A stretch of DNA of 64,000 nucleotides from assembly GCA_963844625.1 (NCBI GenBank), contig CAWJPF010000020.1, positions 52,946 through 116,945 on the forward strand, read 5' to 3'. Under the pieces are notes generated by a model. That model saw only the letters and a list, made by a program, of their open reading frames with translations. It did not search any database and was not told the origin of the DNA. The position numbers were made by a program, and so were the translations under genes. Numbering within the stretch: the stretch's first letter is position 1; every line of letters begins with the position of its first letter. The stretch is from an uncultured Actinomycetota bacterium (GTDB lineage: Bacteria; Actinomycetota; Actinomycetes; Streptosporangiales; Streptosporangiaceae). Shown here piece after piece: positions 1 through 64,000 of the stretch.

Positions 1-27
1 TGCGAGGAGCCTGGCTAGGATGCAGAT

Positions 28-324
28 GTGAGCGCGCTACCCGCCAACTTGGGGCAGGAGGATTCGCTCGATCCTGAGCGCATCCTCCGCGTCTTGCCCG
101 ATCGCGAGCGTGAGACCTTCCTGGCACAATACCGGCGGGCGGTGGACGGTGCGCGCGATCCCGCTGGCTGGAAGCATCTGCAGCGGTTCCTGCGGCTGTG
201 GGCCGGGAGGGCTATCAGAGCAAACCGGCCGGGCTTTTTCGAGGCGCGGGCCCGGGCGCTCGCCGGTACCGGCGAGGGAATGCTGCTCGACGACGCGCTA
301 CGGCACTTCCGCCCGGGCGGGTGA
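28..324 (+). CDS. Small helical protein, DUF6247-like putative type II antitoxin
   Basis: 98-aa ORF with GTG start and GC3-biased codons. The pattern '...ILRVLPDRERETFLAQYRRAVDGA...LQRFLRLWAGRA' resembles ORF 5757..6002. It is followed by a RelE/ParE-like C-terminal remnant. Confidence 0.5.
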   Translation: MSALPANLGQEDSLDPERILRVLPDRERETFLAQYRRAVDGARDPAGWKHLQRFLRLWAGRAIRANRPGFFEARARALAGTGEGMLLDDALRHFRPGG

Positions 325-397
325 ACTACCGGCCCAGTTCACGGTCGATGAGCCTGCGGGACTGGTCCGCATATACGACCTAGTCCGGATCGGCTGA
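325..397 (+). pseudogene. RelE/ParE-family toxin remnant (internally deleted)
   Basis: Directly after the antitoxin stop, only 'VNYR..' and, in another frame, the toxin-like C-terminus '..FTVDEPAGLVRIYDLVRIG*' remain. The body of the gene is missing. Confidence 0.3.
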
Positions 398-532
398 CGG
401 CGGATAGCCCCCGGATTCTGTCCCCAGGCCCGCCGCCCGTGTGGCCACGACCGCCGAGCCGCTCGTCCGGGAGCAGGCCGGGCTCCGATGTTACGCACAG
501 TAGCAAAGTGCAGAGGGATGGGCGCCTCGGCT

Positions 533-552
533 GTGGACCGGTTCGTGGACCG
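533..552. repeat. 20-bp element GTGGACCGGTTCGTGGACCG (GTGGACCG-N4-GTGGACCG), copy 1
   Basis: Exact 20/20 match to 6471..6490, read directly from the sequence. Confidence 0.85.
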
Positions 553-630
553 GCGCTTCAGTTAATCCCAGCGCGGCGAGTGCCATCAGTGCGATAACTC
601 GTGCCATCTGTGCAGCTGCACCCTGGTTTC

Positions 631-648
631 GCGGACCGGTTCGTGGAC
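631..648. repeat. Degenerate copy of the 20-bp element (GCGGACCGGTTCGTGGAC)
   Basis: 17/18 identity to the core of the 20-mer, 98 bp downstream of copy 1. Confidence 0.6.
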
Positions 649-937
649 TGACGTCAGTGCTGCAATGAACCGTCGCGTCATGGCGATTAACCCCGCTGGT
701 TACGTAGAGGAGCTACCGAGCGGATCCTGGCCTGCTCAAGGGCCGGGCGGCCAGCCTGAGTCCGGCGCGATAATCGCCCAGTTGCTCGATCAGTATGCGG
801 GTTCGAGGCGTCTGGAGATTGTTCTTCGGTTCGGCTCGCCAAGGTGATCGTCGAGGGCCGCCGCCAGGACCAGCCAGCACTGGCCCTGTATCTGTGGCTG
901 GCGGCGATCACCGCTTCCTGACTGCCTTTGTTGCCCG

Positions 938-1411
938 CTATGCCTCCAGGCCCCGTGCTAGCCACGCCGGCGTGTCAAGCCGGCCGCCGCTGTTCCCGAC
1001 GAGGTGCCGGAGTGTGGTCTCGACCTGCGACAGGGCGCCTGGGCCGACCTGCTTCTCCCACTGCTCGCGCAGCTTGTCGAAGATCTCCTCGCCTTCGCGC
1101 AGCATCGCAAGTCCGTGGGCGGTGACATACAGGCGCATCCGGCGCTTGTCGGCCGGGTCGGGCTCGCGTGCCACGTAATTGAGTTCTTCCAGGGCGGCGA
1201 TGGTCTTAGCGGCCGCCTGCTTGGTGACTGACATCCGCCGGCCCAGGTCAGAGGCGTTGTCCGCGCCGGACAAGATCGCCTGCAGGGCGAACTCCTGCGC
1301 CGGCCGGATCTCCTCGTACCCGCGCGCGGTGAGTTCGGCGGTCGCCTGGTCAGCCAGGATGCGGAACCCGCCGAGGAGCAGCTGCGCGAGGTCGGCGCCA
1401 GATCGGGACAT
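938..1411 (-). CDS. MarR family transcriptional regulator
   Basis: 157 aa. The winged-HTH region '..NASDLGRRMSVTKQAAAKTIAALEELNYVAREPDPADKRRMRLYVTAHG..' is typical of MarR. It is divergent from a hydrolase gene with palindromic sites in between. Confidence 0.85.
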   Translation of the reverse strand: MSRSGADLAQLLLGGFRILADQATAELTARGYEEIRPAQEFALQAILSGADNASDLGRRMSVTKQAAAKTIAALEELNYVAREPDPADKRRMRLYVTAHGLAMLREGEEIFDKLREQWEKQVGPGALSQVETTLRHLVGNSGGRLDTPAWLARGLEA

Positions 1412-1438
1412 AGGGCAAGTCTATGACGCCAGTTGACA

Positions 1439-1484
1439 TAGACAACCTTGGTTGTCTATTATTTTAGACAACCAAGGTTGTCTA
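1439..1484. promoter_or_regulatory. Twin operator-like inverted repeats in the MarR/hydrolase divergent intergenic region
   Basis: TAGACAACCTTGGTTGTCTA (1439..1458) and its exact reverse complement TAGACAACCAAGGTTGTCTA (1465..1484), separated by TTATTT. Confidence 0.6.
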
Positions 1485-1499
1485 TCGAAGGAGCCTTTC

Positions 1500-2390
1500 A
1501 TGACCGCTATCACGCCAGTCGGCGCGACCATCCCCGGCGTTACCCACCACCTGGCCGACGTCAACGGAGCCCGGCTCCACCACGTGTCCGCTGGCACTAG
1601 TGGCTCCCCGATTCTGCTAGCCCACGGGTGGCCGGAGTCGTGGTGGGCCTTCCGCAAGCTGATCCCGCTGCTGGCGGGGACGCACCGGGTTTTCGCCGTG
1701 GACCTTCGCGGCTTCGGTGACTCCAGCACCGCCGATGGCAGCTACGACGCCGCCATCGCCGCCGAGGACATGCACCACCTGGTGCAGCACCTCGGCGTCG
1801 GCCCGGTCCACTTCTCCTGCCAGGACGCCAGCGGCGGCCCGGGTTTCCGCTTCGCCGCCACACATCCCGATGAAGTTCGCAGCCTCATCGCGATCGAGAC
1901 GACCCTGGCCGGCTACGGGCTCGAGTCCCTCGCCGACGTCGCCCACGGCGGCTCCTGGCACGTCGGGTTCCTCGGCACGCCGGGCATCCCGACGATGCTC
2001 CTCCCCGGCCGCGAACGCGACCTCCTCGGCAGCTGGGCCTACCCCATGATGACCGCGGTCAAGGGCTCCGTCACCGAAGACGACCTCGACGAGATCACCC
2101 GCACCTACGCCCGCCCGGACGGCTGGCGCGGCACCGAAGGCCTCTACCACTCCATTTTCACCGACAACGGCCAGACCAGGGCCCTGGCCGAAAAGCAGCC
2201 GCTGGCTGTCCCCGTCCTCACCGTCGACTCCGTTGGCGCTCCCTTCACCGAGCAGACCTTCCGCCAGGTAACCGCAGGCAAGGTCACCTCGGTGCGACTG
2301 GAGGGAGTCGGGCACCTGGTTGCGCAGGAAGCCCCCGAGGCGCTCTCCGCTGCCATCCTGGAATTCGCGGAGCACGTCGACAACGGCTAG
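1500..2390 (+). CDS. Alpha/beta hydrolase (epoxide hydrolase / haloalkane dehalogenase-like fold)
   Basis: 'HGWPESWWAFRKLIPLLAGTHRVFAVDLRGFGDS' is a HGXP-type oxyanion motif. An ATG at 1500 is preceded by GAAGGAG. The ORF track start at 1452 is probably too early. Confidence 0.8.
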   Translation: MTAITPVGATIPGVTHHLADVNGARLHHVSAGTSGSPILLAHGWPESWWAFRKLIPLLAGTHRVFAVDLRGFGDSSTADGSYDAAIAAEDMHHLVQHLGVGPVHFSCQDASGGPGFRFAATHPDEVRSLIAIETTLAGYGLESLADVAHGGSWHVGFLGTPGIPTMLLPGRERDLLGSWAYPMMTAVKGSVTEDDLDEITRTYARPDGWRGTEGLYHSIFTDNGQTRALAEKQPLAVPVLTVDSVGAPFTEQTFRQVTAGKVTSVRLEGVGHLVAQEAPEALSAAILEFAEHVDNG

Positions 2391-2925
2391 CGATCCAACG
2401 CCATCGACCCGGAGACCTGCGCCTTCGTCCGCGAGCACGTGGACGCCGCTAATACTGGCCTCGCGCGTATCGGCCTCGAGTGCCTGCGGCTGCCTACCTG
2501 TTCTCCAACGACCCGATGCACGCCGCGCAGTGGAATCCCGGCTGCGCCTCGCATAAGGTCGGCGACCTGCCGGCCGCGCGGTATCAAGCTAAACATCAAG
2601 CGCCTGCGGCACTACACCGTCGGCCAGCTCCTCGCGGCCCGGTTCGACCTGCGAAACACCGCGACGCGCCCTCGGCCACAGCGGGGGAGGGCGACAACCT
2701 TGCACCACTACGCCGACCCCGTTTCTGAGGTCGACTGGCGAGCCGCCGCCCTACCTCGCAGCGCTGACTGCCGGACCTAGGCCCACCTGCTAGTACGACA
2801 ACAGCGTGCCGTGATCGGCGTGTCTGCGTGATCGGCTCAGCCGCGGCGGATGGCCCTGTCGTTAATGGCAGGGCCATCCCGCGGCCTGATCGCCGACGAC
2901 AAGGCCAAGGCCGGTGAGCGCCTGG

Positions 2926-3900
2926 TTAGCTGACCCGGATGGGGATGAGGGTGACGTTGTTGAGGATGTCGGGGTCTTTGACGGTGGAGGCGACGGCGGC
3001 GGCGAGCAGTGCCCGGCCCTTGGCCACGGGCGCAGTCAGCGTCACGGTGCAGGTGATCGTCCCGTCGGCGGCCAGGCTGGCATCGGTGAAGGTGATGAGC
3101 TATCTGCCGATCACGGTGCCGCCGCCGGCGCTGGCTACCGCCCGGCCGGGCGGGATCAGCAGCGCTGTGCCGGCCTTGACCGCGGCCGACGGCCCGGCAT
3201 TCGCGACCTTCACCGTCACCGTCACCGCCGCCGACGGGGCGACCTCAGCCGGAGCTGACGCTGAGATGGACAGGTCGGCCCGGGCGGGCCCGGCTGAGGT
3301 GACGGTCAGCGTGAACGCCCAGTTGCCGCTGTCCCCGAACGGATCGGAGTCGGTGCCGGTGAGCTGGTAGACCCCGGCCGGGACGGTCGCGGGCCGGGTG
3401 ATCACCCCGGCCGCGGACACGGTCACCGGGCTGGCCGGGCTGGTGGTGAGGTAGCTGACCGGCCCGGTCGCGCCGGTCACCGCGAGCTGGCCGGTGAACG
3501 CGGTCCCGGTGGTCACCGCCGCGGTCGTCGTCCCGGCCTGGGCCAGGGTGACCGGCTGGTGCTGCAGCCCATAGGCGCCCGCGTCACAGTCAGTGGTCCC
3601 GGCGCCGGGTCGGGCCAGGCCGCGTTCGTCGGTGGCCAGGCACAGGCCGGAAGAGACCGGGACCAGCTGGTAGGCGTCGCTGCTCGTGCCGATGGCCTGG
3701 GTCTGCGGCCCGGCCGAGCCGTTCGCCGCCAGCGCCCCCAGCCCGATCGCAGCCGCACTCGCACCCGACACGCTCGTCGACCCCAGCCCGCACGAATCAT
3801 CCGACGCCACGTTATACCCCGCATCGGTAACACTGCCGAGGATGTTGCCGCAGTTCGCAGCTTGCTGATTCTGCTGATCGCGGGAATATGGACGGCGGGA
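2926..3900 (-). pseudogene. Remnant of a secreted beta-helix / Ig-like (DUF11-type) repeat protein: 5'-truncated and interrupted by an in-frame TAG
   Basis: The frame is open upstream of the first start codon ('..NCGNILGSVTDAGYNVASDDSCGL..'), with no signal peptide or N-terminus. An in-frame TAG sits at 3100..3102. The same frame then continues for 57 codons ('LITFTDASLAADGTITCTVTLT...IPIRVS*') to 2926. Confidence 0.45.
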
Positions 3901-3914
3901 ACGCGGGATCAGTG

Positions 3915-4721
3915 TCAGTTGCCGGGGGCTGTGGCTGGGGGGAAGGGCGTGAGCTTGTCGAGTTCGTGCTCGCGGTGGTCCAGTACCTCGTCCACCGTGC
4001 GCTCCTCATAGCCTCCGTGCCGGGTGACATTGAACGTCACCGCCCGGACATCCGCGGCCGTGATCGCTTGCCCGGGCCGGGCGTTCCCGCTCAGCGTTGC
4101 CTCGATCCGCGCGATGAACTCATCCACCTCGGCGGCGCGGTAGCCCGGCCCTAGCTTGCGGCGGGGGAAACTACCGGCGGTGTATCCCGCCGTGGTGTTC
4201 ACAGACCCGGCGGATGCCCTTGCCTTCAGGATGCAGGCGGCCCGGGTCTGGGCCCGGGTGCGGGCGCGGGCCTCAACGGCGGCCGTCATAGCCTCACCTA
4301 GCCCTTTACCCCACCTGCGGTAGGCGAGCCTGCAGCCGAATGCGATCAGAGAGCCGAGGAGGGTGCCGAGGAGGCAGCCGATCCCCACGGAGACCCACTC
4401 ATGGGGAGTCTTTGCCAAGCGCCAGAGGAAAACCACCAGGCCGGTGATGATCCACGGGCCTGCCGCACGGGCCGTGTGCGCCATCACGCGGCGGGCGCTG
4501 TCGGGAGTCAGGGCCGCCGTTCCCCGGATGGTTCCGGACGCGTAGCGCAGCATGCGGGCGGCGCGGCGCGCAGCCGGCCTGACACCGGGGTCGCCGAGGA
4601 TGGCGGGTAGTTCCGCCACCCATTCCCGGTACCGCTCGTCCCGTGCCCCGGCCGGCAGGTGCCGGCACGCGCGGGCGATCAGGTACTCGCCGATGCGCAG
4701 CAGTCGGCGTTCCCCCCTCAT
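3915..4721 (-). CDS. Membrane protein with C-terminal DivIVA-type domain, PadR-associated
   Basis: Start chosen at 'MRGERRLLRIGEYLIARA', which has an ATGA overlap with the PadR stop. It has two hydrophobic helices ('WIITGLVVFLWRL','VGIGCLLGTLLGSLIAFG'). The C-terminus 'GYRAAEVDEFIARIEATL...GGYEERTVDEVLD' is DivIVA-domain-like. Confidence 0.65.
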   Translation of the reverse strand: MRGERRLLRIGEYLIARACRHLPAGARDERYREWVAELPAILGDPGVRPAARRAARMLRYASGTIRGTAALTPDSARRVMAHTARAAGPWIITGLVVFLWRLAKTPHEWVSVGIGCLLGTLLGSLIAFGCRLAYRRWGKGLGEAMTAAVEARARTRAQTRAACILKARASAGSVNTTAGYTAGSFPRRKLGPGYRAAEVDEFIARIEATLSGNARPGQAITAADVRAVTFNVTRHGGYEERTVDEVLDHREHELDKLTPFPPATAPGN

Positions 4722-5038
4722 CCCGGGATCCCCGGGACCGGGCGGGCCGGGCGGCCCGGGGAACCCCGGCGACCGGCGGAGACCTGCGCGAGTTCCAGCC
4801 GGGCCACCTCGGCGCCTTCGGCGGTCAGCCGGTAGTACTTCCGCGGCCGCTGCCCGTCTTGCTGCGGGGTTTCCCACGCGGAGGTGACCAGCTTCTCGTC
4901 TTCCAGCCGGCCCAGCAGCGGGTACAGGGTGCCGCTTTTCAGCCCCGCTGCCTTCATCAGGTCATACCCGTAGCGCGGGTCTGCGGGGTCTGCCAGGAAC
5001 GCCCGTAGTACCCGCTCCAGCGGCGCCGTCATCTTCAT
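4718..5038 (-). CDS. PadR family transcriptional regulator
   Basis: 'RYGYDLMKAAGLKSGTLYPLLGRLEDEKLVTSAWE...RPRKYYRLTAEG' is the canonical PadR wHTH. Confidence 0.85.
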   Translation of the reverse strand: MKMTAPLERVLRAFLADPADPRYGYDLMKAAGLKSGTLYPLLGRLEDEKLVTSAWETPQQDGQRPRKYYRLTAEGAEVARLELAQVSAGRRGSPGRPARPVPGIPG

Positions 5039-5049
5039 GCCAGAAGTCT

Positions 5050-5480
5050 ACACATGTAGGCTACACGTATCGACTGCTTCCGGGCGCGGGCTTGCGTCAG
5101 CGTGGTAGAGCGGGAGATTTTCAGGATGCGGGCGGCCTGGGTGACGGTGGCTCCCTCGTCGGTCATCCGCTGGAGCTGGCGCAGCCCGGCCTGGCCGACG
5201 GCGCAGGGCCGGCTGATGCGCTTCTTGCCCGGCAGCATCGTCCACTCGACCTGGCGACGCCGGGCGGCGGCGATGCCTCGGCCCGGCGCTCGGCGCGCAG
5301 CTCGAGCTCGTACCCGGCGGCCGCGGCCGGGGGCCTCTGCCACCAGCAGCCGCACCTCTCCGCGGTCAGCCCGCCTAACCTGCGCCAGCACGCCCACGGT
5401 GCCGAACTGCAGCTGCCGTAACCGTACGCTCGGGCAATGGCGCCTACATCGCGTGCGGACAGCATCTTGTTGGAGCGGCC
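5050..5480 (-). pseudogene. Serine recombinase (resolvase/invertase) remnant, frameshifted and N-terminally truncated
   Basis: There is a resolvase-type C-terminal HTH ('GKKRISRPCAVGQAGLRQLQRMTDEGATVTQAARILKISRSTT'). Upstream pieces lie in two frames ('YELELRAERRAE' / 'GRGIAAARRRQ'). No catalytic N-terminal domain is present. Confidence 0.45.
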
Positions 5481-5756
5481 GAGTGTCCCTGCGTGCAGTT
5501 TTGCACACTGCACGTTGCCTGCTGACCACGGCCTGAGGCACTACGCTTCGCGCTTGTCCCATCGTTCGTCCCGTCGGCTGTGTACGCGCGTTTACGTTCA
5601 GACGCGCGCGAAGGGCGGGACGGGACGATCCGCGTATTGAGAAGCATGCCCTCGTGCCGTTACCCACGACTCGCGTGCCGGGAACGTGATGTGACTGCTG
5701 CCTGACGGCGGACGCGCTTATGCTGGCCGAAAGGGCGATCTACAGGAGAGCTGCTG

Positions 5757-6002
5757 ATGACCGGGCCGCATGCCGGGCAACCTCAGGTCCTGCCTCGCCC
5801 GGCCTGCACGCCGACGGCGATCCGGGCCGTGCTGGCCGCCAACGCCGATGGCGACGTCCTCCAGCGGTACGACCAGGATCTGGATGCGGCGTCCGAACAG
5901 GCCCGCGAGCAAGGCGACGTAACACCGCTGGTGCAGACCGTCAAGCGCTGGTGGTTCGAGGCGAACGCCTGGCGTGACCCCAAGCGCAGCGGGAGTACCT
6001 AG
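5757..6002 (+). CDS. DUF6247-like putative antitoxin (second copy)
   Basis: 81 aa. '..AIRAVLAANADGDVLQRYDQDLDAA...LVQTVKRWWFEA' has the same pattern as ORF 28..324. It is followed by a RelE/ParE-like gene. Confidence 0.5.
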   Translation: MTGPHAGQPQVLPRPACTPTAIRAVLAANADGDVLQRYDQDLDAASEQAREQGDVTPLVQTVKRWWFEANAWRDPKRSGST

Positions 6003-6093
6003 CTCGCGTCGACACCTACCGAGACGAGGATCCGCCGCCAGCGGAACAGCGGATGAGCCGGAGGAGATCCGCACCCAGTTCGGCGTCTGACGC

Positions 6094-6358
6094 ATGTACC
6101 GGTGGGAGCTGGATGGCCCGGCTCAGCAGGAGTTCGCCGACCTGCCTCCGGCCGCGCGAGCATCCTGGCGGTATTCATGGAAGCGGTCGTGATCGTGGAT
6201 CCGGCGCAGTACCAGCGCCGCCGCGACGAGCGTGATGACGTCTCTATGCCGCTGCGCTCACTGCAATTCGGGCTGGACGGTGGGGCCTGGTCACGTTCCT
6301 GGCGTATCCGCCTGATGATCTTGTGCTTGTAGTCAAGGTCCAGTGGCTCGGCGGTTAG
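6094..6358 (+). pseudogene. RelE/ParE-family toxin with two frameshifts
   Basis: The toxin-like sequence is spread over three frames. These read 'MYRWELDGPAQQEFADLPPAAR', then 'ILAVFMEAVVIVDPAQYQRRRDE..MPLRSLQFGLDG', then 'GLVTFLAYPPDDLVLVVKVQWLGG*'. Confidence 0.45.
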
Positions 6359-6470
6359 GAACGTTCGGCTCTCTTCGGGCGGCCTTATGCCACCGGGCGC
6401 GGGCATCAGCTGGTCGGCCGGGCGGCGGTAACGTTCTGTAGCTGGCGTCTGGTGATCGCCAGGTTAAGGC

Positions 6471-6490
6471 GTGGACCGGTTCGTGGACCG
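6471..6490. repeat. 20-bp element GTGGACCGGTTCGTGGACCG, copy 3 (exact)
   Basis: Identical to 533..552. ATCTGTGCA follows at +73 nt in both copies. Confidence 0.85.
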
Positions 6491-6577
6491 AGCCACCCGT
6501 GCAAACGGTGCGATTAGCGCCATCGGCAGCACGACTCCGTGGTATCTGTGCACGTAGCGCACCCGGAGCGTCGGGCC

Positions 6578-6624
6578 GGGCTTCTCATATCCGCCGGTCG
6601 TGGGTTCGAGCCCCACCCGCCCCA
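6578..6624 (+). other. tRNA 3'-half-like fragment (T-arm + 3' acceptor strand; possible att-site remnant)
   Basis: GTGGG-TTCGAGC-CCCAC forms a T stem-loop, followed by CCGCCCC-A. Upstream there is a CTCATAT loop-like element. No matching 5' acceptor strand (GGGGCGG) or D-arm is present. Confidence 0.4.
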
Positions 6625-6774
6625 CATACCTTCACCTGCGGAAACCTGTGATTTGGCCCGGCTGGCTAGTCCGGGGAACAGCCGCCGTGGGGAACATACG
6701 GGGAACATCCGTGCCGCTCAGGACCCGGTTCCGGCCCCGCTGACGAGTGCCGTCACCCGAGCGGAAGCAGCCAG

Positions 6775-6975
6775 GTGGGCCTGCCGCTCCGGGTGGTTGT
6801 ACCGCTGGCTCCTCTCCTGGCTAGCTACCTGGACGCCCGGCGCGACGAAATGCAGGCAGGGATGCGCGAGTTGCTCAGCACGCTCGACGGCAGCCGCGCG
6901 GCGCGGATCACCATGCTACCCGGGATGACCCGCGATGAACTCGACTCGGTAGGCGGCGTAGAGGAAGACGCCTGA
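6775..6975 (+). CDS. Hypothetical small protein
   Basis: 66-aa ORF with GTG start, ending 2 nt before the next ATG. No recognisable domain. Confidence 0.25.
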   Translation: MGLPLRVVVPLAPLLASYLDARRDEMQAGMRELLSTLDGSRAARITMLPGMTRDELDSVGGVEEDA

Positions 6976-6977
6976 CG

Positions 6978-7300
6978 ATGGCGGGGCTTGCCAGCCTCAC
7001 GCTGCGCTGCCTACGTGAGGATCTCGCGCTCGCCGTCCCGCGCGCCGACACCTCGCTGGAGGAAATAAGCCACCCGCTCCTGGCTAAGGCCACCGAGCGC
7101 TTCGCCGACGACCAGACGCCGCACGAAGGGATCGCCGCTATTGACGATGAGGTGCTGTTCAAGGTCAAAGCCCAGCGCCGGCGAGGCGCCATCTGGGTCG
7201 ATGCCGGGATCCCGTGGCTGGTGGCCGCCGGGTTGCGGGAAGAGGGATCGCCCGACGATTTCTACGCCTCCCTGGCAGCCCGCGGCAAAGCGGCAAGGCG
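6978..7300 (+). pseudogene. Hypothetical protein, 3' end disrupted at the junction with the ISL3 remnant
   Basis: The N-terminal ~105 aa look protein-like ('..RRRGAIWVDAGIPWLVAAGLREEGSPDDFYASLAARGKAA'). Plausible continuations then switch frame ('RYNAEHSPPLASTTYTADLLP'), and the ORF runs into antisense IS sequence. Confidence 0.35.
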
Positions 7301-7339
7301 CGCTACAACGCCGAGCACTCCCCGCCGCTGGCTAGCACG

Positions 7340-7899
7340 ACCTACACCGCCGACCTGCTGCCCCGGCCGCGACGACGACCTGCGATGGCGCCGGGACGGC
7401 GGTGTCCTGGCGCAGCCGGGCGGTGACCCGGCGCAAGATGCGCAGGCTGCCGCGGTCGCGCAGCTCGGCGTTCAGCCGTTCGGTGCTGCGGACCCCTTTC
7501 GTCCCACCGCTTCCAGCAGCCAGTCCTGGTGCGGGCCGAGCAGGGCCGGCCGGGTCAGGCGGGCGCCGCCGGTGAGCTCATCGGCGGTCGCGGCGGTGGC
7601 GTAGCGGCGGACCGTCTGCCGTCCAGCCGTAAAGTGCGGCTGATCTCGGTTGAGCTCAGGTCGCGGGCTAGCGCGGCGTGGACGTCGGCGTGCCGGGCCC
7701 TGGTCCGTGCGGCCAGGCGTGCCTCAGGAACTGGTGCGGCTTGAGCCGCTGGCGGCGCGGGTTCAGGGTCTGGCGGTGGTTCCTGCAGGCAGGAGCGGTG
7801 CCGGGCGACGGCGCGTTCCACTGCTTCGGCCAGGTTGTGCCACAGGTGCCACCGGTCTGCGACCTGGATGGCCAGCGGCGCGCCCGCAGCGGCGCCATC
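7340..7899 (-). mobile_element. ISL3-family transposase gene, C-terminal part (degenerate, frameshifted)
   Basis: 'DGAAAGAPLAIQVADRWHLWHNLAEAVERAVARHRSCL...' is the ISL3 signature. The downstream part ('..ELTGGARLTRPALLGPHQDWLLEA..AELRDRGSLRILRRVTARLRQDTAVPAP') lies in another frame. The lower boundary is approximate. Confidence 0.7.
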
Positions 7900-8115
7900 T
7901 AATGGCACAGTCAGATATCAGAACTGTCCGAATGCCTGCTGCCGACACGCGCGAATCGGACGATCGGGACGTGTCATGCGTCGCTTAGGCCAGGCTGCCC
8001 GCTGTTCGCATGTGCTCAGGTGTCAAGGGTGCTCAGGTGTCGAGAAAGGGATCCTGGCTACGACCACACCATGAGCACTGATGAACTCAGCTTCGACCAG
8101 AGAGGTCTACCCGTC

Positions 8116-8760
8116 ATGTCACTTGTTCGCGTTCACAACATTTCCGTCTCGCTCGATGGCTTCAGCACCGGTGCTGACCAGAGCCAGGAGGCACCCTTCG
8201 GGCATGCCGGCGACCGGCTGGTGCGATGGTTCATGGACACCCGTTCATTTCACGTCATGCAGGGCCAGCAAAGCGGGAGCACCGGCATCGACGACGCCTT
8301 CGCGAGCAACTGGGGGCCTGGCATCGGCGTGGAGATCATGGGGCGCAACAAGTTCGGCCCGCAGCGCGGACCGTGGGCCGACGAGGAATGGAAGGGCTGG
8401 TGGGGCGAGGAGCCGCCGTTCCATACCCCCGTCTTCGTGCTCACCCATCACGTCAGGCCCTCGATCGAGATGAAGGGCGGCACCACCTTCCGCTTCATCG
8501 ACGCCAGCCCGGCGCAGGCGCTTGCGGCGGCTAAGGAGGCCGCGGGTGGCCTCGACGTCCGCATCGGCGGCGGCCCGGCCACCATCCGCCAGTTCCTCGC
8601 CGCCGACCTGATCGACCACATGCACATCGCGCTCGTGCCGATCCTCCTCGGCCGCGGCGAGTCCCTCTGGGACGGCCTGGAGGGCCTGGAGGAGCGCTTC
8701 GCCATCGAGTCGGTGAGCTCCCCCTGCGGCGTCACCCACGTCACGTTCACCCGTCGTTAG
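8116..8760 (+). CDS. Dihydrofolate reductase family protein (RibD C-terminal domain type)
   Basis: 'MSLVRVHNISVSLDGFSTGADQSQEAPFGHAGDRLVRWF...GPWADEEWKGWWGEEPPFHTPVFVLTHH...IGGGPATIRQFLAADLIDHMHIALVPILLGRGESLW'. The ATG at 8116 fits the family N-terminus. Confidence 0.8.
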   Translation: MSLVRVHNISVSLDGFSTGADQSQEAPFGHAGDRLVRWFMDTRSFHVMQGQQSGSTGIDDAFASNWGPGIGVEIMGRNKFGPQRGPWADEEWKGWWGEEPPFHTPVFVLTHHVRPSIEMKGGTTFRFIDASPAQALAAAKEAAGGLDVRIGGGPATIRQFLAADLIDHMHIALVPILLGRGESLWDGLEGLEERFAIESVSSPCGVTHVTFTRR

Positions 8761-9043
8761 CCGCGCTTAGGCCTGCCTCCTCGAACAGGGGCGAGGTCTG
8801 GCGCGGCCGCGCAGCGCGGCCACCGTGGTCGCATCCAGCGCGATTGTGCCGATCCGCCGGTTATGCCGACGATGCCGTGACGGCCCTGGTCACGGGTGTG
8901 CCAGGGTCGTCACGGACGGCATAATTCGGGGGTTTCGGTTCAGAGGTTCTCGAGGAATCCCAGGAGCGGGTCCGGGGGCTGGTAGCGTTTCTGCCTGCTG
9001 CCGGGCGGGGCGGCTTTCGCGATTGCTTCCTGCTTTGCCGCAT

Positions 9044-9640
9044 GTCGGCGTAGCGCCCGGCGCGGTCCCGGCAGATAATCTCCACGCCGGGGTGGACATC
9101 GAGCCAGGAGCGGAAGGATACCGCGGACCGCTCGGGCAGCATGTCCACCGGCCGGGACGTTTCGATATCGACCAGGATGGTGCCGTAGACGTGCCCCTTG
9201 CGCAGCGCGAAGTCATCGCCCAGCACCAGCGGGGTCTGGCCGCCCAGGTCGGGGGCGGCGCGGATGAGCCGCAGCAGCGTTGACCGGCTCACCGCGCAGT
9301 CCAGCCAGCCCGACAGCCGGGCGCCGGCTCGGCCCCCCAGCGCCAGCGCGACCGCCCGCAGCACCGCCTGCAAGGTGCAGGTCCGCCGCCCGTAGCGGGT
9401 GGTCAGGCCCGGCACCTGCTCGGCGAACGTCGCCTTGCCGCACCCGAGATTGCTGCAGAAGAACCGGCGGGTGCGCAGGTCGATGAGCAGTTCCTGGCAG
9501 CCCCGGGTCCGGACACCACACCGTGGCGCCTGTCGGTGCCGTGCCGGGCGCGATGAGATTCGCCCCCCTCATCCGTCTTCACGGGGAGGGCGTCGACGAC
9601 GCAGAAGGAGTGAGCTATGTCGTGCGTCGCACCCATCGGA
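9044..9640 (-). mobile_element. ISL3-family transposase gene, N-terminal part (degenerate)
   Basis: '..[34 protein letters not shown]...[60 protein letters not shown]' ends abruptly at 9044. The zinc-finger region upstream is frameshifted or deleted. Confidence 0.7.
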
Positions 9641-9821
9641 CGAGGACGGCGGCGGTCAGGGGAGCTGAACCGTCGCGCTCATGATCGCCGCGGTGACGAT
9701 GTCCGTCCCCGGTAAATGACGTGCGGTTTCCTTGGCACCGGGACACCCAGAGGCTCCCCGAGCTGACCGGAAGCGACAACATCATCGCCGTCATACGGCG
9801 GTCCTAGAAGGAAGGGTTTTT

Positions 9822-10550
9822 ATGAAACTTCTTCTCACTTCCTCAGGCATCAGTAACCCGAGCATCCGCGACGTGCTGGTCGACCTGCTGGGCAAGCCGA
9901 TTGCCGAGTCCAGCGCCCTCTTCGTTCCCACCGCGATCTACCCCTTCCCTGGCGGTGCCGGCAAGGCATTCCAGGCGATCTCCGGAAACGCCAAGAGCCC
10001 GTTGTGCGATTTGGGCTGGAAGTCGCTGGGAGTACTGGAGCTCACCGCGCTGCCCAGCATCGATGAAGAAGTCTGGGTCGCAGCGGTCCAGGAGTCAGAC
10101 GCCCTGCTGGTCTGGGGCGGCGATCCCGTGTACCTGTCCTACTGGATGAAGCACTCGGGACTCGCAGATCTCCTGCCGTCCTTGCGGCCCGAGATGGTGT
10201 ACGTAGGGGTGAGCGCCGGGAGCATCGCGATGGCCTCCATGTTCGGTGAGGCTTATTTTGATCTGCCCAAATGCAGCGGGGAAAGGGTCTCGTCCGAAGA
10301 CATCGTGTTCGCCAGGCCCGAGGGGGAAATCACCATGACCTTGGTCATGGCTGAGGGAGCGGGACTCGTTGATTTTGCGATCATTCCGCACGTGGAATAC
10401 GACGATCACCAGGACGTGGCTAACGCAGAAAAATGGGCCGGCCGGCTACCTGTGCCGACGTACGCAATAGACGATGATACGGCCGTAAAAGTGATCGACG
10501 GCATCGTTGAGGTCGTCTCCGAAGGGCACTGGAAGCTGTTCAGCCCCTGA
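9822..10550 (+). CDS. Peptidase E-like / S51 family (class I glutamine amidotransferase-like fold)
   Basis: 'MKLLLTSSGISNPSIRDVLVDLLGKP...LLVWGGDPVYLSYWMKHSGL...VYVGVSAGSIAM'. The ATG at 9822 is preceded by GAAGGAAGG. It is visibly less GC-rich than its neighbours. Confidence 0.75.
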   Translation: MKLLLTSSGISNPSIRDVLVDLLGKPIAESSALFVPTAIYPFPGGAGKAFQAISGNAKSPLCDLGWKSLGVLELTALPSIDEEVWVAAVQESDALLVWGGDPVYLSYWMKHSGLADLLPSLRPEMVYVGVSAGSIAMASMFGEAYFDLPKCSGERVSSEDIVFARPEGEITMTLVMAEGAGLVDFAIIPHVEYDDHQDVANAEKWAGRLPVPTYAIDDDTAVKVIDGIVEVVSEGHWKLFSP

Positions 10551-10884
10551 CATAGAGGGACGCTCGGCGGATCGCCCGCATTCTATGGCCTTTCTGGCTG
10601 ACATCGGGGTCCGGAGGGCTGCGTCCTTTGCCCGCCATGAGGCTGTTCCGCGTTCGCGGCCTGAGTGCGGGCGCAAGCGCAGTCTGGGGTGCGCAGAACT
10701 GCCCTGCAGAATGCCGTGGCCAAGGAGCGTCCGGCGCGCCCGATCGGCGGCTGTACGCGTGGTGGCGCAGGGATGGGCCAATAACGGACGTGTCGCACTG
10801 CGCCGATCGTGCGTGTCAAGCGAGCCGGCTCTTGCGCGCAGCCTGCCTCACAGTGCAGCACGGTCGGCGCCCGGCTCATTTGGG

Positions 10885-11481
10885 TCACTGGCCGACGCGG
10901 CCGTCAATCCGCTCGCGGAGCAGGTCGGCGTGGCCGAGGTGGCGGGCGTACTCCTCGACCATGTGGAGTAGCACCTCGCGCAGCGCGACGGTGGTGCCAT
11001 CTTGCATCGGGCTGCGGATGGCGAGGTCGAGCGAGCCGGCGACGAACTGCTCCGCGAAGGCGACCTCCTCGCGCCAGGCCCGCCAGGCGCCGTTGACCAC
11101 CGCCGGATCAGCCACCGCCTCCGCCCAGTCAGCGTCCTCAGCATCATAAGACCAGTACAGCGGCGGCGCGTCGGCCCGGGCCATCACCCGCCGGAACCAG
11201 TTGCGCTCCACGTCGGCCATGTGGCGGACCAGGCCGAGCAGGGACATGGTGGAGGGCGGCACCGAGCGCCGGGCCAGCTGCTCCGCGTCGAGGCCGGCGC
11301 ACTTGAGTTCCAGCGCCAGCCGGTAGGCGCGCAGGTAGTCCAGCAGCGTCGCCCGCTCGCCTTCCAGTTCCGCGCCTGCCGCGAACCTCGGGTCCTGCGC
11401 CGGATCCATCCACATGTCGGACTTCGGGCCAACCGCGTTCCAGCGTTCGGGTACCACATCCTCGGTGCTCTGCTCCGTCAC
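10885..11481 (-). CDS. DinB/DUF664 family protein (mycothiol-transferase-like)
   Basis: 'ERATLLDYLRAYRLALELKCAGLDAEQLARRSVPPSTMSLLGLVRHMADVERNWF...EYARHLGHADLLRE' is the typical DUF664 pattern. Confidence 0.8.
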   Translation of the reverse strand: MTEQSTEDVVPERWNAVGPKSDMWMDPAQDPRFAAGAELEGERATLLDYLRAYRLALELKCAGLDAEQLARRSVPPSTMSLLGLVRHMADVERNWFRRVMARADAPPLYWSYDAEDADWAEAVADPAVVNGAWRAWREEVAFAEQFVAGSLDLAIRSPMQDGTTVALREVLLHMVEEYARHLGHADLLRERIDGRVGQ

Positions 11482-11736
11482 AGTGACCAGCCTGTCATCC
11501 GGCGGCCGGGGTGGCCAGCGGAATGACCCCCCAAGACGAACCCGGGTTCTGGCGCTGGCCCGCGTGCCGTGGCCGGGCAGACTGCCCGGCGAGTCCGGGC
11601 AGCTAAGTTAGCTTCCAGGCCGACGCAGCCGAGCGCCGATTCCGGGCGGCTGATACTGGCAGGATCGCGCAATGGTACTGAGCGCAGATCATCCGTTCCC
11701 GCGCCTGGCTGAATAGCTCGCGACCGGCGGCGTCGG

Positions 11737-14160
11737 CTAATGTCGCTGGTGTGCAGCGAGGCGGCGGCGCATGATCGTGGCCTGTTCGGCCACGGCGAGC
11801 CGTAGGACGTTGTCCGGCGGCTCTGCGGCATTCGCCGCCTCGATGGCTGCCTCGGAAACGAGAGTTGCCGGGAACAGCAGGCGGCTCAGCCGTGCCTTTG
11901 GCCGCTGCTTTCTGGCGGCGAGCGCGGGGAGGGCCTCGGTGAAGTAACGGTCGCCGTAGCCGGTCATCAGCTCCTCCTGCCCCGGCACCCAGATGCCGGC
12001 GGCGCAGGCCTGCGCGATCCTGGCCGGCTCGCCGGGGGAGAGGGCGACGGTCCAGGCGGCTTCCTTCGCCGCCAGGTCCGGCTGCATGGCCAGGCAGGTC
12101 GCGCGGTTCACCTCGCCGGTGACGGGGTCGAGCCGCGGCAGCGCGTCGATGTCCTGCCCGCGCGCCAGCCCGCGGGCCGCGAGGGTAAACAGGATCCGCG
12201 TCCGCAGCTCGGCGTGGAGGGCGAGCCCGTCCGGCAGGTCCTTGCCGGCCAGCCAGGCGCCGATCACGGCGAGCTGATCGTCGGCCTGCGCGCTGGCGGC
12301 GAAGCCGGTCAACAGCTTGCGCGCGTCTCCGGCCGCGGTCCGGGTCGCGGCGGCAATCTGCTCCCTCAGGCCCGCTCGCTGGCGCGGCGGGGCCCACGCG
12401 TCGGCGGCCTCGACGGCGCGGCTGAGCAGCGTCTCGACGCCCACCTCGGGCAGGCCGCCCGCCTGCAGCCGGCGGCATACCATGTCGGTGAACTGCGCGG
12501 CCGGCAGCTCGCCGCTGGTGACCAGCAGCCAGAACCCGTTCCAGCACACCGCCTCGCTGAGCGGATCGCCCACCTGACAGGCGGCCGCGGCCAGCGCCCG
12601 CGCGGACCGGACGTCGAACCCGGTCCGCGTGTAGGAGAGGTCCTGGTCGTTGAGCACCACCGCGTCCGCGGAGGTCAGCCCGGCCACCACGGTCCGCTCG
12701 CCGTCGAGCTCCGCGTGCACCAGGCTGCGACGGTGCAGCTGGCCGTCCTCGTCCAGGTCGTAGAGCCCGATGCCGATCCGCTGCCGGCGCGGTACGTCCT
12801 GGACGACGGCGCCGTCTGCGTCCAGCCGGATCGCGGTGGTGCCCTCGGCGCGCAGCCACTGCTCCGCCCAGCCGGCCAGGTCCTGCCCGCTGGCCCGGGA
12901 CCAGCATCGGACCAGGTCGTCCAGCGTCGCGCTGCCGAAGGCGAACCTGGTCAGGTAGTCGCTCAGCCCCCGCCGCAGCGCGTCGTCGCCGATCAGCGCG
13001 GCGAGGGAGCGGATGACGCTGGCGCCCTTCACGTACAAGATGCCGAACGGCTTGTCCCGGCCTCGCGTGGCCGTGCTTACCGGCGACGACACCGGCTCCC
13101 GGCTCGGCAGCTCGTCCGCCTCATAAGCCACCGGCTTGTCCGTGTAAGCGAACCCGGTCCACGACAGCGATTCGCTGACCCCGGCAACCGCGGCCAGCGC
13201 GGCGTACGACAGGTAGGTGGCGATCGCCTCGTCGAGCCACACGTCGTCCCACCACCGCGGCCCCACCAGGGCGCCGAACCACAGGTGTGCCACCTCATGC
13301 GCGCAGATCATCGCGCCGCGCTGGTCGCCAGCTCCGTCCGGCCGCCCGAGCAGCTTCTCGTTCACCACCATCAGGCCGGGGACCGACAGCGCCGTGGCGG
13401 GCAGGTCCGGTATGAACACGATGTCGTACGCGGGGTAGGGGCACGGCACGCCGAGGCTGTCGGCGTACCAGGCGATGGCATCGCGGGCATACCCGGCGAA
13501 CCGGGGCAGGGAAGCCACCGCCGCCTGGCCAAGTAGCGACTGCCGGTGCCGCACGGTCACTTCCGTCCGGCCCGCCTCGGTACGCGCTGCGGCCGGGAAC
13601 GGCCCGGCGCAGAACGTCAGGTCGTACGGCCGCATCCCGCTGACCGGAGCGAACGTGCACACATCACCCTCGCGCCGGGCGAGCCGGCCGTTCGCCACGC
13701 ACTCCCACCCGCCGGGGACGCGCACCGCGAACCGGAACGTCGCGGTCAGATCCGGCTGGTCAAAGCAGCAGAACAACTCCGGCCCGCAGTCCGGGTAGCA
13801 GAACGCCATCACATAGCTCGCGCCGTCCGCCGGATCGGTGAACCGGCTCAGCCCCCGCCCCTCCTGCGAGTACCCGGCGTCGGCCTCCACCACCAGGACC
13901 GCCTGATCACCCCCGCCGGCCCGGCTCAGCCGCAACCGGCCGTCCTCCGGCGGCGGCAGCCTCACCCCGTCGAGCGTCGCGCTGCGCACGCCCTGGGTGC
14001 GCAGCTCAGCGAACGTGCTCACGCCCGGCCGCAGCCACCGGAACCGGACCTCGGTCCTGGAAAGCACCGGCTCGGCCACCAGGTCCAGAAACACATCATA
14101 CGAATCGACATCGATAGCCCGCGCCCGCTCAATCGCCTCATCCTGGGCCAGATCCGCCAC
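11737..14160 (-). CDS. pepN: Aminopeptidase N (M1 zinc metallopeptidase)
   Basis: 807 aa with the GAMEN-like motif 'PGLMVVNE' and the zinc motif 'HEVAHLWFG...WLDEA'. Confidence 0.9.
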   Translation of the reverse strand: MADLAQDEAIERARAIDVDSYDVFLDLVAEPVLSRTEVRFRWLRPGVSTFAELRTQGVRSATLDGVRLPPPEDGRLRLSRAGGGDQAVLVVEADAGYSQEGRGLSRFTDPADGASYVMAFCYPDCGPELFCCFDQPDLTATFRFAVRVPGGWECVANGRLARREGDVCTFAPVSGMRPYDLTFCAGPFPAAARTEAGRTEVTVRHRQSLLGQAAVASLPRFAGYARDAIAWYADSLGVPCPYPAYDIVFIPDLPATALSVPGLMVVNEKLLGRPDGAGDQRGAMICAHEVAHLWFGALVGPRWWDDVWLDEAIATYLSYAALAAVAGVSESLSWTGFAYTDKPVAYEADELPSREPVSSPVSTATRGRDKPFGILYVKGASVIRSLAALIGDDALRRGLSDYLTRFAFGSATLDDLVRCWSRASGQDLAGWAEQWLRAEGTTAIRLDADGAVVQDVPRRQRIGIGLYDLDEDGQLHRRSLVHAELDGERTVVAGLTSADAVVLNDQDLSYTRTGFDVRSARALAAAACQVGDPLSEAVCWNGFWLLVTSGELPAAQFTDMVCRRLQAGGLPEVGVETLLSRAVEAADAWAPPRQRAGLREQIAAATRTAAGDARKLLTGFAASAQADDQLAVIGAWLAGKDLPDGLALHAELRTRILFTLAARGLARGQDIDALPRLDPVTGEVNRATCLAMQPDLAAKEAAWTVALSPGEPARIAQACAAGIWVPGQEELMTGYGDRYFTEALPALAARKQRPKARLSRLLFPATLVSEAAIEAANAAEPPDNVLRLAVAEQATIMRRRLAAHQRH

Positions 14161-14269
14161 CCAGCGAGCCTAACGCGGTCATCGGCCGCGGCAAGCACCA
14201 GATCATGGGACTGACTGCCAGCATCGACCCATAACATCCCACCCTGGCGCGCCCCGGAAGACGCCAGCC

Positions 14270-14637
14270 GCAGCCCGCGGCACCGCTTAGGCGGATCTCG
14301 CGCGGTGTGTGCGCGAGCTGACACTGGCGAGCCTGGCGACGATGGGGCCGCGGCGCTGGCAGGCCCAGTTGCTGCTGGCGGCCGAGGCGCTTCCCCGGTC
14401 GTGGCCGCCGCCATCGGCGGCGTCGCGTGTGCCTGGCTGCTCGCGCCGCTGGTCGGGCCGTCGCTGGACCTGGCGGCGTTCAGCGGGACCGGGTCGGCCA
14501 TCGTGGTGACTCCCGCCGCATTCCCGCTGGTCGCTTCCGCGGCCGGGCTGGTGCTGGCCGCGCTGCTCGTCCTGGCCGTTCAGGCCGTGATCACCTACTA
14601 CCGCGGCAGCGCTAGGGCGCTGCGGATCGCTGATTAA
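14270..14637 (+). pseudogene. FtsX/MacB-type ABC permease, C-terminal fragment only
   Basis: Only the last TM segments remain ('..VVAAAIGGVACAWLLAPLVG...LVLAALLVLAVQAVITYYRGSARALRIAD*'). An upstream piece lies in another frame ('RELTLASLATMG.RRWQAQLLLAAEALP'). There is no N-terminal domain. Confidence 0.5.
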
Positions 14638-14652
14638 AGGAGGCCCAGGCCC

Positions 14653-15584
14653 ATGACCGAGCCAGCCGCGCATATCCCGCATGACCAGGCCCCCACCGGT
14701 GCGGACGGGATGATCGTCTGTGACCGGCTGGTCCGGATCTATTCCGGCGAGGGCATCGAGGTACAGGCTCTGCAAGGTCTAGATCTGCTGATCGCCGAGG
14801 GGGAGCTGACCGCGCTGATCGGCGCGGCGGCAGCGGCAAGTCCACGCTGGTCAACATCCTCGCCGGGCTGGACACACCGACGGCGGGGACGGCGTGGGTG
14901 GCTGGCCGCAACCTGGGCGCGATGACCGCCCAGCAGCGGCTGGCCTACCGGCGGAGCGTCGTCGGCTTCATCTGGCAGCAGACGTCGCGGAACCTGCTGC
15001 CCTACATGACCGCCCGGCAGAACGTGCTGCTGCCGATGCGGCTGGGCTCGGTCCGCTGCCGGGAGCGGCGGCGGCGCGCCAATTTCCTGCTCGACACCGT
15101 CGGCATCACGCACTGCGCCGACCGGACTCCGGACCGCATGTCCGGCGGTGAGCAGCAGCGCGCCGCCATCGCCACGGCGCTGGCCAACCAGCCGAAGCCG
15201 CTACTGGCCGACGAGCCCACCGGCGAGCTGGACTCCTCGACCGCCCAGGACGTGTTCGCCGCCCTGCGGACCGCCAATACCGAACTCGGAGTCACGATGC
15301 TGGTAGTCACCCACGACCCGGCCGTGTCGTCGCAGGTTCGCCGGACGATCGCGATGAGGGACGGCAAGACGAGCAGCGAGACGATACGGCACGCAGCCAC
15401 CGACGAGCACGGCCAGACCACACTGCACGCACGCGAGTACGCGACGCTGAACCGGGCGGGCCGGGTTCAGCTCCCGCGCGAGATGACCAGGCGCCTCGAC
15501 CTGCGGAACCGGGTCGAATTGCAGGAGGAGCCCGACCACATCGGCGTCTGGCCGGACCAGGCCACCGATCAGGAACGGCAGTAA
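14653..15584 (+). pseudogene. MacB/LolD-type ABC ATP-binding protein with a frameshift inside the Walker A codons
   Basis: Frame 1 reads '..GELTALIGAAAAASPRW'. The adjacent frame reads 'GGSGKSTLVNILAGLDTPTAG..' and continues into ORF 14898..15584 ('LSGGEQQRAAIATALANQPKPLLADEPTGELD'). The shift lies near 14815..14830. Confidence 0.6.
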
Positions 15585-15958
15585 CTGCCGCACACTACAC
15601 AGCTCCCTACGGCGACCTACACTGAGCTGGCCGCATCGGGACCGGGTGGAAGTATACCCGTGGACGCATGTCACCGGCAGCGCGGACGGGCTGGTCTCGG
15701 GCAGCGCGGTATCAGGTCGCGGTGCTGTGGCGCCGGCACCCCAGGCCGAACCGCACTGGGCGGACCGGGCCGTGCTGGCTGGGCTTATGAATTGCGTTTA
15801 CGCCTGGGGCGCGGTGGTGCGGATCACTGCGCCAATTGTCCCGGCGGCAGCATGCAGTACAGGGGCTTGTTGGAACACGCCCGGCACCCTACTGTGAGGC
15901 CCACGGGTTCTATCAGCCGCCGGTGCGCTGCTGGCCGCCGGTACAGGGAGGGACACAC

Positions 15959-16181
15959 GGTGTCTGAGCACGTAGCGAACGACCTTGACAAGCTCAAGGG
16001 GATCGGTCCCAAGTACAAGGAGATCCTCAAGGGGATTGGTGTCGACTCGATCAGGGAGTTGCGTCACCGCAACGCCGCGCACCTGAAGGAAATGATTGAG
16101 GAAAGGCACGGCGCGGTCGTGGGCCTCTCCGAGCACGAGACGCAGACCTGGATCGACGAGGCAAAGGCCTTCGAGGAATAG
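15959..16181 (+). CDS. Small helix-hairpin-helix (DUF4332-like) protein
   Basis: The GTG at 15959 is preceded by GGGAGGG. The sequence is 'VSEHVANDLDKLKGIGPKYKEILKGIGVDSIRELRHRNAAHLKEMIEE..'. The upstream part of the 173-aa ORF is Arg/Gly-rich and looks like noise. Confidence 0.55.
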
Positions 16182-16239
16182 CTCATCCTGGTACACCCAC
16201 GGCTGGAGCGCGAACCTGGCGGTGGGGCCACCGAGTCGA

Positions 16240-16274
16240 GCGGGCGTGTCTCAGTATCCATGGGATACGCCCGC
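16240..16274. terminator. Hairpin between convergent genes (possible bidirectional terminator)
   Basis: GCGGGCGT (16240..16247) pairs with ACGCCCGC (16267..16274). Inner ATCC/GGAT pairing is also possible. There is no clear U-tract. Confidence 0.35.
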
Positions 16275-16307
16275 GCCTGTGACTGCCAGGGGCTGGCTGG
16301 GCTGGTA

Positions 16308-16706
16308 TCAATCCGGCTGCGGCGTGTCGCGGATCGCGCGTTCCTGCAGATCCGGAAGGTGCCAGGCGGCGGTCGCGAAATCGCTATCGTCGTGCAGCAC
16401 GACGAGATCATGATGCGCTGCCGTGGCGCAGATCAAAAGGTCCACGGAGGTTCGCAGCGCAGCATCCGTAAGATCCGCCACAAGGCAGACGAGTCGAGCA
16501 GGTAGCGAATCACGCTGCCGGATCTTTTCCAGTCGCCCGTCCGTGCTCCCAGCCTCGAAGTCCCAGCCGGCCGCAAGCGCTGCGTAGTGCTCCAGGGCTG
16601 CAACCCGTCGGTGCCTGCCGGCGAACCCACGGCGAACCCCGCAGGGCCAGACTGGCGCGTTAGTCTGCCGGCCAGGCGCCGGTAATTTCGAGGTGACTAA
16701 GATCAC
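16308..16706 (-). CDS. PIN-domain (VapC-like) protein, possibly inactivated
   Basis: The C-terminal 'VDLLICATAAHHDLVVLHDDSDFATAA' is a classic PIN motif. The N-terminus 'VILVTSKLP' lacks the conserved Asp of 'ILVDTS'. Confidence 0.5.
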   Translation of the reverse strand: MILVTSKLPAPGRQTNAPVWPCGVRRGFAGRHRRVAALEHYAALAAGWDFEAGSTDGRLEKIRQRDSLPARLVCLVADLTDAALRTSVDLLICATAAHHDLVVLHDDSDFATAAWHLPDLQERAIRDTPQPD

Positions 16707-16923
16707 GCATAAAGTCGCGCATTAGCGCGCGGAATGCGCGGCGCTTGGAGATCGCATACCACCGGCCACCCTTGCTAACGCGCCACCAGGAGCGGCATCC
16801 GCACGCGGCGATCTCTCCTGGTTGGCCCGCTCTGAACCTGCACCGGCAGCGCATTCGCCATACGGGAGGGATCGGTTCATAGAACGGCAGGCGTTTAACA
16901 GGCTGATCGAAGAATGCACTCAT
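16660..16923 (-). CDS. Hypothetical Cys/Arg-rich small protein upstream of the PIN gene
   Basis: 87-aa ORF overlapping the PIN ORF by 47 nt. It has no recognisable antitoxin fold. Confidence 0.2.
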   Translation of the reverse strand: MSAFFDQPVKRLPFYEPIPPVWRMRCRCRFRAGQPGEIAACGCRSWWRVSKGGRWYAISKRRAFRALMRDFMRDLSHLEITGAWPAD

Positions 16924-17008
16924 CGGGAGCAGAGGTTACCCGGCACGGACGCTTGCACGCGTCGGATTGAGCCATTTCTGCGCTTACCATCAGCTCGGCT
17001 TCAGCGGC

Positions 17009-18151
17009 TCAGCCGGCCAGGGCCTGGACGAGGTCGGCGATCAGCTCATCGCAGTCTTCGAGGCCGATCGACAGGCGAAGGAGGGAGTCGCTGACGCCGA
17101 CCGGCGTACCAGCGGTGGTGCAGTGGGTCATCCGGGCGGGATGCTCGATCAGCGATTCCACGCTGCCCAGCGATACCGCGAGGGTAAACACCCGGGTGCG
17201 CTCGCATACCCGGCCGGCCCTGTCGGGGCCCCCTTGCAGCTCCACCGACACCACGCCCCCGAAACCATCCGGCATTTGCTTGGCGGCCAGCAGGTGCCCG
17301 GGATGGTCGGGCAGCCCCGGGTAGTGCACCCGCTCTACAGCCGGGTGCGCAGCAAGGAATTCGGCGATCCGCTGGCTGCTCGCGCAGATCTGCCGCATCC
17401 GCACGGGAAGCGTCTTGATCCCGCGCTGCACCAGCCAGGCTTCCTGTGGTGCGGCTGCCGCGCCCAGCATGCCGACGTGTCGGCTGATCGTGGCGCCCGC
17501 CTCCTCATCAGCGGCGATGACCGCGCCGCCGGTGATGTCGGAGTGACCGCTCAGATACTTGGTGGTGGAGTGGATCACCAGGTCCGCGCCCAGCGCGATG
17601 GGCTGTTGCAGGTACGGCGAGGCGAAGGTGCCGTCCACCACCAGCCGCGCGCCGGCCCGGTGCGCCAGGGCGGCGACGGCGGCGATATCGGTGATCTTCA
17701 GCAGCGGGTTGGACGGGGACTCGGTCCATACCAGCGCGGTTTCCGGCCGGATCGCCGCGGCTACCGCGTCCAGGTCCCCCATGTCCACCGCGGTATAGGC
17801 CAGGCCCCACCGTTGGTAGACGTCGTGCACCAGGTCCCAGGTGCCGCCGTAGACGTTGTCCGGCATCACCAGGTGCGCGCCGGACCGGCAAAGCGCCTGG
17901 ATGACGGTGGCACTGGCCGCCATACCGGAGGAGGTCGCGACCGCCGCGGCACCGTTGTCCAGCGCAGCCAGGCACCCTTCCAGGGCGGTGCGGGTGGGAT
18001 TGGCAATGCGCGAATAGTCCCATCCGGATTCCACCGGCCGGGCGTGCGGCCGCACGAAGGTGGAAACCTGGTAGATCGGGGTGGTCACCGAGCCGTTGTG
18101 CTGGGCCGGATCGTGGCCGGCGTGCACGGCGCGGGTGTCGAACGCGGTCAC
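17009..18151 (-). CDS. Cys/Met-metabolism PLP-dependent enzyme (cystathionine gamma-lyase/synthase or methionine gamma-lyase family)
   Basis: 'HSTTKYLSGHSDITGG' contains the PLP-lysine motif, with 'ANPTRTALE' and 'ESPSNPLLKITDI' also present. The GTG start at 18151 makes a GTGA overlap with the Rieske gene stop. Confidence 0.85.
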   Translation of the reverse strand: MTAFDTRAVHAGHDPAQHNGSVTTPIYQVSTFVRPHARPVESGWDYSRIANPTRTALEGCLAALDNGAAAVATSSGMAASATVIQALCRSGAHLVMPDNVYGGTWDLVHDVYQRWGLAYTAVDMGDLDAVAAAIRPETALVWTESPSNPLLKITDIAAVAALAHRAGARLVVDGTFASPYLQQPIALGADLVIHSTTKYLSGHSDITGGAVIAADEEAGATISRHVGMLGAAAAPQEAWLVQRGIKTLPVRMRQICASSQRIAEFLAAHPAVERVHYPGLPDHPGHLLAAKQMPDGFGGVVSVELQGGPDRAGRVCERTRVFTLAVSLGSVESLIEHPARMTHCTTAGTPVGVSDSLLRLSIGLEDCDELIADLVQALAG

Positions 18152-19317
18152 AACGAGCCTCCCAGCTCCGTGGCTTCGAGCCCCATGGACTCGCGGTACC
18201 ACTGGTGGTACCAGCGGCCGATGATCTCCTGCTCGGTCGGCACCAGCACCCCGCCGTTCGCGTAGGCGCGGGATCTCATGTTCGGCTGGCACCATTCCGA
18301 TGCGGCGAAGTCCTGCTGATTGACCCGGTGGAACAGTTCGACGGTGTCGTCAATGTCATGAGCGGCGACCGTTTCTGGCGGGAAAAGCCACTCGCAGACC
18401 ACCTTCGTAAGTTCCGGGCTCACCGGCTCGAACCGGTGCGCGATGACGTGGTCCGGCAGCAGCGACAGGAAACAGTTGGGCCGGATGACCATGCCGAAGT
18501 ACTTGCGGTCGTCGTGGTCCGCCAGACCGGGCAGCCGGGGCAGCATGGTGGTGCCACTGACCGAGAAGGAGGCCTTGTCGTCGGCGAAGTGGTAGCCGTC
18601 GGTCGAATAGTTGGGGCCCAAGGCGGTGAGGTCGCGGAACTGCGGCAGGGTATCCACGAGTTCGGGGTGGATGGTGGCGCAGTGGTAGCACTCCTGGAAG
18701 TTCTCCTGGATGATCTTCCAGTTGGCCGCCACCATGTAGTCCACCCGCTTGCCCGCCACCAGCCCGGCCAGGTCGTAGCGGGCGAACTTGGCCCGGTCCC
18801 CGCCGAGCCGGTAGTCCAGCTGCTGCCACACCTGATCCTCAAACGGCGCGGGGTTCTCGGCCAGGTTCAGCCAGACCAGCCCGTGCCACTCGGTTAGGGC
18901 TACCGGGTGCAGGCCGTAGCCGGCTTTGTCGACGGTCGCCATGGACCGCCAGTTGGGTGCGCTCATCAGGCTGCCGTCCAGCCGGTAGGCCCAGGAGTGG
19001 TACGGGCAGCGGATCGACCGGCCCACATCTCCGGCGTCGGTCAGGCAGAGCGTCGCGCCGCGGTGCCGGCAGACGTTGAGGAAGGCGCGCAGTCCGGAGT
19101 CGCGACCACGAACCACGATGACGTTTTCGTTTCCCACGGTCGTCCGCACGAACCGGCCCGGCACCGGCACGTCCTGCGCCCGGCATACGTACAGCCATTG
19201 TTTCTCGAAGATGTCCCGCTTCTCAGCCTCGAAGATCGCAGGCTCTGTGTAGTACGGGCCGGGCAGGGTCGGCAGGAACACCGAGGACGGAGCCATGGTC
19301 ATGGCGCGCTCCCTCAA
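18148..19317 (-). CDS. Rieske [2Fe-2S] non-heme iron oxygenase, alpha-subunit type (GbcA/Stc2/CntA-like)
   Basis: 'CRHRGATL...CPYHSWAY' is the Rieske motif, and there is a C-terminal catalytic domain with 'ENFQECYHCATIHPEL'. Its start has an ATGA overlap with the upstream oxidase stop. Confidence 0.85.
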   Translation of the reverse strand: MRERAMTMAPSSVFLPTLPGPYYTEPAIFEAEKRDIFEKQWLYVCRAQDVPVPGRFVRTTVGNENVIVVRGRDSGLRAFLNVCRHRGATLCLTDAGDVGRSIRCPYHSWAYRLDGSLMSAPNWRSMATVDKAGYGLHPVALTEWHGLVWLNLAENPAPFEDQVWQQLDYRLGGDRAKFARYDLAGLVAGKRVDYMVAANWKIIQENFQECYHCATIHPELVDTLPQFRDLTALGPNYSTDGYHFADDKASFSVSGTTMLPRLPGLADHDDRKYFGMVIRPNCFLSLLPDHVIAHRFEPVSPELTKVVCEWLFPPETVAAHDIDDTVELFHRVNQQDFAASEWCQPNMRSRAYANGGVLVPTEQEIIGRWYHQWYRESMGLEATELGGSL

Positions 19318-20579
19318 AATTGCGCGGGGCTGGACGACGTGCTGGGGGAGTCACGGTACGTGTCGCCGTGCGGCGCCTGGGCCGCCCGGGAGAACCGGAA
19401 GTCCGACGGGAAGTCCGGATCACGAACCGCGGGCCGGTTGATCGAGAACGCCGCGGTCGGGTAGTCGGTCCGCCCATCGATCGCCAAGTCGGCGAGAATG
19501 TGCCCGATCAGGCCGACGAACTTCGCGGCGTGCCCGGCGCCGACGAACAGTCCGACCCGCGGGTGACCGGGGATCGTGTCCAAGATGAAGTTCCGGTCCG
19601 CGGTGAGGTCGTACACGCAGGTCTTGCTGACCAGTTCCGGGCCTACGGCGCCCGGCAGGTACCTGCGCAGGAACTCCGCCACTTCCGTGGTCTGCTCCGG
19701 GTCGGGCTCGAACCGGCGTGTCTGCTGGGTGACGAACCGGCCAGACATGTCGCGGGCCGCCTTCACCGCCGCCTCGCCGTACACCGGGAAACCGTAGAAC
19801 GTCCGGTCGTGGTCGTGGAAGATCCAGACCGGAAACCGGTCCGGCGTGAAGGCGCGCAGGTCCGCCGCGGCGAAGTAGGTGACCTGCTCCTGAGTGAGGG
19901 TAAGCCGAAGGTCCAGTCCCAGGCCGGCGACCATGGTCTCGGTCCACGAGCCAGCACAGATGGTGAGCGTCCCGGCTTCGAACACGTCGTCGTCGGTATG
20001 CACCTCGACATGGTCGGCGAAGGACGCGATCTTGCGCGCCGGTGTCTGGTCCAGGAACCTCGCGCCGCGGGCACGCGCACGGGAGATATGCGCCGAGTTG
20101 ACACGCCGGATGTCGAGGATGCCGGATTCGGCCTGGTAAAGGCCGACCACATCGGTCCCGACCCGCCACTGCGGCCAGCGGGTCTGCAGTTCGGTTCCGT
20201 CCATCACCTCGTACGCGTGCCCCTGCTCGGCCAGCGCGCGGGCATAGCTGCGGATCTCGGCCTGACCGGCGTCGTCGTTGGGCGCCAGGTTCAGGCCGCC
20301 GGTGATCCGCAGCAGCTCCAGACCGGCCTCGTGCTCCAGGTCGCGCACGTGGTCGTAGGCCGCCCGGGTCAGCGACGTGTACTCGGTGGTGTGGTAGGAG
20401 TGGCGGATGATCCGGGAGTGATCCTCGGACGCACCCCGGTCGTGGCCCAGCTGGTACTGCTCAAGGGCCAGGACGTCCCCACTGCCGCGCCTGGCCAGCC
20501 AGTAGGCCGCGGCGGCGCCGATGCCGCCGACGCCCAGGACGATGTGATCGTAGGTGCTGTTCACCGGGCGTCCTCCCAT
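19314..20579 (-). CDS. FAD-dependent N-methyl amino acid oxidase (monomeric sarcosine oxidase / SolA family)
   Basis: 'YDHIVLGVGGIGAAAAYWLARRG' is a GXGXXG motif, followed by '..HDRGASEDHSRIIRHSYH' and, near the C-terminus, 'VGAGHAAKF'. Confidence 0.8.
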   Translation of the reverse strand: MGGRPVNSTYDHIVLGVGGIGAAAAYWLARRGSGDVLALEQYQLGHDRGASEDHSRIIRHSYHTTEYTSLTRAAYDHVRDLEHEAGLELLRITGGLNLAPNDDAGQAEIRSYARALAEQGHAYEVMDGTELQTRWPQWRVGTDVVGLYQAESGILDIRRVNSAHISRARARGARFLDQTPARKIASFADHVEVHTDDDVFEAGTLTICAGSWTETMVAGLGLDLRLTLTQEQVTYFAAADLRAFTPDRFPVWIFHDHDRTFYGFPVYGEAAVKAARDMSGRFVTQQTRRFEPDPEQTTEVAEFLRRYLPGAVGPELVSKTCVYDLTADRNFILDTIPGHPRVGLFVGAGHAAKFVGLIGHILADLAIDGRTDYPTAAFSINRPAVRDPDFPSDFRFSRAAQAPHGDTYRDSPSTSSSPAQF

Positions 20580-20635
20580 GGGTTGCCGCAGGCGCCTGGG
20601 CTGACTACCAGTTTGTCAATCGGAGCGCACGCGCG

Positions 20636-21877
20636 TCATCCGGCACGGCGTCGCGGATTGCGCGGTAGTTCTTCGACATCTGTCGGAAGGCCTGGCCGTC
20701 GGGGTGCCCCGTACATGTGGTGCAGCCGCAGCACCAGGTGCATAAGCAGCCGGTCCCGACCGTCGCGCAGGCTCAGCCCGGAGATCTGCTCGATCCGGCT
20801 GAGCCGGTGGTACAAGGTGGTGCGGTGTACCCGCAGTTCGGCTGCGGTACGCCGGACATCGCCCGCGCAGTCCAGAAACGTGCCCAGAGTGGACAGCAAG
20901 GTAGACGCAGCCGGGTCGGTCAGCAGCCTGGCCGCTCCCTCCGGCAGCAGCGCATCCGCCCAGACGTGGCGCGGGAACTGGGCCAGCAAGGCGTCCGCGG
21001 TCAGCTCCGCCCAGCAGGCTGCGCCGCCATCGGCCACCGTGGACAGCGCGATTTCGGCCTGCCGCTTGGCTACGGGCAGCTGGGTCAGCCCCTGGACCGG
21101 GCCGCCCGCACCGATCCGCCACGAGCCCACCTTGCTGAGCTCGCCCAGCAGCGCCCGAACGGATCGGGCCAGCCATTCGCCGTGCTGGCCGGCGCGGCCG
21201 GTGATGATCACCGTGGCCCGCCGCGGCCAGCAGGCGGCCAGCGCGAGCATCCCCGACTGGTTCCGGAAGAACCGCTCGACGTCACCGAGGATGTCTGGCG
21301 GCGGCCCACCGTGATCGTCACTGGCCGCAGCTGAGGGCCTGATCAGTAGGACGGCCACCGGCCCGTCATCGTCCAGCAGGCCCCGATCGACCGCCTCGTC
21401 CCGCGCCACGCTTCGGGTGGTGGCGTCCTGGCTCAGCAATTGCTCCACCAGCTCCTGCTGCCGCACCCGGTCCCGCCCGCCGGCGAGCAGCCGAGCGTGC
21501 AACAGCACGCCGATCTCCGCCGCGGTGCGCGCGGAATCAGCCACCTGCTCCTGCGTGAGGTCCCCGAATCGGTCGGTGATCCACACGAAACCGAGCAGCA
21601 GTCCCCGGCAACGGATCGGCACGCACAACCGTTGCCACAGCTCCAGCGCCGGATTCTCGGGCACATAACCCGGCCCAGGCAGCCGGGCGATCTCCTCGTG
21701 CCGTACGTCCTCCGGCCGGGTCCTGCGGTGCAGCAACGACCAGACGCGCGCCGGATCCGCATCGCCGAAGTCCTCGCTCGCGGCGACCAGCCGCAAATCG
21801 CGATCATCGACAAGGACCGCGCGTCTAAGGCGAGTGGCCAGCCCGTCCGCAAGGGTCTGAATCTGCTCGACGCTCAT
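20636..21877 (-). CDS. PucR family transcriptional regulator
   Basis: The C-terminal HTH 'AAELRVHRTTLYHRLSRIEQISGLSLRDGRDRLLMHLVL' is PucR-type. The N-terminal region is GAF-like. Confidence 0.8.
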   Translation of the reverse strand: MSVEQIQTLADGLATRLRRAVLVDDRDLRLVAASEDFGDADPARVWSLLHRRTRPEDVRHEEIARLPGPGYVPENPALELWQRLCVPIRCRGLLLGFVWITDRFGDLTQEQVADSARTAAEIGVLLHARLLAGGRDRVRQQELVEQLLSQDATTRSVARDEAVDRGLLDDDGPVAVLLIRPSAAASDDHGGPPPDILGDVERFFRNQSGMLALAACWPRRATVIITGRAGQHGEWLARSVRALLGELSKVGSWRIGAGGPVQGLTQLPVAKRQAEIALSTVADGGAACWAELTADALLAQFPRHVWADALLPEGAARLLTDPAASTLLSTLGTFLDCAGDVRRTAAELRVHRTTLYHRLSRIEQISGLSLRDGRDRLLMHLVLRLHHMYGAPRRPGLPTDVEELPRNPRRRAG

Positions 21878-22062
21878 TGCTCACTTTCGGCGACGAGTAT
21901 TAGGAGTCCTGATCAAACACGTTACGTGCTGCTCATCCGCAGGTCGACCGGCTGCCCTGCGTCCGGTTCGAGAACGTACCTGTATGTCAGCGCGATGTGC
22001 TCAAGCGGCCGCCAGGCGTTCACGGATTCGCACTGGAGATCCCGGCCGCCGAATCGCTTCGC

Positions 22063-24225
22063 TTAGATCGGGTACCTGGTTGGTTCGGTGGTGAAGCTCC
22101 GGCCGGATGGGGTGGTCCAGCGGAAGGTTCCCGGGGTGATCTGTTCGACTTTCCATTTGGGGTGCTGTTTGAGCCGGTGGTCGTGGCGGCATTTAGGGCC
22201 GCCGTTGCACAGGCAGGTCCGGCCGCCGGCTTCGTAGGGGATGTTGTGCTCGAAGTCGGCCTGGGCAGAAGGCCGCCGGCAGGTCGGGGCGGTGCACGTG
22301 GCGTGCCGGATCTGGGCCAGGTGCCGCAGCTTGACTCCCGGATCGTGCCCGGCCGCCTCGAACCGGTGGTCGCAGGTCTCGGTGGCGATCGGGTCCAGCG
22401 CGAACAGCAGGTCCCGCTGGCCGGGGATGCCGGTGGTGAACCGCCAGGTGCCGTACCCGCCGGGTGGCCCGGCCCGGGCGTCCGGGGTGAAGGTGACTCC
22501 TGGCCCGTCCCGGCTGGCCTGGCCGGGCGGGTCAGGTCCGCCGGGCGGGTCAGGTCCGCCGGGCGGCCCGGGTTCTCCCCGCCGGGGCGGGCGGTGGCGC
22601 TGGTTGTCGGGTGCGAGCCGGGCGCAGCCGTGCCCGATCGCGTGTCCTTGCCCGTCGGTTACCGACAGGCACCAGGTGGTCTTGGGGTTGGCGGCGGCGG
22701 CGCGGGCCAGGTCGCGGGCGAGCCAGGGGTCGACCGGGCCCAGGCCCGGGATCTCCCCGGGCCGGTCCGCGAGACCGAGCAGGGTCGCCAGCGGGACGGT
22801 CAGGTGCAGCCGCCCGACGAACCCGGCCGGCCGTACACCCGATCCGGGCGGCGTCTGCGGGGCGCCCGGGTACGGCGGCCCTGACCCGCCGTCGCCCGGA
22901 CCGCCGTCGCCCGGACCGCCGTCGCCCGGACCCTCCGGCTCATCGCCGTCGGGTGCATCGCCGTCCGTGCCGCCGCCGCCCGTCCCGCCGCCCGCGGGAG
23001 CGGGAGCGGGAGCGGGAGCGGGGGTGGGAGCGGGAGCGGGGGTGGGGGTGGAGGTGGGGGTGGGGTTGGGGGTGGGGGTGGTCGGGCGGGAGTCTTTGTC
23101 GAGCAGGAGGTCGAGGTAGGCGCGGGCGCGTAGTTCGTCCATGCTGCCGGGTAGTCCGGCTTTCTTCAGCTGGCGGGCCCACCAGGAGATCCGCTGGTCT
23201 GCGGCGAGTACCTCGTCGGGGGGCAGTTCGTGGCCGGCGAGCGCGGCGTTGCCGGAGTCTTCGGCCCAGCGTTGCACGCGGGCGTCTTGGGCGGCGTGCT
23301 CGCGTCGTGTGCGGGCTTTGCCGGGGGCGACTTGCATCACGGCGCGGGCGATCGCGGCGCGGAGCCCGCCGGGGGTCAGCCGCCCGGCCCGGTCCAGGAC
23401 CTTGTCCTCGGCGGCGCGGGCCTCGCCGGGGTCCAGGGTGCGGGTGGCCAGCGCGATGATCTGCGCCTTGGAGTGCCGCAGGGTCCCGGCGCGGAACGCG
23501 GCCCGGGTGGCGGGGAGGCTGGCTTCCAGGTCCTGGGCCAGGTCCAGCATCGCGTCGGCGGTGCCGCGGCCCTCGGCCAGGATCTGGGCGATCTCATCGC
23601 CGGCGAATTCGTGCCGGCCCGGCGGCAGGAGCGCGGGGCCTTCGGGGGCGCAGCCGGGCGCGGGGCGGCGGCGGGTGAACGCGGCCAGCGCGGCGTGCTT
23701 GAGAGAGCAGGCGGTGGCCTCGGCGCGGTCCAGCGCGCAGATGATCCCGGTCAGCTCATCGTCGGAGGCGCCGGTGAACCGGCCCTCGTCCCCGGCGGCG
23801 TCCGCGGCGAAGCTGAGCAGCACCGCGCCGCCGGGCGCGACGTCCAGCGGCTGCCCGGCCCCGAACCCGCCCGCCGGGCCGGCGTACTGACCCGGGACCC
23901 GCGCCGCCGACCCGGGCATCCCGGGCCCGCGCCGGCCGACCTTGACCCCGACCTGGGGCACGTCCGCGTCCGGGTCCTGCCGGGCCGCCCACTCGGCCTC
24001 GGCGGCCTGCTCGGCGGCCTTGGCGGCGGCGATCCGCCGGGACTCCGCCCGCAACACGTCCGGGTCCACGTCGAAGGGCAGCGCCGGATCGTCCGGATCG
24101 GGGCACCACCCGGGATCACCCTCCGGATCCGGCGGCGCCTGCCGCCGGAGTCGCTGCAGGCCAGCCACGCTTGCCACCGATCCGGGTCGGCCATCGGATC
24201 CGTCCCGGACGGGACGGGCCGCCAC
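22063..24225 (-). CDS. DUF222 / HNH endonuclease domain protein (13E12-repeat-type)
   Basis: The C-terminus 'CDHRFEAAGHDPGVKLRHLAQIRHATCTAPTCRRPSAQADFEHNIPYEAGGRTCLCNGGPKCRHDHRLKQHPKWKV' is an HNH domain. The N-terminal half is DUF222-like. The N-terminal boundary is uncertain. Confidence 0.8.
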   Translation of the reverse strand: MAARPVRDGSDGRPGSVASVAGLQRLRRQAPPDPEGDPGWCPDPDDPALPFDVDPDVLRAESRRIAAAKAAEQAAEAEWAARQDPDADVPQVGVKVGRRGPGMPGSAARVPGQYAGPAGGFGAGQPLDVAPGGAVLLSFAADAAGDEGRFTGASDDELTGIICALDRAEATACSLKHAALAAFTRRRPAPGCAPEGPALLPPGRHEFAGDEIAQILAEGRGTADAMLDLAQDLEASLPATRAAFRAGTLRHSKAQIIALATRTLDPGEARAAEDKVLDRAGRLTPGGLRAAIARAVMQVAPGKARTRREHAAQDARVQRWAEDSGNAALAGHELPPDEVLAADQRISWWARQLKKAGLPGSMDELRARAYLDLLLDKDSRPTTPTPNPTPTSTPTPAPAPTPAPAPAPAPAGGGTGGGGTDGDAPDGDEPEGPGDGGPGDGGPGDGGSGPPYPGAPQTPPGSGVRPAGFVGRLHLTVPLATLLGLADRPGEIPGLGPVDPWLARDLARAAAANPKTTWCLSVTDGQGHAIGHGCARLAPDNQRHRPPRRGEPGPPGGPDPPGGPDPPGQASRDGPGVTFTPDARAGPPGGYGTWRFTTGIPGQRDLLFALDPIATETCDHRFEAAGHDPGVKLRHLAQIRHATCTAPTCRRPSAQADFEHNIPYEAGGRTCLCNGGPKCRHDHRLKQHPKWKVEQITPGTFRWTTPSGRSFTTEPTRYPI
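22525..22568. repeat. 18-bp tandem repeat (GGGCGGGTCAGGTCCGCC x2.5) inside the DUF222 gene
   Basis: Read directly from the sequence. It encodes PGGPDP repeats on the minus strand. Confidence 0.8.
22886..22930. repeat. 15-bp perfect tandem repeat x3 (CCGCCGTCGCCCGGA) inside the DUF222 gene
   Basis: Read directly from the sequence. It encodes GPGDG x3. Confidence 0.85.
22995..23085. repeat. Hexamer microsatellite block (GGGAGC / GGGGGT units) inside the DUF222 gene
   Basis: Read directly from the sequence. It encodes a (TP/AP)n linker. Confidence 0.75.
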
Positions 24226-24651
24226 CCCGCTGCCTCGTCAACCGGATCACCCGCGACATCCCACCCCCAGCTGGGATCAGTCGGCGACCACTTGTCATCG
24301 GCCCGCGCACCGCCGGTCCGGGACGACCCATCCGCCGACCCGCCCGGCCGGGCATCGTCCCGGCCCGGGTCTGGAGGAGCTGGTCCTGAGTCCACGCACC
24401 ACCGCCCGTTCGGATGAATGATCCCGCTCTTACCTATAGAACATAATAGCGGATATGATTCCTTATCTCAAGCTGACGCGTTATTTTAGAATAAATTAAC
24501 GATAGAGGTTCTTGGGAAGGTTGTTGAGGCGGAGGCGAGAGCTCGCCATCGTGGAACTCCGCGCCGCCAACGCGCCGCCAACGCGCCGCTAACAGGCCAG
24601 TAGCCGTGCCGGTGGTGGCGGTCGGTCAAGGCGGGGGCCTACGCTACCTGG

Positions 24652-25164
24652 ATGGGGATCATTCAGACTTTTCAGTATCAGGTCCCGAAAGCCAACACTG
24701 CGCAAGTGGCGATGCAGCACGTGGCCGCGTCACGACCTGGCGCGTGGTTCTTCTCCAGGACCCTGCATCACCTCGATAGGGCCCTCCTGCGGCTAAGCGG
24801 AGGCCAGGTCACCCTGCCGGGAGTCGTAGCGGGCCTTCCCGTCCTGACCGTCACCACGACTGGCGCCCGTACGGGGCAGCGCCGTACGACACCGCTGGTG
24901 GGTGTGCCCGTAGGCGAAGATATGGCGGTCATCGGGACCAGCTTTGGCCAGCCGCACACTCCGGGCTGGTATTACAACATGCGCGCCGAGCCGAGAGTCG
25001 AGGTTTCCTATCGGAACAGGACCATTGTGGCGGTCGCGCGCGAGGCTGATGAAGAAGAGCGGAAGGCGATCTGGGACCGCGGCAGAAAGCTTTATGTAGG
25101 TTACGACGCCTATGCGAGCCGGCTTAAGAGCAGGGATATACACATCATGATCCTTAGTGCGTGA
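24652..25164 (+). CDS. Deazaflavin (F420)-dependent nitroreductase family protein (Ddn-like)
   Basis: 'LTVTTTGARTGQRRTTPLVGVPVGEDMAVIGTSFGQPHTPGWYYNMRAEPRVEV' is the typical family core. Confidence 0.8.
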   Translation: MGIIQTFQYQVPKANTAQVAMQHVAASRPGAWFFSRTLHHLDRALLRLSGGQVTLPGVVAGLPVLTVTTTGARTGQRRTTPLVGVPVGEDMAVIGTSFGQPHTPGWYYNMRAEPRVEVSYRNRTIVAVAREADEEERKAIWDRGRKLYVGYDAYASRLKSRDIHIMILSA

Positions 25165-25209
25165 CCGCTGCGGTACATCCCTTACCGTGCAAGCTGGGAG
25201 CATGGGCTT

Positions 25210-25623
25210 ATGGACAACGACCAGCAGGTAGAGGCAATCGAGGTCCGCCTGGATGCTCTGGAAGGCATGCCGATCCGCGATGACCTCTCCGCCCGCGAGG
25301 CCTTCACCCACGCGATGGTGACCGTGAGCCGGATCAACCAACTCTCCGCGCGGACTCAGGCCCAGGCGGTCATGGGCGCGGCGACGCCTATAGATGACAT
25401 CCTCGAGAAATTCAGGGTATGGCTTGACCGTCTCGTCAGGGCCATGAGGCGGATCGTGGCGAAACTGGCCGGAGCCACGGCATTCTCAGTCTCAGTCGGC
25501 ACGGCGGTATCGTTCACCGTCGACTTCGGCCCAGCGCGAGGACGACCGTCCTTTGGCCTGTCCGGCCGGGCATCCGGCCTGGGATTGGAATCTGGCAGGC
25601 CGTACGGCCCGGGATTGGAATAG
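25210..25623 (+). CDS. Hypothetical protein
   Basis: 137-aa ORF with ATG start and a protein-like, helical N-terminal 100 aa. No domain recognised. The 3' end contains a short GGGATTGGAAT duplication. Confidence 0.4.
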   Translation: MDNDQQVEAIEVRLDALEGMPIRDDLSAREAFTHAMVTVSRINQLSARTQAQAVMGAATPIDDILEKFRVWLDRLVRAMRRIVAKLAGATAFSVSVGTAVSFTVDFGPARGRPSFGLSGRASGLGLESGRPYGPGLE

Positions 25624-25717
25624 AGCAACGCCCGCCCCGCCCGTTTACCCACTCCACGCCCGATTTCGCGCCCCTCGTCCCCGTAGTCGGCCTGGGCATC
25701 GGCGGAAGCTGCGAGCG

Positions 25718-26359
25718 TCACTGCCGCACCAGGGGGAGGAACACGTCATCGACTATCTCGGCGATGACGCGTTCGGATGGCGGGGTGCGGGCGCGGAAGA
25801 GCTCGTTCCTGAACAGGTCAGTGGGGAGCGTGGCAATCCTCGGGTGGATGTCGTCGCGGGTCTCACCCCGGTCCGCGGCGTGCTTAAGGATGGTCGACAT
25901 GACGCTCGCGCCGATCTGGAGAACCTGGTCCTGAACGTGGGAGAACAGCTCGGCGTCGGCGAAGTAGTCGCCGAGCAGGCCGTAGACGGTCTCCGGGCCG
26001 GTCTCGGCTAGCCCGCTGGACATCCGGCGCAGTACGGCGAGCACGTCGCCGCGCAGGCTGCCGGTGTCGGGCACCTCGCCGGAGAGCATCGGCCGATGGC
26101 GTCGCATCGCCGCGAGCACCAGTTCGGGACGGTTGCGCCACCGGCGATACAGGACCGCCCGGCTGGTGCCGGCTCGGTCGGCCACGGCCTCAATGGTCAG
26201 GCTGGCATCGCCGGCCGTCTGAAGTTCATCCCAGGCGGCATCGAGCAGGGCGGTCTCGAGCGCCTCGCCGCGCCGCCTCGTCTTCCCGCCGCTGTGCGGC
26301 ACCGTCGGCACCGTCGGCACCGTCGACGTTGAAGGCGACGTGCCTGGAGATCTCGTCAT
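25718..26359 (-). CDS. TetR/AcrR family transcriptional regulator
   Basis: The N-terminal HTH is 'RRGEALETALLDAAWDELQTAGDASLTIEAVADRAGTSRAVLYRRW'. It is divergent from an MFS gene. Confidence 0.85.
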   Translation of the reverse strand: MTRSPGTSPSTSTVPTVPTVPHSGGKTRRRGEALETALLDAAWDELQTAGDASLTIEAVADRAGTSRAVLYRRWRNRPELVLAAMRRHRPMLSGEVPDTGSLRGDVLAVLRRMSSGLAETGPETVYGLLGDYFADAELFSHVQDQVLQIGASVMSTILKHAADRGETRDDIHPRIATLPTDLFRNELFRARTPPSERVIAEIVDDVFLPLVRQ

Positions 26360-26372
26360 GCTCGCTCACTCC

Positions 26373-26449
26373 TTAAGAGACGCTTGAATCTTAGCGCGCG
26401 AGGCCCTTAAGATACGAATGAATCTTAATTAGATACGATCGTATCTTAA
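26373..26449. promoter_or_regulatory. Three related AT-rich inverted repeats (TetR operator candidates)
   Basis: The three sites are TTAAGAGACGCTTGAATCTTAG (26373..26394), TTAAGATACGAATGAATCTTAA (26407..26428) and TTAGATACGATCGTATCTTAA (26429..26449). The third has a perfect 16-bp palindrome at 26431..26446. Confidence 0.6.
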
Positions 26450-26458
26450 CTGGAGGCC

Positions 26459-27919
26459 GTGATGTCACCTACCTCACCCTCGGTCAGCGCGGCCTCGGCC
26501 GACGTAACGCGGCGGAAGCACGGCTGGTGGCCGCTGGCCGTGATCGCCTCGGCTCATCTGATGGCGGTCCTGGACACCACGATCATGTTCGTCGCGCTGC
26601 CGTCGGTGCAGCACGGGCTGGGGATGACGGTGTCGGCGCGCCAGTGGGTGGTCACGGCCTACACGCTGTCCCTGGCTGGCCTGCTCCTGCTCGGCGGCCG
26701 CCTGGCCGACCGGATCGGCGCCAGGAACACGCTGCTGATCGGCGTGATCGGCTTCGCCTGCGCCTCGGTCGCGGCCGGTGCATCGGTTGACAGCGCCATG
26801 CTCATCGCGGCCCGGGCCATCCAGGGAGCGTTCGGCGCCCTACTGGTCTCATCTACTAAATCTCTGCTCATCAACGTCTACACCGACGGAGACGAGCGAG
26901 CACGGGTGATAGGGATCTTCACCGCTACCCTGACCGGCGGAGCGGCACTGGGCCTCCTGCTCGGCGGGGTCCTCACCAGCGAGCTGAACTGGCGCTGGTG
27001 CCTGTACGTAAACGTGCCGCTCTCGCTGGTGGCGATCATCGGCGCTCCCCGGGTGCTGCCCGCACTGCCCGGCCGGCCGGCGGTAAAAATCGACGTGGCC
27101 AGCGCCGTGCTCGCGACGGCGGGGATGATCGCCCTGATCTACGGCCTGGGCGAGGCCGCCTCCCTCGGCTGGGGCTCGGGCCAGGTCGCCGGTTCGCTGA
27201 TCGCCGCGGTCGTGCTGCTCGGCGGCTTTGTGGCCCGCCAGGTTGGTCACCCTAACCGGTTGCTGCCGCTGCGAGTGGTGCTCGACCGCAACCGCGGCTG
27301 GGGGATGATCGCCCTGATCGTCAACGGGCTGAGCACATTCGGGATGTTCCTCATCCTGACCTATCAGCTCCAGTCGGTCATGCACTACTCGGCGCTCCGG
27401 ACCGGGCTGGCCATCGTCCCGTTCGCCGTCGCCGCCGGTCTGGGTTCGGCGCTCCTCGCCCCCCGGCTCATGATCCGCATACCGCCCCGCTGGCTCGTCT
27501 CCGCGAGCATCGTGGTCGAGGCCGCAGGCCTTGTCCCCCTTATCTGGCTCACGCCGGGCAGTCACTACCTGCCCCTGATCCTCACCGCAACCATCATCGA
27601 GGGACTAGGCACCGGCGTCGCCGGGCCCACCGCCCTCAATACCGCGCTGCGGGCGGTCCTGCCCGCTGACACCGGAGCGGCGGGCGCCGGGACCAGCGCC
27701 GCCAGCCAGCTCGGATCATCCATCGGCGCCGCCCTGCTCAACACCATCGCCGCCGTCGCGACCACCAGCTACCTGGCCGCCCACGCCACGGCCAGCAGCG
27801 CGACCGCTACCGTCCACGGATTCACGATCGCCATGATCTGGGGCACCGTCATCCTGCTCGTCGCGGCGGTCCCCGTGGCCGTCTTCATCAACGCCAAAGC
27901 ACCATCCCGGCGTCGCTAG
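26459..27919 (+). CDS. MFS transporter, DHA2 (EmrB/QacA, 14-TMS) family
   Basis: 486 aa, highly hydrophobic. It carries 'LAGLLLLGGRLADRIGARN' (motif A-like), and its size fits 14 TMS. The true start may be the ATG at 26462. Confidence 0.85.
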   Translation: MMSPTSPSVSAASADVTRRKHGWWPLAVIASAHLMAVLDTTIMFVALPSVQHGLGMTVSARQWVVTAYTLSLAGLLLLGGRLADRIGARNTLLIGVIGFACASVAAGASVDSAMLIAARAIQGAFGALLVSSTKSLLINVYTDGDERARVIGIFTATLTGGAALGLLLGGVLTSELNWRWCLYVNVPLSLVAIIGAPRVLPALPGRPAVKIDVASAVLATAGMIALIYGLGEAASLGWGSGQVAGSLIAAVVLLGGFVARQVGHPNRLLPLRVVLDRNRGWGMIALIVNGLSTFGMFLILTYQLQSVMHYSALRTGLAIVPFAVAAGLGSALLAPRLMIRIPPRWLVSASIVVEAAGLVPLIWLTPGSHYLPLILTATIIEGLGTGVAGPTALNTALRAVLPADTGAAGAGTSAASQLGSSIGAALLNTIAAVATTSYLAAHATASSATATVHGFTIAMIWGTVILLVAAVPVAVFINAKAPSRRR

Positions 27920-27931
27920 GGCCTCCATCGC

Positions 27932-28417
27932 TCACGGCAGCAACTCCAGGTGGCGGACTAGCCTGGCCACCTGGTTTCTCGGCCCGATCAGGCTGACGGC
28001 GAGCACGGCCAGGTCGTCGGGGTGGGTCTTGGCGAGCTCCCTGAGGTAGTCGTCGTACACGCGGGTCGCCTGGGCCGCGGCGGGCATGTCGGCCGCGAGC
28101 AACTGGCGCTCGATCGCCTGCCGGCGCATAGCCACCAGCTCGGCCGAACTAGCGGCCAGGATCGAGCAGCCGGCCCAGGGCAGACCCGTATGCCACTGCT
28201 CCGCGGCGTCGGGACCGCCAGGACCCAGCAGCCCGGGCACCGTCGGCGAGGTAGCGGCCGACACGCAGACAGCGGCATTGACGGCCTGGCCAGGAGACAG
28301 TGACCGGTCAACGATCACGACCCATTTCAGTTTCGCCGCTCCGGTGCGTTCGCCGGTGCTCATCTCGTCCGGGGCGTACCCGTGGGCCGCCCGGCCCTGC
28401 ATATCGTACGTCTCCAT
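27932..28417 (-). CDS. DUF2000 family protein
   Basis: 'KLKWVVIVDRSLSPGQAVNAAVCVSAATS...' The gene is divergent from an Lrp/AsnC regulator, which is the usual context for this family. Confidence 0.6.
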   Translation of the reverse strand: METYDMQGRAAHGYAPDEMSTGERTGAAKLKWVVIVDRSLSPGQAVNAAVCVSAATSPTVPGLLGPGGPDAAEQWHTGLPWAGCSILAASSAELVAMRRQAIERQLLAADMPAAAQATRVYDDYLRELAKTHPDDLAVLAVSLIGPRNQVARLVRHLELLP

Positions 28418-28486
28418 ATAAAAATTCTAGCTAGAGATACATAATCTAATCTAGTTAGCCGTATTTAATTCGGCTATCATGCCGAT

Positions 28487-29074
28487 ATGCCTCACCTGGA
28501 CGAACTAGATACGGCCCTGCTGCGGGAATTGCAGCGTGATGCACGGCGGACGAACCGGGATCTGGCCGCCGCGGTCGGCGTCGCTCCCACCACCGCCCTA
28601 GACCGGACGAGGTCGCTGCGGGAGCGCGGGGTCATCCGCGGCGCTCTCCTTGACGTCGACCTCGCCGCCATCGGCCGGCCGGTGCAGGCGCTGATCGCCG
28701 TGCGGATTCGCCCGCCGTCCCGGCGCAACATCGAGGCCTTCCGCGACTGGGCGGCGCGCCTCCCCGACACCGTCGGCCTGTTCGTCGTCTCCGGCAGCGA
28801 GGACTTCCTGCTGCACGTGGCCGTCGCCGACAACGAGCATCTCTACGCCTTCGTCATCGATAAGCTCACCGAGCGACCCGAAGTCGCCGACGTCCGCACC
28901 AGCATCATCTACGAGCACCTGCGCAACCACGCCGTGCTGCCCGACCCCGCCGCAGACTCCTCCGCGGACTCCTCCGCGGACTCCTCCGCGGACTCCTCCG
29001 CGGACTCCGCCGCGGACTCCGCCGCGGGCCCCGCCGCGGACTCCTCCGCGGACCCGGTCACGAGCCGTCCGTGA
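28487..29074 (+). CDS. Lrp/AsnC family transcriptional regulator with repetitive acidic C-terminal tail
   Basis: 'LDELDTALLRELQRDARRTNRDLAAAVGVAPTTALDRTRSLRERGVI' is the HTH_AsnC region, followed by a RAM-like domain. The tail is (ADSS)n. Confidence 0.85.
   Translation: MPHLDELDTALLRELQRDARRTNRDLAAAVGVAPTTALDRTRSLRERGVIRGALLDVDLAAIGRPVQALIAVRIRPPSRRNIEAFRDWAARLPDTVGLFVVSGSEDFLLHVAVADNEHLYAFVIDKLTERPEVADVRTSIIYEHLRNHAVLPDPAADSSADSSADSSADSSADSAADSAAGPAADSSADPVTSRP
28952..29053. repeat. 12-bp tandem repeat (GCGGACTCCTCC and variants, ~8 units) at the 3' end of the Lrp gene
   Basis: Read directly from the sequence. Four consecutive units are perfect. Confidence 0.85.
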
Positions 29075-29144
29075 CGACTCGCGTGCTCAGAATCGCCGGC
29101 GCTCTGGCCGCCATCGTCGTCACCGGCCGCAGATTGGAGCGCAG

Positions 29145-29900
29145 ATGACGCGGGTGAGCTTCTCGCGGGCGGAACTCAAGTCGTTCACCGGCTCGATCCT
29201 GCCTGACCTGATCGACGGGGGAGTGCGGCTGCTCTTCGTGGGCATCAACCCCGGCCTGCGCAGCGTCGCGGTGCAGGGGCACTTCGCGCCGCGGGGCAAC
29301 CGTTTCTACCCCGCGCTGCTGCGGGCCGGAATCACCGATCACCTGATCGACGCGTCGGCCGGGCTCGCTGCGGCCGACCGGGCGCACCTGCTCGACCGGG
29401 GGATCGGCATCACCAGCCTGGTCGCCCGGGCGACGGCCAGCGCGGATGAGCTCGGCCCCGCCGAGCTGGTCGAGGGTGCCCGCGCCCTCGCCCAGCGAGT
29501 CCGGCGGTTCCGCCCGCGGGTGGTGGCCATCCTGGGCGTCACCGCGTACCGGACGGCGTTCGGGTCTCCCCGCGCCGTCCTCGGGCGGCAGTCCGCGGAC
29601 CTCGGCGGATCGCAGCTCTGGGTGGTGCCGAACCCGAGCGGGCGCAACGCGCATGCCTCCCTGGACGCGCTCGCCGCCGCCTACCGCGAGGTCGCCGAAG
29701 CCGCCGGGGTGCCGGTCGGCTCCGCTCCGCGCGTCGGCTCCGCTCCGCGCGTCGGCTCCGCTCCGCGCGTCAGCCCCGCCCCGCGCGTCAGCCCCGCCCC
29801 GCGCGTCGGCCCCGCTCCGCGCGTCAGCCCCGCCCCGGCGGACGGCGGACAGCGCGACCACCGATTAGGGGGTGCCGAGGGCGAGCGTCGCCGCGAGTGA
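29145..29900 (+). CDS. mug: G/U mismatch-specific DNA glycosylase (Mug/TDG family) with repetitive C-terminal tail
   Basis: 'LLFVGINPGLRS' and 'VVPNPSGRNAH' are Mug family motifs. The tail is (SAPRVG / PAPRVS)n. Confidence 0.8.
   Translation: MTRVSFSRAELKSFTGSILPDLIDGGVRLLFVGINPGLRSVAVQGHFAPRGNRFYPALLRAGITDHLIDASAGLAAADRAHLLDRGIGITSLVARATASADELGPAELVEGARALAQRVRRFRPRVVAILGVTAYRTAFGSPRAVLGRQSADLGGSQLWVVPNPSGRNAHASLDALAAAYREVAEAAGVPVGSAPRVGSAPRVGSAPRVSPAPRVSPAPRVGPAPRVSPAPADGGQRDHRLGGAEGERRRE
29715..29836. repeat. 18-bp tandem repeat (~6.8 units; GTCGGCTCCGCTCCGCGC / GTCAGCCCCGCCCCGCGC) at the 3' end of the mug gene
   Basis: Read directly from the sequence. Three identical units are followed by two identical variant units. 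Confidence 0.85.
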
Positions 29901-29948
29901 CAGTGTTATCCACGTGATAAGCCCGCCAAATCCCGGTCACGCCGGACG

Positions 29949-30977
29949 ATGAAGCTCGCCATGCTCGCGCCGATCGCCTGGCGCACGCCGCCCAAGCATT
30001 ACGGCCCGTGGGAGTCGATCGCCAGCCTGCTCACGGAAGGACTTGTCGCGCGGGGAGTCGATGTCACTCTTTTCGCGACGCTCGACTCGGTGACGGCGGC
30101 CGCTCTCGACGGCGTATGTCCGCACGGTTATGCCGAGGATGCCGAGCTGGACGGCCGGGTCTGGGAGGCGCTGCACGTCTCGCATGCACTGGCCCGCTCG
30201 GGCGAGTTCGAGCTGGTGCACAACCACCTCGACTGGCTGCCGCTCGCGTTCGGCGAGCACGCCCGGGCACCGATGGTGACGACCATCCACGGCTTCTCAG
30301 GCGCCGGCATCCTTCCTGCCTACACGCGGTCGCGCTCAGCGTTCGTCGCGATCTCAGATTCCGACCGCTACGCCGGGCTCGACTACGCCGCAACCATCCA
30401 TCACGGCATCGACCCCGGGGTGCTGCCGTACCGCGCCATTCCCGGCGATTACCTTGTCTCGTTCGGGCGCATTCATCCTGACAAGGGAACTGCCGACGCC
30501 ATCGAGATCGCCCGCCGCACCGGACGGCAACTGGTGATCTGCGGCATCGTGCAGGACGAACGTTATTTTGCCGACGAGGTGGAGCCGCATCTCGACGGGG
30601 ACCAGGTCCTGTACCTTGGCTCGGTCGGTCCCCAGCGCCGGGCGGATGTCCTCGGCGGCGCGGCGGCGCTGCTCCACCCGATCCATTTCGATGAGCCGTT
30701 CGGCTTGTCTGTCGTGGAGGCGATGGTGTGCGGCACCCCGGTCGTCGCCTATCAGCGCGGCTCCATGGCCGAGGTCGTTGACGAGGGCGTGACCGGATAC
30801 CTGGCCCACGACATCGAGTCATCGGTCGACGGCGTGCGTACCGCGGTGCGGCTGGACCGCGCGGCTGTCCGTGCCCGCGCCGTCGCGCGTTTCGGCGTGG
30901 ACCGTATGGTCGAGGACTACCTCCGCACCTACGAAACGCTGCTCATGTCGGCCAGAACCTCGCCGAGCGGAGCGTAA
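29949..30977 (+). CDS. Glycosyltransferase family 4 (GT-B, RfaB-like)
   Basis: '..FGRIHPDKGTADAIEIARRTGRQLVICG...EPFGLSVVEAMVCGTPVVAYQRGSMAEVV' is an EX7E-type motif. Confidence 0.8.
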   Translation: MKLAMLAPIAWRTPPKHYGPWESIASLLTEGLVARGVDVTLFATLDSVTAAALDGVCPHGYAEDAELDGRVWEALHVSHALARSGEFELVHNHLDWLPLAFGEHARAPMVTTIHGFSGAGILPAYTRSRSAFVAISDSDRYAGLDYAATIHHGIDPGVLPYRAIPGDYLVSFGRIHPDKGTADAIEIARRTGRQLVICGIVQDERYFADEVEPHLDGDQVLYLGSVGPQRRADVLGGAAALLHPIHFDEPFGLSVVEAMVCGTPVVAYQRGSMAEVVDEGVTGYLAHDIESSVDGVRTAVRLDRAAVRARAVARFGVDRMVEDYLRTYETLLMSARTSPSGA

Positions 30978-32392
30978 GCGACCCCGATACGGCAGTCATC
31001 AATGCCGTAAGGAATCCATACCAGACCGTCGTGCAGGAAGGCTCCGCACGAGTACACGACGCTGGGAACGTAGCCGTCCTGCTCATCCGGGCCCGGCGAC
31101 AGCAGCGGAGTCCTCGAATAGCCCACCACGCGCGTCGGGTCATCGAGGTCGAGCAGCAGCGTGCCGATAACGTAGACCCGCATCGGCCCGACGCCATGGG
31201 TGAGCACAAGCCAGCCCCGGTCGGTCTCGATCGGCGGTCCGCAGTTGCCGACCTGCAGCATCTCCCAGGGCGCGGACGGTTCCTGCAAGACCACTAGCGG
31301 CTCCCACACGTAACCGTCCGCCGACCTGGCCAGGCTAGTACTCTCCCCGTCGGAGCGGCACAGGGCAAGGTGCTGTCCGTGCACCTTGCGGGGAAACAGC
31401 GCCATGCCCTTGTTCCGGGCCGCCAGCCCGGCCAGCCGATGAGCACGGAACACCCGCAGGTCCGAGCTGATGAGCAGGCGCGGGGCGATTCGCCGCCCGT
31501 CGTAGGCCGTGTAGGTGGCGCGGTACTCGGCGGTCCCGTCATCGTCGACGAACCGCGTGAAGCGCGCGTCTTCCATGCCGTTGCTCTCCTCGTCAGCGGC
31601 CGGCGACAGGATGCGCTGCCCGAGGTCGGCGTCGCGAGGGAAGGAGGCGTTGTAAGCAGACGAGACCACCTTGCGCAGCAGGTCGACAGTAGCGGCCGAA
31701 CCCGCCCGGGTGAGCAGGTCGCGGTTTGCCTCCGCCAGCGCCCGCTCGAGATCAACGCCGTCGAACTCGACGGGGAGAGCGCGCAGGATCGCCTCGGCGA
31801 GTTCATCGAGATAACCCTGGTCAGCAAGGACGGCCTGCAGGTGTGCCCGGCGCCAGCGGGCAGGCGTGGTGTCCGCGACGGAGACTGGCAGGAGCCGCGG
31901 TTCGAAGGACCACCGCGCGCCGGGGCCGACGACGGCTGAGCAGAAACCGATCGACGAGATGTGCCCTTCACCGATGGCCCGCACGCTGAGCGCCAACCGA
32001 GCCTGGCCAGCCTGCAGACCGCTCTGGTCGGGGCTCAGCACCGCGCTCGGGTTGCACAGCGCCGCGCCTTCGGTCGCATACTCCGCCGTGAAGCTCGCTC
32101 CCAGCAGCAGCGTGCGCGCAGCCGTCAGCTCACGGGCCTCCTCGACGTGCGCGGACACGATCGAGGCATGCCGCCGCAGGAGCTCCTGATAATTGCGGTG
32201 GCGACCGCCGAAGTCGCGGACCAGGCCCGCAGCCAGCCGCTCGGCCTCGTCCTCCGACAGGCTCATGACGCGCCCGACGACCTGGCTGGCTCGCGAATGG
32301 GCTCGCTGGATCTCCTCGCCCGGCAGGAAGAGCCGGGCGACGACGCGCGCCGGATCGGGGCGCAGCTCGTCGTGAACGCGGTGCGCGATCAC
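30929..32392 (-). CDS. GH130-like glycoside phosphorylase/hydrolase (DUF377 beta-propeller) with ~200-aa N-terminal extension
   Basis: The C-terminal half reads '..NKGMALFPRKVHGQHLALCRSDGES...WLVLTHGVGPMRVYVIGTLLLDLDDPTRVVG...YVPSVVYSCGAFLHDGLVWIPYGIDDCRIGVA', which is the GH130 pattern. Confidence 0.7.
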   Translation of the reverse strand: MIAHRVHDELRPDPARVVARLFLPGEEIQRAHSRASQVVGRVMSLSEDEAERLAAGLVRDFGGRHRNYQELLRRHASIVSAHVEEARELTAARTLLLGASFTAEYATEGAALCNPSAVLSPDQSGLQAGQARLALSVRAIGEGHISSIGFCSAVVGPGARWSFEPRLLPVSVADTTPARWRRAHLQAVLADQGYLDELAEAILRALPVEFDGVDLERALAEANRDLLTRAGSAATVDLLRKVVSSAYNASFPRDADLGQRILSPAADEESNGMEDARFTRFVDDDGTAEYRATYTAYDGRRIAPRLLISSDLRVFRAHRLAGLAARNKGMALFPRKVHGQHLALCRSDGESTSLARSADGYVWEPLVVLQEPSAPWEMLQVGNCGPPIETDRGWLVLTHGVGPMRVYVIGTLLLDLDDPTRVVGYSRTPLLSPGPDEQDGYVPSVVYSCGAFLHDGLVWIPYGIDDCRIGVAYAPLGEVLADMSSVS

Positions 32393-33432
32393 CCCAGTTC
32401 GCCGATCCGGCGAGCCTGCTGCGCGGTCGCGAGCATCGCCAGGGTGGACTCGGCGCCCTGGTTGAGATTGCGGCCGTCACGTTTCAGGCCGTCGTAGCCG
32501 CCGCCGGTCTGGGGGTCGAACATCGGCGTGGCGCTGTCATTGTTTCCGAGAAACCAGTCCCATGCGAGGCTGATGCCCGTGAGCCAGGACGGCTGGCGCG
32601 TGATCCGGAACGCGCTCGCGCAGGCATCAGCGAGCGCGGACACCTCGAGGGGCTGCTGGTCGTAGCCGGGGCCGGCGTCGTCGCGGCCGCGGCCGCCCAC
32701 CGGCGTCACCGACAGGTGGTCATCGCGGGTCTCGGTGCGCAGCAGGAATTCCAGGAGGCTCAGGCCGCGGTTGAGGGCTGGCCCGTCGGGAAGGGCCTCA
32801 CCCGCGACGATCAGCGCCTCGGCCACAGCCGCGTTGCCGTAGCTCAGCCGCTCCTCCGGCCATGGCCAGCGGGAATCGTCTACCTCCGGGCCGCCGATCA
32901 CGGCCACCGTGTCCGTGAGCAGCCCCCTGGCTGCCATATCATCCGGTCGTTTTCCGAGCACCTCAGCGGCGCCAAGCGCGGCAAACGCCATCGACCGGGC
33001 GTACCGGGAACGACGCTGCGCCGCGATGCGGAACCCGACGAGCGCTCGGGCCCGCATGCCCCGCGTGTGCGCGCTCGTAGCCGCGACACCGAGGCCCCAG
33101 AGTGCGCGTCCCCACCAGTCACCCACCGCGGCCTCGTCGCGCCACTTTCCGTCGACGGCCATCCGGTTGTGACAGGCCCCGGTGGGATCGAGCGCGTCGA
33201 GGACGAAGGCCAGGTAGCAGCGGGCCAGGCGGCGGAGGTCCGGCCCTGGGTGCGGCTCGCGGCAGACGACGACCAGCCCGCGGGCGACGTCGTCGACGCA
33301 GTAGCCGTGCTCGCGTCGGGGGACCGTGTGGCGGGCGTGCTCGAAGAGCCCGCGGTCGTCAGTAAGCCGTTCGAGGTGATCGAATACCGGCTGGTGAACG
33401 TCGTTCGCGGGAGTCATGCTGCCTGCGGTCAT
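32389..33432 (-). CDS. Conserved hypothetical protein, possibly (alpha/alpha)6 glycosidase-like
   Basis: '..RGLFEHARHTVPRREHGYCVDDVARGLVVV...DWWGRALWGLG..'. It has ATGA overlaps with both neighbours: start 33432 against stop 33429, and stop 32389 against start 32392. Confidence 0.6.
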   Translation of the reverse strand: MTAGSMTPANDVHQPVFDHLERLTDDRGLFEHARHTVPRREHGYCVDDVARGLVVVCREPHPGPDLRRLARCYLAFVLDALDPTGACHNRMAVDGKWRDEAAVGDWWGRALWGLGVAATSAHTRGMRARALVGFRIAAQRRSRYARSMAFAALGAAEVLGKRPDDMAARGLLTDTVAVIGGPEVDDSRWPWPEERLSYGNAAVAEALIVAGEALPDGPALNRGLSLLEFLLRTETRDDHLSVTPVGGRGRDDAGPGYDQQPLEVSALADACASAFRITRQPSWLTGISLAWDWFLGNNDSATPMFDPQTGGGYDGLKRDGRNLNQGAESTLAMLATAQQARRIGELG

Positions 33433-34556
33433 GCGGCCGCGCTCGCCGTGACCAGGCCGGCCAGCTCGCGGTACTGGTCCGCGATGGCCGGCCATAGCAG
33501 CTGCGGCGCGGCGGCCGTGGCGGCAGCGGTCATCCTGGTCATCACGTCCCTGCGCGTTATGACCGAGCGGAGCGCCGCCGCGATCGCGGCCGGGTCGCGG
33601 TGCGGTACGAGCAAGCCCGCTCCCCCCGCGAGCAGCTCTTTGGCGTGCGGGAACTGCGTCGCCACCACCGGCTTGCCGGCCGCCACCGCCTCGATGAGCA
33701 CCCCCGAGGTGACCTGTTCGGTCGAGTCGTAGGGCAGCAGCACCACGTCGGCGGAGCGGACGAGGGAGGCCAGTGCGCTGGTGGTCCGGTAGTGACCGTC
33801 GAAGGTAATCAAGGATCCCAGCTCGGCCTGCCGGACCTGCTCGCGGAGGCGATCACGGTAGGCGTCGCCCTCGTGGAGCAGCACCTTCGGGTGCGTCTGG
33901 CCGGCGACCATGTAGCGGGGCATGGGCTGGAGATCCTGCAGCATCGCCATGGCCTCGATGCCCCACTCGATGCCCTTGCCTGGACCGAGCAGGCCCCATG
34001 TCAAGACGGTGAACTGCCCCGTGCGGAAGACCGGCTCGGCCATTGTGCCCTGCAGGGCGGGTGCGCCGTGCGCGATGATGCAGACCTTCGTCATGTCGGC
34101 GGCATACCCGGCCGCGAGCCGTTCGCGTGCCGCCATCGTCATCGTGACGACAGCATCTGCCTGCGCTATCACCGCCTCGAGGACCTGACGCTGGTGTGGC
34201 GTCGGGTTGGTCAGCACGGTGTGCAGGACGACGACACACGGCACCCGGACCTGACCCAGCAGGTGCAGGATCTCACTGCCGTCGGCTCCGCCGTAGATGC
34301 CGTACTCGTGCTGCATGATGGCGACGTCGCACAGGTTCAGTTGCGCGGCCGCCCGGCGGAGCGAGGCGGAGTCGCCCGTGATGAGCTGCGCGACCACCTC
34401 GTCGCCTGATCCTGGTGCGGGCGTGTCGACCAGGCGGACGACCCAGCCCTCGTCAGTGGTGGAGCGCAGGAGGGCGCCGCGCAGGGCAGCGGTGAAGGTA
34501 GCCAGTCCGCACTGGGTCGGCGGGAACGTGCTGACGAAACCGAATCGCGTGCTCAT
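33429..34556 (-). CDS. Glycosyltransferase family 4
   Basis: 'FGFVSTFPPTQCGLATFTAAL...VLLPYDSTEQVTSGVLIEAVAAGKPVVATQFPHAKELL' shows the GT-B fold signature. Confidence 0.8.
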   Translation of the reverse strand: MSTRFGFVSTFPPTQCGLATFTAALRGALLRSTTDEGWVVRLVDTPAPGSGDEVVAQLITGDSASLRRAAAQLNLCDVAIMQHEYGIYGGADGSEILHLLGQVRVPCVVVLHTVLTNPTPHQRQVLEAVIAQADAVVTMTMAARERLAAGYAADMTKVCIIAHGAPALQGTMAEPVFRTGQFTVLTWGLLGPGKGIEWGIEAMAMLQDLQPMPRYMVAGQTHPKVLLHEGDAYRDRLREQVRQAELGSLITFDGHYRTTSALASLVRSADVVLLPYDSTEQVTSGVLIEAVAAGKPVVATQFPHAKELLAGGAGLLVPHRDPAAIAAALRSVITRRDVMTRMTAAATAAAPQLLWPAIADQYRELAGLVTASAAA

Positions 34557-34844
34557 AATTCAGGTGCCTTCCGATCGGACGGCCCCGAAAGATTCGAGAA
34601 CGAAGCCTCACGCAACAAGATGTTCCGGCCCGCAGGCAGCGTGTGTGCCCGGCCAACCGCCGCACCACGCCTACCTACGAGGCGTCGCCCAAGACGGGTT
34701 AGTGCCAGTTGCCCTTTTACCGGGTGCACCAGGAGTACTACGACGCCAGCTTACTTGCTGATAGGGACGGCCAGTAACGGCAGCCCGTTTCACCCTGAGC
34801 GGGCGCAACACGCACGCCGCCTACCGCGAGGTGGCCAAAAGCCG

Positions 34845-35108
34845 TCAGGCCTGCTCCGCCCGCGGCGCACGGCGCCGCCACCACCGACGCCCCCCGTCCC
34901 GGGACAGCGTGGCCACCGACGAGCCGTAGAATCCCTCAGCCGCAGGCTCCGCCGAACGAGCCTGCGGAGGCTTGGTCGGCGGCCGGGGCCGCCTGGGTTC
35001 GCGGACCCCGGCCAGTCCGTTTCCGCCGTCGCGGCCGACGAACGGAACGTGCGCCCGGACCCAGCGCAGCCACGCCTTCACGTCGAGGCGGGGCAGAAAC
35101 GACGTCAT
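34845..35108 (-). CDS. Hypothetical small basic protein downstream of pyrD
   Basis: 87-aa ORF from the ATG at 35108 ('MTSFLPRLDVKAWLRWVRAHVPFVG..'). Weak support, as its C-terminus is low-complexity. Confidence 0.3.
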   Translation of the reverse strand: MTSFLPRLDVKAWLRWVRAHVPFVGRDGGNGLAGVREPRRPRPPTKPPQARSAEPAAEGFYGSSVATLSRDGGRRWWRRRAPRAEQA

Positions 35109-35184
35109 GCGATCAAGATATACCGCAAGTTGCCATCTCGCCAGGGCGGTCCGCTCGCGTCCGCTCTCAACAGCAGACGTCCCC

Positions 35185-36276
35185 TCAGCTGACTTCTGCC
35201 GTCGAGCTGACGTCCGCGATCGAGGACAATCCCGCCGCCCGCACCCGTCGGGCCAGCCCGGCGTGCACGCGCCGCGGCCACAGCGGGCCGCCGTAGATGA
35301 ACCCGGTGTAGGCCTGGACCAGCGTGGCGCCGGCCTGCAGCCGGGCCCAGGCGTCCTCCGGGGTCTCGATCCCGCCGGCCGCGATGAGCACCAGCTGGTC
35401 CCCGGCGCGGGCCCGCAGCCGGCCAAGCACCGCGAGCGCCCGGTCCCGCAGCGGCGGCCCGGACAGTCCGCCCGCCCCCGCGGCCGCGACCTCGGCCGCC
35501 GGGCTGGCCAGCCCGGCACGCGAGATGGTCGTGTTGGTCGCGATGACCCCGTCGAGCCCGAGCTCGACCGCCAGGTCCGCGACCGCGTCGACGTCCGCGT
35601 CGGCGAGGTCGGGCGCGATCTTCACCAGCAGCGGCACCCGCCGCACAGCGGTCGCGTCGAGCGCCTCGCGCACCGCCACGAGCACCGGCCGGAGCCGGTC
35701 CGCCGCCTGCAGGTCGCGCAGCCCCGGCGTGTTCGGCGAGCTGACGTTGACCACAACGTAGTCGGCGACCCCGGCTACCGCCCGCGCGCTGGCCGCGTAG
35801 TCCGCGGCGGCCCCGTCGTCCGGTACCACCTTGGTCTTGCCGATGTTGACCCCGACGACCAGCGACCGGGTCCGCCCGCGCAGCCGGGCGGCGGCCGCGG
35901 CCGCCCCCTCGTTGTTGAACCCCATCCGGTTGACCAGCGCCCGGTCCGCCGTCAGCCGGAACATCCGCGGCCTCGGATTGCCCGGCTGGGCCCGCGCGGT
36001 CACCGTGCCGACCTCCACGAACCCGAACCCGAGCGCGGCCAGCCCGGCCGTTCCGCGCGCGTCCTTATCGAACCCGGCCGCCAGCCCGAGCGGCCCGGGA
36101 AAGTCGAGCCCGAGCGCCCGCACCCGCAGCACCGGATCGCGCGGCCCAAGCCACCGCCGCAGCGCCCACGCCGCCCCCGGCACCCGCGCCGTCCCCCGGA
36201 TCAGCCCGAACCCCGCCCGGTGCGCCGCCTCAGCCGGCACCCGCCGCAGCACCACCCGGTAAAGGAGCCCGTACAT
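35185..36276 (-). CDS. pyrD: Dihydroorotate dehydrogenase (quinone), class 2
   Basis: '[11 protein letters not shown]...[11 protein letters not shown]...NRMGFNNEG...VNIGKTK...[16 protein letters not shown]...GVIATNTT...GGLSG'. Start chosen at 'MYGLLYR'. Confidence 0.9.
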
Positions 36277-36390
36277 CGCCTCACCCCGAAAGTTCAAAGG
36301 CATTATCCCGAACGATCCTGGGCACTTGCCCTCGCACCCGCCCACGCCCGCGTCCGCTCCCGCCTGCAGGGGGATCGGTGTGCCCCGGTA

Positions 36391-39300
36391 CTAGGCGACG
36401 AGCTCGGATTCGCCGGTGAAGGCGTCCCAGAGGGCGGCGTAGGTCCCGTCGGCGGCGAGCAGTTCATCGTGGGTGCCTGTCTCGGCGATGCCGCCGGCGT
36501 CCAGGACCACGATGCGGTCCGCCTGGGAGGCGGTGGTGAGCCGGTGCGCGACCACGATCGTGGTGCGCGCCGCGGTCAGCTCGCTGATGGCGTGGTTCAC
36601 CGCGGCCTCCGCGGCCAGGTCGAGCGCGGCGGTCGCCTCGTCGAGCAGCAGGATGGCGGGGTCGGCCAGCTGCGCGCGGGCGAGCGCGACGAGCTGGCGC
36701 TGGCCGGCCGACAGGTTGCGGCCTCGCTCGGAGACCTCGTGGCCGTAGCCGCCGGACAGCTGCATGATCATGTCGTGCGCGCCGGTCGCGCGGGCCGCGG
36801 CCTCGACCTCGGCGTCGCTGGCGTCCGGCCTGGCGTACGCGATCGAGTCCCTGACCGTCCCCGCGAACAGGTAGGACTCCTGCGGGACGACGCCGAGGCG
36901 GTGCCGGTAGCTGGCCAGGTCATAGTCCCGGACGTCGGTGCCGTCGACCAGGACCCGCCCCCTGGTGGCGTCGTAGAAACGGGCGATGAGCTTGACCAGC
37001 GTGGACTTTCCCGCTCCGGTCTGACCGACCAGGGCGACGGTCTCGCCGGGCTCGATGGTCAGGTTAACCCCGGCCAGCGCGTTGGCCTTGCTGCCGCCGT
37101 AGCCGAAGTCCACGTCGCGCAGCTCGATCCGGCCGTTCAGCCGGGGCGCGATGACGGGGCGGGCGGCCGCCGGGGTGGAGGTGCCGAGCCTGAGCAGGTC
37201 CGTGATCCGGTGCAGCCCGACCATGGCCTGCTGGTAGCCGTCGAAGACCTGGGAGAGCTGCTGGACGGGGGAGAAGACCATGTCGATGTAGAGCAGGTAG
37301 GCGATCAGCGCGCCCGTGGTGAGCGTGCCGTTCCGCATCTCGCCGGTAGCCAGGACGAGCACGATCGCGCCCGCGGCCGTGGACAGGGTCTGCACGAACG
37401 GGAAGTAGATCGCGATGTACCGCTGGGCCCGCAGCCGGGAGACCCGGAAGGCCTGGCTGCGCGCGCCGAACCGGTCCCGGTTGACCGGCTCGCGGCGGAA
37501 CGCCTGCGTCACCCGCAGCCCGGCCACGTTCTCGGCGAAGGCGGCGTTGACGGCGGCCACCTTCTCCCGCGACTCGCCGTACGCCTTCGCCGACTTCGAC
37601 CGGAACACCAGCGTCGCCGCCACCAGCACAGGGAAGATGGAAAGGACCGCGAGACCGAGGGTGAGGTTGATGATGAGCAGCGCGGCGAGCACGCCGAAGA
37701 AGGTGAGCACCGAGCTGACCATGGTGATCAGCCCGGTCTGCAGGAACGAGGACAGCGCGTCCACGTCGGTCGTCATCCTGGTCATGATCCGGCCGGACAT
37801 CTCGCGCTCGTAGAAGTCGAGGCCGAGCCGCTGCAGCTGAGCGAAGAGCTTGACGCGCAGGGTGAACAGGAGCCGTTCGCCGTTCCGCCCGACCACCATC
37901 GTCTCGACGATGTTGACCAGCCAGTCGGCCAGCACGATGGCCAGCCCGATGAGGGAGACCACGACGATGGCGTGAAAGACCTTGGTCTGCACGCCGTTGT
38001 CGATGCCGTTCCTGACCAGCGCGGGCAGCGCCAGCCCGGCAACCGCGTCGAGGCCGTCAAGGAGCAGCCCGATGATCAGCGCGGCCGCGAGCGGCCGCAG
38101 CAGCCTGCGCAGGGTGAAATGCCTGTCCCCGGCGCGCGCCGGGGCCAGCGGGACGTCCGGCGCGTCGTTGGCGGGCGGCAGCGCGTCGACCTGGGCGAGC
38201 AGCTCTGGCGTCGGCGGCAGGCTGGCGAACATCCCGGTGATATTCCCGGCTCCGGCGACGCCAGCCCGGCCGCGTCCCCGGGCGCCCGCCCCGCCGGGGG
38301 CCGCTGCGCCCGCGCCCGCGCCGGCCAGTACCCGGCCGTCAAGCACGTCTTCCACGGTGTGGCTCGCGCGCGGCCGGATCAGGGAAATGCCCGGCCCGGC
38401 TTCGTCCGCCATCTCTTCGCCGGTGATGAGCTGCCGGTACAGCGCGCAGCGCTCGGTCAGCTCCTCGTGGGTGCCGCTGTCGGCGATCCGGCCCTGATCG
38501 AGCACCACGATCCGGTCGGCCAGGTTCAGCGTCGACCGGCGGTGCGCGATGATCAGCGTGGTGCGTCCGGCCATCACCGTCCGCAGCGCGGCGTGGATCT
38601 CCGCCTCAAGCCGCGGGTCGATGGCCGAGGTCGCGTCGTCGAGCACCAGCAGCCGCGGGTCGGTGACCAGCGCCCGGGCCAGCGCCACCCGCTGCCGCTG
38701 CCCACCGGACAGGGTCATACCCTGTTCGCCGACAACGGTGTCGTAGCCGTTCGGCAGCCTGACGATGAACTCGTGGGCCTGGGCCGCCTTGGCCGCGGCG
38801 ATGATGAGTTCCTCGGTCGCATCCGGCAGGCCGTAGGCGATGTTGGCGCCCACCGTGTCGGAGAACAGGAAGCTGTCCTCCATGACCAGCCCGATGGCGG
38901 CGCGCAGCGACTCCCTGGTCACGTCCGCGACGTCGTACCCGCCGATGCGGACCGAGCCGCCCTGCGGGTCGTAAAAGCGGGGCAGCAACTGCGCGATGGT
39001 CGACTTGCCTGACCCGGACGCGCCGACTACGGCGACCGTCTCGCCGGGCTCGATGCGGAACGAAAGGCCGCGCAGCACCGGCTGTGACGGCACGTAGCCG
39101 AACCTGACGTCGTCGAAGCTGACGCCGGTCGCGTCCGGCGGGAGCACGATGGCGTCCGGCTGGTCGGTGATCGCCGGGCGCGCGTCGATGATGTCGAACA
39201 CCCGGATGACGCTGGCGCGCGCCTCTTGGCCGATGGTGACCATCATCGTCAGGGTGCGGACCGGGCCGCTCATCTGGGCCAGGTAGGCCGAGAACGCGAG

Positions 39301-40167
39301 GAACGTGCCCAGCGTGATGGACCCGTGAATCGCCAGCCACCCGCCCAGCGCGAGCACGCCCACCATGCCAAGCGACGGGATGGCGGTGAGCGCCGGGTTG
39401 TACCTGGCCGTCAGCCGGACCATGCGCAGGCGCGACGCGAACAGCCTGGAGCTCGCCTGTTCCAGCCGCTGCTGTTCCTGCTCCTCCTGCCCGAACCCCT
39501 TGACCACGCGCACACCGCCGATGGCCTCATCGACGATGCCGGCCACGTCGCCCGACTCCTGCTGCGCCTGCCAGCTCGCGGGAAACAGCTTGCGCCGCGA
39601 GGCCAGCGCGATCATCCACAGGGCCGGCGCGACCGCGATGGTCACGATGGTCAGGACGGGGGACAGCACCGCCATGATGACGATGGACAAGATGAACAGC
39701 ACGAGGTTACCGAGCGTGATCGGCACCATGGACAGGATGCTCTGCACCATGTTCAGGTCAGAAATGGACCGGCCGACCAGCTGCCCGGTGTGGATCTCGT
39801 CCTGGCGCGCGCCGTCGAGCCGGGACAGCGAGTCGAACAGCTCGGTGCGCAGTTCATGCTGCACGTCCAGGGAGAGGCGGCCGCCGTAGTAGCGGCGCAG
39901 GTAGATGCTGCCGAAGTTCACCGCGGCCGCGACCAGCAGCAATCCAGCCAGCGGCCAGATCGACTCCTTGTGGGTCACGATCACGTCGTCGATGATCCGG
40001 CGCTGAACTAGGGGGATCGCAGCGGTCGCGACGGCGGCCACCAGGGCTCCGCCCAGCGAGATAAGGACACTGCGCCGATGCCGCCAGCAATAACCCGCCA
40101 GCCGCCGTAGCCACCCGTTTTCCGATGGGTTTGTCCCAGTCGCGTGCCCTGTCCTCCTTGACAGCAA
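36391..40167 (-). CDS. Fused ABC exporter (TMD-NBD-TMD-NBD, two type-I exporter halves in one polypeptide)
   Basis: 1258 aa with two Walker A motifs ('GASGSGKST', 'GQTGAGKST') and two signature motifs ('LSGGQRQR', 'LSAGQRQL'). The Gly/Ala/Arg-rich linker is 'GAGAGAAAPGGAGARGRGRAGVAGAG'. Confidence 0.85.
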   Translation of the reverse strand: MLSRRTGHATGTNPSENGWLRRLAGYCWRHRRSVLISLGGALVAAVATAAIPLVQRRIIDDVIVTHKESIWPLAGLLLVAAAVNFGSIYLRRYYGGRLSLDVQHELRTELFDSLSRLDGARQDEIHTGQLVGRSISDLNMVQSILSMVPITLGNLVLFILSIVIMAVLSPVLTIVTIAVAPALWMIALASRRKLFPASWQAQQESGDVAGIVDEAIGGVRVVKGFGQEEQEQQRLEQASSRLFASRLRMVRLTARYNPALTAIPSLGMVGVLALGGWLAIHGSITLGTFLAFSAYLAQMSGPVRTLTMMVTIGQEARASVIRVFDIIDARPAITDQPDAIVLPPDATGVSFDDVRFGYVPSQPVLRGLSFRIEPGETVAVVGASGSGKSTIAQLLPRFYDPQGGSVRIGGYDVADVTRESLRAAIGLVMEDSFLFSDTVGANIAYGLPDATEELIIAAAKAAQAHEFIVRLPNGYDTVVGEQGMTLSGGQRQRVALARALVTDPRLLVLDDATSAIDPRLEAEIHAALRTVMAGRTTLIIAHRRSTLNLADRIVVLDQGRIADSGTHEELTERCALYRQLITGEEMADEAGPGISLIRPRASHTVEDVLDGRVLAGAGAGAAAPGGAGARGRGRAGVAGAGNITGMFASLPPTPELLAQVDALPPANDAPDVPLAPARAGDRHFTLRRLLRPLAAALIIGLLLDGLDAVAGLALPALVRNGIDNGVQTKVFHAIVVVSLIGLAIVLADWLVNIVETMVVGRNGERLLFTLRVKLFAQLQRLGLDFYEREMSGRIMTRMTTDVDALSSFLQTGLITMVSSVLTFFGVLAALLIINLTLGLAVLSIFPVLVAATLVFRSKSAKAYGESREKVAAVNAAFAENVAGLRVTQAFRREPVNRDRFGARSQAFRVSRLRAQRYIAIYFPFVQTLSTAAGAIVLVLATGEMRNGTLTTGALIAYLLYIDMVFSPVQQLSQVFDGYQQAMVGLHRITDLLRLGTSTPAAARPVIAPRLNGRIELRDVDFGYGGSKANALAGVNLTIEPGETVALVGQTGAGKSTLVKLIARFYDATRGRVLVDGTDVRDYDLASYRHRLGVVPQESYLFAGTVRDSIAYARPDASDAEVEAAARATGAHDMIMQLSGGYGHEVSERGRNLSAGQRQLVALARAQLADPAILLLDEATAALDLAAEAAVNHAISELTAARTTIVVAHRLTTASQADRIVVLDAGGIAETGTHDELLAADGTYAALWDAFTGESELVA

Positions 40168-40329
40168 AACCGCCCCACCTCGCTCGTCCCGTAGAAGGGT
40201 AAACAGCGGCGCACGGTCATTTCATTTCCTTAGCTAACCATCTGGCGCCCGGACTCGTCCGGCTTCCGCGCCAGCGGTAACGAACCTGACCTCAGCCGCG
40301 CGCCTGCGTAAGCGCAGACTCCTGGCCGG

Positions 40330-41361
40330 TCACGCTGCGTACGGACGGACGTCGCTGAGCGCGGCGAGCGATTCGGCCGAGGTGCGGAAGGAGACGTCGA
40401 GCACGGCCTCCCGGCGCCGGGGGTCCATCAGGTTGGCGCCCATCGCGGCCAGGTCCGCCCGGCCCGGCGTCAACACGGTCACCCGTTTGCCCTGCGCGCC
40501 AAGCGCCCTTGCCTGCCGGAGCAGGATGCTGGTGTTGACCTGCCTGAACCGGCGCTCCATCCGCAGATGCGGCTGGAGCGGATGATCGGGGTCGGTGCTG
40601 GCCATCGGCGCGAGCACGTAGATCTCCTCCACGTCGGTGCCGCTCAGGGCCTTCAGCGAGGTCGTGGACCGCACGCCGCCGTCCACGTAGCGGCGGCCGC
40701 CGATGATGGCCGGCTCGTACCAGCCCGGAATGGAGCAGGAGGCGACCACCGCGTCGGGCAGCGATGCGCGCGGGGCGCCGTCGGCACCGAAGAGCACCTG
40801 CTGCCCGGTGTCGTAGTCCATGGCGGCGATCCAGGTGCGGGCCTCGACCCAGAGCGGCGGCGGGCCGCCCGGACGGCCCCGCTGATAGTGGCGTCGGTGC
40901 AGCGCGCCGATGAGCGCCCGCAGGGCGGTGTGCTGGCCCCGGCCGTGCGGCAGCCAGCCGCTGGCGGCAACCCACGGGGGCACCCGGTCCGGCCTGAGCA
41001 GGCCCGCGCGAGCCAGCGGTACCGAGCCGACCCGCAAGTGCGGCAGCGGCGGCAGCGGCCCGTCCAGTGCGGCGAGCGCGGCGGATTCGCGCAGGATTCC
41101 GGTGGCCTGCCCGCGCTGCCAGGCCACCATCTCCTCGAGCCCGGCATGGCAGCGCAAGGCTGCGGCCAGCACGCTGCCCGCGCTTGTCCCGATGATGACG
41201 TCAACGTCGCCGGCGGCGCACGGCAGCTGGTCCTGCAGGCTGGCCAGCGCGCCGGTCATCCAGGCCGCGCCGAGCACGCCGCCCGCCCCGAGCACCAGGC
41301 CGGTCCGGCCAGACGACCGGTACCGCACGGCCCGATCCGGACCGAAAATGACAGCAGCCAC
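40330..41361 (-). CDS. Patatin-like phospholipase
   Basis: 'GAGGVLGAAW' is the oxyanion GXGXXG and 'GTSAGS' is GXSXG. 'DGGV' is the catalytic Asp motif. Confidence 0.8.
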   Translation of the reverse strand: MAAVIFGPDRAVRYRSSGRTGLVLGAGGVLGAAWMTGALASLQDQLPCAAGDVDVIIGTSAGSVLAAALRCHAGLEEMVAWQRGQATGILRESAALAALDGPLPPLPHLRVGSVPLARAGLLRPDRVPPWVAASGWLPHGRGQHTALRALIGALHRRHYQRGRPGGPPPLWVEARTWIAAMDYDTGQQVLFGADGAPRASLPDAVVASCSIPGWYEPAIIGGRRYVDGGVRSTTSLKALSGTDVEEIYVLAPMASTDPDHPLQPHLRMERRFRQVNTSILLRQARALGAQGKRVTVLTPGRADLAAMGANLMDPRRREAVLDVSFRTSAESLAALSDVRPYAA

Positions 41362-41447
41362 TTTTCCTCCCCCAGCCCACTACAGACGATCCGGGCGACC
41401 GCAACCTACCCGGGCCGGTCAGCAGTATTGCTGGCTGCCAGTGAATT

Positions 41448-42497
41448 TTACCCGTGGTGACTTGAGGCAACCGCCGCTTCGCGGCCAGCCGACTCCATCC
41501 ACTCGGTGATCAGCCGGGCCGTCTCACCCGGCGTCTCCAGCATGGGCACGTGACCGACGCCGGGCAGCACGGTCGCCGACCACGCCGGGTGGGCGCGCGC
41601 GGCTACCCGGGCCAGCCTCACCGGCACCAGCCGGTCCCGGTCTCCGTGCACCAGCAGCACCGGGCAGCTGACCGCCTCGACGGCTCGCCGGAAGGCGCGG
41701 CCGCGGCCGGGAAACACGGTGGCCGCCACCGAGCGTGTCGCGCTGAGAAAGTCCCGGTCCGCCCCGGCGATCTCGGCCCGCTGCCGCGCCACGTAGACAT
41801 GCCGGGCCACCACTTCAGGGGCCACCCGGGCCGGATCGGCGCAGCACAGGGCCAGCGCGGCGGCCACGATGGCCTCGGGCGGCAGGCGGCGGCGTGCTAC
41901 CAGCCGCCCGAGGCCGGGCACCGCGGCCGAGACGAACAACCCGGCCACGATCGGGTCTAGCCGGGCCAGTACGACGGGCAGCACAGGATCGATCAGGATC
42001 AGCCCGGCCACGGCCTTCGGCGCGGCGGCCGCCTCGAGCAGCGAGAGCATGCCGCCCATGGAGTTGCCCATGAGGATGACGGGCCCGGTGGCCACGGCGG
42101 CCAGGAAGCCGTCCAGCAGCATCTGCTGGGCCCGGACGCCGGTGCCGCGCCGCGCCGACCAGGTCAGCCCGTGCCCGGACAGGTCCGGCGCCAGCAGCCG
42201 GTACCGTCCCGTCAGCAGCGGCGCGATGGCCGACCAGTTGACCGCGGCCCCGCCGAGCCCGTGCACGCCGACGATGAGCGGGCCCTCGGCCGGGCCGCCG
42301 AAATCGAGATAGTGAACCGGGCCGTCGAGGTCAAGCCACCGTGAGCGGCCGCCGAGCCGCCCGGTGGCGGCCTCAGCCGTAACCGCTGCCCGGCGTCCGC
42401 GACGGCGGGTAGGTGGGCTGGTATCCGCCGCCCGCCGGCCGGCGCCGCGTGGCGCGGATCGAGACCCCGCTGACCAGGGTCCCGATAGCGACACCAA
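41448..42497 (-). CDS. Alpha/beta hydrolase
   Basis: 'VGVHGLGGAAVNWSAIAPLL...LAPDLSGHG...GNSMGG'. The start is uncertain: the listed TTG start overlaps the upstream gene by 125 nt, so the true start is probably further downstream. Confidence 0.7.
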   Translation of the reverse strand: MVSLSGPWSAGSRSAPRGAGRRAADTSPPTRRRGRRAAVTAEAATGRLGGRSRWLDLDGPVHYLDFGGPAEGPLIVGVHGLGGAAVNWSAIAPLLTGRYRLLAPDLSGHGLTWSARRGTGVRAQQMLLDGFLAAVATGPVILMGNSMGGMLSLLEAAAAPKAVAGLILIDPVLPVVLARLDPIVAGLFVSAAVPGLGRLVARRRLPPEAIVAAALALCCADPARVAPEVVARHVYVARQRAEIAGADRDFLSATRSVAATVFPGRGRAFRRAVEAVSCPVLLVHGDRDRLVPVRLARVAARAHPAWSATVLPGVGHVPMLETPGETARLITEWMESAGREAAVASSHHG

Positions 42498-42888
42498 GCA
42501 CCAGGTTGACCAGGGCCGTGGCGCCCTTCTGGTCCAGCGGGGCCGTGGTGCTGAACGGGAACACCACCGCGATCACCGTGCCGAGCCCGATGATCCAGCC
42601 GAAGAACGTCCGCGGCCGCGGCGTGGAGATCAGCAGGAGGTGCATGATCGCGGTCGCGAACAGCGCGATCGCCGCCGCCGCGAACACGTATCCCACCGTC
42701 GAGGCGGCGCCCCAGGCGCCGTCCCGCTGCGGGGCCAGGATCGGGATCTTGAATAGCCACCGGCATACCAGGATGCCGACTAGTGCGATCAGGGCCGCCA
42801 CGACCGCGGTGGCCGCGCCCCCGGACCAGAGCTGCCTCGCGTCGACCTGGCGCGGGGTCTCCGGCGCACTGCCCATCGGAATTGTCAT
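42373..42888 (-). CDS. Integral membrane protein (four predicted TM helices; DUF6069-like)
   Basis: 171 aa with hydrophobic segments 'AATAVVAALIALVGILV', 'VGYVFAAAAIALFATAIMHLLL', 'WIIGLGTVIAVVF' and 'LVNLVLGVAIGTLV'. Confidence 0.65.
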   Translation of the reverse strand: MTIPMGSAPETPRQVDARQLWSGGAATAVVAALIALVGILVCRWLFKIPILAPQRDGAWGAASTVGYVFAAAAIALFATAIMHLLLISTPRPRTFFGWIIGLGTVIAVVFPFSTTAPLDQKGATALVNLVLGVAIGTLVSGVSIRATRRRPAGGGYQPTYPPSRTPGSGYG

Positions 42889-43040
42889 CGGCCTGCCTCA
42901 TCTTGAAACGCGCGTCTGCTCACAGACCTAACCGCTTACTGCCGCCCGAAACCCTCCAGCCGACGCCAAACCGCCGCGCGGACAGCCTACGGATAGGGTA
43001 TCCCGTGGTTGAGAACGCGAGCAGTCCGGAGGTAGACGTC

Positions 43041-43607
43041 GTGGCCAAGCCCGTCCTGCAGGTCATCATCGGCAGCACCAGGCCCGGCCGGGTCGGCACG
43101 GCCGTCGCCGACTGGATCATTGACCGGGCCCGGGCGCGGGGGGACTTCGAGGTCGTGGTGTCCGACCTGGCCGAAGTGAACCTGCCGATCTTCGACGAGC
43201 CGAACCATCCGAGGTTCCGCCAGTACGTCCACCAGCACACCAAGGACTGGAGCGCGATCGTCGACCGGTCCGACGCGTTCATCTTCGTGATCCCCGAGTA
43301 CAACTACGGATTCAACGCCGCAACCAAGAACGCCATCGACTACCTGCATCAGGAGTGGCTGAACAAGCCGGCCGGCATCGTCAGCTACGGCGGCGTGGCG
43401 GCGGGCACCCGCGCCGCCCAGATGCTCAAGCAGGTCCTGTCCGCGCTTAAGGTCGTGCCGGTCACCGACTCGGTGAACATCCCGTTCGTGGGCGAGAAGC
43501 TCGATGAGGAGGGACGGCTCAAGCCCAACGAGATCATGGAGAGCGCGGCCACCGCCATGCTCGGCGAACTGGCCCGCTGGGCCCAGGCCCTCGGCCCGCT
43601 CAGGTGA
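43041..43607 (+). CDS. NAD(P)H-dependent FMN reductase family protein
   Basis: 'VLQVIIGSTRPGRVGTAVADWI...AFIFVIPEYNYGFNAATKNAIDYL'. GTG start at 43041. Confidence 0.8.
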   Translation: MAKPVLQVIIGSTRPGRVGTAVADWIIDRARARGDFEVVVSDLAEVNLPIFDEPNHPRFRQYVHQHTKDWSAIVDRSDAFIFVIPEYNYGFNAATKNAIDYLHQEWLNKPAGIVSYGGVAAGTRAAQMLKQVLSALKVVPVTDSVNIPFVGEKLDEEGRLKPNEIMESAATAMLGELARWAQALGPLR

Positions 43608-45319
43608 CCGCGACCGTGACTATCGGGTAACCGCTGGCGCCGTTCGGTTCCGGCGGTGCCTGGACGCTGGTCTGCGTGTAGCCGGTCGCGTCGGTGGCCC
43701 GGGCCTCGATCACGTGGTTCCCGCCGGTGGCTTCCCATTCCCATACCCACTGCCGCCAGGTGTCGATGCCGGGGACCGCGGCCAGCGTGGCCTGGTTCCA
43801 CGGCCCCTGGTCGATCCGCACGTGCACGGCGTCGATGCCCTTGTGCTGGGCCCAGGCCACGCCGGCTACCGCCGTCCGGCCCGCCCGGAGCTGATTCGCG
43901 CCGTTGGGTACGTCGATCCGGCATTCGGTCTTGATGGGCGCCTGCTGCGACCAGCCGCGCTGAGCCCAGTAGGCGTAGTTGCCCGCGAACGTGGTCACGT
44001 TGATGTCCGTCACCCACTTGGTCGCGGACACGTACCCGTAAAGGCCGGGCACGACCATCCGGGCCGGGAAACCGTGCGCGACCGGGAGCGCCGTGCCGTT
44101 CATCGCTACCGCGAGCAAGGCGTCCCGGCCGTCCATGACCGTCTGCACCGGCGTTCCCGAGGTGAACCCGTCCACCGACGTGCACATCAGCTGGTCCGCC
44201 CCGGCCTTGATTCCGGCCTCCCTCAGCAGGCTGGCCAGGCTGGCCCCCAGCCAGAGCGCGTTGCCGATGTAGGGGCCCTCGACCGGGTCGGACACGCAGC
44301 ACAAGGTGACGTAGTCCTCGATAAGGGGCCGCTTGAGCAGGTCGTCGAAGGTGATGGTGAGGTCGCGTTCGACCATGCCGTGGATCCGCAGCTGCCAGCT
44401 GTCCGGATCGACCTGCGGCAAGACGATCGCCGTATCTACCCGGTAGAACGCCGCGTTGGACGTCACGAACGGAGAAATGCCCGGTACATCCAGGTTCACA
44501 CCGGGCGGCAGCGCCGCCGTGGACACCGTGGGCTTGGGGATGCGCAGCGTCCTCTGCGCGTTGGCTACGCTGCTTCGCTCGGCCAGCAGCCGGCCGGCCA
44601 GCCCGGCCCCGGCGGCGATGCCCAGCGTGGCCGCGCTGGCGGTAATAAAGCTCCGGCGGCGCGGACCAGCCTCCGCCAGTTCCCCGGACTCCAGTCTCCA
44701 GTTCCCCGGACTCCAGTTCCCCGGACTCCAGTTCCCCGGACTCCAGTTCCCCGGACTCCGGCTCTTCGGGCGCGGGCCCGGCCGCCGTGACCTCCGTATC
44801 GGGTGCCGCGGCCCAGGCGTCCTGCCACGGGTCGGCGGTCCACGTGGCCGGACGGTGCCGGGCCGCCGGGCCGACCAGGGGAATGAGGATGCGAAGGACG
44901 GCCGCCGCGGCTGCCGTCGCGGCCACGGTCGGCAGCAGGCTGGCGAAGCTGGCGGTGGGGCGGGTCGCGGCGGCGGTCAGCCCGATGACCGCGAACACCG
45001 CCAGCCCGGCCATGCCGACCCAAAGCCGCCGCGTGGCCTCCATCCCGATCAGGGCCGCGAACAGGGCGATCACCACGAGGATGCCGCCCACCAGGATGAG
45101 TTTGTCGTTCGAACCGAAGTTGGTGATGGCGAAGTTCTTCAGCCACGGCGGCGTGAAATCGATCTGCAGCTCACCGACCGCGACCACGGGAGATCCGCTG
45201 GCCCCTGTGAGGCCGGCCACGAGCTGCCCCACGCCCAGCGCGGTGGCGGCGGCCAGCAGGCCGGCGATAGCGCCGCGGCCCGTGCGACGCGCGTCTGTTC
45301 CGCTCCCCTTCGTCTTCAT
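43600..45319 (-). pseudogene. Membrane-anchored molybdopterin (sulfite-oxidase-family) oxidoreductase, split by a frameshift in an internal tandem repeat
   Basis: The N-terminal TM domain runs from 45319 to about 44700 in one frame. The 'RRRSFITASAATLG' twin-arginine-like segment plus the Moco and dimerisation domains ('..YVTLCCVSDPVEGPYIGNALW..GFPARMVVPGLYGYVSATKWV..') lie in another frame, ending at 43600. Confidence 0.7.
44677..44758. repeat. 15-bp tandem repeat (CAGTTCCCCGGACTC; ESGEL on the coding strand), five full units plus one 7-nt truncated unit
   Basis: Full units lie at 44677-44691, 44699-44713, 44714-44728, 44729-44743 and 44744-44758. The truncated unit CAGTCTC lies at 44692-44698. 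Confidence 0.85.
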
Positions 45320-45450
45320 GTCCTCTATTCGGTGCGGAGATGGCGCGGGTTTGCCGTGCCCGTGGATTATTCGTAGCCGAAAGGGCGGGGGATTGCCCCG
45401 ATCACCCCCAAGGCGGCAAACCCTAGCCGCTCCTGCTACGAATAACAGTC

Positions 45451-46062
45451 GTGACCGAGTATCTACCCGGGGGGCCGGCCTCCCGCGATCGGGGGAAAGC
45501 CATCTCCCCGGACTCCCGCGGCGAGGTCGGCGAGCTCGGCGAACAGATCCGGCTGGTGGCCCGCGGGGACGCGATGGCGTTCGACGCCGTCTACGAGCAG
45601 ATCGTCTCGTCGGTCTTCGGCGTCGTCAGGCGGGTCATCCGTGATCCGGCTCAGTCCGAGGAGGTCACCCAGGACGTCCTGCTCGAGGTCTGGCGTAACG
45701 CGGCCAAGTTCGATGCCGACCGGGGCAGCGCGATGGCCTGGGTGATGACGCTGGCCCATCGCCGGGCCGTGGACCGGGTCCGGTCGGTGCAGAAGGAATC
45801 CGAACGCGAACTCCGCGTCGCGACGGCCGACGTCCCCTATGACGAGGTGGCCGAGGCCGTCGAGTCCACTCTTGAGCGCGAGCGGGTCCGGCGCTGCCTG
45901 AGGTCTCTCACCGAACTGCAGCGCGAGTCCGTCACCCTGGCCTACTACGGCGGCTACACCTACGGCCAGGTCGCCAGCCTCTTGGGCGTGCCGACGGGGA
46001 CGATCAAGACCAGGATGCGCGACGCGCTGATCCGGCTACGGGACTGCCTGGGGGTGGCCTGA
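45451..46062 (+). CDS. sigK: ECF sigma factor, SigK-like
   Basis: 'FDAVYEQIVSSVFGVVRRVIRDPAQSEEVTQDVLLEVWRNAAKFDADRGSAMAWVMTLAHRRAVDRVR' is region 2, and '..LTELQRESVTLAYYGGYTYGQVASLLGVPTGTIKTRMRDAL' is region 4. The start is uncertain. Confidence 0.8.
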   Translation: MTEYLPGGPASRDRGKAISPDSRGEVGELGEQIRLVARGDAMAFDAVYEQIVSSVFGVVRRVIRDPAQSEEVTQDVLLEVWRNAAKFDADRGSAMAWVMTLAHRRAVDRVRSVQKESERELRVATADVPYDEVAEAVESTLERERVRRCLRSLTELQRESVTLAYYGGYTYGQVASLLGVPTGTIKTRMRDALIRLRDCLGVA

Positions 46063-46844
46063 TGAAACGGGAAGCGCACACCCTGGCCGGGGCGTACGCG
46101 ATGGACGCGATCTCCGAACCGGATCGTGCCCGGTTCGAGGCGCACCTGGCCCGGTGTGCGGAGTGCGCGCAGGAGACCGCCAGCCTGCGCGAGGCCACCG
46201 CCCGGCTGGCCGGCGCCACCGCGGTGACGCCGCCTCCGGGCCTGAAGGAGCGGGTGATGGCGGCGGCGGCCATGACCAGGCAGCATCCGCCCGTGACTAG
46301 TGACGCCGAACCCCCGGCCCGGTCGGCCGGGGGCGCCCGGGCCGGGGCCTGGCTCCGCGCGCTGGCCGGACGGGGCTGGCAGGTCCGCCTGGCGGTGGCG
46401 GCGGGCGCCGTGGCCGCCGTGATCGTGCTCGGCGCCGCGGTGGTGTTCGGGGTCAGCAACGGCACCATGCGGCAGCGGCTCAACCAGGCTCAGGTCAGCA
46501 GCCAGCAGATAGCCGCCGTGTTGACCGCGCACGACGCCGTCATGATGACCGGGACGGTGGCAGGCGGCGGAACGGCCACGATCGTGATGTCGCACGCCAG
46601 GCACGCGCTGGTGTTCACCGCCGCCGGGCTGCGCCCTCTGCCCACCTCCCGCGGCTACGAACTGTGGCTGATCGGCGCGGACGGCGACCGGGCGGTGGCC
46701 ATGCTCCGGCCGGGCAGTAACCAAATGACCGGCCCGGTGATCGCGTCCGGGCTGCGCTCGGGTGACCAACTCGCCCTTACCGCCGAACCGGCGGGCGGCA
46801 GCAACCGCCCCACCACCCCGATGATGCTCGACGTCGTGCTCTAG
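46062..46844 (+). CDS. rskA: Anti-sigma-K factor RskA-like (zf-HC2 N-terminus, single TM, RskA C-domain)
   Basis: 'LAGAYAMDAISEPDRARFEAHLARCAECAQE'. There is a TM segment 'VAAGAVAAVIVLGAAVVF'. The C-terminus is 'YELWLIGADG...LALTAEPAGGS'. It overlaps the sigma gene stop (TGATG). Confidence 0.8.
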   Translation: MKREAHTLAGAYAMDAISEPDRARFEAHLARCAECAQETASLREATARLAGATAVTPPPGLKERVMAAAAMTRQHPPVTSDAEPPARSAGGARAGAWLRALAGRGWQVRLAVAAGAVAAVIVLGAAVVFGVSNGTMRQRLNQAQVSSQQIAAVLTAHDAVMMTGTVAGGGTATIVMSHARHALVFTAAGLRPLPTSRGYELWLIGADGDRAVAMLRPGSNQMTGPVIASGLRSGDQLALTAEPAGGSNRPTTPMMLDVVL

Positions 46845-46945
46845 CGCGGCCGCGCTCGTCCGGCCGGGGCTGTCCATCCGGCCCGGCGCCGTTCGTTGTC
46901 GGGGTAACGGGCAGACGTTAGGGTCTGAGTCTGAGGAGGCAGCCG

Positions 46946-47317
46946 GTGAAATACATGCTGATTCACTGCATCGATGAGTCCGCCGAGCGGGCCCGCCGAC
47001 CCGAGGAGCAGCGGGAGGGCGCCCCGTCGATCGAATCCTGGCTGGCGGAGATGGAGGGCCGGGGCGTGCGCCTGCACGGTGACCGGCTGAGGTACGTCAG
47101 CGACGCCACTACCGTGCAGGTCCGTGACCGCGACCTGCTGGTCAGCGACGGGCCGTTCGCCGAGACCAAGGAACAGATCGCGGGGTACGACGTGATCGAT
47201 TGCGCCGATCTGGACGAGGCGATCGAGGTGGCGTCCAAGCACCCGACGGCCTGGTACGGCACCATCGAGGTCCGGCCGATCGCGGGTAATCACTGCGGGG
47301 ACGCCGTGCTCAGCTGA
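46946..47317 (+). CDS. YciI-family protein
   Basis: 'MKYMLIHCIDES...GPFAETKEQIAGYDVIDCADLDEAIEVASKHP' is the YCII pattern. Confidence 0.8.
   Translation: MKYMLIHCIDESAERARRPEEQREGAPSIESWLAEMEGRGVRLHGDRLRYVSDATTVQVRDRDLLVSDGPFAETKEQIAGYDVIDCADLDEAIEVASKHPTAWYGTIEVRPIAGNHCGDAVLS
47274..47306. repeat. 33-nt core at the yciI 3' end (direct repeat with 51149..51181; attL-like)
   Basis: GGCCGATCGCGG-GTAATCAC-TGCGGGGACGCCG compared with GGCCGATCGCGG-ATCACCAT-TGCGGGGACGCCG gives 29/33 identical with no indel. Confidence 0.6.
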
Positions 47318-47393
47318 GCCGGCCAGGGCCCGGCTGGCCTGTCTTCGCGAGCCTGCGTCCGAACCGGCTGATCGCCTTGTATGGTGCTATGTC

Positions 47394-47858
47394 GTGACGC
47401 TCAGAAGCACGATTTACGCCCGTATGGAGGAGATAAGCTTTCGTTCGGGCGCCGTCGCGGCCGTCGCGGTGCTCGTGGCCGCCGGAGGCGTGATCGCGCT
47501 CGCGGTCACGCTGAGCGCGCATGCCGCGACTAGCGCGGCCGTTCCGGGAGCGGTTGCCCGCTCCGCGGTGCCCTCGTCCCCGGCCCCTACCGCCCCGGCT
47601 CCTTCTTCGGCAGCGCCGCCGACCGCCGCGCCGTCGGCTAGGCCTTCGGCTCACCGGACTTTCCCGGTCCAGAGCTATCAGGCCCCGTCCCAGCAGGCCG
47701 TGGTTACGACGCCGCAGGCCTCGGCCTGGCCAGCCGCCGACCTCCCCAATCCTCACCGCACCCGCCCGCGTCGGGGCGCGCCGTGGCCACCCGGCCGGCT
47801 GGCCTCGCCCGGCCCCGTGAGCTCGCCGTGGGGCTGGTATTTCGGGACGCCTGGCTAG
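47394..47858 (+). CDS. Hypothetical single-pass membrane protein with Pro/Ala/Ser-rich extracytoplasmic tail
   Basis: 154 aa. The TM segment is 'AVAAVAVLVAAGGVIALAVTL'. The remainder is low-complexity, so coding status is moderately uncertain. Confidence 0.4.
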   Translation: MTLRSTIYARMEEISFRSGAVAAVAVLVAAGGVIALAVTLSAHAATSAAVPGAVARSAVPSSPAPTAPAPSSAAPPTAAPSARPSAHRTFPVQSYQAPSQQAVVTTPQASAWPAADLPNPHRTRPRRGAPWPPGRLASPGPVSSPWGWYFGTPG

Positions 47859-47886
47859 CGGGCGCCTGACGCGGGCCGAGGTCTGT

Positions 47887-48402
47887 TCACCATTTCCGGC
47901 CGGGGGCCAGGTCCCGGCGGCCGGTCAGCACGAACCAGGTCATCAGCCCGGTGATATCGGCGAGGGCCGCGGCGGTACCGGGGATCAGCTGCAGCACGGC
48001 CAGCGACAGCGCGGCGGCGATGGCGGCGCGGATGGCCAGGCGCAGCGGGCGGCCGCGGCGGATCCGGGCCGGGAGCTGCCACAGCGCCCAGGGCGGCGCC
48101 CAGGGTAGGTCGGCGGGCGTCAGGTCACCGGCGGCGATGACGGGCAGCGGCACGGTGACCGGCTCGGCCTCGGCGCCGGCCAGTCCCGCCTGCCCGGCCA
48201 GGTCGGCATAGGCCTCGCTGCGGCTCCACGGGGTCCGCAGCTCGGCGTAGGCGGCCGAGGCGGCGGTGTACCGGGCCAGGTCCCCGCCGTCGGCGCGGTC
48301 GGGGTGGGTGGCGGCGGCCATCGCGCGCCAGGCGGCGCGGACCTGCTCATCGGTCAGGTCGGGGCGGGCGGGCAGGCCGAGCGCGTCGAACGGATTCATC
48401 AT
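47887..48402 (-). CDS. J-domain (DnaJ-like) protein with C-terminal membrane anchor
   Basis: 'NPFDALGLPARPDLTDEQVRAAWRAMAAATHPDRADGGDLARYTAASAAYAEL' is a J-domain with the HPD tripeptide. The C-terminus 'LAIRAAIAAALSLAVLQLIPG..ITGLMTWFVL' is hydrophobic. Confidence 0.7.
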   Translation of the reverse strand: MMNPFDALGLPARPDLTDEQVRAAWRAMAAATHPDRADGGDLARYTAASAAYAELRTPWSRSEAYADLAGQAGLAGAEAEPVTVPLPVIAAGDLTPADLPWAPPWALWQLPARIRRGRPLRLAIRAAIAAALSLAVLQLIPGTAAALADITGLMTWFVLTGRRDLAPGRKW

Positions 48403-48404
48403 CG

Positions 48405-50273
48405 TCAGCCGGCTCCGGGTCCGAAGACGTCATCGAGGCTGGCCGGGACCGCCGCGGCCGGGGTCGCGGGTTCGTGGCGGGGAACGGGTACGCGGGTCAC
48501 CGGCTCAGCGGCCGCGGCCGGGGCCAGCAGGGTGAGCGGGGACGGCTTGGGCCGGGCGACCTGGACGAAGGTGGCGGCGCCCTGGTGGATGTAGCAGGCC
48601 TGCCCGACCTCCTGGCGGCGGATGAGGTCGGGGTCGGCGATCAGGGCCTGCCGCTCGCGGGTGGTGCCCTCGTCGCCCCAGATGTTGCCGACCAGCTTGT
48701 GCGCGGTCTCGAGCACCCGCCGGGCCCCCGCCAGCGCCGCCAGCGGGTCGGGATAGGGGGTGCGCATGACCCAGATGCCGCCGTCGGCCGTGGCCGCGAT
48801 CCGGTACCGCTCGTCCTCGCATGAGCCCAGGCCCTGCCAGGACTGGGCCGAGACCTGCACGCCGATGCCGAGGGAGCGGCCGCGCTCGTACAGGTTCGAG
48901 AGCGGCACCCGGCCGGAAACCGCGGAGTAGTCATCGGCGGCCAGCAGCATGGCCCGGGGCTCGCCCGCCAGGTCCGTGGCGGCGTGCGCGGCCAGCTCGG
49001 TCAGTGCCATGGCCTGGGCCTCGGCGACTGAAGGTTCCCGGGTTCCTTCCAGGATGAAGTACCAGGCATCGGCGTCGGCCAGGGTACCCGGGCCGTCCAG
49101 CGCCGGACCGAGGCGGCCGAGCAGGGTGGCGTACCGGAGCTGGATATCGGGCAGGTGCCTGGCCGCCGCCCGGACCCAGGCCGCCTGCCCGGGATAGCGC
49201 GCGGGATCCCAGGCGGCGGTCAGCCAGCGGGCCTCCAGCCGGTCCAGGAACCCGGCCACATTCAGCGGCGGTCCGCAGGGCGCCGTAACCGCCAGGGTGA
49301 GGACGGCCTGCATGACGTCGGCGTAGTACGCGGCGGCCCCGGTGCCGCTGTCGATCATCTGGTAGAGCAGCACGGCCAGGTCATGCGGCGGGAGGTCCCA
49401 CAGGGACAGGCGGGCCTCGTCGGGCCAGATCGCGACCCGGCGGGCGCCCGCGCCGTACAGCAGGCGGCGGGTCCGGTTCGCCTTGCTGCGGGCATCGGCG
49501 CCGCCCTTGCAGTCCAGCACGATCAGCAACGGGCGCTTGCCGTGCCCGGCCCGGGCCGCGGTCAGCGCGGCGGTGAACCAGCCCGCCCACAGCCGGATCA
49601 TCAGGTTCGTCTTCCCGCTGCCGGTCGAGCCGACCACCACCATATGCCGGGCACAGGCGGTGAACGGGAGGCTGAAGACGGGATGCCAGCGGTGCCCGAT
49701 CGCGCGGATCGTACCGCCGACCGGGATCTGCCCGCCCCGGGCCAGCAGCGGGACCGCGCCGGGCGCGTCGGTCAGGGCCCGGGCGGTGCGGACCTGCCTC
49801 CTCCACTGCCTGGCGTCGAAGGTGATCGGTGCCGAGGCCGTGATCCCGCCCAGCCCGGTGGTGATCGCGTAGATCCGCCACGCCCACGCCAGCGCGGCCA
49901 ACGCCAGCCCGGCCGGGACGGCGACCGGGGCCACCAACACGAACGTGCGGGCCACGCTGATGCAGGTCAGGTGCTGCCAGCCGTGCTCGGTGTCGCTGAC
50001 CGGCGCCATGGCGACCGGTCGCCACGCCCGCAGCAACGCCGCCTGGGCCCCGAGCCAGACCGCGGCCGACGGCAGCGCCCAGGCGGCGGCGCGGCGCAGC
50101 CGGACCGGGGGCCAGCCGCGTAGCCACGCCGCGGCATACCCGGTCAGCGCCACCACCGTGATCGGCCACGCAGCGGCGGCGGCCGCGGCGGCCAGCAGCC
50201 ATTTGGTTACCTTGACCGCCTTGCGCGCCAGCCATAGCCATACCGTGATCTTGACCAGCGACCATACCGTCAT
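48405..50273 (-). CDS. VirD4/TraD-like coupling-protein-type ATPase (membrane-anchored P-loop NTPase)
   Basis: 622 aa with N-terminal TM helices and Walker A 'VVGSTGSGKTN'. It has a Walker-B-like 'MLLAADDYS', followed by 'LYERGRSLGIGVQVSAQSWQGLG', typical of T4CP/TraD C-terminal motor domains. Confidence 0.65.
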   Translation of the reverse strand: MTVWSLVKITVWLWLARKAVKVTKWLLAAAAAAAAWPITVVALTGYAAAWLRGWPPVRLRRAAAWALPSAAVWLGAQAALLRAWRPVAMAPVSDTEHGWQHLTCISVARTFVLVAPVAVPAGLALAALAWAWRIYAITTGLGGITASAPITFDARQWRRQVRTARALTDAPGAVPLLARGGQIPVGGTIRAIGHRWHPVFSLPFTACARHMVVVGSTGSGKTNLMIRLWAGWFTAALTAARAGHGKRPLLIVLDCKGGADARSKANRTRRLLYGAGARRVAIWPDEARLSLWDLPPHDLAVLLYQMIDSGTGAAAYYADVMQAVLTLAVTAPCGPPLNVAGFLDRLEARWLTAAWDPARYPGQAAWVRAAARHLPDIQLRYATLLGRLGPALDGPGTLADADAWYFILEGTREPSVAEAQAMALTELAAHAATDLAGEPRAMLLAADDYSAVSGRVPLSNLYERGRSLGIGVQVSAQSWQGLGSCEDERYRIAATADGGIWVMRTPYPDPLAALAGARRVLETAHKLVGNIWGDEGTTRERQALIADPDLIRRQEVGQACYIHQGAATFVQVARPKPSPLTLLAPAAAAEPVTRVPVPRHEPATPAAAVPASLDDVFGPGAG

Positions 50274-51004
50274 AGCGCCGCCTCAGCGGAGAACGCGGCG
50301 GCAGGCAGGTCGCGGATTACGACCCGGGCCTGCTCGCCAGCTGGTAGTCCGCTCGCGGCGCGGGTCACGACCGGACGGGCGGCCGGTGCGGTCAGGTAGA
50401 TCACCTGGGCGTACCGCATCGGCGCCAGCAGCCCGGCCATGATCCCGGTGGTCCTCGCGACCGGCTTGGGCGTCAGCTCCACCTCGACCGCCCACACCTG
50501 GCCCGCGTAGGGGCGGCCCTCGATGCTGGGCCAGTGAATCTCCGCATCCGCCACGTGCCCGCGGCCCAGCGGCGGCCGGACCGCGCGCAGCCGCCGCTCG
50601 GAGTGCCACCACGGGCGCCCGTCCCGCCACGCCGGGCTGGCCTGCATCCACAGCCTCGCAGCCAGGACCGCGCGGATGTGCGCCAGCCGGGCCAGCGCCG
50701 GCTCGGTCGCGGGAAACCCCAGCCCGGTCGCGGTCATCCCGTCCCGTGTCAGCCAGCACCACCCCGGCCCTGGCCCGAGCCGGCCGGTAGCGGCGTACCC
50801 GATGCGGCGCCACCGGGCCGTGATCGACGGCAGCCGCTCCGGCTGAACCCGCAGCGCCGCGGCCAGCAGATCGAACGGCACGCCGTAATGCTCCCCGGCC
50901 AGCAGCAGTCCGTCGATGTCCCGCTGGCTGAGCCGGACCGTGTCGGCCCCGGCGCGGCGGGTCGGCCTGGCCGAGGGAACCGTGTTATGTGCCCGTGCCG
51001 GCAT
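50270..51004 (-). CDS. Replication-relaxation family protein (wHTH + C-terminal nuclease-like domain)
   Basis: 'LSQRDIDGLLLAGEHYGVPFDLLAAAL...ARWRRIGYAATGRL...LAHIRAVLAARLW...HVADAEIHW...VWAVEVELTPK'. An ATGA overlap links it to the downstream ATPase gene. An alternative upstream start lies at 51139. Confidence 0.6.
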   Translation of the reverse strand: MPARAHNTVPSARPTRRAGADTVRLSQRDIDGLLLAGEHYGVPFDLLAAALRVQPERLPSITARWRRIGYAATGRLGPGPGWCWLTRDGMTATGLGFPATEPALARLAHIRAVLAARLWMQASPAWRDGRPWWHSERRLRAVRPPLGRGHVADAEIHWPSIEGRPYAGQVWAVEVELTPKPVARTTGIMAGLLAPMRYAQVIYLTAPAARPVVTRAASGLPAGEQARVVIRDLPAAAFSAEAAL

Positions 51005-51148
51005 GATGTCCCCAGGTGCTACTGCAGTCACATGAATCTCAGTTGCCCCGTGTGTCCAGAACCACACAGGATGTGACGATTGTTCCGCCGGAAACCGGTG
51101 CCGGATGTGGTTGCGCGCTCCCCGTAAGCGCATCGTCATGATTGGTAG

Positions 51149-51181
51149 GGCCGATCGCGGATCACCATTGCGGGGACGCCG
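51149..51181. repeat. Second copy of the yciI 3'-end core (attR-like; orphan, no gene body upstream)
   Basis: It would encode PIADHHCGDA in register with YciI PIAGNHCGDA. Similarity to yciI stops about 5 nt upstream of the block. Confidence 0.6.
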
Positions 51182-51315
51182 CGCGGCTAGCTGACCCGGC
51201 AGACCAGCGCAGACCCCGTTTATTCCGAACGTGCATGGGTGCTTCGATCCGGAAACCCTCCGCGCCCGCAGGATGCGAGGGCTGGCCGCCGGCTGGACGC
51301 GTTCGGCGCGCCTGG

Positions 51316-51786
51316 CTAGGCGCCCGGCCGGTGCGGCATGCCGATGCGGCAGCAGGCCTGGACCGGGCTGGGGAGGGGCGCGTGCTCAGCGGCCAGGGCT
51401 GAGACGGCCCGGGCCGTCTCAGGCGGCATCGGCGCCACCCGCTCCTGGCTGACGTGCAAGAACATCAGCTCGCAGGTTGCGGCCAGCCGCTCGGCGCACC
51501 TCATCTCGTGGAACACCTGCAGCCGTTTGGCGTCGTGGCCCAGCAGCCGCGTCCGGTAGTTCAGCGCGGCGCCCTCGGTGACTCCGGACAGGAAGCACAG
51601 GTGGCTTTCCGCCGTGTAGATGCCACAGCCGGTCCGCGCACGGTAGGCGGCGCCCACGCCGAGGTGGTCGAGCAGCGCCTCGGTGGCCTCGGTGAACGCA
51701 ATGAAGTAATAGGCGTCCATCATGTGGCCGTTGTAGTCGATCCACTCCTTCGGGACGACTCGCCCGCCGGTATCCAGCCCGCTCAT
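51316..51786 (-). CDS. Hotdog-fold acyl-CoA thioesterase (betainyl-CoA thioesterase-like)
   Basis: 156 aa from the ATG at 51786 ('..EWIDYNGHMMDAYYFIAFTEATEALLDHLG...YTAESHLCFLSEV-like'). It has an ATGA overlap with the ABC ATPase stop. The longer 361-aa ORF is an artefact. Confidence 0.7.
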   Translation of the reverse strand: MSGLDTGGRVVPKEWIDYNGHMMDAYYFIAFTEATEALLDHLGVGAAYRARTGCGIYTAESHLCFLSGVTEGAALNYRTRLLGHDAKRLQVFHEMRCAERLAATCELMFLHVSQERVAPMPPETARAVSALAAEHAPLPSPVQACCRIGMPHRPGA

Positions 51787-53615
51787 CCAGGCGCGATCCC
51801 GGGGACGTCGGCCAGCAGCTGGCGGGTGTAGGCGTGCTGGGGCGCGGTCAGTACCTGCGTCACCGAGCCGCGCTCGCAGACCTCTCCGGCGCTGATCACC
51901 GTCACGTCGTCCGCGATGCTGCGCACCAGCGGCAGGTTGTGCGTGATGAACAGCAGCGCGAGTCCGCGTTCGGCCTGCAGCCGCAGCAGCAGCTCGACGA
52001 TCGCCGCCTGCACCGACACGTCCAGCGCCGAGGTGACCTCGTCGCAGACCAGCAGGTCGGGTTCGAGGACCAGGGCGCGGGCCAGCGCGACCCGTTGGCG
52101 CTCCCCGCCGGAAAGCTCGTCGGGGTAACGGGCGGCGAAGGATTCCCGCAGCGCGACGGAGGTCAGCGCATCCCCGATCCGCTGCCGGTGTTCCGCGCCA
52201 GGGAGCTTGTGAAAGTGCGCGAGCGGATGCCCGACGATCTGACCGACGGTCTGCCGGGGGTTGAGCGAGGAGTACGGGTTCTGCGAGACGAACTGGATCC
52301 GGCGCAGCTGGTCTTGCGTCCGGCCGCGGACGCCGGGCGGGAGATCCTGGCCGTCGAACTTGATGGTCCCTGACCAGTCCTTGTGCAGCCCGACGACGCA
52401 CCTGGCCAGCGTGGTCTTGCCCGAGCCCGAGGTGCCGACGATCGCGACCGACTGCCTGGCTCCCACGACGAGGTTGACGTCATGCAGCACCAGCTTGTTC
52501 GTGTAGGAGACCGACACGCCGCTGATGGTGAGGACCGGCTCCTCGGCCGGGGGCGCCGGGCGCTGGCTGGCCAGCGTGGCGGTGCTGGACAGCGCCTTGA
52601 TCTCCACGGCGCGCACGCACCGGGCGACGTGCCCAGTCTCGGACACGGTGATGAGTTCCGGCTGGCGCTGCTCGCACTGGGCGACCGCGAACTCGCACCG
52701 CGGCTGGAAGAAACAGCCGGCTGGACGGCTGCCAGGCCGTGGCGGACTGCCGGCCATGCCGTGCAGCTCGTAGGTGCCTTCCAGCACAGGCACGGCCCGC
52801 ATTAGCCCCCGGGTGTACGGATGGGCCGGGGCTGTGAACAGCTCCCGCGCCTGACCCATCTCGATCAGCCGTCCGGCGTACAGGACCGCGACATGGTCAG
52901 CGATCTCGGCTACCACGGCGAGGTCGTGGGTGATATAGACGGCCGCTACCTGGTAGGACCGGCACAGACCCCGTACGGTGTCCAGGACGCGGCGCTGGGT
53001 GGTGACATCGAGGCCGGTCGTGGGCTCGTCAAGCACGATCAGCTGTGGTCGGCAGGCGAAGGCCATGGCCAGGGCGACCCGCTGCTGCTGGCCGCCGGAA
53101 AGCTGGTGCGGGTAAGCGGCCAGGATCGGAGCCGGATCCTCCAGCCCGGCTTCGGCCAGCACGTCGGTCAGCCGGTCCGGGTCGCCGCCGTGGATGGTAA
53201 AGACCTCGCGCAGCTGAGTGCCGACCTTCAGCACCGGGTTCAGCGCGCTGCCCGGATCCTGCGGGACGTAGGCGATCGTGCGGCCGCGCAGCTTCTGCAG
53301 CTCGTGTTCGGGGAGTGCCAGGATGTCCCGGCCGTCGACGAGCACCTTGCCGCCGCCGAGCCTGAGCCCGCGCTTGAAGAGCCCGAGCAAGGCGAGGGCG
53401 ACCGTCGTCTTGCCCGATCCCGATTCGCCTACCAAACCGAGCACGTGCCCGGGCTGGACGGTGAACGATATCTCGTCGATGACGTCCGCGTCCGGCCGCC
53501 CGCGCCGCGGCGTCATCAGGATGCGCAGGTTCTGTACCGCGAGCCGGGGGGTGGCGTGGCCGGTTTCCGCTCGGCCCGCCGTGGTCACCGGGATCTCTTC
53601 GGACGGGGCGGTCAT
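51783..53615 (-). CDS. Fused DppD/DppF-type ABC ATP-binding protein (two NBDs)
   Basis: 610 aa from the ATG at 53615, which has an ATGA overlap with the permease stop. There are two Walker A motifs ('GESGSGKTT', 'GTSGSGKTT') and two signatures ('LSGGQQQRV', 'LSGGERQRV'). Confidence 0.85.
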   Translation of the reverse strand: MTAPSEEIPVTTAGRAETGHATPRLAVQNLRILMTPRRGRPDADVIDEISFTVQPGHVLGLVGESGSGKTTVALALLGLFKRGLRLGGGKVLVDGRDILALPEHELQKLRGRTIAYVPQDPGSALNPVLKVGTQLREVFTIHGGDPDRLTDVLAEAGLEDPAPILAAYPHQLSGGQQQRVALAMAFACRPQLIVLDEPTTGLDVTTQRRVLDTVRGLCRSYQVAAVYITHDLAVVAEIADHVAVLYAGRLIEMGQARELFTAPAHPYTRGLMRAVPVLEGTYELHGMAGSPPRPGSRPAGCFFQPRCEFAVAQCEQRQPELITVSETGHVARCVRAVEIKALSSTATLASQRPAPPAEEPVLTISGVSVSYTNKLVLHDVNLVVGARQSVAIVGTSGSGKTTLARCVVGLHKDWSGTIKFDGQDLPPGVRGRTQDQLRRIQFVSQNPYSSLNPRQTVGQIVGHPLAHFHKLPGAEHRQRIGDALTSVALRESFAARYPDELSGGERQRVALARALVLEPDLLVCDEVTSALDVSVQAAIVELLLRLQAERGLALLFITHNLPLVRSIADDVTVISAGEVCERGSVTQVLTAPQHAYTRQLLADVPGIAPG

Positions 53616-54466
53616 GTCGTGGCCCCCTCGACGGCGAGGTCTACCAGCGGATCCGGCTCGGTGGAACGGCGGCCGACGCCCAGCGAGGCCCGCGCCACCG
53701 CGTCGGTGAACGTGTTCACGCCGATGGTGAACAGCGCGATGAGGATGGCCGGCATGAGCACGCCCCACGGGTTCGCGATCAGCCCGACCCGGTTCTCGTT
53801 GATCATCAGCCCCCAGCTCGCCGCGGGCGGCTGCAGGCCGAAGCCGAGGAAGCTCAGTCCGGCGATGACCAGCATGGAGTAGGTGAGCCGCAGTCCGATC
53901 TCGACCATGAGCACCGAGGTCAGGTTCGGTAGCACGTCCCGGCGGATGATCCGGCGGCCCGGGATGCCGAGGATCTGCATGGCCTTGACGAAATCGCGCT
54001 CGCTGATGTCCAGCGCCGCCGCGCGGGTCACCCTGGCCACCTGCGGCGCGTGCGAGATGGCGACGGCCAGCACGATCAGCCAGATCTTCGGGCCCAGGAT
54101 GCTGACCAGCAGCAGCGCGAATACGAGCTGCGGGAACGCCAGGAACACGTCGACCACGCGCATGATCACGCTGTCCCACACTCCGCCTGCGTAAGCGGCG
54201 ATCACGCCGAGCGCTGCGCCGGCGGCGACGCCGAGCGCGGTCGCGGCGGCCGCCATGAGCAGCAGCTCCCAGCCGCCGTCGAGGGTCCGGCTCAGCACGT
54301 CCCGGCCGAGTACGTCACCGCCGAGCCACGCGATGCTAGAAGCCCGGGCAAACGGCCTCGTCACGAACTCGGTGCTTGAGTAAGGGGCGACAGCCGGGCC
54401 GATCGCGGCCGCCAGGACCACGCAGCCGGCGATGACCAGCCCGATGGCGCCTCGCGGTGTCCGCAC
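53612..54466 (-). CDS. ABC transporter permease (DppC/OppC-like)
   Basis: 284 aa and hydrophobic, with the EAA-like region '..RAAALDISERDFVKAMQILGIPGRRIIRRDVLPN'. Confidence 0.85.
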   Translation of the reverse strand: MRTPRGAIGLVIAGCVVLAAAIGPAVAPYSSTEFVTRPFARASSIAWLGGDVLGRDVLSRTLDGGWELLLMAAAATALGVAAGAALGVIAAYAGGVWDSVIMRVVDVFLAFPQLVFALLLVSILGPKIWLIVLAVAISHAPQVARVTRAAALDISERDFVKAMQILGIPGRRIIRRDVLPNLTSVLMVEIGLRLTYSMLVIAGLSFLGFGLQPPAASWGLMINENRVGLIANPWGVLMPAILIALFTIGVNTFTDAVARASLGVGRRSTEPDPLVDLAVEGATT

Positions 54467-54520
54467 CGCGCGGCCGAGTACCGCGAATGCCTCGGGTCTG
54501 CGTCGCCACGGGCACCTCCG

Positions 54521-55537
54521 TCAGGATCTGGGCAGCCGCCGCCGCGGGCTCGCGGCGAGCGATATCACGTCGGTCAAGATATTGACGACAATGTAAAAGG
54601 CCGCGAGGACCAGCACGATGAACTGGATCACCGGGATGTCCCGGTCGGAGACCGCCGACACCAATGCTTGCCCGAGCCCCGGGTAGTTGAACATGTACTC
54701 CACCACCACCACCCCGCCGGCCAGGTAGAGGAAGCTCAGTCCGATCACCTGGATCGTCGGCGCGATGGCGTTCGGCAGCGCGTGGACGAGCAGCACCCGC
54801 CACCTCGGCACGCCCTTGAGCCGGGCCATCTGTACGTAGTCGCTTTCCAGCGCGTCGATCATCGACGCCCGCATCATCCGGAAGACATACGGCACGACGA
54901 CGATGACCAGGGTCGCCACCGGGAGCACGAGCTCTCTCGGGTTCGACCACGGCGCAGTTCCCGGCACGAACACCGAAACTGCGGGAAACAGGTGCCATAC
55001 CACCGCGGCGAAGAAGATGATCAGGACCACCGCTACCACGAACTCCGGCAGCGCGGTGACGGCCAGGGCTGTGACCGACAGCACGTGATCGAATACGCTG
55101 TCCCTGCGCGCCGCGGCGAGCACGCCGAGTCCCACGCCGATCAGCGTGCCGATCGCGCCCGCCAGGATCACGAGCACCAGCGAGTTCAGGATCCGCCCGC
55201 CGACGAGCGTGCCCACCGGTGCTCCGTTGGCCAACGATTTGCCGAAGTTGCCGTGCAAGAGGCCGGTAAGCCACGTCCAGTACTGCTCGACCGCGGGCTT
55301 GGTCAGGCCCAGCTGCACCTCCAGCGCGTGCAGGCGCTGCGGGGTCGCCGTGTTCAGCAGTACTGCGCTGGCGGCGTTGCCCGGCAGCGTCTGCGTCGCG
55401 GCGAACACGAGGATCGACACCAGCAGCAGCGTGAGCAAGCCGATCAGGCTGCGGTAGATCAGCATGTGCCGAATGGGATGCGGCTTGCGCGGCTGGGGCG
55501 CTTTCGCCTCTTTCGTCTCCGCTGTCGCAGTTGTCAC
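54521..55537 (-). CDS. ABC transporter permease (DppB/OppB-like)
   Basis: 'MLIYRSLIGLLTLLLVSILVFAATQTLPGN...' and 'DYVQMARLKGVPRWRVLLVHALPNA'. The GTG at 55537 makes a GTGA overlap with the SBP stop. An alternative ATG lies at 55465. Confidence 0.8.
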   Translation of the reverse strand: MTTATAETKEAKAPQPRKPHPIRHMLIYRSLIGLLTLLLVSILVFAATQTLPGNAASAVLLNTATPQRLHALEVQLGLTKPAVEQYWTWLTGLLHGNFGKSLANGAPVGTLVGGRILNSLVLVILAGAIGTLIGVGLGVLAAARRDSVFDHVLSVTALAVTALPEFVVAVVLIIFFAAVVWHLFPAVSVFVPGTAPWSNPRELVLPVATLVIVVVPYVFRMMRASMIDALESDYVQMARLKGVPRWRVLLVHALPNAIAPTIQVIGLSFLYLAGGVVVVEYMFNYPGLGQALVSAVSDRDIPVIQFIVLVLAAFYIVVNILTDVISLAASPRRRLPRS

Positions 55538-57129
55538 GATAGCCACACATTCTTGAAGTCGTAGGCGTTCAGCGACAAGCCGATCTTGGACGGCACCAGC
55601 CCGCCGACGTTGGCGCTGTAGCCGTCGATCACCGGCGGGAAGAACGGGATGATATAGCCGCCCTCGTCGTATTCGATCTGCTGCATCTCGTGCGCGAGCT
55701 CGGTACGCAGCGAGTCGTCGACGGTGGCGATGGCCTGGCTGTACAGCGAGTTGTACCGGGTGTTGTCCCAGTGCGTCTCGTTGAACGAGGCCGTCGGCAG
55801 CGTGGCCAGCGACACCTGCGGCAGGTAGAAGTTGTAGAACCAATAGTCCTGGGCGAACTGCCACTTCAGGTAGTTGGTGCCGTAGAAGTCGTTCACGGTG
55901 ACGTCGTCCACGCTGACCGATATCCCGGCCGCGGAGGCCTGCTGGGCAAGGACCTGGGCGGCCAGGACCGTGCCCTGCGCGATGTCGGAGGTCACCAGCT
56001 GGACCTGCAGGCCCTCGGCGCCCGCCGCCTTCAGCAGCGACTTGGCCTGGTCGATGTCCTGCTCGCGCTGGGGCAGGCCGTGGTCGTACTCCGGCGCCCA
56101 GATCCCGAACACGTCGTTGCCCAGGGTGCCGTAGCCGCCAAAGACTAGATCGAGCATCTGCTGGCGGTCCACGACCAGGCGCATGGCCTGCCGGATGCGC
56201 ACATCGCTAAACGTCCCGGTGTCCACCCGCATGGTGAACGGATTCCAGCCGCCGCCGGCCGAGACCAGGACGTTCTTACCCTCGCCCTGCACTTCGGAGA
56301 TGACATCTTCGCTCAGTAGGTTGACCACGTTGACCTGGCCGGCCAGCAGCGCGTTCACTTGGCTGGTCTGGTCGCTGTAGTCGGTGATGACGATCTCGTC
56401 CAGGTACGGCCGCCCGGACTGCCAGTAGCCGTCGTAGCGGACGAAGACCGACTGCGTGCCCGGGCTGAAGCTCTTCAGCCGGAACGGGCCGGTACCGATG
56501 GGTGCGGCCGGGTTGAAGCCGACCGGGATGATGTCGGAGTAGCCGGGAATGGCCAGCGCCTGGTGCAGGGTCGCGAACGGCGTCGAGCAAGGAATCCGCA
56601 CCGTGTGCTGGTCGAGCTTGGTCATGTTCTTGGCGTCGATCGAGGCCAGGCCGGCCGCGGCGGCCGCCGGGGCCTTCGGGTTCAGGATCTGCCGGAAGGT
56701 GTAGATGACATCGTCGGCGGTCAGGTCCTTGCCATTATGGAAGGTGATCCCCTGCGCGATCCGCACCGTCCACTCGGTGGCCTTGGCGTTCGGGGTGAGT
56801 TCCTCGGCCAGCACGAATACCGGCTGCGCGTCCGAGTTAAGGCCAACCAGCGGCTCGTACAGGTTGTCGATCCTGGAGAAGTCCACGTTGGTGATGGCGT
56901 TCAGCGGATCCAGCGTGTCGGCGCTCGACCCGCCGGTCAGGCCAGCTCGTAGCGTGCCGCCGTACCTGGGCTTGCCCGCGGTCGACGTGGTGAACGCCTT
57001 TATCGTGTTGCCCGTTCCGCATCCGCTGAGCAGGCCGCCGCCGAGCAGCCCGCCCGCTCCGGCAGCCCCCAGGGTCAGGCCGGTCTTGAGGAAATCCCGG
57101 CGGCTGACTCTCATTTCTCTTTCCGGCAT
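55534..57129 (-). CDS. ABC substrate-binding protein, family 5 (peptide/nickel/opine type), Tat/lipoprotein-like signal
   Basis: 'RRDFLKTGLTLGAAGAGGLLGGGLLSGCG' is the signal region. The protein is 531 aa and carries SBP_bac_5-like motifs ('GTGPFRLKSFSPG'). Confidence 0.85.
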   Translation of the reverse strand: MPEREMRVSRRDFLKTGLTLGAAGAGGLLGGGLLSGCGTGNTIKAFTTSTAGKPRYGGTLRAGLTGGSSADTLDPLNAITNVDFSRIDNLYEPLVGLNSDAQPVFVLAEELTPNAKATEWTVRIAQGITFHNGKDLTADDVIYTFRQILNPKAPAAAAAGLASIDAKNMTKLDQHTVRIPCSTPFATLHQALAIPGYSDIIPVGFNPAAPIGTGPFRLKSFSPGTQSVFVRYDGYWQSGRPYLDEIVITDYSDQTSQVNALLAGQVNVVNLLSEDVISEVQGEGKNVLVSAGGGWNPFTMRVDTGTFSDVRIRQAMRLVVDRQQMLDLVFGGYGTLGNDVFGIWAPEYDHGLPQREQDIDQAKSLLKAAGAEGLQVQLVTSDIAQGTVLAAQVLAQQASAAGISVSVDDVTVNDFYGTNYLKWQFAQDYWFYNFYLPQVSLATLPTASFNETHWDNTRYNSLYSQAIATVDDSLRTELAHEMQQIEYDEGGYIIPFFPPVIDGYSANVGGLVPSKIGLSLNAYDFKNVWLS

Positions 57130-57216
57130 GTCTGCTCCCGGCTGTCGCGAAGCGGTGGCCGCTATGAATCCGGATGCCGCGGTGTTCTTCTGGCGTGGGC
57201 TCCCATGACTTCATGA

Positions 57217-57231
57217 GTTCACGATGCGAAC
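57217..57231. promoter_or_regulatory. Operator-like motif GTTCACGATGCGAAC (+ TAATGTGCA) upstream of the transporter sub-operon
   Basis: It is shared with 60029..60043 (14/15 identical) and has inverted GTTC...GAAC arms. Confidence 0.5.
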
Positions 57232-57295
57232 ATAATGTGCATAATGTGATTTAGGCTGATGGTAAGGACGGCCGCATCGTGTGTCAAGGATCACA

Positions 57296-58297
57296 TCAGC
57301 GGATCGCAGGCCCGGCGGGCGCAGGCGCCGTGGTGGGCTCGGCCGGAGGCGCGACCGCGTAACGTTCCGCCAGCACCAGCAGTTCCGCGAGGAACCCGTC
57401 GCGCAGCCGTTCCAGCTCGGCGACCGACCGGCCGTCGGCCTCCCGCAGGCAGCCCTCGACCATCTGGTCCCGCAGCTCCGCGGTCAGTGGCGGCGCCGGC
57501 AGCCGGGTCCAGGGTTCGAGCAGCGCGGCACCGAAGTGGTCAAGCATATGAGCCATGCCGCCACCGCCCCCGGCCAGGTGGAAGGTGAGGCAGGGGCCCA
57601 TCAGGGCCCAGCGCAGGCCGGGGCCGAAGGCGATCGAGGCGTCGATCTCTTCGACGGTGGCCTCGCCCGCCGCCACCATGTGCAGTGCCTCCCGCCACAT
57701 GGCCTCCTGCAGCCGGTTACCGACGAAGCCGGGGAGCTCCCTGGACAGGCGCAGCGGCCGCTTGCCTGTGCTCGCGTAAAAGTCGGCCAGCCAGCCGACC
57801 GAGGCGGGATCGGTCTGCTCGCCGCCCACCACCTCGACCACTGGTATGAGGTAGGGCGGGTTAAACGGGTGACCGACCACGCAGCGTTCCGGATGCGCGC
57901 AGTCGGCCTGCAACATGGTCATCGCGAACCCTGACGTGCTCGATGCGATGATCACCTCGGGCCGGGTGGCGCGGTCGATGTCGGCCAGCACCCGGCGCTT
58001 GACCGGTCCGACCTCCGGCGCGTTCTCCTGCACCACGTCGGCGTCGGCCACGGCCGCGTCCAGCCGGTCATGGAAGGTCAGCCGCTCCGGGCTAGCGCCC
58101 GCGCGCAGTCCGATCCGCTCAAGTAGCGGCCAGTTGGCTGCCGCCGTGCGGAGCAGGTCGCCGCGTGCGGTCGGGGCCGGATCGTAGACGTCGACGTCTA
58201 GCCCGGCCCGCAGGTAGTGCAGTGCCCACCCGCCGCCGATCACTCCCGCTCCGACGATTCCCACCCGGCGTGCCTGGTCCGGTTGCACAGCGGTCAT
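57296..58297 (-). CDS. L-carnitine dehydrogenase-like 3-hydroxyacyl dehydrogenase (NAD-dependent)
   Basis: 'VGIVGAGVIGGGWALHYLRAGLDVDVYDP...VQENAPE...IASSTSG...VGHPFNPPYLIPVVEVVGG...ELPGFVGNRLQEAMWREALHMV..GEATVEEIDASIAFGPGLRWALMGP' closely follows the carnitine 3-dehydrogenase pattern. Confidence 0.8.
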   Translation of the reverse strand: MTAVQPDQARRVGIVGAGVIGGGWALHYLRAGLDVDVYDPAPTARGDLLRTAAANWPLLERIGLRAGASPERLTFHDRLDAAVADADVVQENAPEVGPVKRRVLADIDRATRPEVIIASSTSGFAMTMLQADCAHPERCVVGHPFNPPYLIPVVEVVGGEQTDPASVGWLADFYASTGKRPLRLSRELPGFVGNRLQEAMWREALHMVAAGEATVEEIDASIAFGPGLRWALMGPCLTFHLAGGGGGMAHMLDHFGAALLEPWTRLPAPPLTAELRDQMVEGCLREADGRSVAELERLRDGFLAELLVLAERYAVAPPAEPTTAPAPAGPAIR

Positions 58298-58331
58298 CCC
58301 TGCGACCTCTCACCCGTCTTAGTGACCGCGG

Positions 58332-59093
58332 CTAGCCGCATGTCTTGTCCAGCCAGCCGGTAATCAGGTGGCACAGCATGGCGCGGTGCCAGGAGAAGGC
58401 GTGGTTCGCGCCGTCCACTTCGACGTAGCGGCACGCCGGGCCGGCCTGCGCCCGCAGTTCGCGGGCCTGTTCCACCGGAACCCAGCGGTCCGCGGTGCCG
58501 TGCACCACGAGCAGCGGCCGCGGCGAGAGGGCCGCCGCGGCCTCTACCCCGTCCATTCGCTCCGCTACCTCGTCGCGCTGGGCGGCGAACTCCCCGGGCG
58601 TGGTCGCGAGAAACCGGGTGAACTCGTTCTCGATCTGGTCCGGGTTCAGTGTGAGCCCGGCGCCCAGGCGCGCTGCCGCTCCGTACACGGCGACTGCGCG
58701 CAGCCTGGGTTCGGTGGCGGCGGTCACGATAGCCGCCCAGCCGCCGAGGCTGTGCCCGGCCACCGCGATCCGGCCGGGGTCAACCCGCGGGCAGCCGGTC
58801 AGGTAGCGGACCGCCGCGAGCACGTCGCGCGGGATGGTACGCAGGTCGTACCGGCCCGGGCTACCCCAGCAGCCGCGGTAGTGAAAGAGCAGCGAGTTCC
58901 AGCCGCGATCCCTCAGCGTGACGGCCAGGTCAAGGTTCTTTTCCAGGCCCGGGCAGCCGTGCAGCAGCAGCGCGGTCGGTTTGGGCTCATCGCCGCGGGC
59001 CAGGTAGAGGGTGCCGACGAGACGGTGCCCATCGCTGTCGAACGTGACCCCGGTGATGCCCTCGTGTTGCGGGTGCGGGTCAGTAGCCCACAT
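58332..59093 (-). CDS. Alpha/beta hydrolase (dienelactone hydrolase / S9-like esterase)
   Basis: 'ALLLHGCPG...', the nucleophile elbow 'GHSLGG', and 'VVHGTADRWVP'. It overlaps the BKACE stop by 14 nt. Confidence 0.75.
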   Translation of the reverse strand: MWATDPHPQHEGITGVTFDSDGHRLVGTLYLARGDEPKPTALLLHGCPGLEKNLDLAVTLRDRGWNSLLFHYRGCWGSPGRYDLRTIPRDVLAAVRYLTGCPRVDPGRIAVAGHSLGGWAAIVTAATEPRLRAVAVYGAAARLGAGLTLNPDQIENEFTRFLATTPGEFAAQRDEVAERMDGVEAAAALSPRPLLVVHGTADRWVPVEQARELRAQAGPACRYVEVDGANHAFSWHRAMLCHLITGWLDKTCG

Positions 59094-60012
59094 TGTCCAG
59101 GCCCTTGAGGCCCAGCATCTCGCGCGCCTCGGCTGGCGTCGCCACTTCCAGTGACAGTGCCTCCAGAATCCCCCTGATCTTGGTGACCTGGCTGGCGTTG
59201 GACTGGGCGATCTGACCCTTGCCGAGGTAGAGGCTGTCCTCGAGGCCGACGCGGACGTGCGAGCCCATGATCGCCGCGGCGGTCACGATGCCCATCTGGT
59301 AGCGGCCCGCGCCCAGCGTCGACCACTGGTAGGCGTCGCCGAGCAGTCGGTCCGCGGTGCGCTTCATGTGCACGATGTGGTCGACGTCCGGGCCGGTGCC
59401 GCCCATCGTGCCGAAGATGGTCTGTACGAACACCGGCGTCTGGACCAGCCCCTGGTCCAGGTAGTAGGCCAGCGTGTACAGGTGGGAGGTATCGTATGCC
59501 TCCGCCTCGAACCGGGTTCCGGTCTGCGGGCCGACCACGTTGAGCATGTACTCGATGTCCGCGTAGGTCGATACGAAGGGCTCGGCCCTGGTGGACTCGA
59601 GGTACTGCTCTTCCCAGTCAAACTTGAACTGGCCCCGGTAGCGGTCGACCATCGGGAAGCTGCCGTAGTTCATCGTGCCGAGGTTCAGCGTGCACAGCTC
59701 GGGCTTGAGCTCGACCACGCCCTGCAGCCGCTCCTGGACGCTCATCCCGGTGCCGCCGCCGGTGGAGATGCTGATGATCACGTTGCTGCGTGCCTTGATC
59801 CCCTTGGCGTACTCGGCGAACAGCGCCGGGTCGGCCGAAGGGCTCCCGTCCTCCGGGTTCCTGGCGTGCAGGTGCAGCACGGCCGCGCCCGCCTCCGCGG
59901 CGGCCACGCCCTGGTCGATGACATCACCGACCGTATATGGCAGGTAGGGCGACATCGACGGGGTGTGTCCCGAGCCGGTGAGCGCACAGGTGATGATGAC
60001 CTTGCCTGCCAT
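59080..60012 (-). CDS. BKACE family enzyme (beta-keto acid cleavage enzyme; DUF849, 3-keto-5-aminohexanoate cleavage-like)
   Basis: 'KVIITCALTGSGHTPSMSPYLPYTVGDVIDQGVAAAEAGAAVLHLHARNPEDGSPSADPALF...ISISTGG' is the canonical BKACE N-terminal pattern. Confidence 0.85.
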   Translation of the reverse strand: MAGKVIITCALTGSGHTPSMSPYLPYTVGDVIDQGVAAAEAGAAVLHLHARNPEDGSPSADPALFAEYAKGIKARSNVIISISTGGGTGMSVQERLQGVVELKPELCTLNLGTMNYGSFPMVDRYRGQFKFDWEEQYLESTRAEPFVSTYADIEYMLNVVGPQTGTRFEAEAYDTSHLYTLAYYLDQGLVQTPVFVQTIFGTMGGTGPDVDHIVHMKRTADRLLGDAYQWSTLGAGRYQMGIVTAAAIMGSHVRVGLEDSLYLGKGQIAQSNASQVTKIRGILEALSLEVATPAEAREMLGLKGLDNVGY

Positions 60013-60028
60013 CGTGCCACCTCCTGGT

Positions 60029-60043
60029 GTTCACGATACGAAC
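60029..60043. promoter_or_regulatory. Operator-like motif GTTCACGATACGAAC (+ TAATGTGCA 13 nt downstream) upstream of the BKACE sub-operon
   Basis: It lies 17 nt upstream of the BKACE start codon region and is paired with 57217..57231. Confidence 0.5.
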
Positions 60044-60167
60044 GTTCTGTTACTAATGTGCAGCGTATATGCCCTCTTCGCCGCCGGTCAATATGCCCGC
60101 TCCGACGGTTCGGTGCCCGAACCCGGATGAGAGCCGAAGGTGAAGGCAACCCTGCCAGGGGTTCGGG

Positions 60168-60509
60168 TCAATTCGCGTGTGCCTCCCATTGGGGCTTGGT
60201 CAGCGCGTACTCCACCTCGCCGTGCTCGAAGCCTTCTATGGCGTCAGTTCCCTCATAAGGGAAGGTGCGCACGAGGACCAGGCCGGACTTCTCCAGCACG
60301 CGCCGGGAGGCGGCGTTGACCGTCATCGTGTGCGCGAATACCCGCTGGATCTCGAGGTCGCTGAAGCCTTTTCGGATCAGGGCACGTGACCCTTCGGTGG
60401 CGTAGCCCTGGTTCCATGCGGCCCTGCGAAGCCGGTATCCAAGGTTATCCACGTCGTGCTCGGTAAACCGGCGCAGCCTCAGGCGGTCGGTTTCCAGGAA
60501 GATATGCAT
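60168..60509 (-). CDS. GNAT N-acetyltransferase (RimJ/RimL-like), apparently internally deleted
   Basis: The 113-aa protein reads 'LETDRLRLRRFTEHDVDNL' and then jumps directly to 'GYRLRRAAWNQGYATEGSRALI...'. About 60 aa expected between these motifs are absent. Confidence 0.55.
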   Translation of the reverse strand: MHIFLETDRLRLRRFTEHDVDNLGYRLRRAAWNQGYATEGSRALIRKGFSDLEIQRVFAHTMTVNAASRRVLEKSGLVLVRTFPYEGTDAIEGFEHGEVEYALTKPQWEAHAN

Positions 60510-60581
60510 GTACCCATTGTCTCTCTATGATCGCGGCCATTCTGGTCAACGACCGGTCCGCGCGGGCGGGTCAGCATGCGG

Positions 60582-61394
60582 TTAGTCGAGCAGGTCCTGG
60601 ATCTCGTCGGCCGTCTTCACCGCTTCCCCGCCGATCTCGCGCAGCCGCCGGGCCGAGTTCCGCGGGGCGGGACCCCAGACGTTGACGACCGCGATCGGCG
60701 ACCTCCTGGAGTTGAGCACGGCCGCCGATGCGCCGGAGGAGAACTCCTCGTACTCGCGGTCGCAGAGCGCGAACTCGGTCCGCCGGACCTCGGCCAGCTC
60801 GACCTCGAGTTGTTCCCGGTCGGTGACGGTGCGCTCGGTGTAACGCGGCAGGTCCGCGGGCAGGATCGCGTCCCGTTCGTCGCGGCCCAGCCACGCGAGG
60901 AACGCCTTGCCGCCCGAGGTGGCGTGCAGGGGCAGTGGCTTGTCCAGCCAGTTCGGCGCCATCATGTTCGGCGGCTCCACCTGGTCGACGTATACGAGGT
61001 TGAAGCGCCTCGCGACGGCGAGCGTCACCGCCTCTCCCGTGCGCAGGCAGAGATCGGTCAGCAGCGGCCGGACCCGGCGGATCAGCGCGTCGTCGGTCAC
61101 CGCTGAGGCCACCACCGTCGCGCCGTAGCCGACCGTATACCGCTGGGTTACCGCGTCGCGGTCGACGAGGCCGTGATGCTCGAGCGTCCTGAGCAACCGC
61201 CAAGCGGTAGCCCGGTTGATCCCGCAGCGGCGCGCGAGCTCGAGCACGGTCGGCGGCGTGGAACTTGCGGCGACTGCCTTCAGCAGCACAATGGCCCGGT
61301 CGACGGCCTGGATACGCTGCACGCCATCGCCTGCGGTACCAGGCACTTCGGCGGTGCTCGCCACTGGGCGTGACATAGAGTGCAGCATAGCCAC
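60582..61394 (-). CDS. IclR family transcriptional regulator
   Basis: 'VQRIQAVDRAIVLLKAVAASSTPPTVLELARRCGINRATAWRLLRTLEHHGLVDRD' is the HTH_IclR region, followed by an effector domain. Confidence 0.85.
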   Translation of the reverse strand: MAMLHSMSRPVASTAEVPGTAGDGVQRIQAVDRAIVLLKAVAASSTPPTVLELARRCGINRATAWRLLRTLEHHGLVDRDAVTQRYTVGYGATVVASAVTDDALIRRVRPLLTDLCLRTGEAVTLAVARRFNLVYVDQVEPPNMMAPNWLDKPLPLHATSGGKAFLAWLGRDERDAILPADLPRYTERTVTDREQLEVELAEVRRTEFALCDREYEEFSSGASAAVLNSRRSPIAVVNVWGPAPRNSARRLREIGGEAVKTADEIQDLLD

Positions 61395-61544
61395 GATCGG
61401 TTAGGCGATGGGCCTGCCGCTCTTGGCGGCCGGTCATTTCTCGCTGCGCGGCATCGGCGGCAGCGCCTGGCTGCTGGTGCTGGCCGGGGTCATCGCGGTG
61501 TTCGGTTACCTGGCCATGTATTACGGCCCGGACTCGCCTGCTAC

Positions 61545-61904
61545 TCAGGCCGGCTCCTGGATGGTTCCCGGCCGGTCCGTCGGCGGGATGTTCGCGTCAA
61601 CCAGCGCGGTCGAGCCGGCTGGCCGGGTGACGGTGTCCTCGGTCCGCTGTCGCAGGCGCTCGAGCGACTCGCCGTCACCGAGCGGGACCGTGGCCTCCAG
61701 ACGCGTGCTCGCCTGGACCTCGGGCAGGTCCATGATCGCATCGACCAGGCTCGCCCGGCTGCCCGGCGCGATGTGCCCGGGCGCCGCGTGCAGCGAGGCG
61801 CGGGCCGTACCCTCAGCTCCCTCGGCCGTCGTGACCTCGGCCGCCGCGACCGGTTGATCACCATCTTTGATCTCGACGTGGCGGGACTCATCAGGATTGA
61901 TCAT
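61545..61904 (-). CDS. Hypothetical protein
   Basis: 119-aa ORF with ATG start, GC3-rich codons and a non-repetitive acidic sequence. No domain recognised. Confidence 0.45.
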   Translation of the reverse strand: MINPDESRHVEIKDGDQPVAAAEVTTAEGAEGTARASLHAAPGHIAPGSRASLVDAIMDLPEVQASTRLEATVPLGDGESLERLRQRTEDTVTRPAGSTALVDANIPPTDRPGTIQEPA

Positions 61905-62486
61905 GGGGAGCCTCCTGGGGATCGCCTGTTAGGGTGCCAGACCAAAGCGCACCAGGCCCATTTCCCTTCTAGGCGCCCTATCTAAGGCGTAGACCGCTGG
62001 CCTGCCCGGCACGCACAGCTGCTTCGCTGCCGCAAGTCCGGTTACTGCTCTGCCCGGGACCGTCTGGGGTGAAACGATCGCGTCGCCGCCTAATCCATGA
62101 AAACCGGTGGCGCTAAGGTCTGTCCCGTAGATCTTGGGGTGGGCGGCTGAAGCCTGGCTCAGATGCGGGTGATGCCGGTGCCGCCTAGCCGGGTAGGTGT
62201 CACCCTGGCCTGTCTGCCTCGTCAGGCTCCTGCCGCCGCTGACGTCCCAGCGTCCCTGCGCTCCCGCGCCGGTTAACGCGGAAGATCGGGCCTATACGGT
62301 AAATCCGGGCCCCTGGCGGGTACCTGATCATCCACGTAAGCCCGATTTTCCGCGATCTTTTCCTGGGCCGGGCCTGGGCCGGGGCCGTAGGACCGCGCAC
62401 GGGTCACCGGGACCCCGCCCGCCCCATCGGCCCCTGACATGGCTGGGCACAGCCCGGCGAAACGGCTGCGCCTGCGGGCCCGGAAC

Positions 62487-62555
62487 CAGCGGCCGCCCAG
62501 GCGCCCAGCGGCCGCCCAGGCGCCCAGCGGCTGCCCAGGCGCCCAGCGGCCGCCC
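62487..62555. repeat. Non-coding 18-bp tandem repeat (CAGCGGCCGCCCAGGCGC x3.8)
   Basis: Read directly from the sequence. Units lie at 62487, 62505, 62523 (one mismatch) and 62541 (partial). Confidence 0.85.
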
Positions 62556-62577
62556 GCCAAGATCTACGGGACAGGCA

Positions 62578-63411
62578 CTAGCTCGCCCGCTTGTAGGCCC
62601 GCACCGCGAGCGGCAGGAACACCACGAAGATCCCGGCTATCCAGACCAGGCTGTACCACAGGTTCGGTTCAAGCGGGCCGCCCGGATGGCCGAGGGCCAG
62701 GGCGCGCATGGCATTGACGACGTAGGTGACCGGGTTGTGGTAGGCAAAGGCCTGCAGCCAGCCCGGCATAGTGGCGATCGGCACGAACGCCGAGGACAGG
62801 AACGTGAGCGGGAACAGCCAGATTAGCCCGAACGCCTGCACCGACTCCTCGTCGCCGATGGCCAGGCCCGTATAAGCAGAGATGCAGCAGATCGCCACGC
62901 CGAACACGGTCGCGAGCAAGACCATGCCGATGGCGGGCACGACGCCGTTCATGAACCGGAAACCGACCGCGTATCCCACCCCGACGATGATCAGGATCGT
63001 CACGAGCATCCGCCCGGTATCGGCCACCAGACGGCCGGCCAGCACCGCCGAGCGTGCCATCGGCATCGACCGCAGCCGGTCGATCACGCCCTTCTTCAGT
63101 TCCTGGGCCAGCGCGATGGCCGTGCCGAACGTGGCGAACGCCGCCGTCTGCGCGATGATCCCTGGTATCAGGAAGTTGACGTAGCCGCCGGGGACATTGA
63201 CCGGGATCGCGCCGCCGAAGACGTAACGGAACAGCAGGACGAACATCACCGGCTGGATCACGGTGAACATGAGGTAGGCAGGGACCCGCATCCAGACCAG
63301 CAGGTTGCGCCGGGTGATGGTGAGCGTGTCGGTCACCGCCCAGCCGAACCGGGTGCGAATGCTGGGTTCGCCCGCGTCGTGCAGGCCGGCAGGCGCGGCG
63401 ATCGTGGTCAT
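62578..63411 (-). CDS. ABC-2 type transporter permease (DrrB-like)
   Basis: 277 aa with six hydrophobic segments. An ATGA-type overlap links it to the upstream ATPase gene. Confidence 0.8.
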   Translation of the reverse strand: MTTIAAPAGLHDAGEPSIRTRFGWAVTDTLTITRRNLLVWMRVPAYLMFTVIQPVMFVLLFRYVFGGAIPVNVPGGYVNFLIPGIIAQTAAFATFGTAIALAQELKKGVIDRLRSMPMARSAVLAGRLVADTGRMLVTILIIVGVGYAVGFRFMNGVVPAIGMVLLATVFGVAICCISAYTGLAIGDEESVQAFGLIWLFPLTFLSSAFVPIATMPGWLQAFAYHNPVTYVVNAMRALALGHPGGPLEPNLWYSLVWIAGIFVVFLPLAVRAYKRAS

Positions 63412-64000
63412 GACGTTGCCCTCGCATCCTCTTGGCGGCTACCTCGGCGTCCGCGCTTACGTCCGCCCGGCGCCTCCTCCTCGGCGGCGTGCCCGGTCAA
63501 AGCCAGGAACACATCATCGAGCGAAGGGCGGCGCAACGCGAGATCGCGGATTTCGATGCCGGCGGCGTCCAGGCTGCGCACCGCTTCGATCAGGGCCTCC
63601 GACCCCTGGCTCCCGACCCGGATGCTGACCACGCCGGTTTCGGCGTCGGCGTGCGGGTCTCCTTCGCCGATCTTGGCGACCGCGGCGACCGCATCAGCGA
63701 TCCGGCCGCGGTCGGGCACGGTGAAGTCGACCACATCGCCGCCGACCCTGCTCTTGAGTTCTTCCGAGGTGCCGGCCGCGATGACCTGGCCGTGGTCGAT
63801 GACCACGATCTCATCGGCTAGCTCGTCGGCTTCGTCAAGGTACTGGGTAGTGAGCAGAATCGTGGTCCCGCCGGCCACCAGGGACCGGATGATGTCCCAC
63901 ATCCCCAGCCGCGACCGGGGATCCAGACCGGTCGTGGGCTCGTCGAGGAACAGTACCTGAGGCTGGCCGACCAGGCTGGCGGCCAGGTCCAGGCGCCGCT
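63408..64000 (-). CDS. ABC transporter ATP-binding protein (DrrA-like), 5' end outside the window
   Basis: The frame is open to the window edge: '..LFLDEPTTGLDPRSRLGMWDIIRSLVAGGTTILLTTQYLDEADELADEIVVIDHGQVIAAGT' shows Walker B, the D-loop and the H-loop. Confidence 0.8.
   Translation of the reverse strand, partial: RRLDLAASLVGQPQVLFLDEPTTGLDPRSRLGMWDIIRSLVAGGTTILLTTQYLDEADELADEIVVIDHGQVIAAGTSEELKSRVGGDVVDFTVPDRGRIADAVAAVAKIGEGDPHADAETGVVSIRVGSQGSEALIEAVRSLDAAGIEIRDLALRRPSLDDVFLALTGHAAEEEAPGGRKRGRRGSRQEDARATS

Follow-up and report, generated by a model that had tools for sequence, protein, structure and literature searches.

A decayed yciI 3'-end fragment at the junction of a mobile three-gene cassette and a catabolic segment in an uncultured actinomycete

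Results

In the window, the 64,000-nt stretch of actinomycete DNA that we analyzed, yciI is the third gene of a sigK-rskA-yciI array that is conserved in all related loci. It is followed by a gene for a Pro/Ala-rich membrane protein, by three genes on the opposite strand, encoding a J-domain protein, an ATPase and a protein that we call Rlx244, and by a catabolic segment (Table 1). The initial annotation had described a direct repeat of the yciI 3' end on the far side of these four ORFs and had interpreted the two copies as attL and attR of an integrase-less element. Its ORF coordinates are correct, and the start of the 244-aa gene at 51004 is the one that gene callers choose in relatives.

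Table 1. Features of the yciI locus (positions within the window)
Feature	Coordinates	Strand	Basis or remarks
yciI, YCII-domain protein, 123 aa	46946..47317	+	Pfam YCII, E 5e-14; synteny in all related loci
Repeat copy 1, native yciI 3' end as judged by conservation, codons PIAGNHCGDAVLS plus stop	47274..47323	+	Tail conserved; 43/52 versus copy 2
Pro/Ala-rich single-pass membrane protein, 154 aa	47394..47858	+	Synteny with yciI in cassette-free loci
J-side cassette boundary	47859..47886		28 nt between the convergent stops of the Pro/Ala-rich and J-domain genes
Membrane-anchored J-domain protein, 171 aa, third operon gene	47887..48402	-	HPD motif
Membrane P-loop ATPase, 622 aa, FtsK/HerA/coupling-protein superfamily, second cassette gene	48405..50273	-	Motifs
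Rlx244, 244-aa winged-helix and nuclease-like protein (predicted), first cassette gene	50270..51004	-	Predicted structure, motifs
Non-coding leader and terminal motif of cassette, candidate oriT/operator	51005..51143	-	Conserved blocks, about 55 loci
Repeat copy 2, decayed yciI 3'-end fragment	51144..51209	+	PIADHHCGDA, then frameshifted AGCTGA stop region
Lineage-specific 10.4-kb catabolic segment (island), headed by copy 2	51144..61544		Absent here from L001, L003, L004 and L010
Acetyltransferase remnant in island	60168-60509		
IclR regulator in island	60582-61394		
Conserved hypothetical gene, 119-125 aa; right border of slot	61545..61904	-	Adjoins yciI in empty sites

The repeat was re-found exactly as annotated, with copies in direct orientation at 47274-47306 (GGCCGATCGCGGGTAATCACTGCGGGGACGCCG) and 51149-51181 (GGCCGATCGCGGATCACCATTGCGGGGACGCCG) that match at 29 of 33 positions and contain perfect blocks of 12 and 13 nt; once two 3-nt indels are allowed, this 33-nt core is free of substitutions. 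Ungapped, the pair extends to 34/41 over 41 nt (47269-47309 / 51144-51184), and a two-gap local alignment runs past the yciI stop codon (AGCTGAGCCGGC versus AGCTGACCCGGC). The statement that copy 2 reads PIADHHCGDA in register and has no gene body upstream is borne out, with a TGA stop at 51139-51141.

The region of the repeats is about 70% G+C, and the repeat listing of the window contains many families of 20-46 nt at 65-80% identity. Such composition, with short words that recur often, could favor a chance similarity, in which copy 2 would share no origin with yciI. The annotation had estimated a 29/33 match to be improbable by chance. No pair of at least 29/33 arose in 12 locally composition-matched first-order Markov simulations, and the window has two such dispersed pairs within 20 kb, the other of which lies inside a duplicated ABC-transporter gene. 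When the 120 nt after 51143 were compared with both strands of the 64 kb, the best local match was exactly the yciI 3' end, with a score of 26.5 versus a null of 16.2 +/- 2.6 (reached by 2/140 random segments). The two copies agree in reading frame, share the orthologue-specific HCGDA tail and remain alike through the stop-codon region. Chance similarity has a negligible probability, and the duplication of the yciI end is real and homologous.

Copy 1 is the native yciI end and not element-derived, since the yciI tail EVRPIAGNHCGDA is kept in most of 120 orthologues and its AG[DG]HCG core is retained in the cassette-free loci L014 and L015, contrary to the proposal that the element supplies a surrogate 3' end. 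The Pro/Ala-rich gene is a chromosomal neighbor of yciI and lies outside the mobile cassette. Its orthologues come after yciI in L100-L110, L116, L119, L011 and L013, where no cassette is seen, and the gene was never seen beside the cassette in other contexts. The repeats therefore do not bracket the mobile unit, contrary to what had been claimed.

The mobile unit comprises three genes over about 47859-51160 (~3.3 kb). Our results support the J-domain, ATPase and Rlx244 genes as a foreign, discrete and horizontally shuffled module, so that three of the four ORFs first called foreign keep that description and the Pro/Ala-rich ORF does not. The GC content of the cassette is 0.74-0.78 versus 0.66-0.72 in the flanks, and the module was found in 80 metagenome loci that have neither yciI nor the Pro/Ala-rich gene nor the thioesterase, with dozens of unrelated contexts. 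It is widespread among uncultured soil actinomycetes as a mobile module that mostly lacks an integrase; a large serine recombinase is added in 18% of cassette relatives, where it comes after the J-domain gene in full-length members, and, as annotated, the window copy has no recombinase.

Similarity to other contexts covers window positions 47843/47906 to 51143. On the J side, it stops 0-40 nt past the J stop codon (71 loci). The window and L001-L003 share this junction exactly, and L010 and L004 have a homologous one, indicating that the cassette inserted once and that only the right junction varies. The leader contains blocks, among them ..ACGGAAnGT|AATCATGACGATGCGCTTACGG.. and GCGGAACAATCGTCACATC, that about 55 loci have in common, consistent with a candidate oriT or operator; we found no conserved RNA fold in the leader and no promoter or terminator consensus. 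The end motif, present in about 60 loci, runs on beyond 51143 in all but the window and L002, and the window copy is missing its outermost 12-25 conserved nt.

The biochemical roles of the three proteins are putative. For the J-domain protein, the annotated label is acceptable: it has an HPD motif (residues 33-35) and a hydrophobic stretch (119-150), although the match to Pfam DnaJ (E 1e-4, 22.7 bits) is under the 27.8-bit cut-off and NCBIfam HscB/DnaJ matches are weak. The ATPase has hydrophobic segments at 25-45 and 101-132, a Walker A motif GSTGSGKT at 215 and a Walker-B-like LLAADD at 443. It matches DUF87/HerA, TrwB_AAD_bind, FtsK, SXT_TraD and CedB at the P-loop level only, so the label VirD4/TraD-like stands for the P-loop and architecture and for nothing more specific; its more than 2300 homologues include none that is named, and its dN/dS is 0.26-0.37. 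The Rlx244 stop and the ATPase start overlap by 4 nt. Window Rlx244 has no match in Pfam, NCBIfam, PADLOC or PDB sequences, and 2 of 25 diverged relatives weakly match PF13814 (best E 7e-4). Its AlphaFold2 model (pLDDT 89.8) has full-length fold matches to Bacillus phage proteins, and residues H150, D153, E174, E176 and K180 are invariant. PF13814 corresponds to the MOBC relaxases, and in streptococcal IME_Class_8 a relaxase of this family is found together with a VirD4 coupling protein and a serine integrase (PMC5357655); MOBC relaxases pair a winged helix with a restriction-endonuclease-like domain (PMC12857230). Rlx244 is predicted to be a winged-helix, PD-(D/E)XK-like protein that remotely resembles MOBC/Replic_Relax proteins, and the annotated replication-relaxation label applies in this remote sense, through the weak PF13814 matches, the fold and the motif. 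Motifs, one predicted structure and sequence matches below threshold are the basis of the labels for both Rlx244 and the ATPase.

Copy 2 starts exactly at the breakpoint 51143/51144, where the window lineage parts from every other one; this point is 12-25 nt within the cassette's conserved terminal motif. The cassette sits at the same site in conspecific L001 and L003 and sister-species L004 and L010, which have no copy 2. L001/L003 are 99.6% identical to the window up to 51143 and unrelated beyond, and L004/L010 likewise break there. Only the window, L002, L113 and L114 have copy 2; the right flanks of L001, L004 and L010 lack it.

These comparisons bear directly on the model of the initial annotation, in which a four-gene element integrated site-specifically into the yciI 3' end and its recombinase was lost or acts in trans. 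In line with this model, the direct repeat is genuine, on one side it starts precisely at the cassette's outer edge, and cassette relatives can carry a serine recombinase. However, copy 2 is missing from four loci that share the insertion, which speaks against an attachment site, and it replaces rather than follows the conserved terminal nucleotides of the cassette. The J-side end lies 540 nt from copy 1, itself the conserved yciI tail, and the intervening Pro/Ala-rich gene is chromosomal. Elsewhere, flanking direct repeats were not enriched in 45 independent cassette copies (longest shared word 6.64 on average vs 6.74), and serine recombinases are not known to create long direct repeats. Site-specific insertion is already largely refuted.

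The interval from yciI and its Pro/Ala-rich neighbor to the 125-aa gene and the ABC-2 exporter that comes after it is a hypervariable chromosomal slot, for which four states are observed. The slot has neither cassette nor island in L014 and L015, where the 119-125-aa gene directly follows yciI; the cassette only in L010, where that gene follows the cassette; the island only in L119 (82% identical over 2.5 kb); and other contents in L100-L110. Cassette-free relatives, for which the annotation had suggested looking, thus exist, but the empty site that it expected, with yciI running straight into the island, is not what L119 shows. There, the thioesterase and ABC ATPase occupy the same slot without the cassette, and the Pro/Ala-rich gene, not yciI, abuts the thioesterase, their stops overlapping, which again argues against site-specific insertion.

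The island encodes a 4HBT_2 thioesterase, a peptide-type ABC transporter, a 3-hydroxyacyl-CoA dehydrogenase, a hydrolase and a BKACE protein (Pfam). It was also recovered as separate 10.99-kb contigs starting at 51140/1, and the junction is the exact start of contigs L113 and L114. Both haplotypes coexist in sample ERZ25039460 (L003, L115). SNP clusters at 50944-51121 and 62300-62500, together with an acetyltransferase that is 93-94% identical versus >99.5% in the flanks, are recombination mosaicism.

Discussion

We favor, at a probability of roughly 60%, the reading that copy 2 is a relic of another yciI allele, left by an illegitimate join of cassette and island haplotypes, and not an att footprint. 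The relic is nearer to 'GDH'-type yciI alleles (L014 GGCGATCAC, L119 GGTGACCAC) than to the resident GGTAATCAC. The ancestor of the window species and its sister species would have gained the 3.3-kb cassette just past the Pro/Ala-rich gene, the cassette being the probable module for DNA processing and translocation (mobilization) in a family of integrative mobilizable elements whose full-length members have the recombinase that the window copy lacks. In a haplotype with the 10.4-kb island, the slot would once have been flanked by a different yciI allele, whose 3' end survives as the relic. A homology-facilitated event, with one homologous crossover and one non-homologous junction, may then have nested the island haplotype behind the cassette haplotype, the junction falling inside the terminal motif and deleting its outer nucleotides. 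No microhomology is evident at 51143/51144, and the preferred reading does not account for the AT-rich 8-mer TGATTACC of the cassette end, which recurs inverted in the center of copy 1. We found neither a donor nor an intermediate haplotype in which the exact allele of the relic stands intact with the island directly after it, and the position of the Pro/Ala-rich gene between yciI and the island in L119 means that the preferred reading needs an extra deletion. A 15-nt word (GACCAGCGCAGACCC, window 51202-51216) also occurs in the right flank of sister-species L004, which hints that part of the window right flank is ancestral and not imported.

The cassette could alternatively have moved here with about 170 nt of flank from another yciI 3' end, in a transduction-like carry-over. 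Compared with L119, the cassette plus 172 nt, relic included, does look like a single insert that separates the Pro/Ala-rich gene from the thioesterase. By contrast, the shared J-side junction points to one insertion of the cassette, it would be highly coincidental for the cassette to land 540 nt from the resident yciI, yciI fragments accompany no other cassette copy, and foreign gene-end fragments at the same cassette end are absent in 60 loci. We regard carry-over as very improbable.

Local break repair is an unlikely but more serious alternative, in which the chromosome was broken inside the terminal motif by the cassette's own nuclease or another lesion, end joining deleted the outer nucleotides, and 58-66 nt were copied by error-prone templating from the resident yciI end, 3.9 kb away. 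It would fit the position of the junction inside the motif, the substitution-free core and the short relic followed by a 15-17-nt word shared with the L004 flank, as though about 84 nt had been swapped for a patch. Whole-relic identity is only 83%, however, with further indels, and the relic-carrying strains differ mutually by <=0.5%. The relic's 'DH' codons resemble alleles of other lineages, and the adjoining 10.4 kb is also lineage-specific, with an acetyltransferase 6-7% diverged.

A fragment of the yciI 3' end marks a probable recombination junction

The direct repeat of the yciI 3' end described by the initial annotation was confirmed in position and in quality. The two 33-mers match at 29/33 positions, with perfect blocks of 12 and 13 nt, and the match extends to 34/41 without gaps and to 43/52 with two small gaps, through the yciI stop region; as that annotation also reported, the second copy reads PIADHHCGDA in frame with no gene body upstream. 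The repeat is more than a chance similarity. Twelve composition-matched simulations yielded zero pairs as good, and for the 120 nt after position 51143 the best match across the window was the yciI 3' end, ~4 standard deviations above the null. The window holds one other dispersed pair of at least 29/33 within 20 kb, in direct orientation inside a very long ABC-transporter ORF, which probably reflects the two homologous halves of that ORF.

Copy 1 is native yciI sequence. Its EVRPIAGNHCGDA tail is kept in most of 120 orthologues, and the AG[DG]HCG core of this tail is also found in L014 and L015, related loci where nothing is inserted. Copy 2, hereafter the relic, carries the allele GGCCGATCGCGGATCACCATTGCGGGGACGCC, whose GAT CAC codons are nearer to "GDH"-type alleles of other lineages than to the resident GGT AAT CAC. 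No intact donor allele was found, nor did the window contain a second yciI or sigK copy as a sign of a larger insertion. We also considered shorter yciI relics in L010, L004 or L001, where by-eye alignments were no better than the null, and a remnant of the Pro/Ala-rich gene in the 106 nt after the relic, where only an 11-nt word was in common and the similarity was not significant.

Two loci from the same species (L001 and L003, 99.6% identical to the window) and two from sister species (L004 and L010, ~89% identical) have the cassette in an identical position and share its J-side junction with the window. In all four, the sequence parts from that of the window precisely at 51143/51144; the terminal motif of the cassette is complete, and the right flanks hold no yciI-like relic; across 45 independent cassette copies, flanking direct repeats showed no excess. 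The repeat does not accompany the element in its other occupied sites, and the interpretation of its copies as attL/attR attachment sites is rejected. The relic followed by the 10.4-kb island was found in the window, in L002, and in two 10.99-kb contigs (L113 and L114) starting at 51140/1, and both arrangements, with and without the relic, occur in one sample (L003 and L115). The island encodes a thioesterase, a peptide-type ABC transporter, a 3-hydroxyacyl-CoA dehydrogenase, a hydrolase, BKACE, an acetyltransferase remnant, and IclR; the thioesterase, in the form called in L002, had no exact match on record. One side of this variant segment ends in homology and the other is an abrupt non-homologous junction at 51143/51144, where the relic replaces the cassette terminal motif. 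Two SNP clusters and the diverged acetyltransferase (93-94% identical, versus >99.5% in the flanks) mark recombination tracts.

We conclude that the repeat is an ordinary recombination relic. For a piece of the yciI 3' end situated between cassette and island, the simplest account would be the concatenation of two haplotypes, each with yciI as its left border, through one homologous and one illegitimate join, the polarity and timing of which are uncertain. A reasonable alternative to concatenated haplotypes is that a break within the terminal motif, where the breakpoint lies, was repaired locally from a template. Homology-facilitated illegitimate recombination, or nested island accretion in a variable slot, has been described, reportedly for example by de Vries and Wackernagel in 2002; the locus resembles such cases in having one homologous side and one abrupt junction, and in that the border gene of the slot, yciI, is partly duplicated and two yciI-bounded haplotypes would have been concatenated. 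Unlike in those cases, the junction lies inside a putative nuclease target, perhaps not by coincidence, and the mechanism is one that we infer. The repeat cautions that a duplicated gene end beside mobility-like genes need not be an attachment site.

Coordinates of features in the window (unless another locus is named)
Feature	Locus	Position	Strand
Short tandem-repeat arrays, GACTCC(T/G)CCGCG-type and GTCGGCTCCGCTCCGCGC-type	window	28947-29050, 29715-29840	
tRNA-Leu(CAG)	window	22503-22593	
Other dispersed repeat pair	window	37024-37056 / 39022-39054	
15-nt tandem repeat CCAGTTCCCCGGACT	window	44676-44776	opposite to molybdopterin-oxidoreductase-like ORF
Repeat copy 1, end of yciI	window	47274-47306	
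Word GGGTAATCAC in copy 1	window	47284-47293	
Pro/Ala-rich gene	window	47394..47858	+
Cassette ends	window	47859-47886 and ~51160	
Nucleotide similarity to other cassette loci	window	47843/47906 to 51143	
J-domain gene	window	47887..48402	-
ATPase gene	window	48405..50273	-
Gene for 244-aa protein	window	50270..51004	-
Hairpin-like inverted repeat CCCGTGTG..CACACGGGG	window, equivalents in ~45 loci	51024-51060	
SNP clusters	window	50944-51121, 62300-62500	
Island	window	51144..61544	
Repeat copy 2 (relic)	window	51149-51181	
15-mer GACCAGCGCAGACCC	window	51202-51216	
Homologous end of variant segment	window	~61549-61560	
FGGY_N (sugar kinase) fragment, 140 aa	L119	3749-4171	
NMT1/SsuA-like pseudogene	L001	7638-9130	
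3' end of EamA-like transporter	L004	8825-9130	
Cassette end near YCII-domain paralogue	L005	7666-8916	
Element ATGCCTCCGGCGGGGCCTCGGGCTCC..CCATCCCGTCCCCGCCGGCC	L022, L033, L034, L036, L050, L089, L096	0-130 nt after J-gene stop	

The cassette sits in a hypervariable chromosomal slot

The Pro/Ala-rich gene, which the initial annotation counted among four foreign ORFs, is chromosomal. Its orthologues come after yciI in many cassette-free lineages (L100-L110, L116, L119, L011, L013) and keep there the N-terminal IYAR-EE-SFRSGA membrane segment and the C-terminal PWGW motif. Because this gene lies inside them, the repeats do not bracket exactly the mobile DNA; the description of an integrase-less foreign cassette holds, with a count of three genes in place of four and with ends that have no relation to the repeat. 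The empty site likewise differs from the predicted fusion of yciI to the sequence beyond the second copy: in L014 and L015 the 125-aa gene directly follows yciI, and in L119 yciI is succeeded by the Pro/Ala-rich gene and then by the thioesterase gene, the stop codons of these last two overlapping. The L119 thioesterase and ABC ATPase are 82% identical to those of the window over 2.5 kb.

The locus is a well-resolved hypervariable slot, bounded on one side by yciI, alone or with the Pro/Ala-rich gene, and on the other by the conserved 125-aa gene and an ABC-2 exporter, with four states seen in relatives: neither insert (L014, L015), cassette only (L010), island only (L119), and both, as in the window; in L100-L110 it holds other cargo (a TPR/Crp giant protein, glutamate dehydrogenase, and IclR/TetR/DUF1707). 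A sugar kinase fragment lies between yciI and the Pro/Ala-rich gene in L119, so even this interval varies. Beyond the cassette, the right flank of L001 and L003 holds a frameshifted binding-protein pseudogene and that of L004 the end of a transporter gene; the slot gathers fragments. The 15-mer GACCAGCGCAGACCC after the relic recurs exactly in L004, ~86 nt beyond the cassette end, and nowhere else among the loci compared, which suggests that part of the right flank has shared ancestry and hints that it is old.

The cassette is a three-gene unit found in unrelated contexts

The cassette is a more useful result than the repeat. The gene for the 244-aa protein comes first and shares 4 nt with that for the ATPase, which is 2 nt away from the third gene; the three are translationally coupled. 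The cassette is under purifying selection, and dN/dS values of 0.26-0.37 for the first two genes indicate that these are maintained. In exact and near-exact look-ups, the ATPase was accompanied by the genes for the 244-aa and J-domain proteins in unrelated contexts, and a metagenome scan added 80 further cassette loci, from which yciI, the Pro/Ala-rich gene, and the thioesterase are absent. Homologues number in the thousands, unnamed, in soil and peat metagenomes, and two of the three proteins lack a curated family. On the J side, similarity between loci ends 0-40 nt past the J stop codon, which in the window lies 28 nt from the convergent stop of the Pro/Ala-rich gene. At the other end, ~60 loci have in common the motif ACGGAAnGT|AATCATGACGATGCGCTTACGG, and the conserved end block runs 12-25 nt beyond the equivalent of 51143 in all loci apart from the window and L002.

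A rare AT-rich word of the terminal motif, TGATTACC, recurs in inverted orientation in the middle of copy 1, where it could be a coincidence or a pseudo-target; TGATTAC occurs twice in the 24-kb stretch 38000-62000. The two stretches compared are GGGTAATCAC in copy 1 and GGTAATCATG at the cassette end of related loci. Terminal inverted repeats, suggested by GGTAATCA at the cassette end and in yciI, were discarded, since TGATTAC is absent from the J side of L005 and L008. In L005, an unrelated context, ~1 kb separates the relaxase-side end of the cassette from a CN_hydrolase gene and a YCII-domain paralogue of 190 aa, probably by coincidence, YCII genes being common in actinomycetes.

Of the 38 loci with enough flank, 7 have a large serine recombinase (Resolvase, Recombinase, and Zn_ribbon_recom domains) directly after the J gene, and 5/36 have an XRE/DUF5753 regulator upstream, in some loci with a DUF397 gene. 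Neither is found at the window cassette, which belongs to the ~80% of copies without a recombinase; no recombinase lies between the repeats and no related serine recombinase elsewhere in the 64-kb window. We also considered whether the serine recombinase lies at the far end of a larger integrated element and abandoned this, since its sole position is immediately behind the J gene and no locus has it within 8 kb upstream. A conserved G+C-rich element, ATGCCTCCGGCGGGGCCTCGGGCTCC..CCATCCCGTCCCCGCCGGCC, without an Rfam family, separates the J gene from the recombinase and might be a recombinase attachment site or a leader; a shortened form is left in some recombinase-less copies (L094, L065, L030, L027, L037).

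The cassette leader, 160 nt long, is conserved and non-coding, with repeated TGACGAT/ATCGTCA motifs, and is a candidate oriT. We found no promoter or terminator consensus in it and no conserved RNA structure (consensus energy -0.7 kcal/mol; no Rfam match). It contains a hairpin-like inverted repeat, CCCGTGTG..CACACGGGG, with apparently compensatory changes in some loci (e.g., CCCGTGC..GCACGGG in L074), for which RNAalifold made no call.

Predicted properties of the cassette proteins

The 244-aa protein matches no curated family and has no sequence relative among solved structures by profile search. PF13814 (Replic_Relax), the MOBC relaxase family (PMC5357655), gave no match to the window protein at E up to 10 and weak matches to 2 of 25 diverged relatives (best E 7.4e-4); several diverged relatives match Pfam helix-turn-helix models. 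A full-library profile search collected 1374 relatives, and the AlphaFold2 model from a diverse alignment (pLDDT 89.8, compared with 49.5 from a shallow one) has two parts. Its N-terminal winged helix-turn-helix is formed by helices 27-67 and strands 71-85, and an alpha/beta domain comes after it. The residues invariant in the diverse alignment (H150, D153, E174, E176, K180) include a D...ExE...K signature; they fall on strands 154-157 and 170-176, with helix 182-193 coming next. Foldseek against the PDB returned MarR-type winged helices only, and no nuclease fold, in a search that the winged helix dominates; over its full length the fold is best matched by Bacillus phage proteins, and a plasmid collection gave no match. 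The protein may be a PD-(D/E)XK-type, MOBC-like nuclease.

The ATPase has an N-terminal membrane anchor (hydrophobic segments 25-45 and 101-132) and Walker A (at 215) and B (LLAADD at 443) motifs with a long insert between them. This spacing, ~228 aa, resembles that of coupling proteins rather than FtsK/TraB and may represent an all-alpha insert. No coupling-protein profile scored above threshold, all matches being to the P-loop only (TrwB_AAD_bind, E 0.026; SXT_TraD, 16.8 bits against a cut-off of 366; DUF87, 22.2 against 23.2; FtsK_SpoIIIE, E 0.065); a profile search of solved structures returned nothing, and PADLOC defence-system models gave P-loop noise only. Its sole plasmid homologue, at 26% identity, is on Herpetosiphon pHAU02 near a VirB4-like gene, and the window contains no mating-pore genes. 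The J protein has a C-terminal membrane segment and an HPD motif at residues 33-35; Pfam DnaJ covers residues 4-62 with positions 2-60 of its 63 and scores 22.7 bits, below the 27.8 cut-off.

The cassette compared with known mobile elements

The cassette is best read as a mobilization module of a known kind, in a form not described before. Streptococcal class 8 integrative mobilizable elements, which combine a VirD4 coupling protein, a MOBC/PF13814 relaxase, and a serine integrase (Coluzzi et al. 2017, PMC5357655), are the closest known architecture. Like them, the cassette compactly pairs a Replic_Relax/MOBC-type protein with a membrane coupling-type ATPase, and its full-length relatives add a large serine recombinase directly downstream. 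Unlike them, its order is relaxase-like gene, ATPase, J-domain gene, then recombinase; its relaxase-like protein and ATPase fall below every curated family threshold; it has an extra membrane J-domain protein; ~80% of copies have no recombinase; and its hosts are uncultured Streptosporangiaceae. An integration/excision module of its own, as an integrative mobilizable element has, was not found in the window.

MOBC relaxases, among which PMC12857230, in summarizing Francia et al. 2013, names TraX of pAD1 and MobC of CloDF13, resemble restriction endonucleases and have a winged helix at the N terminus (PMC12857230, PMC3424549), and Pfam Replic_Relax has been placed in the PD-(D/E)XK superfamily (PMC3424549). 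The 244-aa protein is predicted to share the winged helix and the following alpha/beta domain with D...ExE...K, and its gene adjoins a coupling-type ATPase and is preceded by non-coding sequence that is conserved and holds repeated motifs; unlike the family, it has no PF13814 match, and the likeness comes from sequence and predicted fold. Bacillus phage 0305phi8-36 and its relatives have a "DNA translocation operon" of a MobC-like relaxase, a TraG-like ATPase, and membrane anchors (PMC3357382). The cassette likewise has genes for a relaxase-like protein, an ATPase, and a membrane anchor, in that order, outside a full conjugation system, with recombination genes adjoining in some relatives. It differs in its chromosomal context, in the transmembrane segments of its ATPase, which the phage ATPase does not have, and in its anchor, a J-domain protein as against MreB-like and other proteins in the phage.

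Actinomycete integrative and conjugative elements (AICEs) consist of an integrase/excisionase, RepSA/RepAM, and an FtsK-like TraB. The cassette resembles them in residing in actinomycete chromosomal islands, in encoding a membrane DNA-translocase-like ATPase, and in the site-specific recombinase of some members. Unlike AICEs, it has no Rep and, in the window, no integrase, and it carries a nuclease-like partner and a J-domain protein instead of Spd proteins. If the cassette is a mobilization module made up of a MOBC-like nuclease, a coupling-type ATPase, and a membrane J protein, it would add to the mobile elements of actinomycetes a kind outside AICEs and type IV secretion ICEs, and would be a concrete candidate for how many "integrase-less" islands move.

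We think it improbable that the cassette is an autonomous, recombinase-independent mobile element, whose winged-helix/PD-(D/E)XK protein would cut at the terminal motif, with 51143/51144 as the cleavage point, and would carry out transfer and insertion together with the ATPase and a DnaK-recruiting J protein. Such an element would account for precise ends in at least 45 contexts without an integrase and for purifying selection on all three genes, and would make the illegitimate junction and the inverted TGATTACC in yciI footprints of nuclease-driven recombination. What gives nuclease-driven mobility its small chance is that the ends are precise in the absence of a recombinase and that the breakpoint falls within the terminal motif.

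Other features of the window

A 15-nt tandem repeat, CCAGTTCCCCGGACT, at which BLAST alignments are broken, varies between strains in its exact copies (five in the window, four in L001, five in L002, and three in L003), and a repeat-pair scan found two G+C-rich arrays of short tandem repeats. A gathering-threshold Rfam scan of the whole window returned no family, not even tRNA, and ARAGORN called one tRNA-Leu.

Follow-up and report, generated by a model that had tools for sequence, protein, structure and literature searches.

The locus described here, from a soil actinomycete, carries a compact three-gene cassette (the triad), in which a putative relaxase (gene 1), a coupling-protein-like (T4CP-like) ATPase (gene 2) and a membrane-anchored J-domain protein (gene 3) follow a conserved non-coding leader, the whole forming a 3.3-kb unit. 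By our estimate, the chances are about even that triad and leader are a MOBC-type cassette for DNA processing and coupling that belongs to small integrative mobilisable elements (IMEs) and has a dedicated Hsp70-recruiting partner, the integrase being absent here. A minimal mobilisation module had been the first hypothesis of an earlier note on this DNA and is the best supported of the readings. Such a cassette would join proteins that cut and pump DNA, as are typical of mobilisable elements, to a chaperone-recruiting protein anchored in the membrane; this combination is met again in hundreds of related genomes. Since members of this relaxase family lie near their own T4CP (pAM373), the combination of relaxase and T4CP is of an already known kind; what is unusual about the cassette is its conserved membrane J-protein. 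A full-text literature search has brought up no paper in which a J-domain, a coupling protein and a relaxase occur together.

Organization of the Locus

The three minus-strand ORFs described earlier have been found again in the window, i.e., the whole 64,000-nt stretch analysed, and they are as tightly packed as had been claimed: ATGA at 50270-50273 is the overlap of the gene-1 stop with the ATPase start, and the TGA stop of the ATPase gene is followed, after 2 nt, by the J-gene ATG at 48402 (Table 1). Their third-position GC of 0.85-0.94 is typical of real genes in a genome of ~70% GC, and the motifs quoted earlier (GSTGSGKT, the HPD-bearing THPDRADGG and HVADAEIHW...AVEVELTPK) are all seen in the translations. 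Only the extent of gene 1 has required revision. The mechanical ORF reaches 51139 (289 aa), which had been taken as its start, and is probably too long; the homologues are of ~244-250 aa and span only ~83% of this reading, and the ATG at 51004 is preceded by the conserved non-coding leader, in which a GGGGA ribosome-binding site is found. Judged from these alignments, gene 1 probably starts at 51004 and has 244 aa. The triad sits among housekeeping genes, and a Pfam annotation covering 36-61 kb of the window has revealed no T4SS channel, integrase, AICE or replication gene in that region, to which the earlier claim about T4SS channel and AICE genes can be confined. The family assignments given below have been built on relatives, profiles and a structure model, the window copies lying below Pfam thresholds.

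Table 1. Features of the triad locus (window coordinates).
Feature	Position	Strand	Basis
Direct-repeat copy 1, 3' end of YCII gene (46946-47317)	47274..47325	+	Local alignment
YCII-to-J-gene spacer, with possible membrane-anchored Pro/Ala-rich ORF (154 aa)	47394..47858	+	GC3 0.81, GC2 0.72
Gene 3, type-III J-domain protein (171 aa)	47887..48402	-	Pfam, relatives, PDB profile, hydropathy
Gene 2, predicted membrane-anchored P-loop ATPase, TrwB/VirD4-HerA-FtsK fold (622 aa)	48405..50273	-	AF2, Foldseek, profiles
Gene 1, distant Replic_Relax/MOBC-like putative relaxase or site-specific nuclease (244 aa)	50270..51004	-	Relatives, profiles
Conserved non-coding leader, candidate operator/promoter and candidate oriT	51005..51151	-	Alignments of 5 and 25 loci
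Box B, GGCGGAACAATCGTCACATC	51068..51090	-	Nearly invariant columns 63-87 of alignment A9
Box A, consensus GTAATCATGACGATGCGCTTAC, imperfect palindrome (GTAA..CAT-GACG-ATG..TTAC)	51122..51143	-	Locus comparison
Direct-repeat copy 2, diverged YCII-type 3'-end fragment (encodes ..PIADHHCGDAA..)	51149..51200	+	Local alignment

A Distant MOBC-Like Relaxase Candidate

The N-terminal half of gene 1 is helical (wHTH-like in the earlier note), and its C-terminal domain is of the PD-(D/E)XK type, with H150, D153, E155, E174, E176 and K180 invariant in 22 relatives. Eight of these 22 match PF13814 (Replic_Relax, best E=5.4e-5), precomputed PF13814 matches exist for relatives P0426, P0438 and P0494, and an hhalign comparison with the replication-relaxation protein of pAM373 has given E=1.3e-3 at a probability of 18%, with the catalytic motifs in register. 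Taken together, profiles and motif place gene 1 as a distant, putative member of Replic_Relax with an invariant PD-(D/E)XK-type motif, in keeping with the replication-relaxation type first proposed for it. PF13814 is the MOBC relaxase family in CONJscan (PMC5357655), and Replic_Relax/MOBC is a restriction-endonuclease-like relaxase class (PMC3424549, PMC6499999, PMC12857230); the earlier statement that no MOB-family relaxase is present was therefore wrong. It counts against the MOBC reading that the window protein by itself has no Pfam match, that its AF2 model is poor (pLDDT 64) and that Foldseek has returned no significant match for this model.

The closest known systems are the MOBC modules of pAD1/pAM373 (TraX relaxase and TraW T4CP) and of CloDF13 (MobC and MobB). 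Here too, the relaxase has ~240-260 aa, is of the Replic_Relax type and bears a PD-(D/E)XK active site, and the D...E-x-E-L-T-x-K motif of gene 1 aligns with the pAM373 protein. The relaxase gene likewise lies close to that of its own membrane-anchored T4CP-type ATPase (on pAM373, typed MOBC, at a distance of ~0.9 kb or two small genes on the same strand), and the relaxase gene of the cassette is preceded by a conserved non-coding stretch. However, the sequence similarity is marginal, as the hhalign probability and the missing Pfam match indicate, gene order and spacing differ, and pAM373 carries a full set of conjugation genes, of which the window locus has none. No J-domain protein is annotated on pAM373, and a full-text search of the literature on MOBC systems has found none. 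The hosts of the cassette also differ, being Actinomycetota, in which MOBF and MOBQ relaxases were thought to be dominant (PMC3429521); the reported scarcity of T4SS-type conjugation in Actinobacteria is a further point against the MOBC reading (PMC3429521).

The T4CP-Like ATPase

For the AF2 model of the ATPase (pLDDT 83.6), the top Foldseek match is TrwB (1e9s, E=3e-10, TM 0.56), followed by HerA, DndH-C, Cag-beta and VirB4, and other T4CP structures, TdpAB and the Nezha HerA-Sir2 complex are also among the structural matches. Hydrophobic segments are located at residues 25-45 and 101-132, and Walker A is intact, with G218, G220 and K221 invariant and D447 nearly invariant. The ATPase profile reaches the pAM373 T4CP at E=5e-5 by C-terminal similarity, faint TrwB_AAD_bind matches occur in distant relatives, and sequence-only searches have given P-loop-level matches only. 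The protein thus modelled shares with TrwB/VirD4 T4CPs an N-terminal membrane anchor, a RecA-like nucleotide-binding domain with Walker A and B, and, for TrwB, the overall fold, but it falls below every Pfam/NCBIfam T4CP threshold, and HerA, DndH and VirB4 are nearly equal matches. On the strength of the model, gene 2 is a T4CP-like putative DNA translocase with a predicted N-terminal membrane anchor, and the original T4CP-like call is retained with TrwB as the top structural match.

The likeness to HerA, which almost equals that to TrwB in Foldseek, counts against the mobilisation reading and bears on a defence or exclusion module. Here, incoming phage or plasmid DNA would be sensed, and then degraded or expelled, by a HerA/FtsK-like membrane ATPase together with a PD-(D/E)XK nuclease, and the J protein would couple the response to Hsp70. 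We regard this as improbable: the matches to HerA, DndH-C, TdpAB and the Nezha complex, the nuclease-type active site of gene 1, the multi-copy, patchy distribution and the presence of STAND-type NTPase, DUF4062 or transposase genes in the variable regions around some copies would fit it, but PADLOC has given P-loop-level matches only and, for gene 1, none beyond E=0.02, the top structural match of the ATPase is a coupling protein and not HerA, and the gene-1 family is a relaxase family (PMC5357655). Moreover, one paralogue occupies a fixed chromosomal position, and the genes are accompanied by a cis leader of conserved sequence, which is what one expects of an element acting on its own DNA.

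The Membrane-Anchored J-Domain Protein

The J domain of gene 3 is N-terminal (residues 4-62, HPD at 33-35) and is followed by a variable linker, a conserved PARIRxGRP motif, a hydrophobic anchor (about residues 119-150) and a conserved DLAPPP tail. Pfam DnaJ aligns at model positions 2-60 of 63 (E=1.1e-4), with 22.7 bits against a cutoff of 27.8, and PF00226 is matched by 13 of 14 relatives. The gene-3 profile finds J domains only in the PDB, and the HPD is conserved in the relatives (H and P in 79/79, D in 77/79). The J-domain assignment made earlier is borne out by these comparisons, according to which gene 3 is a true, if divergent, J-domain protein with a predicted C-terminal membrane anchor. 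DjlB and DjlC of E. coli are membrane-anchored type-III J proteins with an N-terminal J domain and a C-terminal membrane anchor. Gene 3 follows the same plan, with the HPD and with neither Gly/Phe nor zinc-finger regions, but its sequence relationship to these proteins is undetectable beyond the J domain, and, unlike them, it is translationally coupled to a DNA-translocase-like ATPase.

The Leader and a Possible Mode of Action

The leader of ~150 nt is sharply bounded: homology among unrelated loci sets in abruptly at its distal end, and the flanks upstream are unrelated between loci. It has shown no Rfam match and no covariation and is therefore conserved as DNA sequence and not as RNA structure. 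In the window, box A reads CCAATCATGACGATGCGCTTAC; its 18-nt core TCATGACGATGCGCTTAC occurs there once (51141-51124, minus strand), and in ~30 loci it precedes gene 1 by ~136 nt. Box B contains ATCGTCA, which repeats the TGACGAT of box A as its reverse complement. In MOBC systems, oriT sites lie in the non-coding region upstream of the relaxase gene. Against the mobilisation reading, the leader could be a promoter/operator only; in four loci without gene 1, it directly precedes, with its box-A core, the ATPase gene.

For the mobilisation reading, we infer a course in which gene 1, as a sequence-specific DNA-binding nuclease related to restriction-endonuclease-like relaxases, would bind the conserved leader boxes, autoregulate the operon and nick or cut at the leader. 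Gene 2, as a membrane-anchored, TrwB-like hexameric ATPase, would take over the nucleoprotein complex and pump the DNA out through the mating channel of another element or at hyphal contacts, by which it would pass from cell to cell. Gene 3 would reside in the same membrane with its J domain toward the cytoplasm and bring DnaK/Hsp70 to the ATPase-relaxosome complex, which DnaK might assemble or disassemble, or whose relaxase it might keep unfolded.

An improbable rival is a self-sufficient, T4SS-independent conjugation apparatus, a functional analogue of the Streptomyces TraB systems, in which the multi-TM ATPase would itself provide the membrane pore, DNA would be chosen and cut at the leader by gene 1, the J protein and DnaK would assemble the pore, and chromosomal copies would be built-in transfer origins. 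A VirB4-like gene is near none of the copies examined, including that on the plasmid-like contig L090, the N-terminal region of the ATPase is predicted to form long hydrophobic helices, the extremely compact cassette has a cis site of its own, and the hosts belong to a mycelial actinomycete lineage with known single-ATPase dsDNA transfer (PMC3429521). Yet this apparatus is one that we infer throughout, and the ATPase fold is nearer to T4CPs, which normally need a channel, than to FtsK/TraB (13 bits for Pfam FtsK_SpoIIIE). With AICEs and Streptomyces TraB plasmids, the cassette shares the host phylum and the reliance on one membrane DNA-pump ATPase as its sole large transfer gene; DUF2637-type membrane proteins and many small ORFs near distant relatives are a further likeness. 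It differs from them in its T4CP-like ATPase, in its nuclease-type relaxase candidate and in the absence of rep, int, kor and spd genes from the annotated 36-61 kb at the window locus.

Distribution and Signs of Mobility

The co-occurrence survey proposed in the earlier note has turned out strongly positive: of 87 related loci, about 75 contain the triad with its leader, these triad-bearing loci all coming from Streptosporangiaceae/Trebonia-like genomes and soil metagenomes, and the gene order is retained down to 33-39% ATPase identity, where a DUF2637 membrane protein is also present. From one locus to another, the shared sequence begins sharply at the leader and runs to about the stop codon of the J gene; the flanks beyond are unrelated, as is seen in subfamily A (to which the window copy belongs) at ~80% DNA identity. 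Eight MAGs hold 2-4 copies each, and one locus (L018) has two diverged copies in tandem with a period of 3245 bp. A large serine recombinase is encoded downstream of the triad, and on its strand, in 20 loci; in one MAG (L049/L053), leader, triad and recombinase are the main shared block, and in another (L038/L045), the block also includes an upstream gene. A 32%-identical ATPase lies on the plasmid/AICE-like contig L090 with ParA, PriCT_1 and an integrase fragment. These features are read as signs of mobility.

The recombinase-bearing copies look like integrative mobilisable elements of 5.5-7 kb. They resemble known IMEs that bring a relaxase together with a coupling protein of their own and a recombinase of the serine or tyrosine type (e.g., in streptococci, Coluzzi et al., 2017) in small size, in the combination of relaxase, T4CP and integrase in the 20 recombinase-bearing relatives, and in variable insertion sites with several copies per genome; the PF13814/MOBC class occurs among IMEs (PMC5357655). 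The triad family differs from IMEs in the additional J-domain gene, in the missing integrase of the window copy and in one chromosomally fixed paralogue. The absence of integrase, replication and T4SS channel genes near the window copy counts against the mobilisation reading, as does that of close relatives from 72,556 plasmids and 50,697 phages. Integrase-less copies, including that of the window, would be either relics or dependent on functions given in trans.

Subfamily B behaves differently from subfamily A. It adjoins DUF3145 and is syntenic across relatives from 64% to 94% DUF3145 identity, being present in every metagenome locus in which DUF3145 identity reaches 83% or more and in many of those at 64-73%; identity between the triads declines in parallel with that of DUF3145, and the flanking genes are of housekeeping types (nucleoside hydrolase, OsmC, phosphodiesterase, DUF5998). 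This paralogue has a fixed site and seems to be vertically inherited, as a useful chromosomal operon and not a selfish element would be, which counts against the mobilisation reading. These features, together with the housekeeping surroundings of the integrase-less window copy and the catalytic motifs retained in all three proteins, which indicate purifying selection, would suit a resident, vertically inherited cellular operon, a membrane DNA/protein-handling machine of mycelial Streptosporangiales derived from domesticated conjugation genes, which may, e.g., carry DNA of the chromosome or of plasmids from one hyphal compartment to another or into spores and whose dispersed copies would be ordinary paralogues. 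We consider this unlikely, though by no means negligible, as subfamily-A copies with unrelated flanks, 2-4 per genome, tandem copies at one locus, the serine recombinase linked to 20 loci and the plasmid/AICE-like contexts of distant relatives all argue against it.

A further sign of mobility is that, in the window, spacer and triad are flanked by an imperfect direct repeat of 52 nt from the 3' end of the YCII gene, of which copy 2 starts 5 nt past the leader's distal boundary. Its alignment score is 26.5 against a null maximum of 17 (2948 trials), with two copies found and none expected. No comparable repeat surrounds the triad in the 32 loci tested (best score 17.5), and flanking direct repeats are no general trait of the triad family, a point against the mobilisation reading. 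The homology of the window to other loci ends at 47843. The spacer 47394..47858, whose possible ORF has no Pfam match, is common to the window and its closest relative (L007) and absent from the other triad loci, and it therefore lies outside the conserved cassette.

Gene Structure and Chromosomal Setting

Direct reading of the sequence has borne out the three tightly packed minus-strand genes described in the earlier note: those for a putative relaxase (gene 1) and an ATPase (gene 2, 622 aa) overlap by an ATGA at 50270-50273, 2 nt precede the ATG of the gene for a J protein (gene 3, 171 aa), and the peptide motifs quoted at the time are all present. The third-position GC of 0.85-0.94 across the three ORFs, as in real genes of such genomes, gives these genes further support, in a window of ~70% GC in which the triad reaches 0.75 vs ~0.70 in its surroundings. 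The extents proposed for the ATPase and J genes have held, whereas gene 1 is most likely shorter than the 289-aa reading, because its homologues (244-250 aa) cover only the C-terminal ~83% of that ORF and because the DNA upstream of 51004, a conserved leader of ~150 nt ending in GGGGA-N6-ATG, is alignable between loci as non-coding DNA.

Ordinary chromosomal genes make up both flanks, with a sigma/anti-sigma/YCII group on one side and genes for a 4HBT thioesterase, an Opp-type ABC transporter, a 3-hydroxyacyl-CoA dehydrogenase, BKACE and an IclR regulator on the other. No integrase, replication, T4SS or AICE genes have been found within the annotated 36-61 kb of the window, and no rep, int or spd genes in the neighbourhood of the triad.

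Two smaller features of the window are recorded here. A possible membrane-anchored, Pro/Ala-rich ORF of 154 aa lies between the YCII and J genes; it is conserved only in the closest related locus, L007, has no Pfam match and shows atypical codon-position GC (GC2 0.72). The sole tRNA call in the window (ARAGORN), a tRNA-Leu of 91 nt, sits inside an opposite-strand ORF of 720 aa with high GC3 in the GC-richest part of the window (0.76), so that either the tRNA call may be false or the ORF over-called.

Features of the window and of related loci (genome or metagenome contigs designated by L numbers, each with its own coordinates)
Feature	Position	Strand	Remark
J gene (gene 3)	47887-48402	minus	ORF
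ATPase gene (gene 2)	48405-50273	minus	ORF
Gene 1, long reading (289 aa)	50270-51139	minus	ORF; ATG at 51004 likelier start
Leader box A			GTAATCATGACGATGCGCTTAC; imperfect palindrome
Leader box B			GCGGAACAATCGTCACATC; contains inverted complement of box A's TGACGAT
Onset motif TCATGACGATGCGCTTAC	51141-51124		
ECF sigma factor, RskA-type anti-sigma factor, YCII gene	45451-47317	plus	one flank of triad
Direct repeat, copy in YCII gene	47274-47325		
Direct repeat, second copy	51149-51200		
10.4-kb block	51144-61549		
Possible 154-aa ORF	47394-47858	plus	
tRNA-Leu CAG call	22503-22593	plus	
720-aa ORF	22063-24225	minus	
MarR gene	938-1411	minus	
Alpha/beta hydrolase gene	1452-2390	plus	
Span homologous to L038	923-2390		L038 10761-12228
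Genes between ATPase and J, L067	8060-9598		
Genes between ATPase and J, L071	8453-9601		
Two head-to-tail triads, L018	1887-8372		
HATPase_c_3 and DUF4062 genes, L005	12546-16101		

Gene 1 and the Leader

The gene-1 protein of the window has no match in Pfam or NCBIfam, and PF13814 (Replic_Relax) is not reached even at E<=10. This profile is matched, however, by 8 of 22 aligned relatives (best E=5.4e-5) and is precomputed as an annotation on three database relatives, which on sequence grounds places the family at the edge of PF13814. Steczkiewicz et al. (PMC3424549) placed Replic_Relax within the PD-(D/E)XK superfamily, and the MOBC relaxase profile of CONJscan corresponds to this Pfam family (PMC5357655, Table 1); given this link of the gene-1 family to MOBC, the earlier note was probably wrong in stating that the window holds no MOB-family relaxase. 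The C-terminal domain keeps PD-(D/E)XK-type catalytic residues, as H150, D153, E155, E174, E176 and K180 are invariant in the 22 relatives down to 45% identity, and is predicted by AlphaFold2 as strand-strand-helix-strand with pLDDT 75-96. The N-terminal region is predicted to be helical at pLDDT 35-70, and weak HTH_Crp_2 matches have been obtained for 2 of the 22 relatives; known MOBC relaxases, TraX of pAD1 among them, resemble restriction endonucleases and have an N-terminal winged helix (PMC12857230, PMC6499999). In hhalign, gene 1 reaches only E=1.3e-3 with the 'replication-relaxation family protein' of the MOBC-typed plasmid pAM373; the N-terminal halves align and HVPDAE...WAIEAELTPK stands opposite fvaDf...WsFEIELTmK. 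A model from a 36-sequence alignment has yielded pLDDT 64 and non-significant Foldseek matches, and no fold conclusion has been drawn from it.

The leader upstream of gene 1 holds two boxes, A and B, separated by a GC-rich variable spacer of ~35 nt. An RNA element has been rejected, with no Rfam match and no covariation (RNAalifold), and a scan of the leader has found neither a sigma-70 promoter nor an intrinsic terminator. As conservation is at the level of the DNA sequence, it points to recognition by a protein, with the leader acting as operator, oriT or both, and the boxes are a candidate cis site for gene 1; the repeats bound by MOBC relaxases lie 70-120 bp away from nic (PMC12857230, PMC6499999). 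The leader would have at least a partial role in expression, as four loci lacking gene 1 keep it directly before the ATPase gene.

Structural Class of the ATPase

Sequence searches with the ATPase against Pfam, NCBIfam, PADLOC and PHROGs, and with a 22-sequence profile against the PDB, have returned P-loop matches only, and its classification has therefore required a structure model. The protein stays below all curated T4CP profiles (Pfam TrwB_AAD_bind/T4SS-DNA_transf, NCBIfam TraD/VirD4), with TrwB_AAD_bind at 13.9 bits (cutoff 20.5) and SXT_TraD at 16.8 bits (cutoff 366), both over the Walker A region only. FtsK_SpoIIIE reaches 13 bits only, and the FtsK/TraB-type translocase with rep, int and spd that marks AICE/Streptomyces-type conjugation is not seen at the window locus. 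The confident AlphaFold2 model (22-sequence alignment, pLDDT 83.6) has TrwB chains as all of its top 20 Foldseek matches (E 3e-10 to 1e-8; TM 0.55-0.57 over 415-467 columns), in agreement with the TraD-like nature suggested for it earlier, and these are followed at slightly weaker scores by HerA, the DndH C-domain, the H. pylori T4CP Cag-beta and VirB4. The TrwB-like soluble fold is thus found in the model as in VirD4/TrwB coupling proteins, and is likewise common to HerA, VirB4 and DndH. Hydrophobic segments at residues 25-45 and 101-132 fall within long modelled helices over residues 3-138, which are followed by a strand/helix domain, so that the predicted architecture is that of a T4CP, with an N-terminal transmembrane anchor and a cytoplasmic nucleotide-binding domain. 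G218, G220 and K221 are invariant, and D447, likely the Walker B aspartate, is nearly so down to 28% identity. An hhalign comparison of the family profile with the pAM373 coupling protein yields an alignment over the last third of the latter (E=5e-5). We place the ATPase in the TrwB/VirD4-HerA fold class, as a divergent member that stands closest to coupling proteins.

The J Protein

The J domain proposed for the third protein has been upheld. The DnaJ profile (PF00226) covers residues 4-62 at model positions 2-60 of 63, and although the window protein, with 22.7 bits vs a cutoff of 27.8, lies below threshold, 13 of 14 relatives match the profile and the family profile finds only J domains in the PDB. 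Within THPDR (residues 32-36), the histidine and proline of the HPD motif are kept in 79/79 distinct relatives and the aspartate in 77/79; with HPD and a full-length profile match, the sequence places the protein in the J-domain family. The C-terminal half carries a conserved PARIRxGRP motif, a hydrophobic anchor at ~119-150 and a DLAPPP tail.

Distribution and Conserved Gene Order

Relatives of the ATPase number more than 2000 at E<=1e-3, and clustering at 50% identity gives 1072 representatives. Identity is 72-90% among the best 120, few of which are named; nearly all of these few are listed as 'hypothetical protein' and two as 'Helicase HerA, central domain'. A scan of GTDB representative genomes with an alignment of 8 closer sequences has confirmed 273 relatives, the best 80 of which all belong to Streptosporangiaceae or to unclassified Actinomycetes/Actinomycetota MAGs, plus one Trebonia MAG; eight MAGs among these representatives carry 2-4 copies each. 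In PLSDB and INPHARED, searches have turned up nothing related apart from an ORF on a Herpetosiphon plasmid (26% identity).

The order gene 1 - ATPase - J is found by tblastn in ~75 of 87 loci, and a gene-1 homologue, the ATPase and a small downstream ORF are kept together in four relatives at only 33-39% ATPase identity. The gene-1 homologues of two of these have been tested (hhalign E=1.5e-39 and 3.9e-25), and the small ORF has unmarked PF00226 matches in three (L088, L089, L173) and no Pfam match in the fourth (L174). A lack of conserved co-occurrence, which the earlier note had named as refuting its reading, is clearly contradicted by this survey. A DUF2637 membrane protein, of a family that a full-text search finds in just two papers, lies nearby in 3 of the 4 distant loci, and a 32%-identical ATPase shares its contig with ParA, PriCT_1, an integrase fragment and DUF2637.

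Most exceptions to the order are contig ends; in addition, four loci lack gene 1, and in a few others genes are inserted before J. The four (L026, L027, L036 and L044, about 5790-6000 each) have the leader motif ~150-215 nt upstream of the ATPase start, and L036 also carries a gene-1 fragment in reverse orientation, plus a second copy of the leader motif 5.5 kb upstream. Intervening genes, unrelated to the triad, such as those for a Ser/Thr protein kinase and a PHO4 phosphate transporter, occur in some loci of the paralogue group adjoining a DUF3145 gene (subfamily B), with J kept downstream.

Element-Like and Resident Versions

Loci with unrelated flanks share DNA homology of 79-81%, which sets in within a few bases of TCATGACGATGCGCTTAC and breaks off no more than about 45 nt beyond the stop codon of J. 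Two diverged triads stand head to tail in L018 with a period of 3245 bp, the stop codon of the first J gene abutting box A of the second copy. L042 has an N-terminally truncated second ATPase and a J gene downstream of its first triad. In 20 of the 87 related loci, J is followed at a distance of 0.5-3.5 kb by a large serine recombinase (Resolvase + Recombinase + Zn_ribbon) encoded on the same strand, and in two MAGs both copies share leader, triad and recombinase, which form the main shared block in L049/L053, with an upstream gene added in L038/L045. No integrase or recombinase lies next to the window triad.

A further paralogue group, whose ATPases share ~50% identity with that of the window, is always found divergently beside a DUF3145 gene, with the triad between nucleoside hydrolase and AHSA1/phosphodiesterase/DUF5998 genes. 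Among metagenome contigs fetched by DUF3145, the triad is present in every locus with at least 83% DUF3145 identity and in many at 64-73%, and triad identity falls in parallel with that of DUF3145. This pattern is that expected of vertical inheritance, and the idea of a purely mobile element is weakened by the synteny. That the triad is a domesticated cellular operon would suit the DUF3145-linked copies, and is set against the shared recombinase-bearing blocks and tandem copies; we consider it unlikely. The evidence for and against mobility, taken together, rather indicates a family with both element-like and resident versions, and the window copy belongs to the dispersed group (subfamily A).

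Proposed Mechanism and Implications

In the best-supported model, the triad would be a MOBC-type relaxase/coupling-protein cassette, in which the J protein as third member would tie Hsp70 recruitment to the membrane beside the ATPase. Based on the general role of J domains, DnaK may assemble or disassemble the hexamer or the relaxosome, or hold the relaxase unfolded for export. Replic_Relax relaxases with a dedicated T4CP are already well known (PMC12857230, PMC3357382) and occur on pAM373; the J-protein partner is not, and a full-text literature search has found no paper uniting J domain, coupling protein and relaxase. This conserved partner, and the mobile-looking and fixed paralogues side by side, are the interesting parts of the system. 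Of the mobilisation, translocation and defence roles considered in the earlier note, mobilisation has emerged as the best, and its interpretation overall is partly supported.

T4SS-type conjugation has been considered scarce in Actinomycetota, with MOBF relaxases predominant (PMC3429521), and T4SS channel genes such as VirB4 are missing from the 36-61 kb of the window and from the related loci examined. The triad could be a self-sufficient, T4SS-independent transfer machine, a reading we hold to be very unlikely. A wider proposal makes the J protein obligatory to the coupling-protein family, with Hsp70 assembling the ATPase or unfolding and handing over the relaxase. On this view, mycelial actinomycetes would need no more than the triad for a minimal DNA transfer independent of any T4SS, and the fixed paralogue would turn the host chromosome into a built-in donor from the leader site; we regard this combination as quite unlikely. 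A third reading, a nuclease-translocase defence module, appears very unlikely. The components have no proper profile match to known anti-phage systems in PADLOC-DB 2.0, which gives only Walker-A-level HerA/mad/GajB matches for the ATPase, none for the J protein, and for gene 1 an AbiEi match (E=0.022) to residues 21-66 of the 289-aa reading, mostly upstream of the likely start.

If the relaxase/coupling-protein model holds, Actinomycetota would gain an abundant family of MOBC-like relaxase and coupling-protein modules that has hitherto gone unannotated, and a dedicated Hsp70 co-chaperone would emerge as a third, conserved member of a coupling complex for DNA transfer. Relaxosome remodelling and relaxase unfolding at the coupling protein, a long-standing question, would become testable in a three-gene system; the recombinase-bearing, integrase-less, tandem and fixed versions would offer a natural series for module decay and domestication, and leader motif and triad would serve as easy annotation markers in soil actinomycete genomes.

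Boundaries of the Window Copy and Related Sites

In the window, the spacer and triad are bracketed by a 52-nt imperfect direct repeat, as the last ~50 nt of the YCII gene recur 5 nt past the distal end of the leader, the second copy encoding PIADHHCGDAA vs PIAGNHCGDAV in the gene. The two copies align with a score of 26.5 vs a maximum of 17 in 2948 random comparisons; none would be expected by chance. The arrangement resembles integration into a gene 3' end, which is suggestive only. The second copy is absent from L007, and none of 32 related loci tested has a comparable flanking repeat; direct repeats have therefore been rejected as an att signature of the family and kept as a peculiarity of the window.

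L007, the closest relative (89% identical), has the triad and the YCII/RskA/sigma side in common with the window, and on the leader side 306 bp vs 10.4 kb. This difference reflects either an island inserted beside the cassette or an adjacent deletion in L007. The 10.4-kb block holds the thioesterase, transporter, dehydrogenase, BKACE and IclR genes of this flank together with an alpha/beta hydrolase gene; one of its boundaries lies exactly at the leader end, and it begins with the YCII 3'-end fragment.

Elsewhere in the window, a MarR gene and an alpha/beta hydrolase gene share 89.5% DNA identity with the genes that flank the recombinase-bearing triad of the MAG locus L038. As this homology ends exactly at the hydrolase stop codon, the window appears to hold an unoccupied version of the L038 insertion site, a comparison in which only one boundary is definable. 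Just after the J stop codon, the motif TGCCTCCGGCGGGGCC occurs in L014, L019, L024, L036 and L042, with a downstream serine recombinase in L014 and L024 and none in the other three; the motif could act as a terminator or belong to an attachment site. Beside the triad of L005, genes for a 738-aa HATPase_c_3 protein and a DUF4062 protein are followed by several transposases, possibly a defence or variable island next to the cassette.
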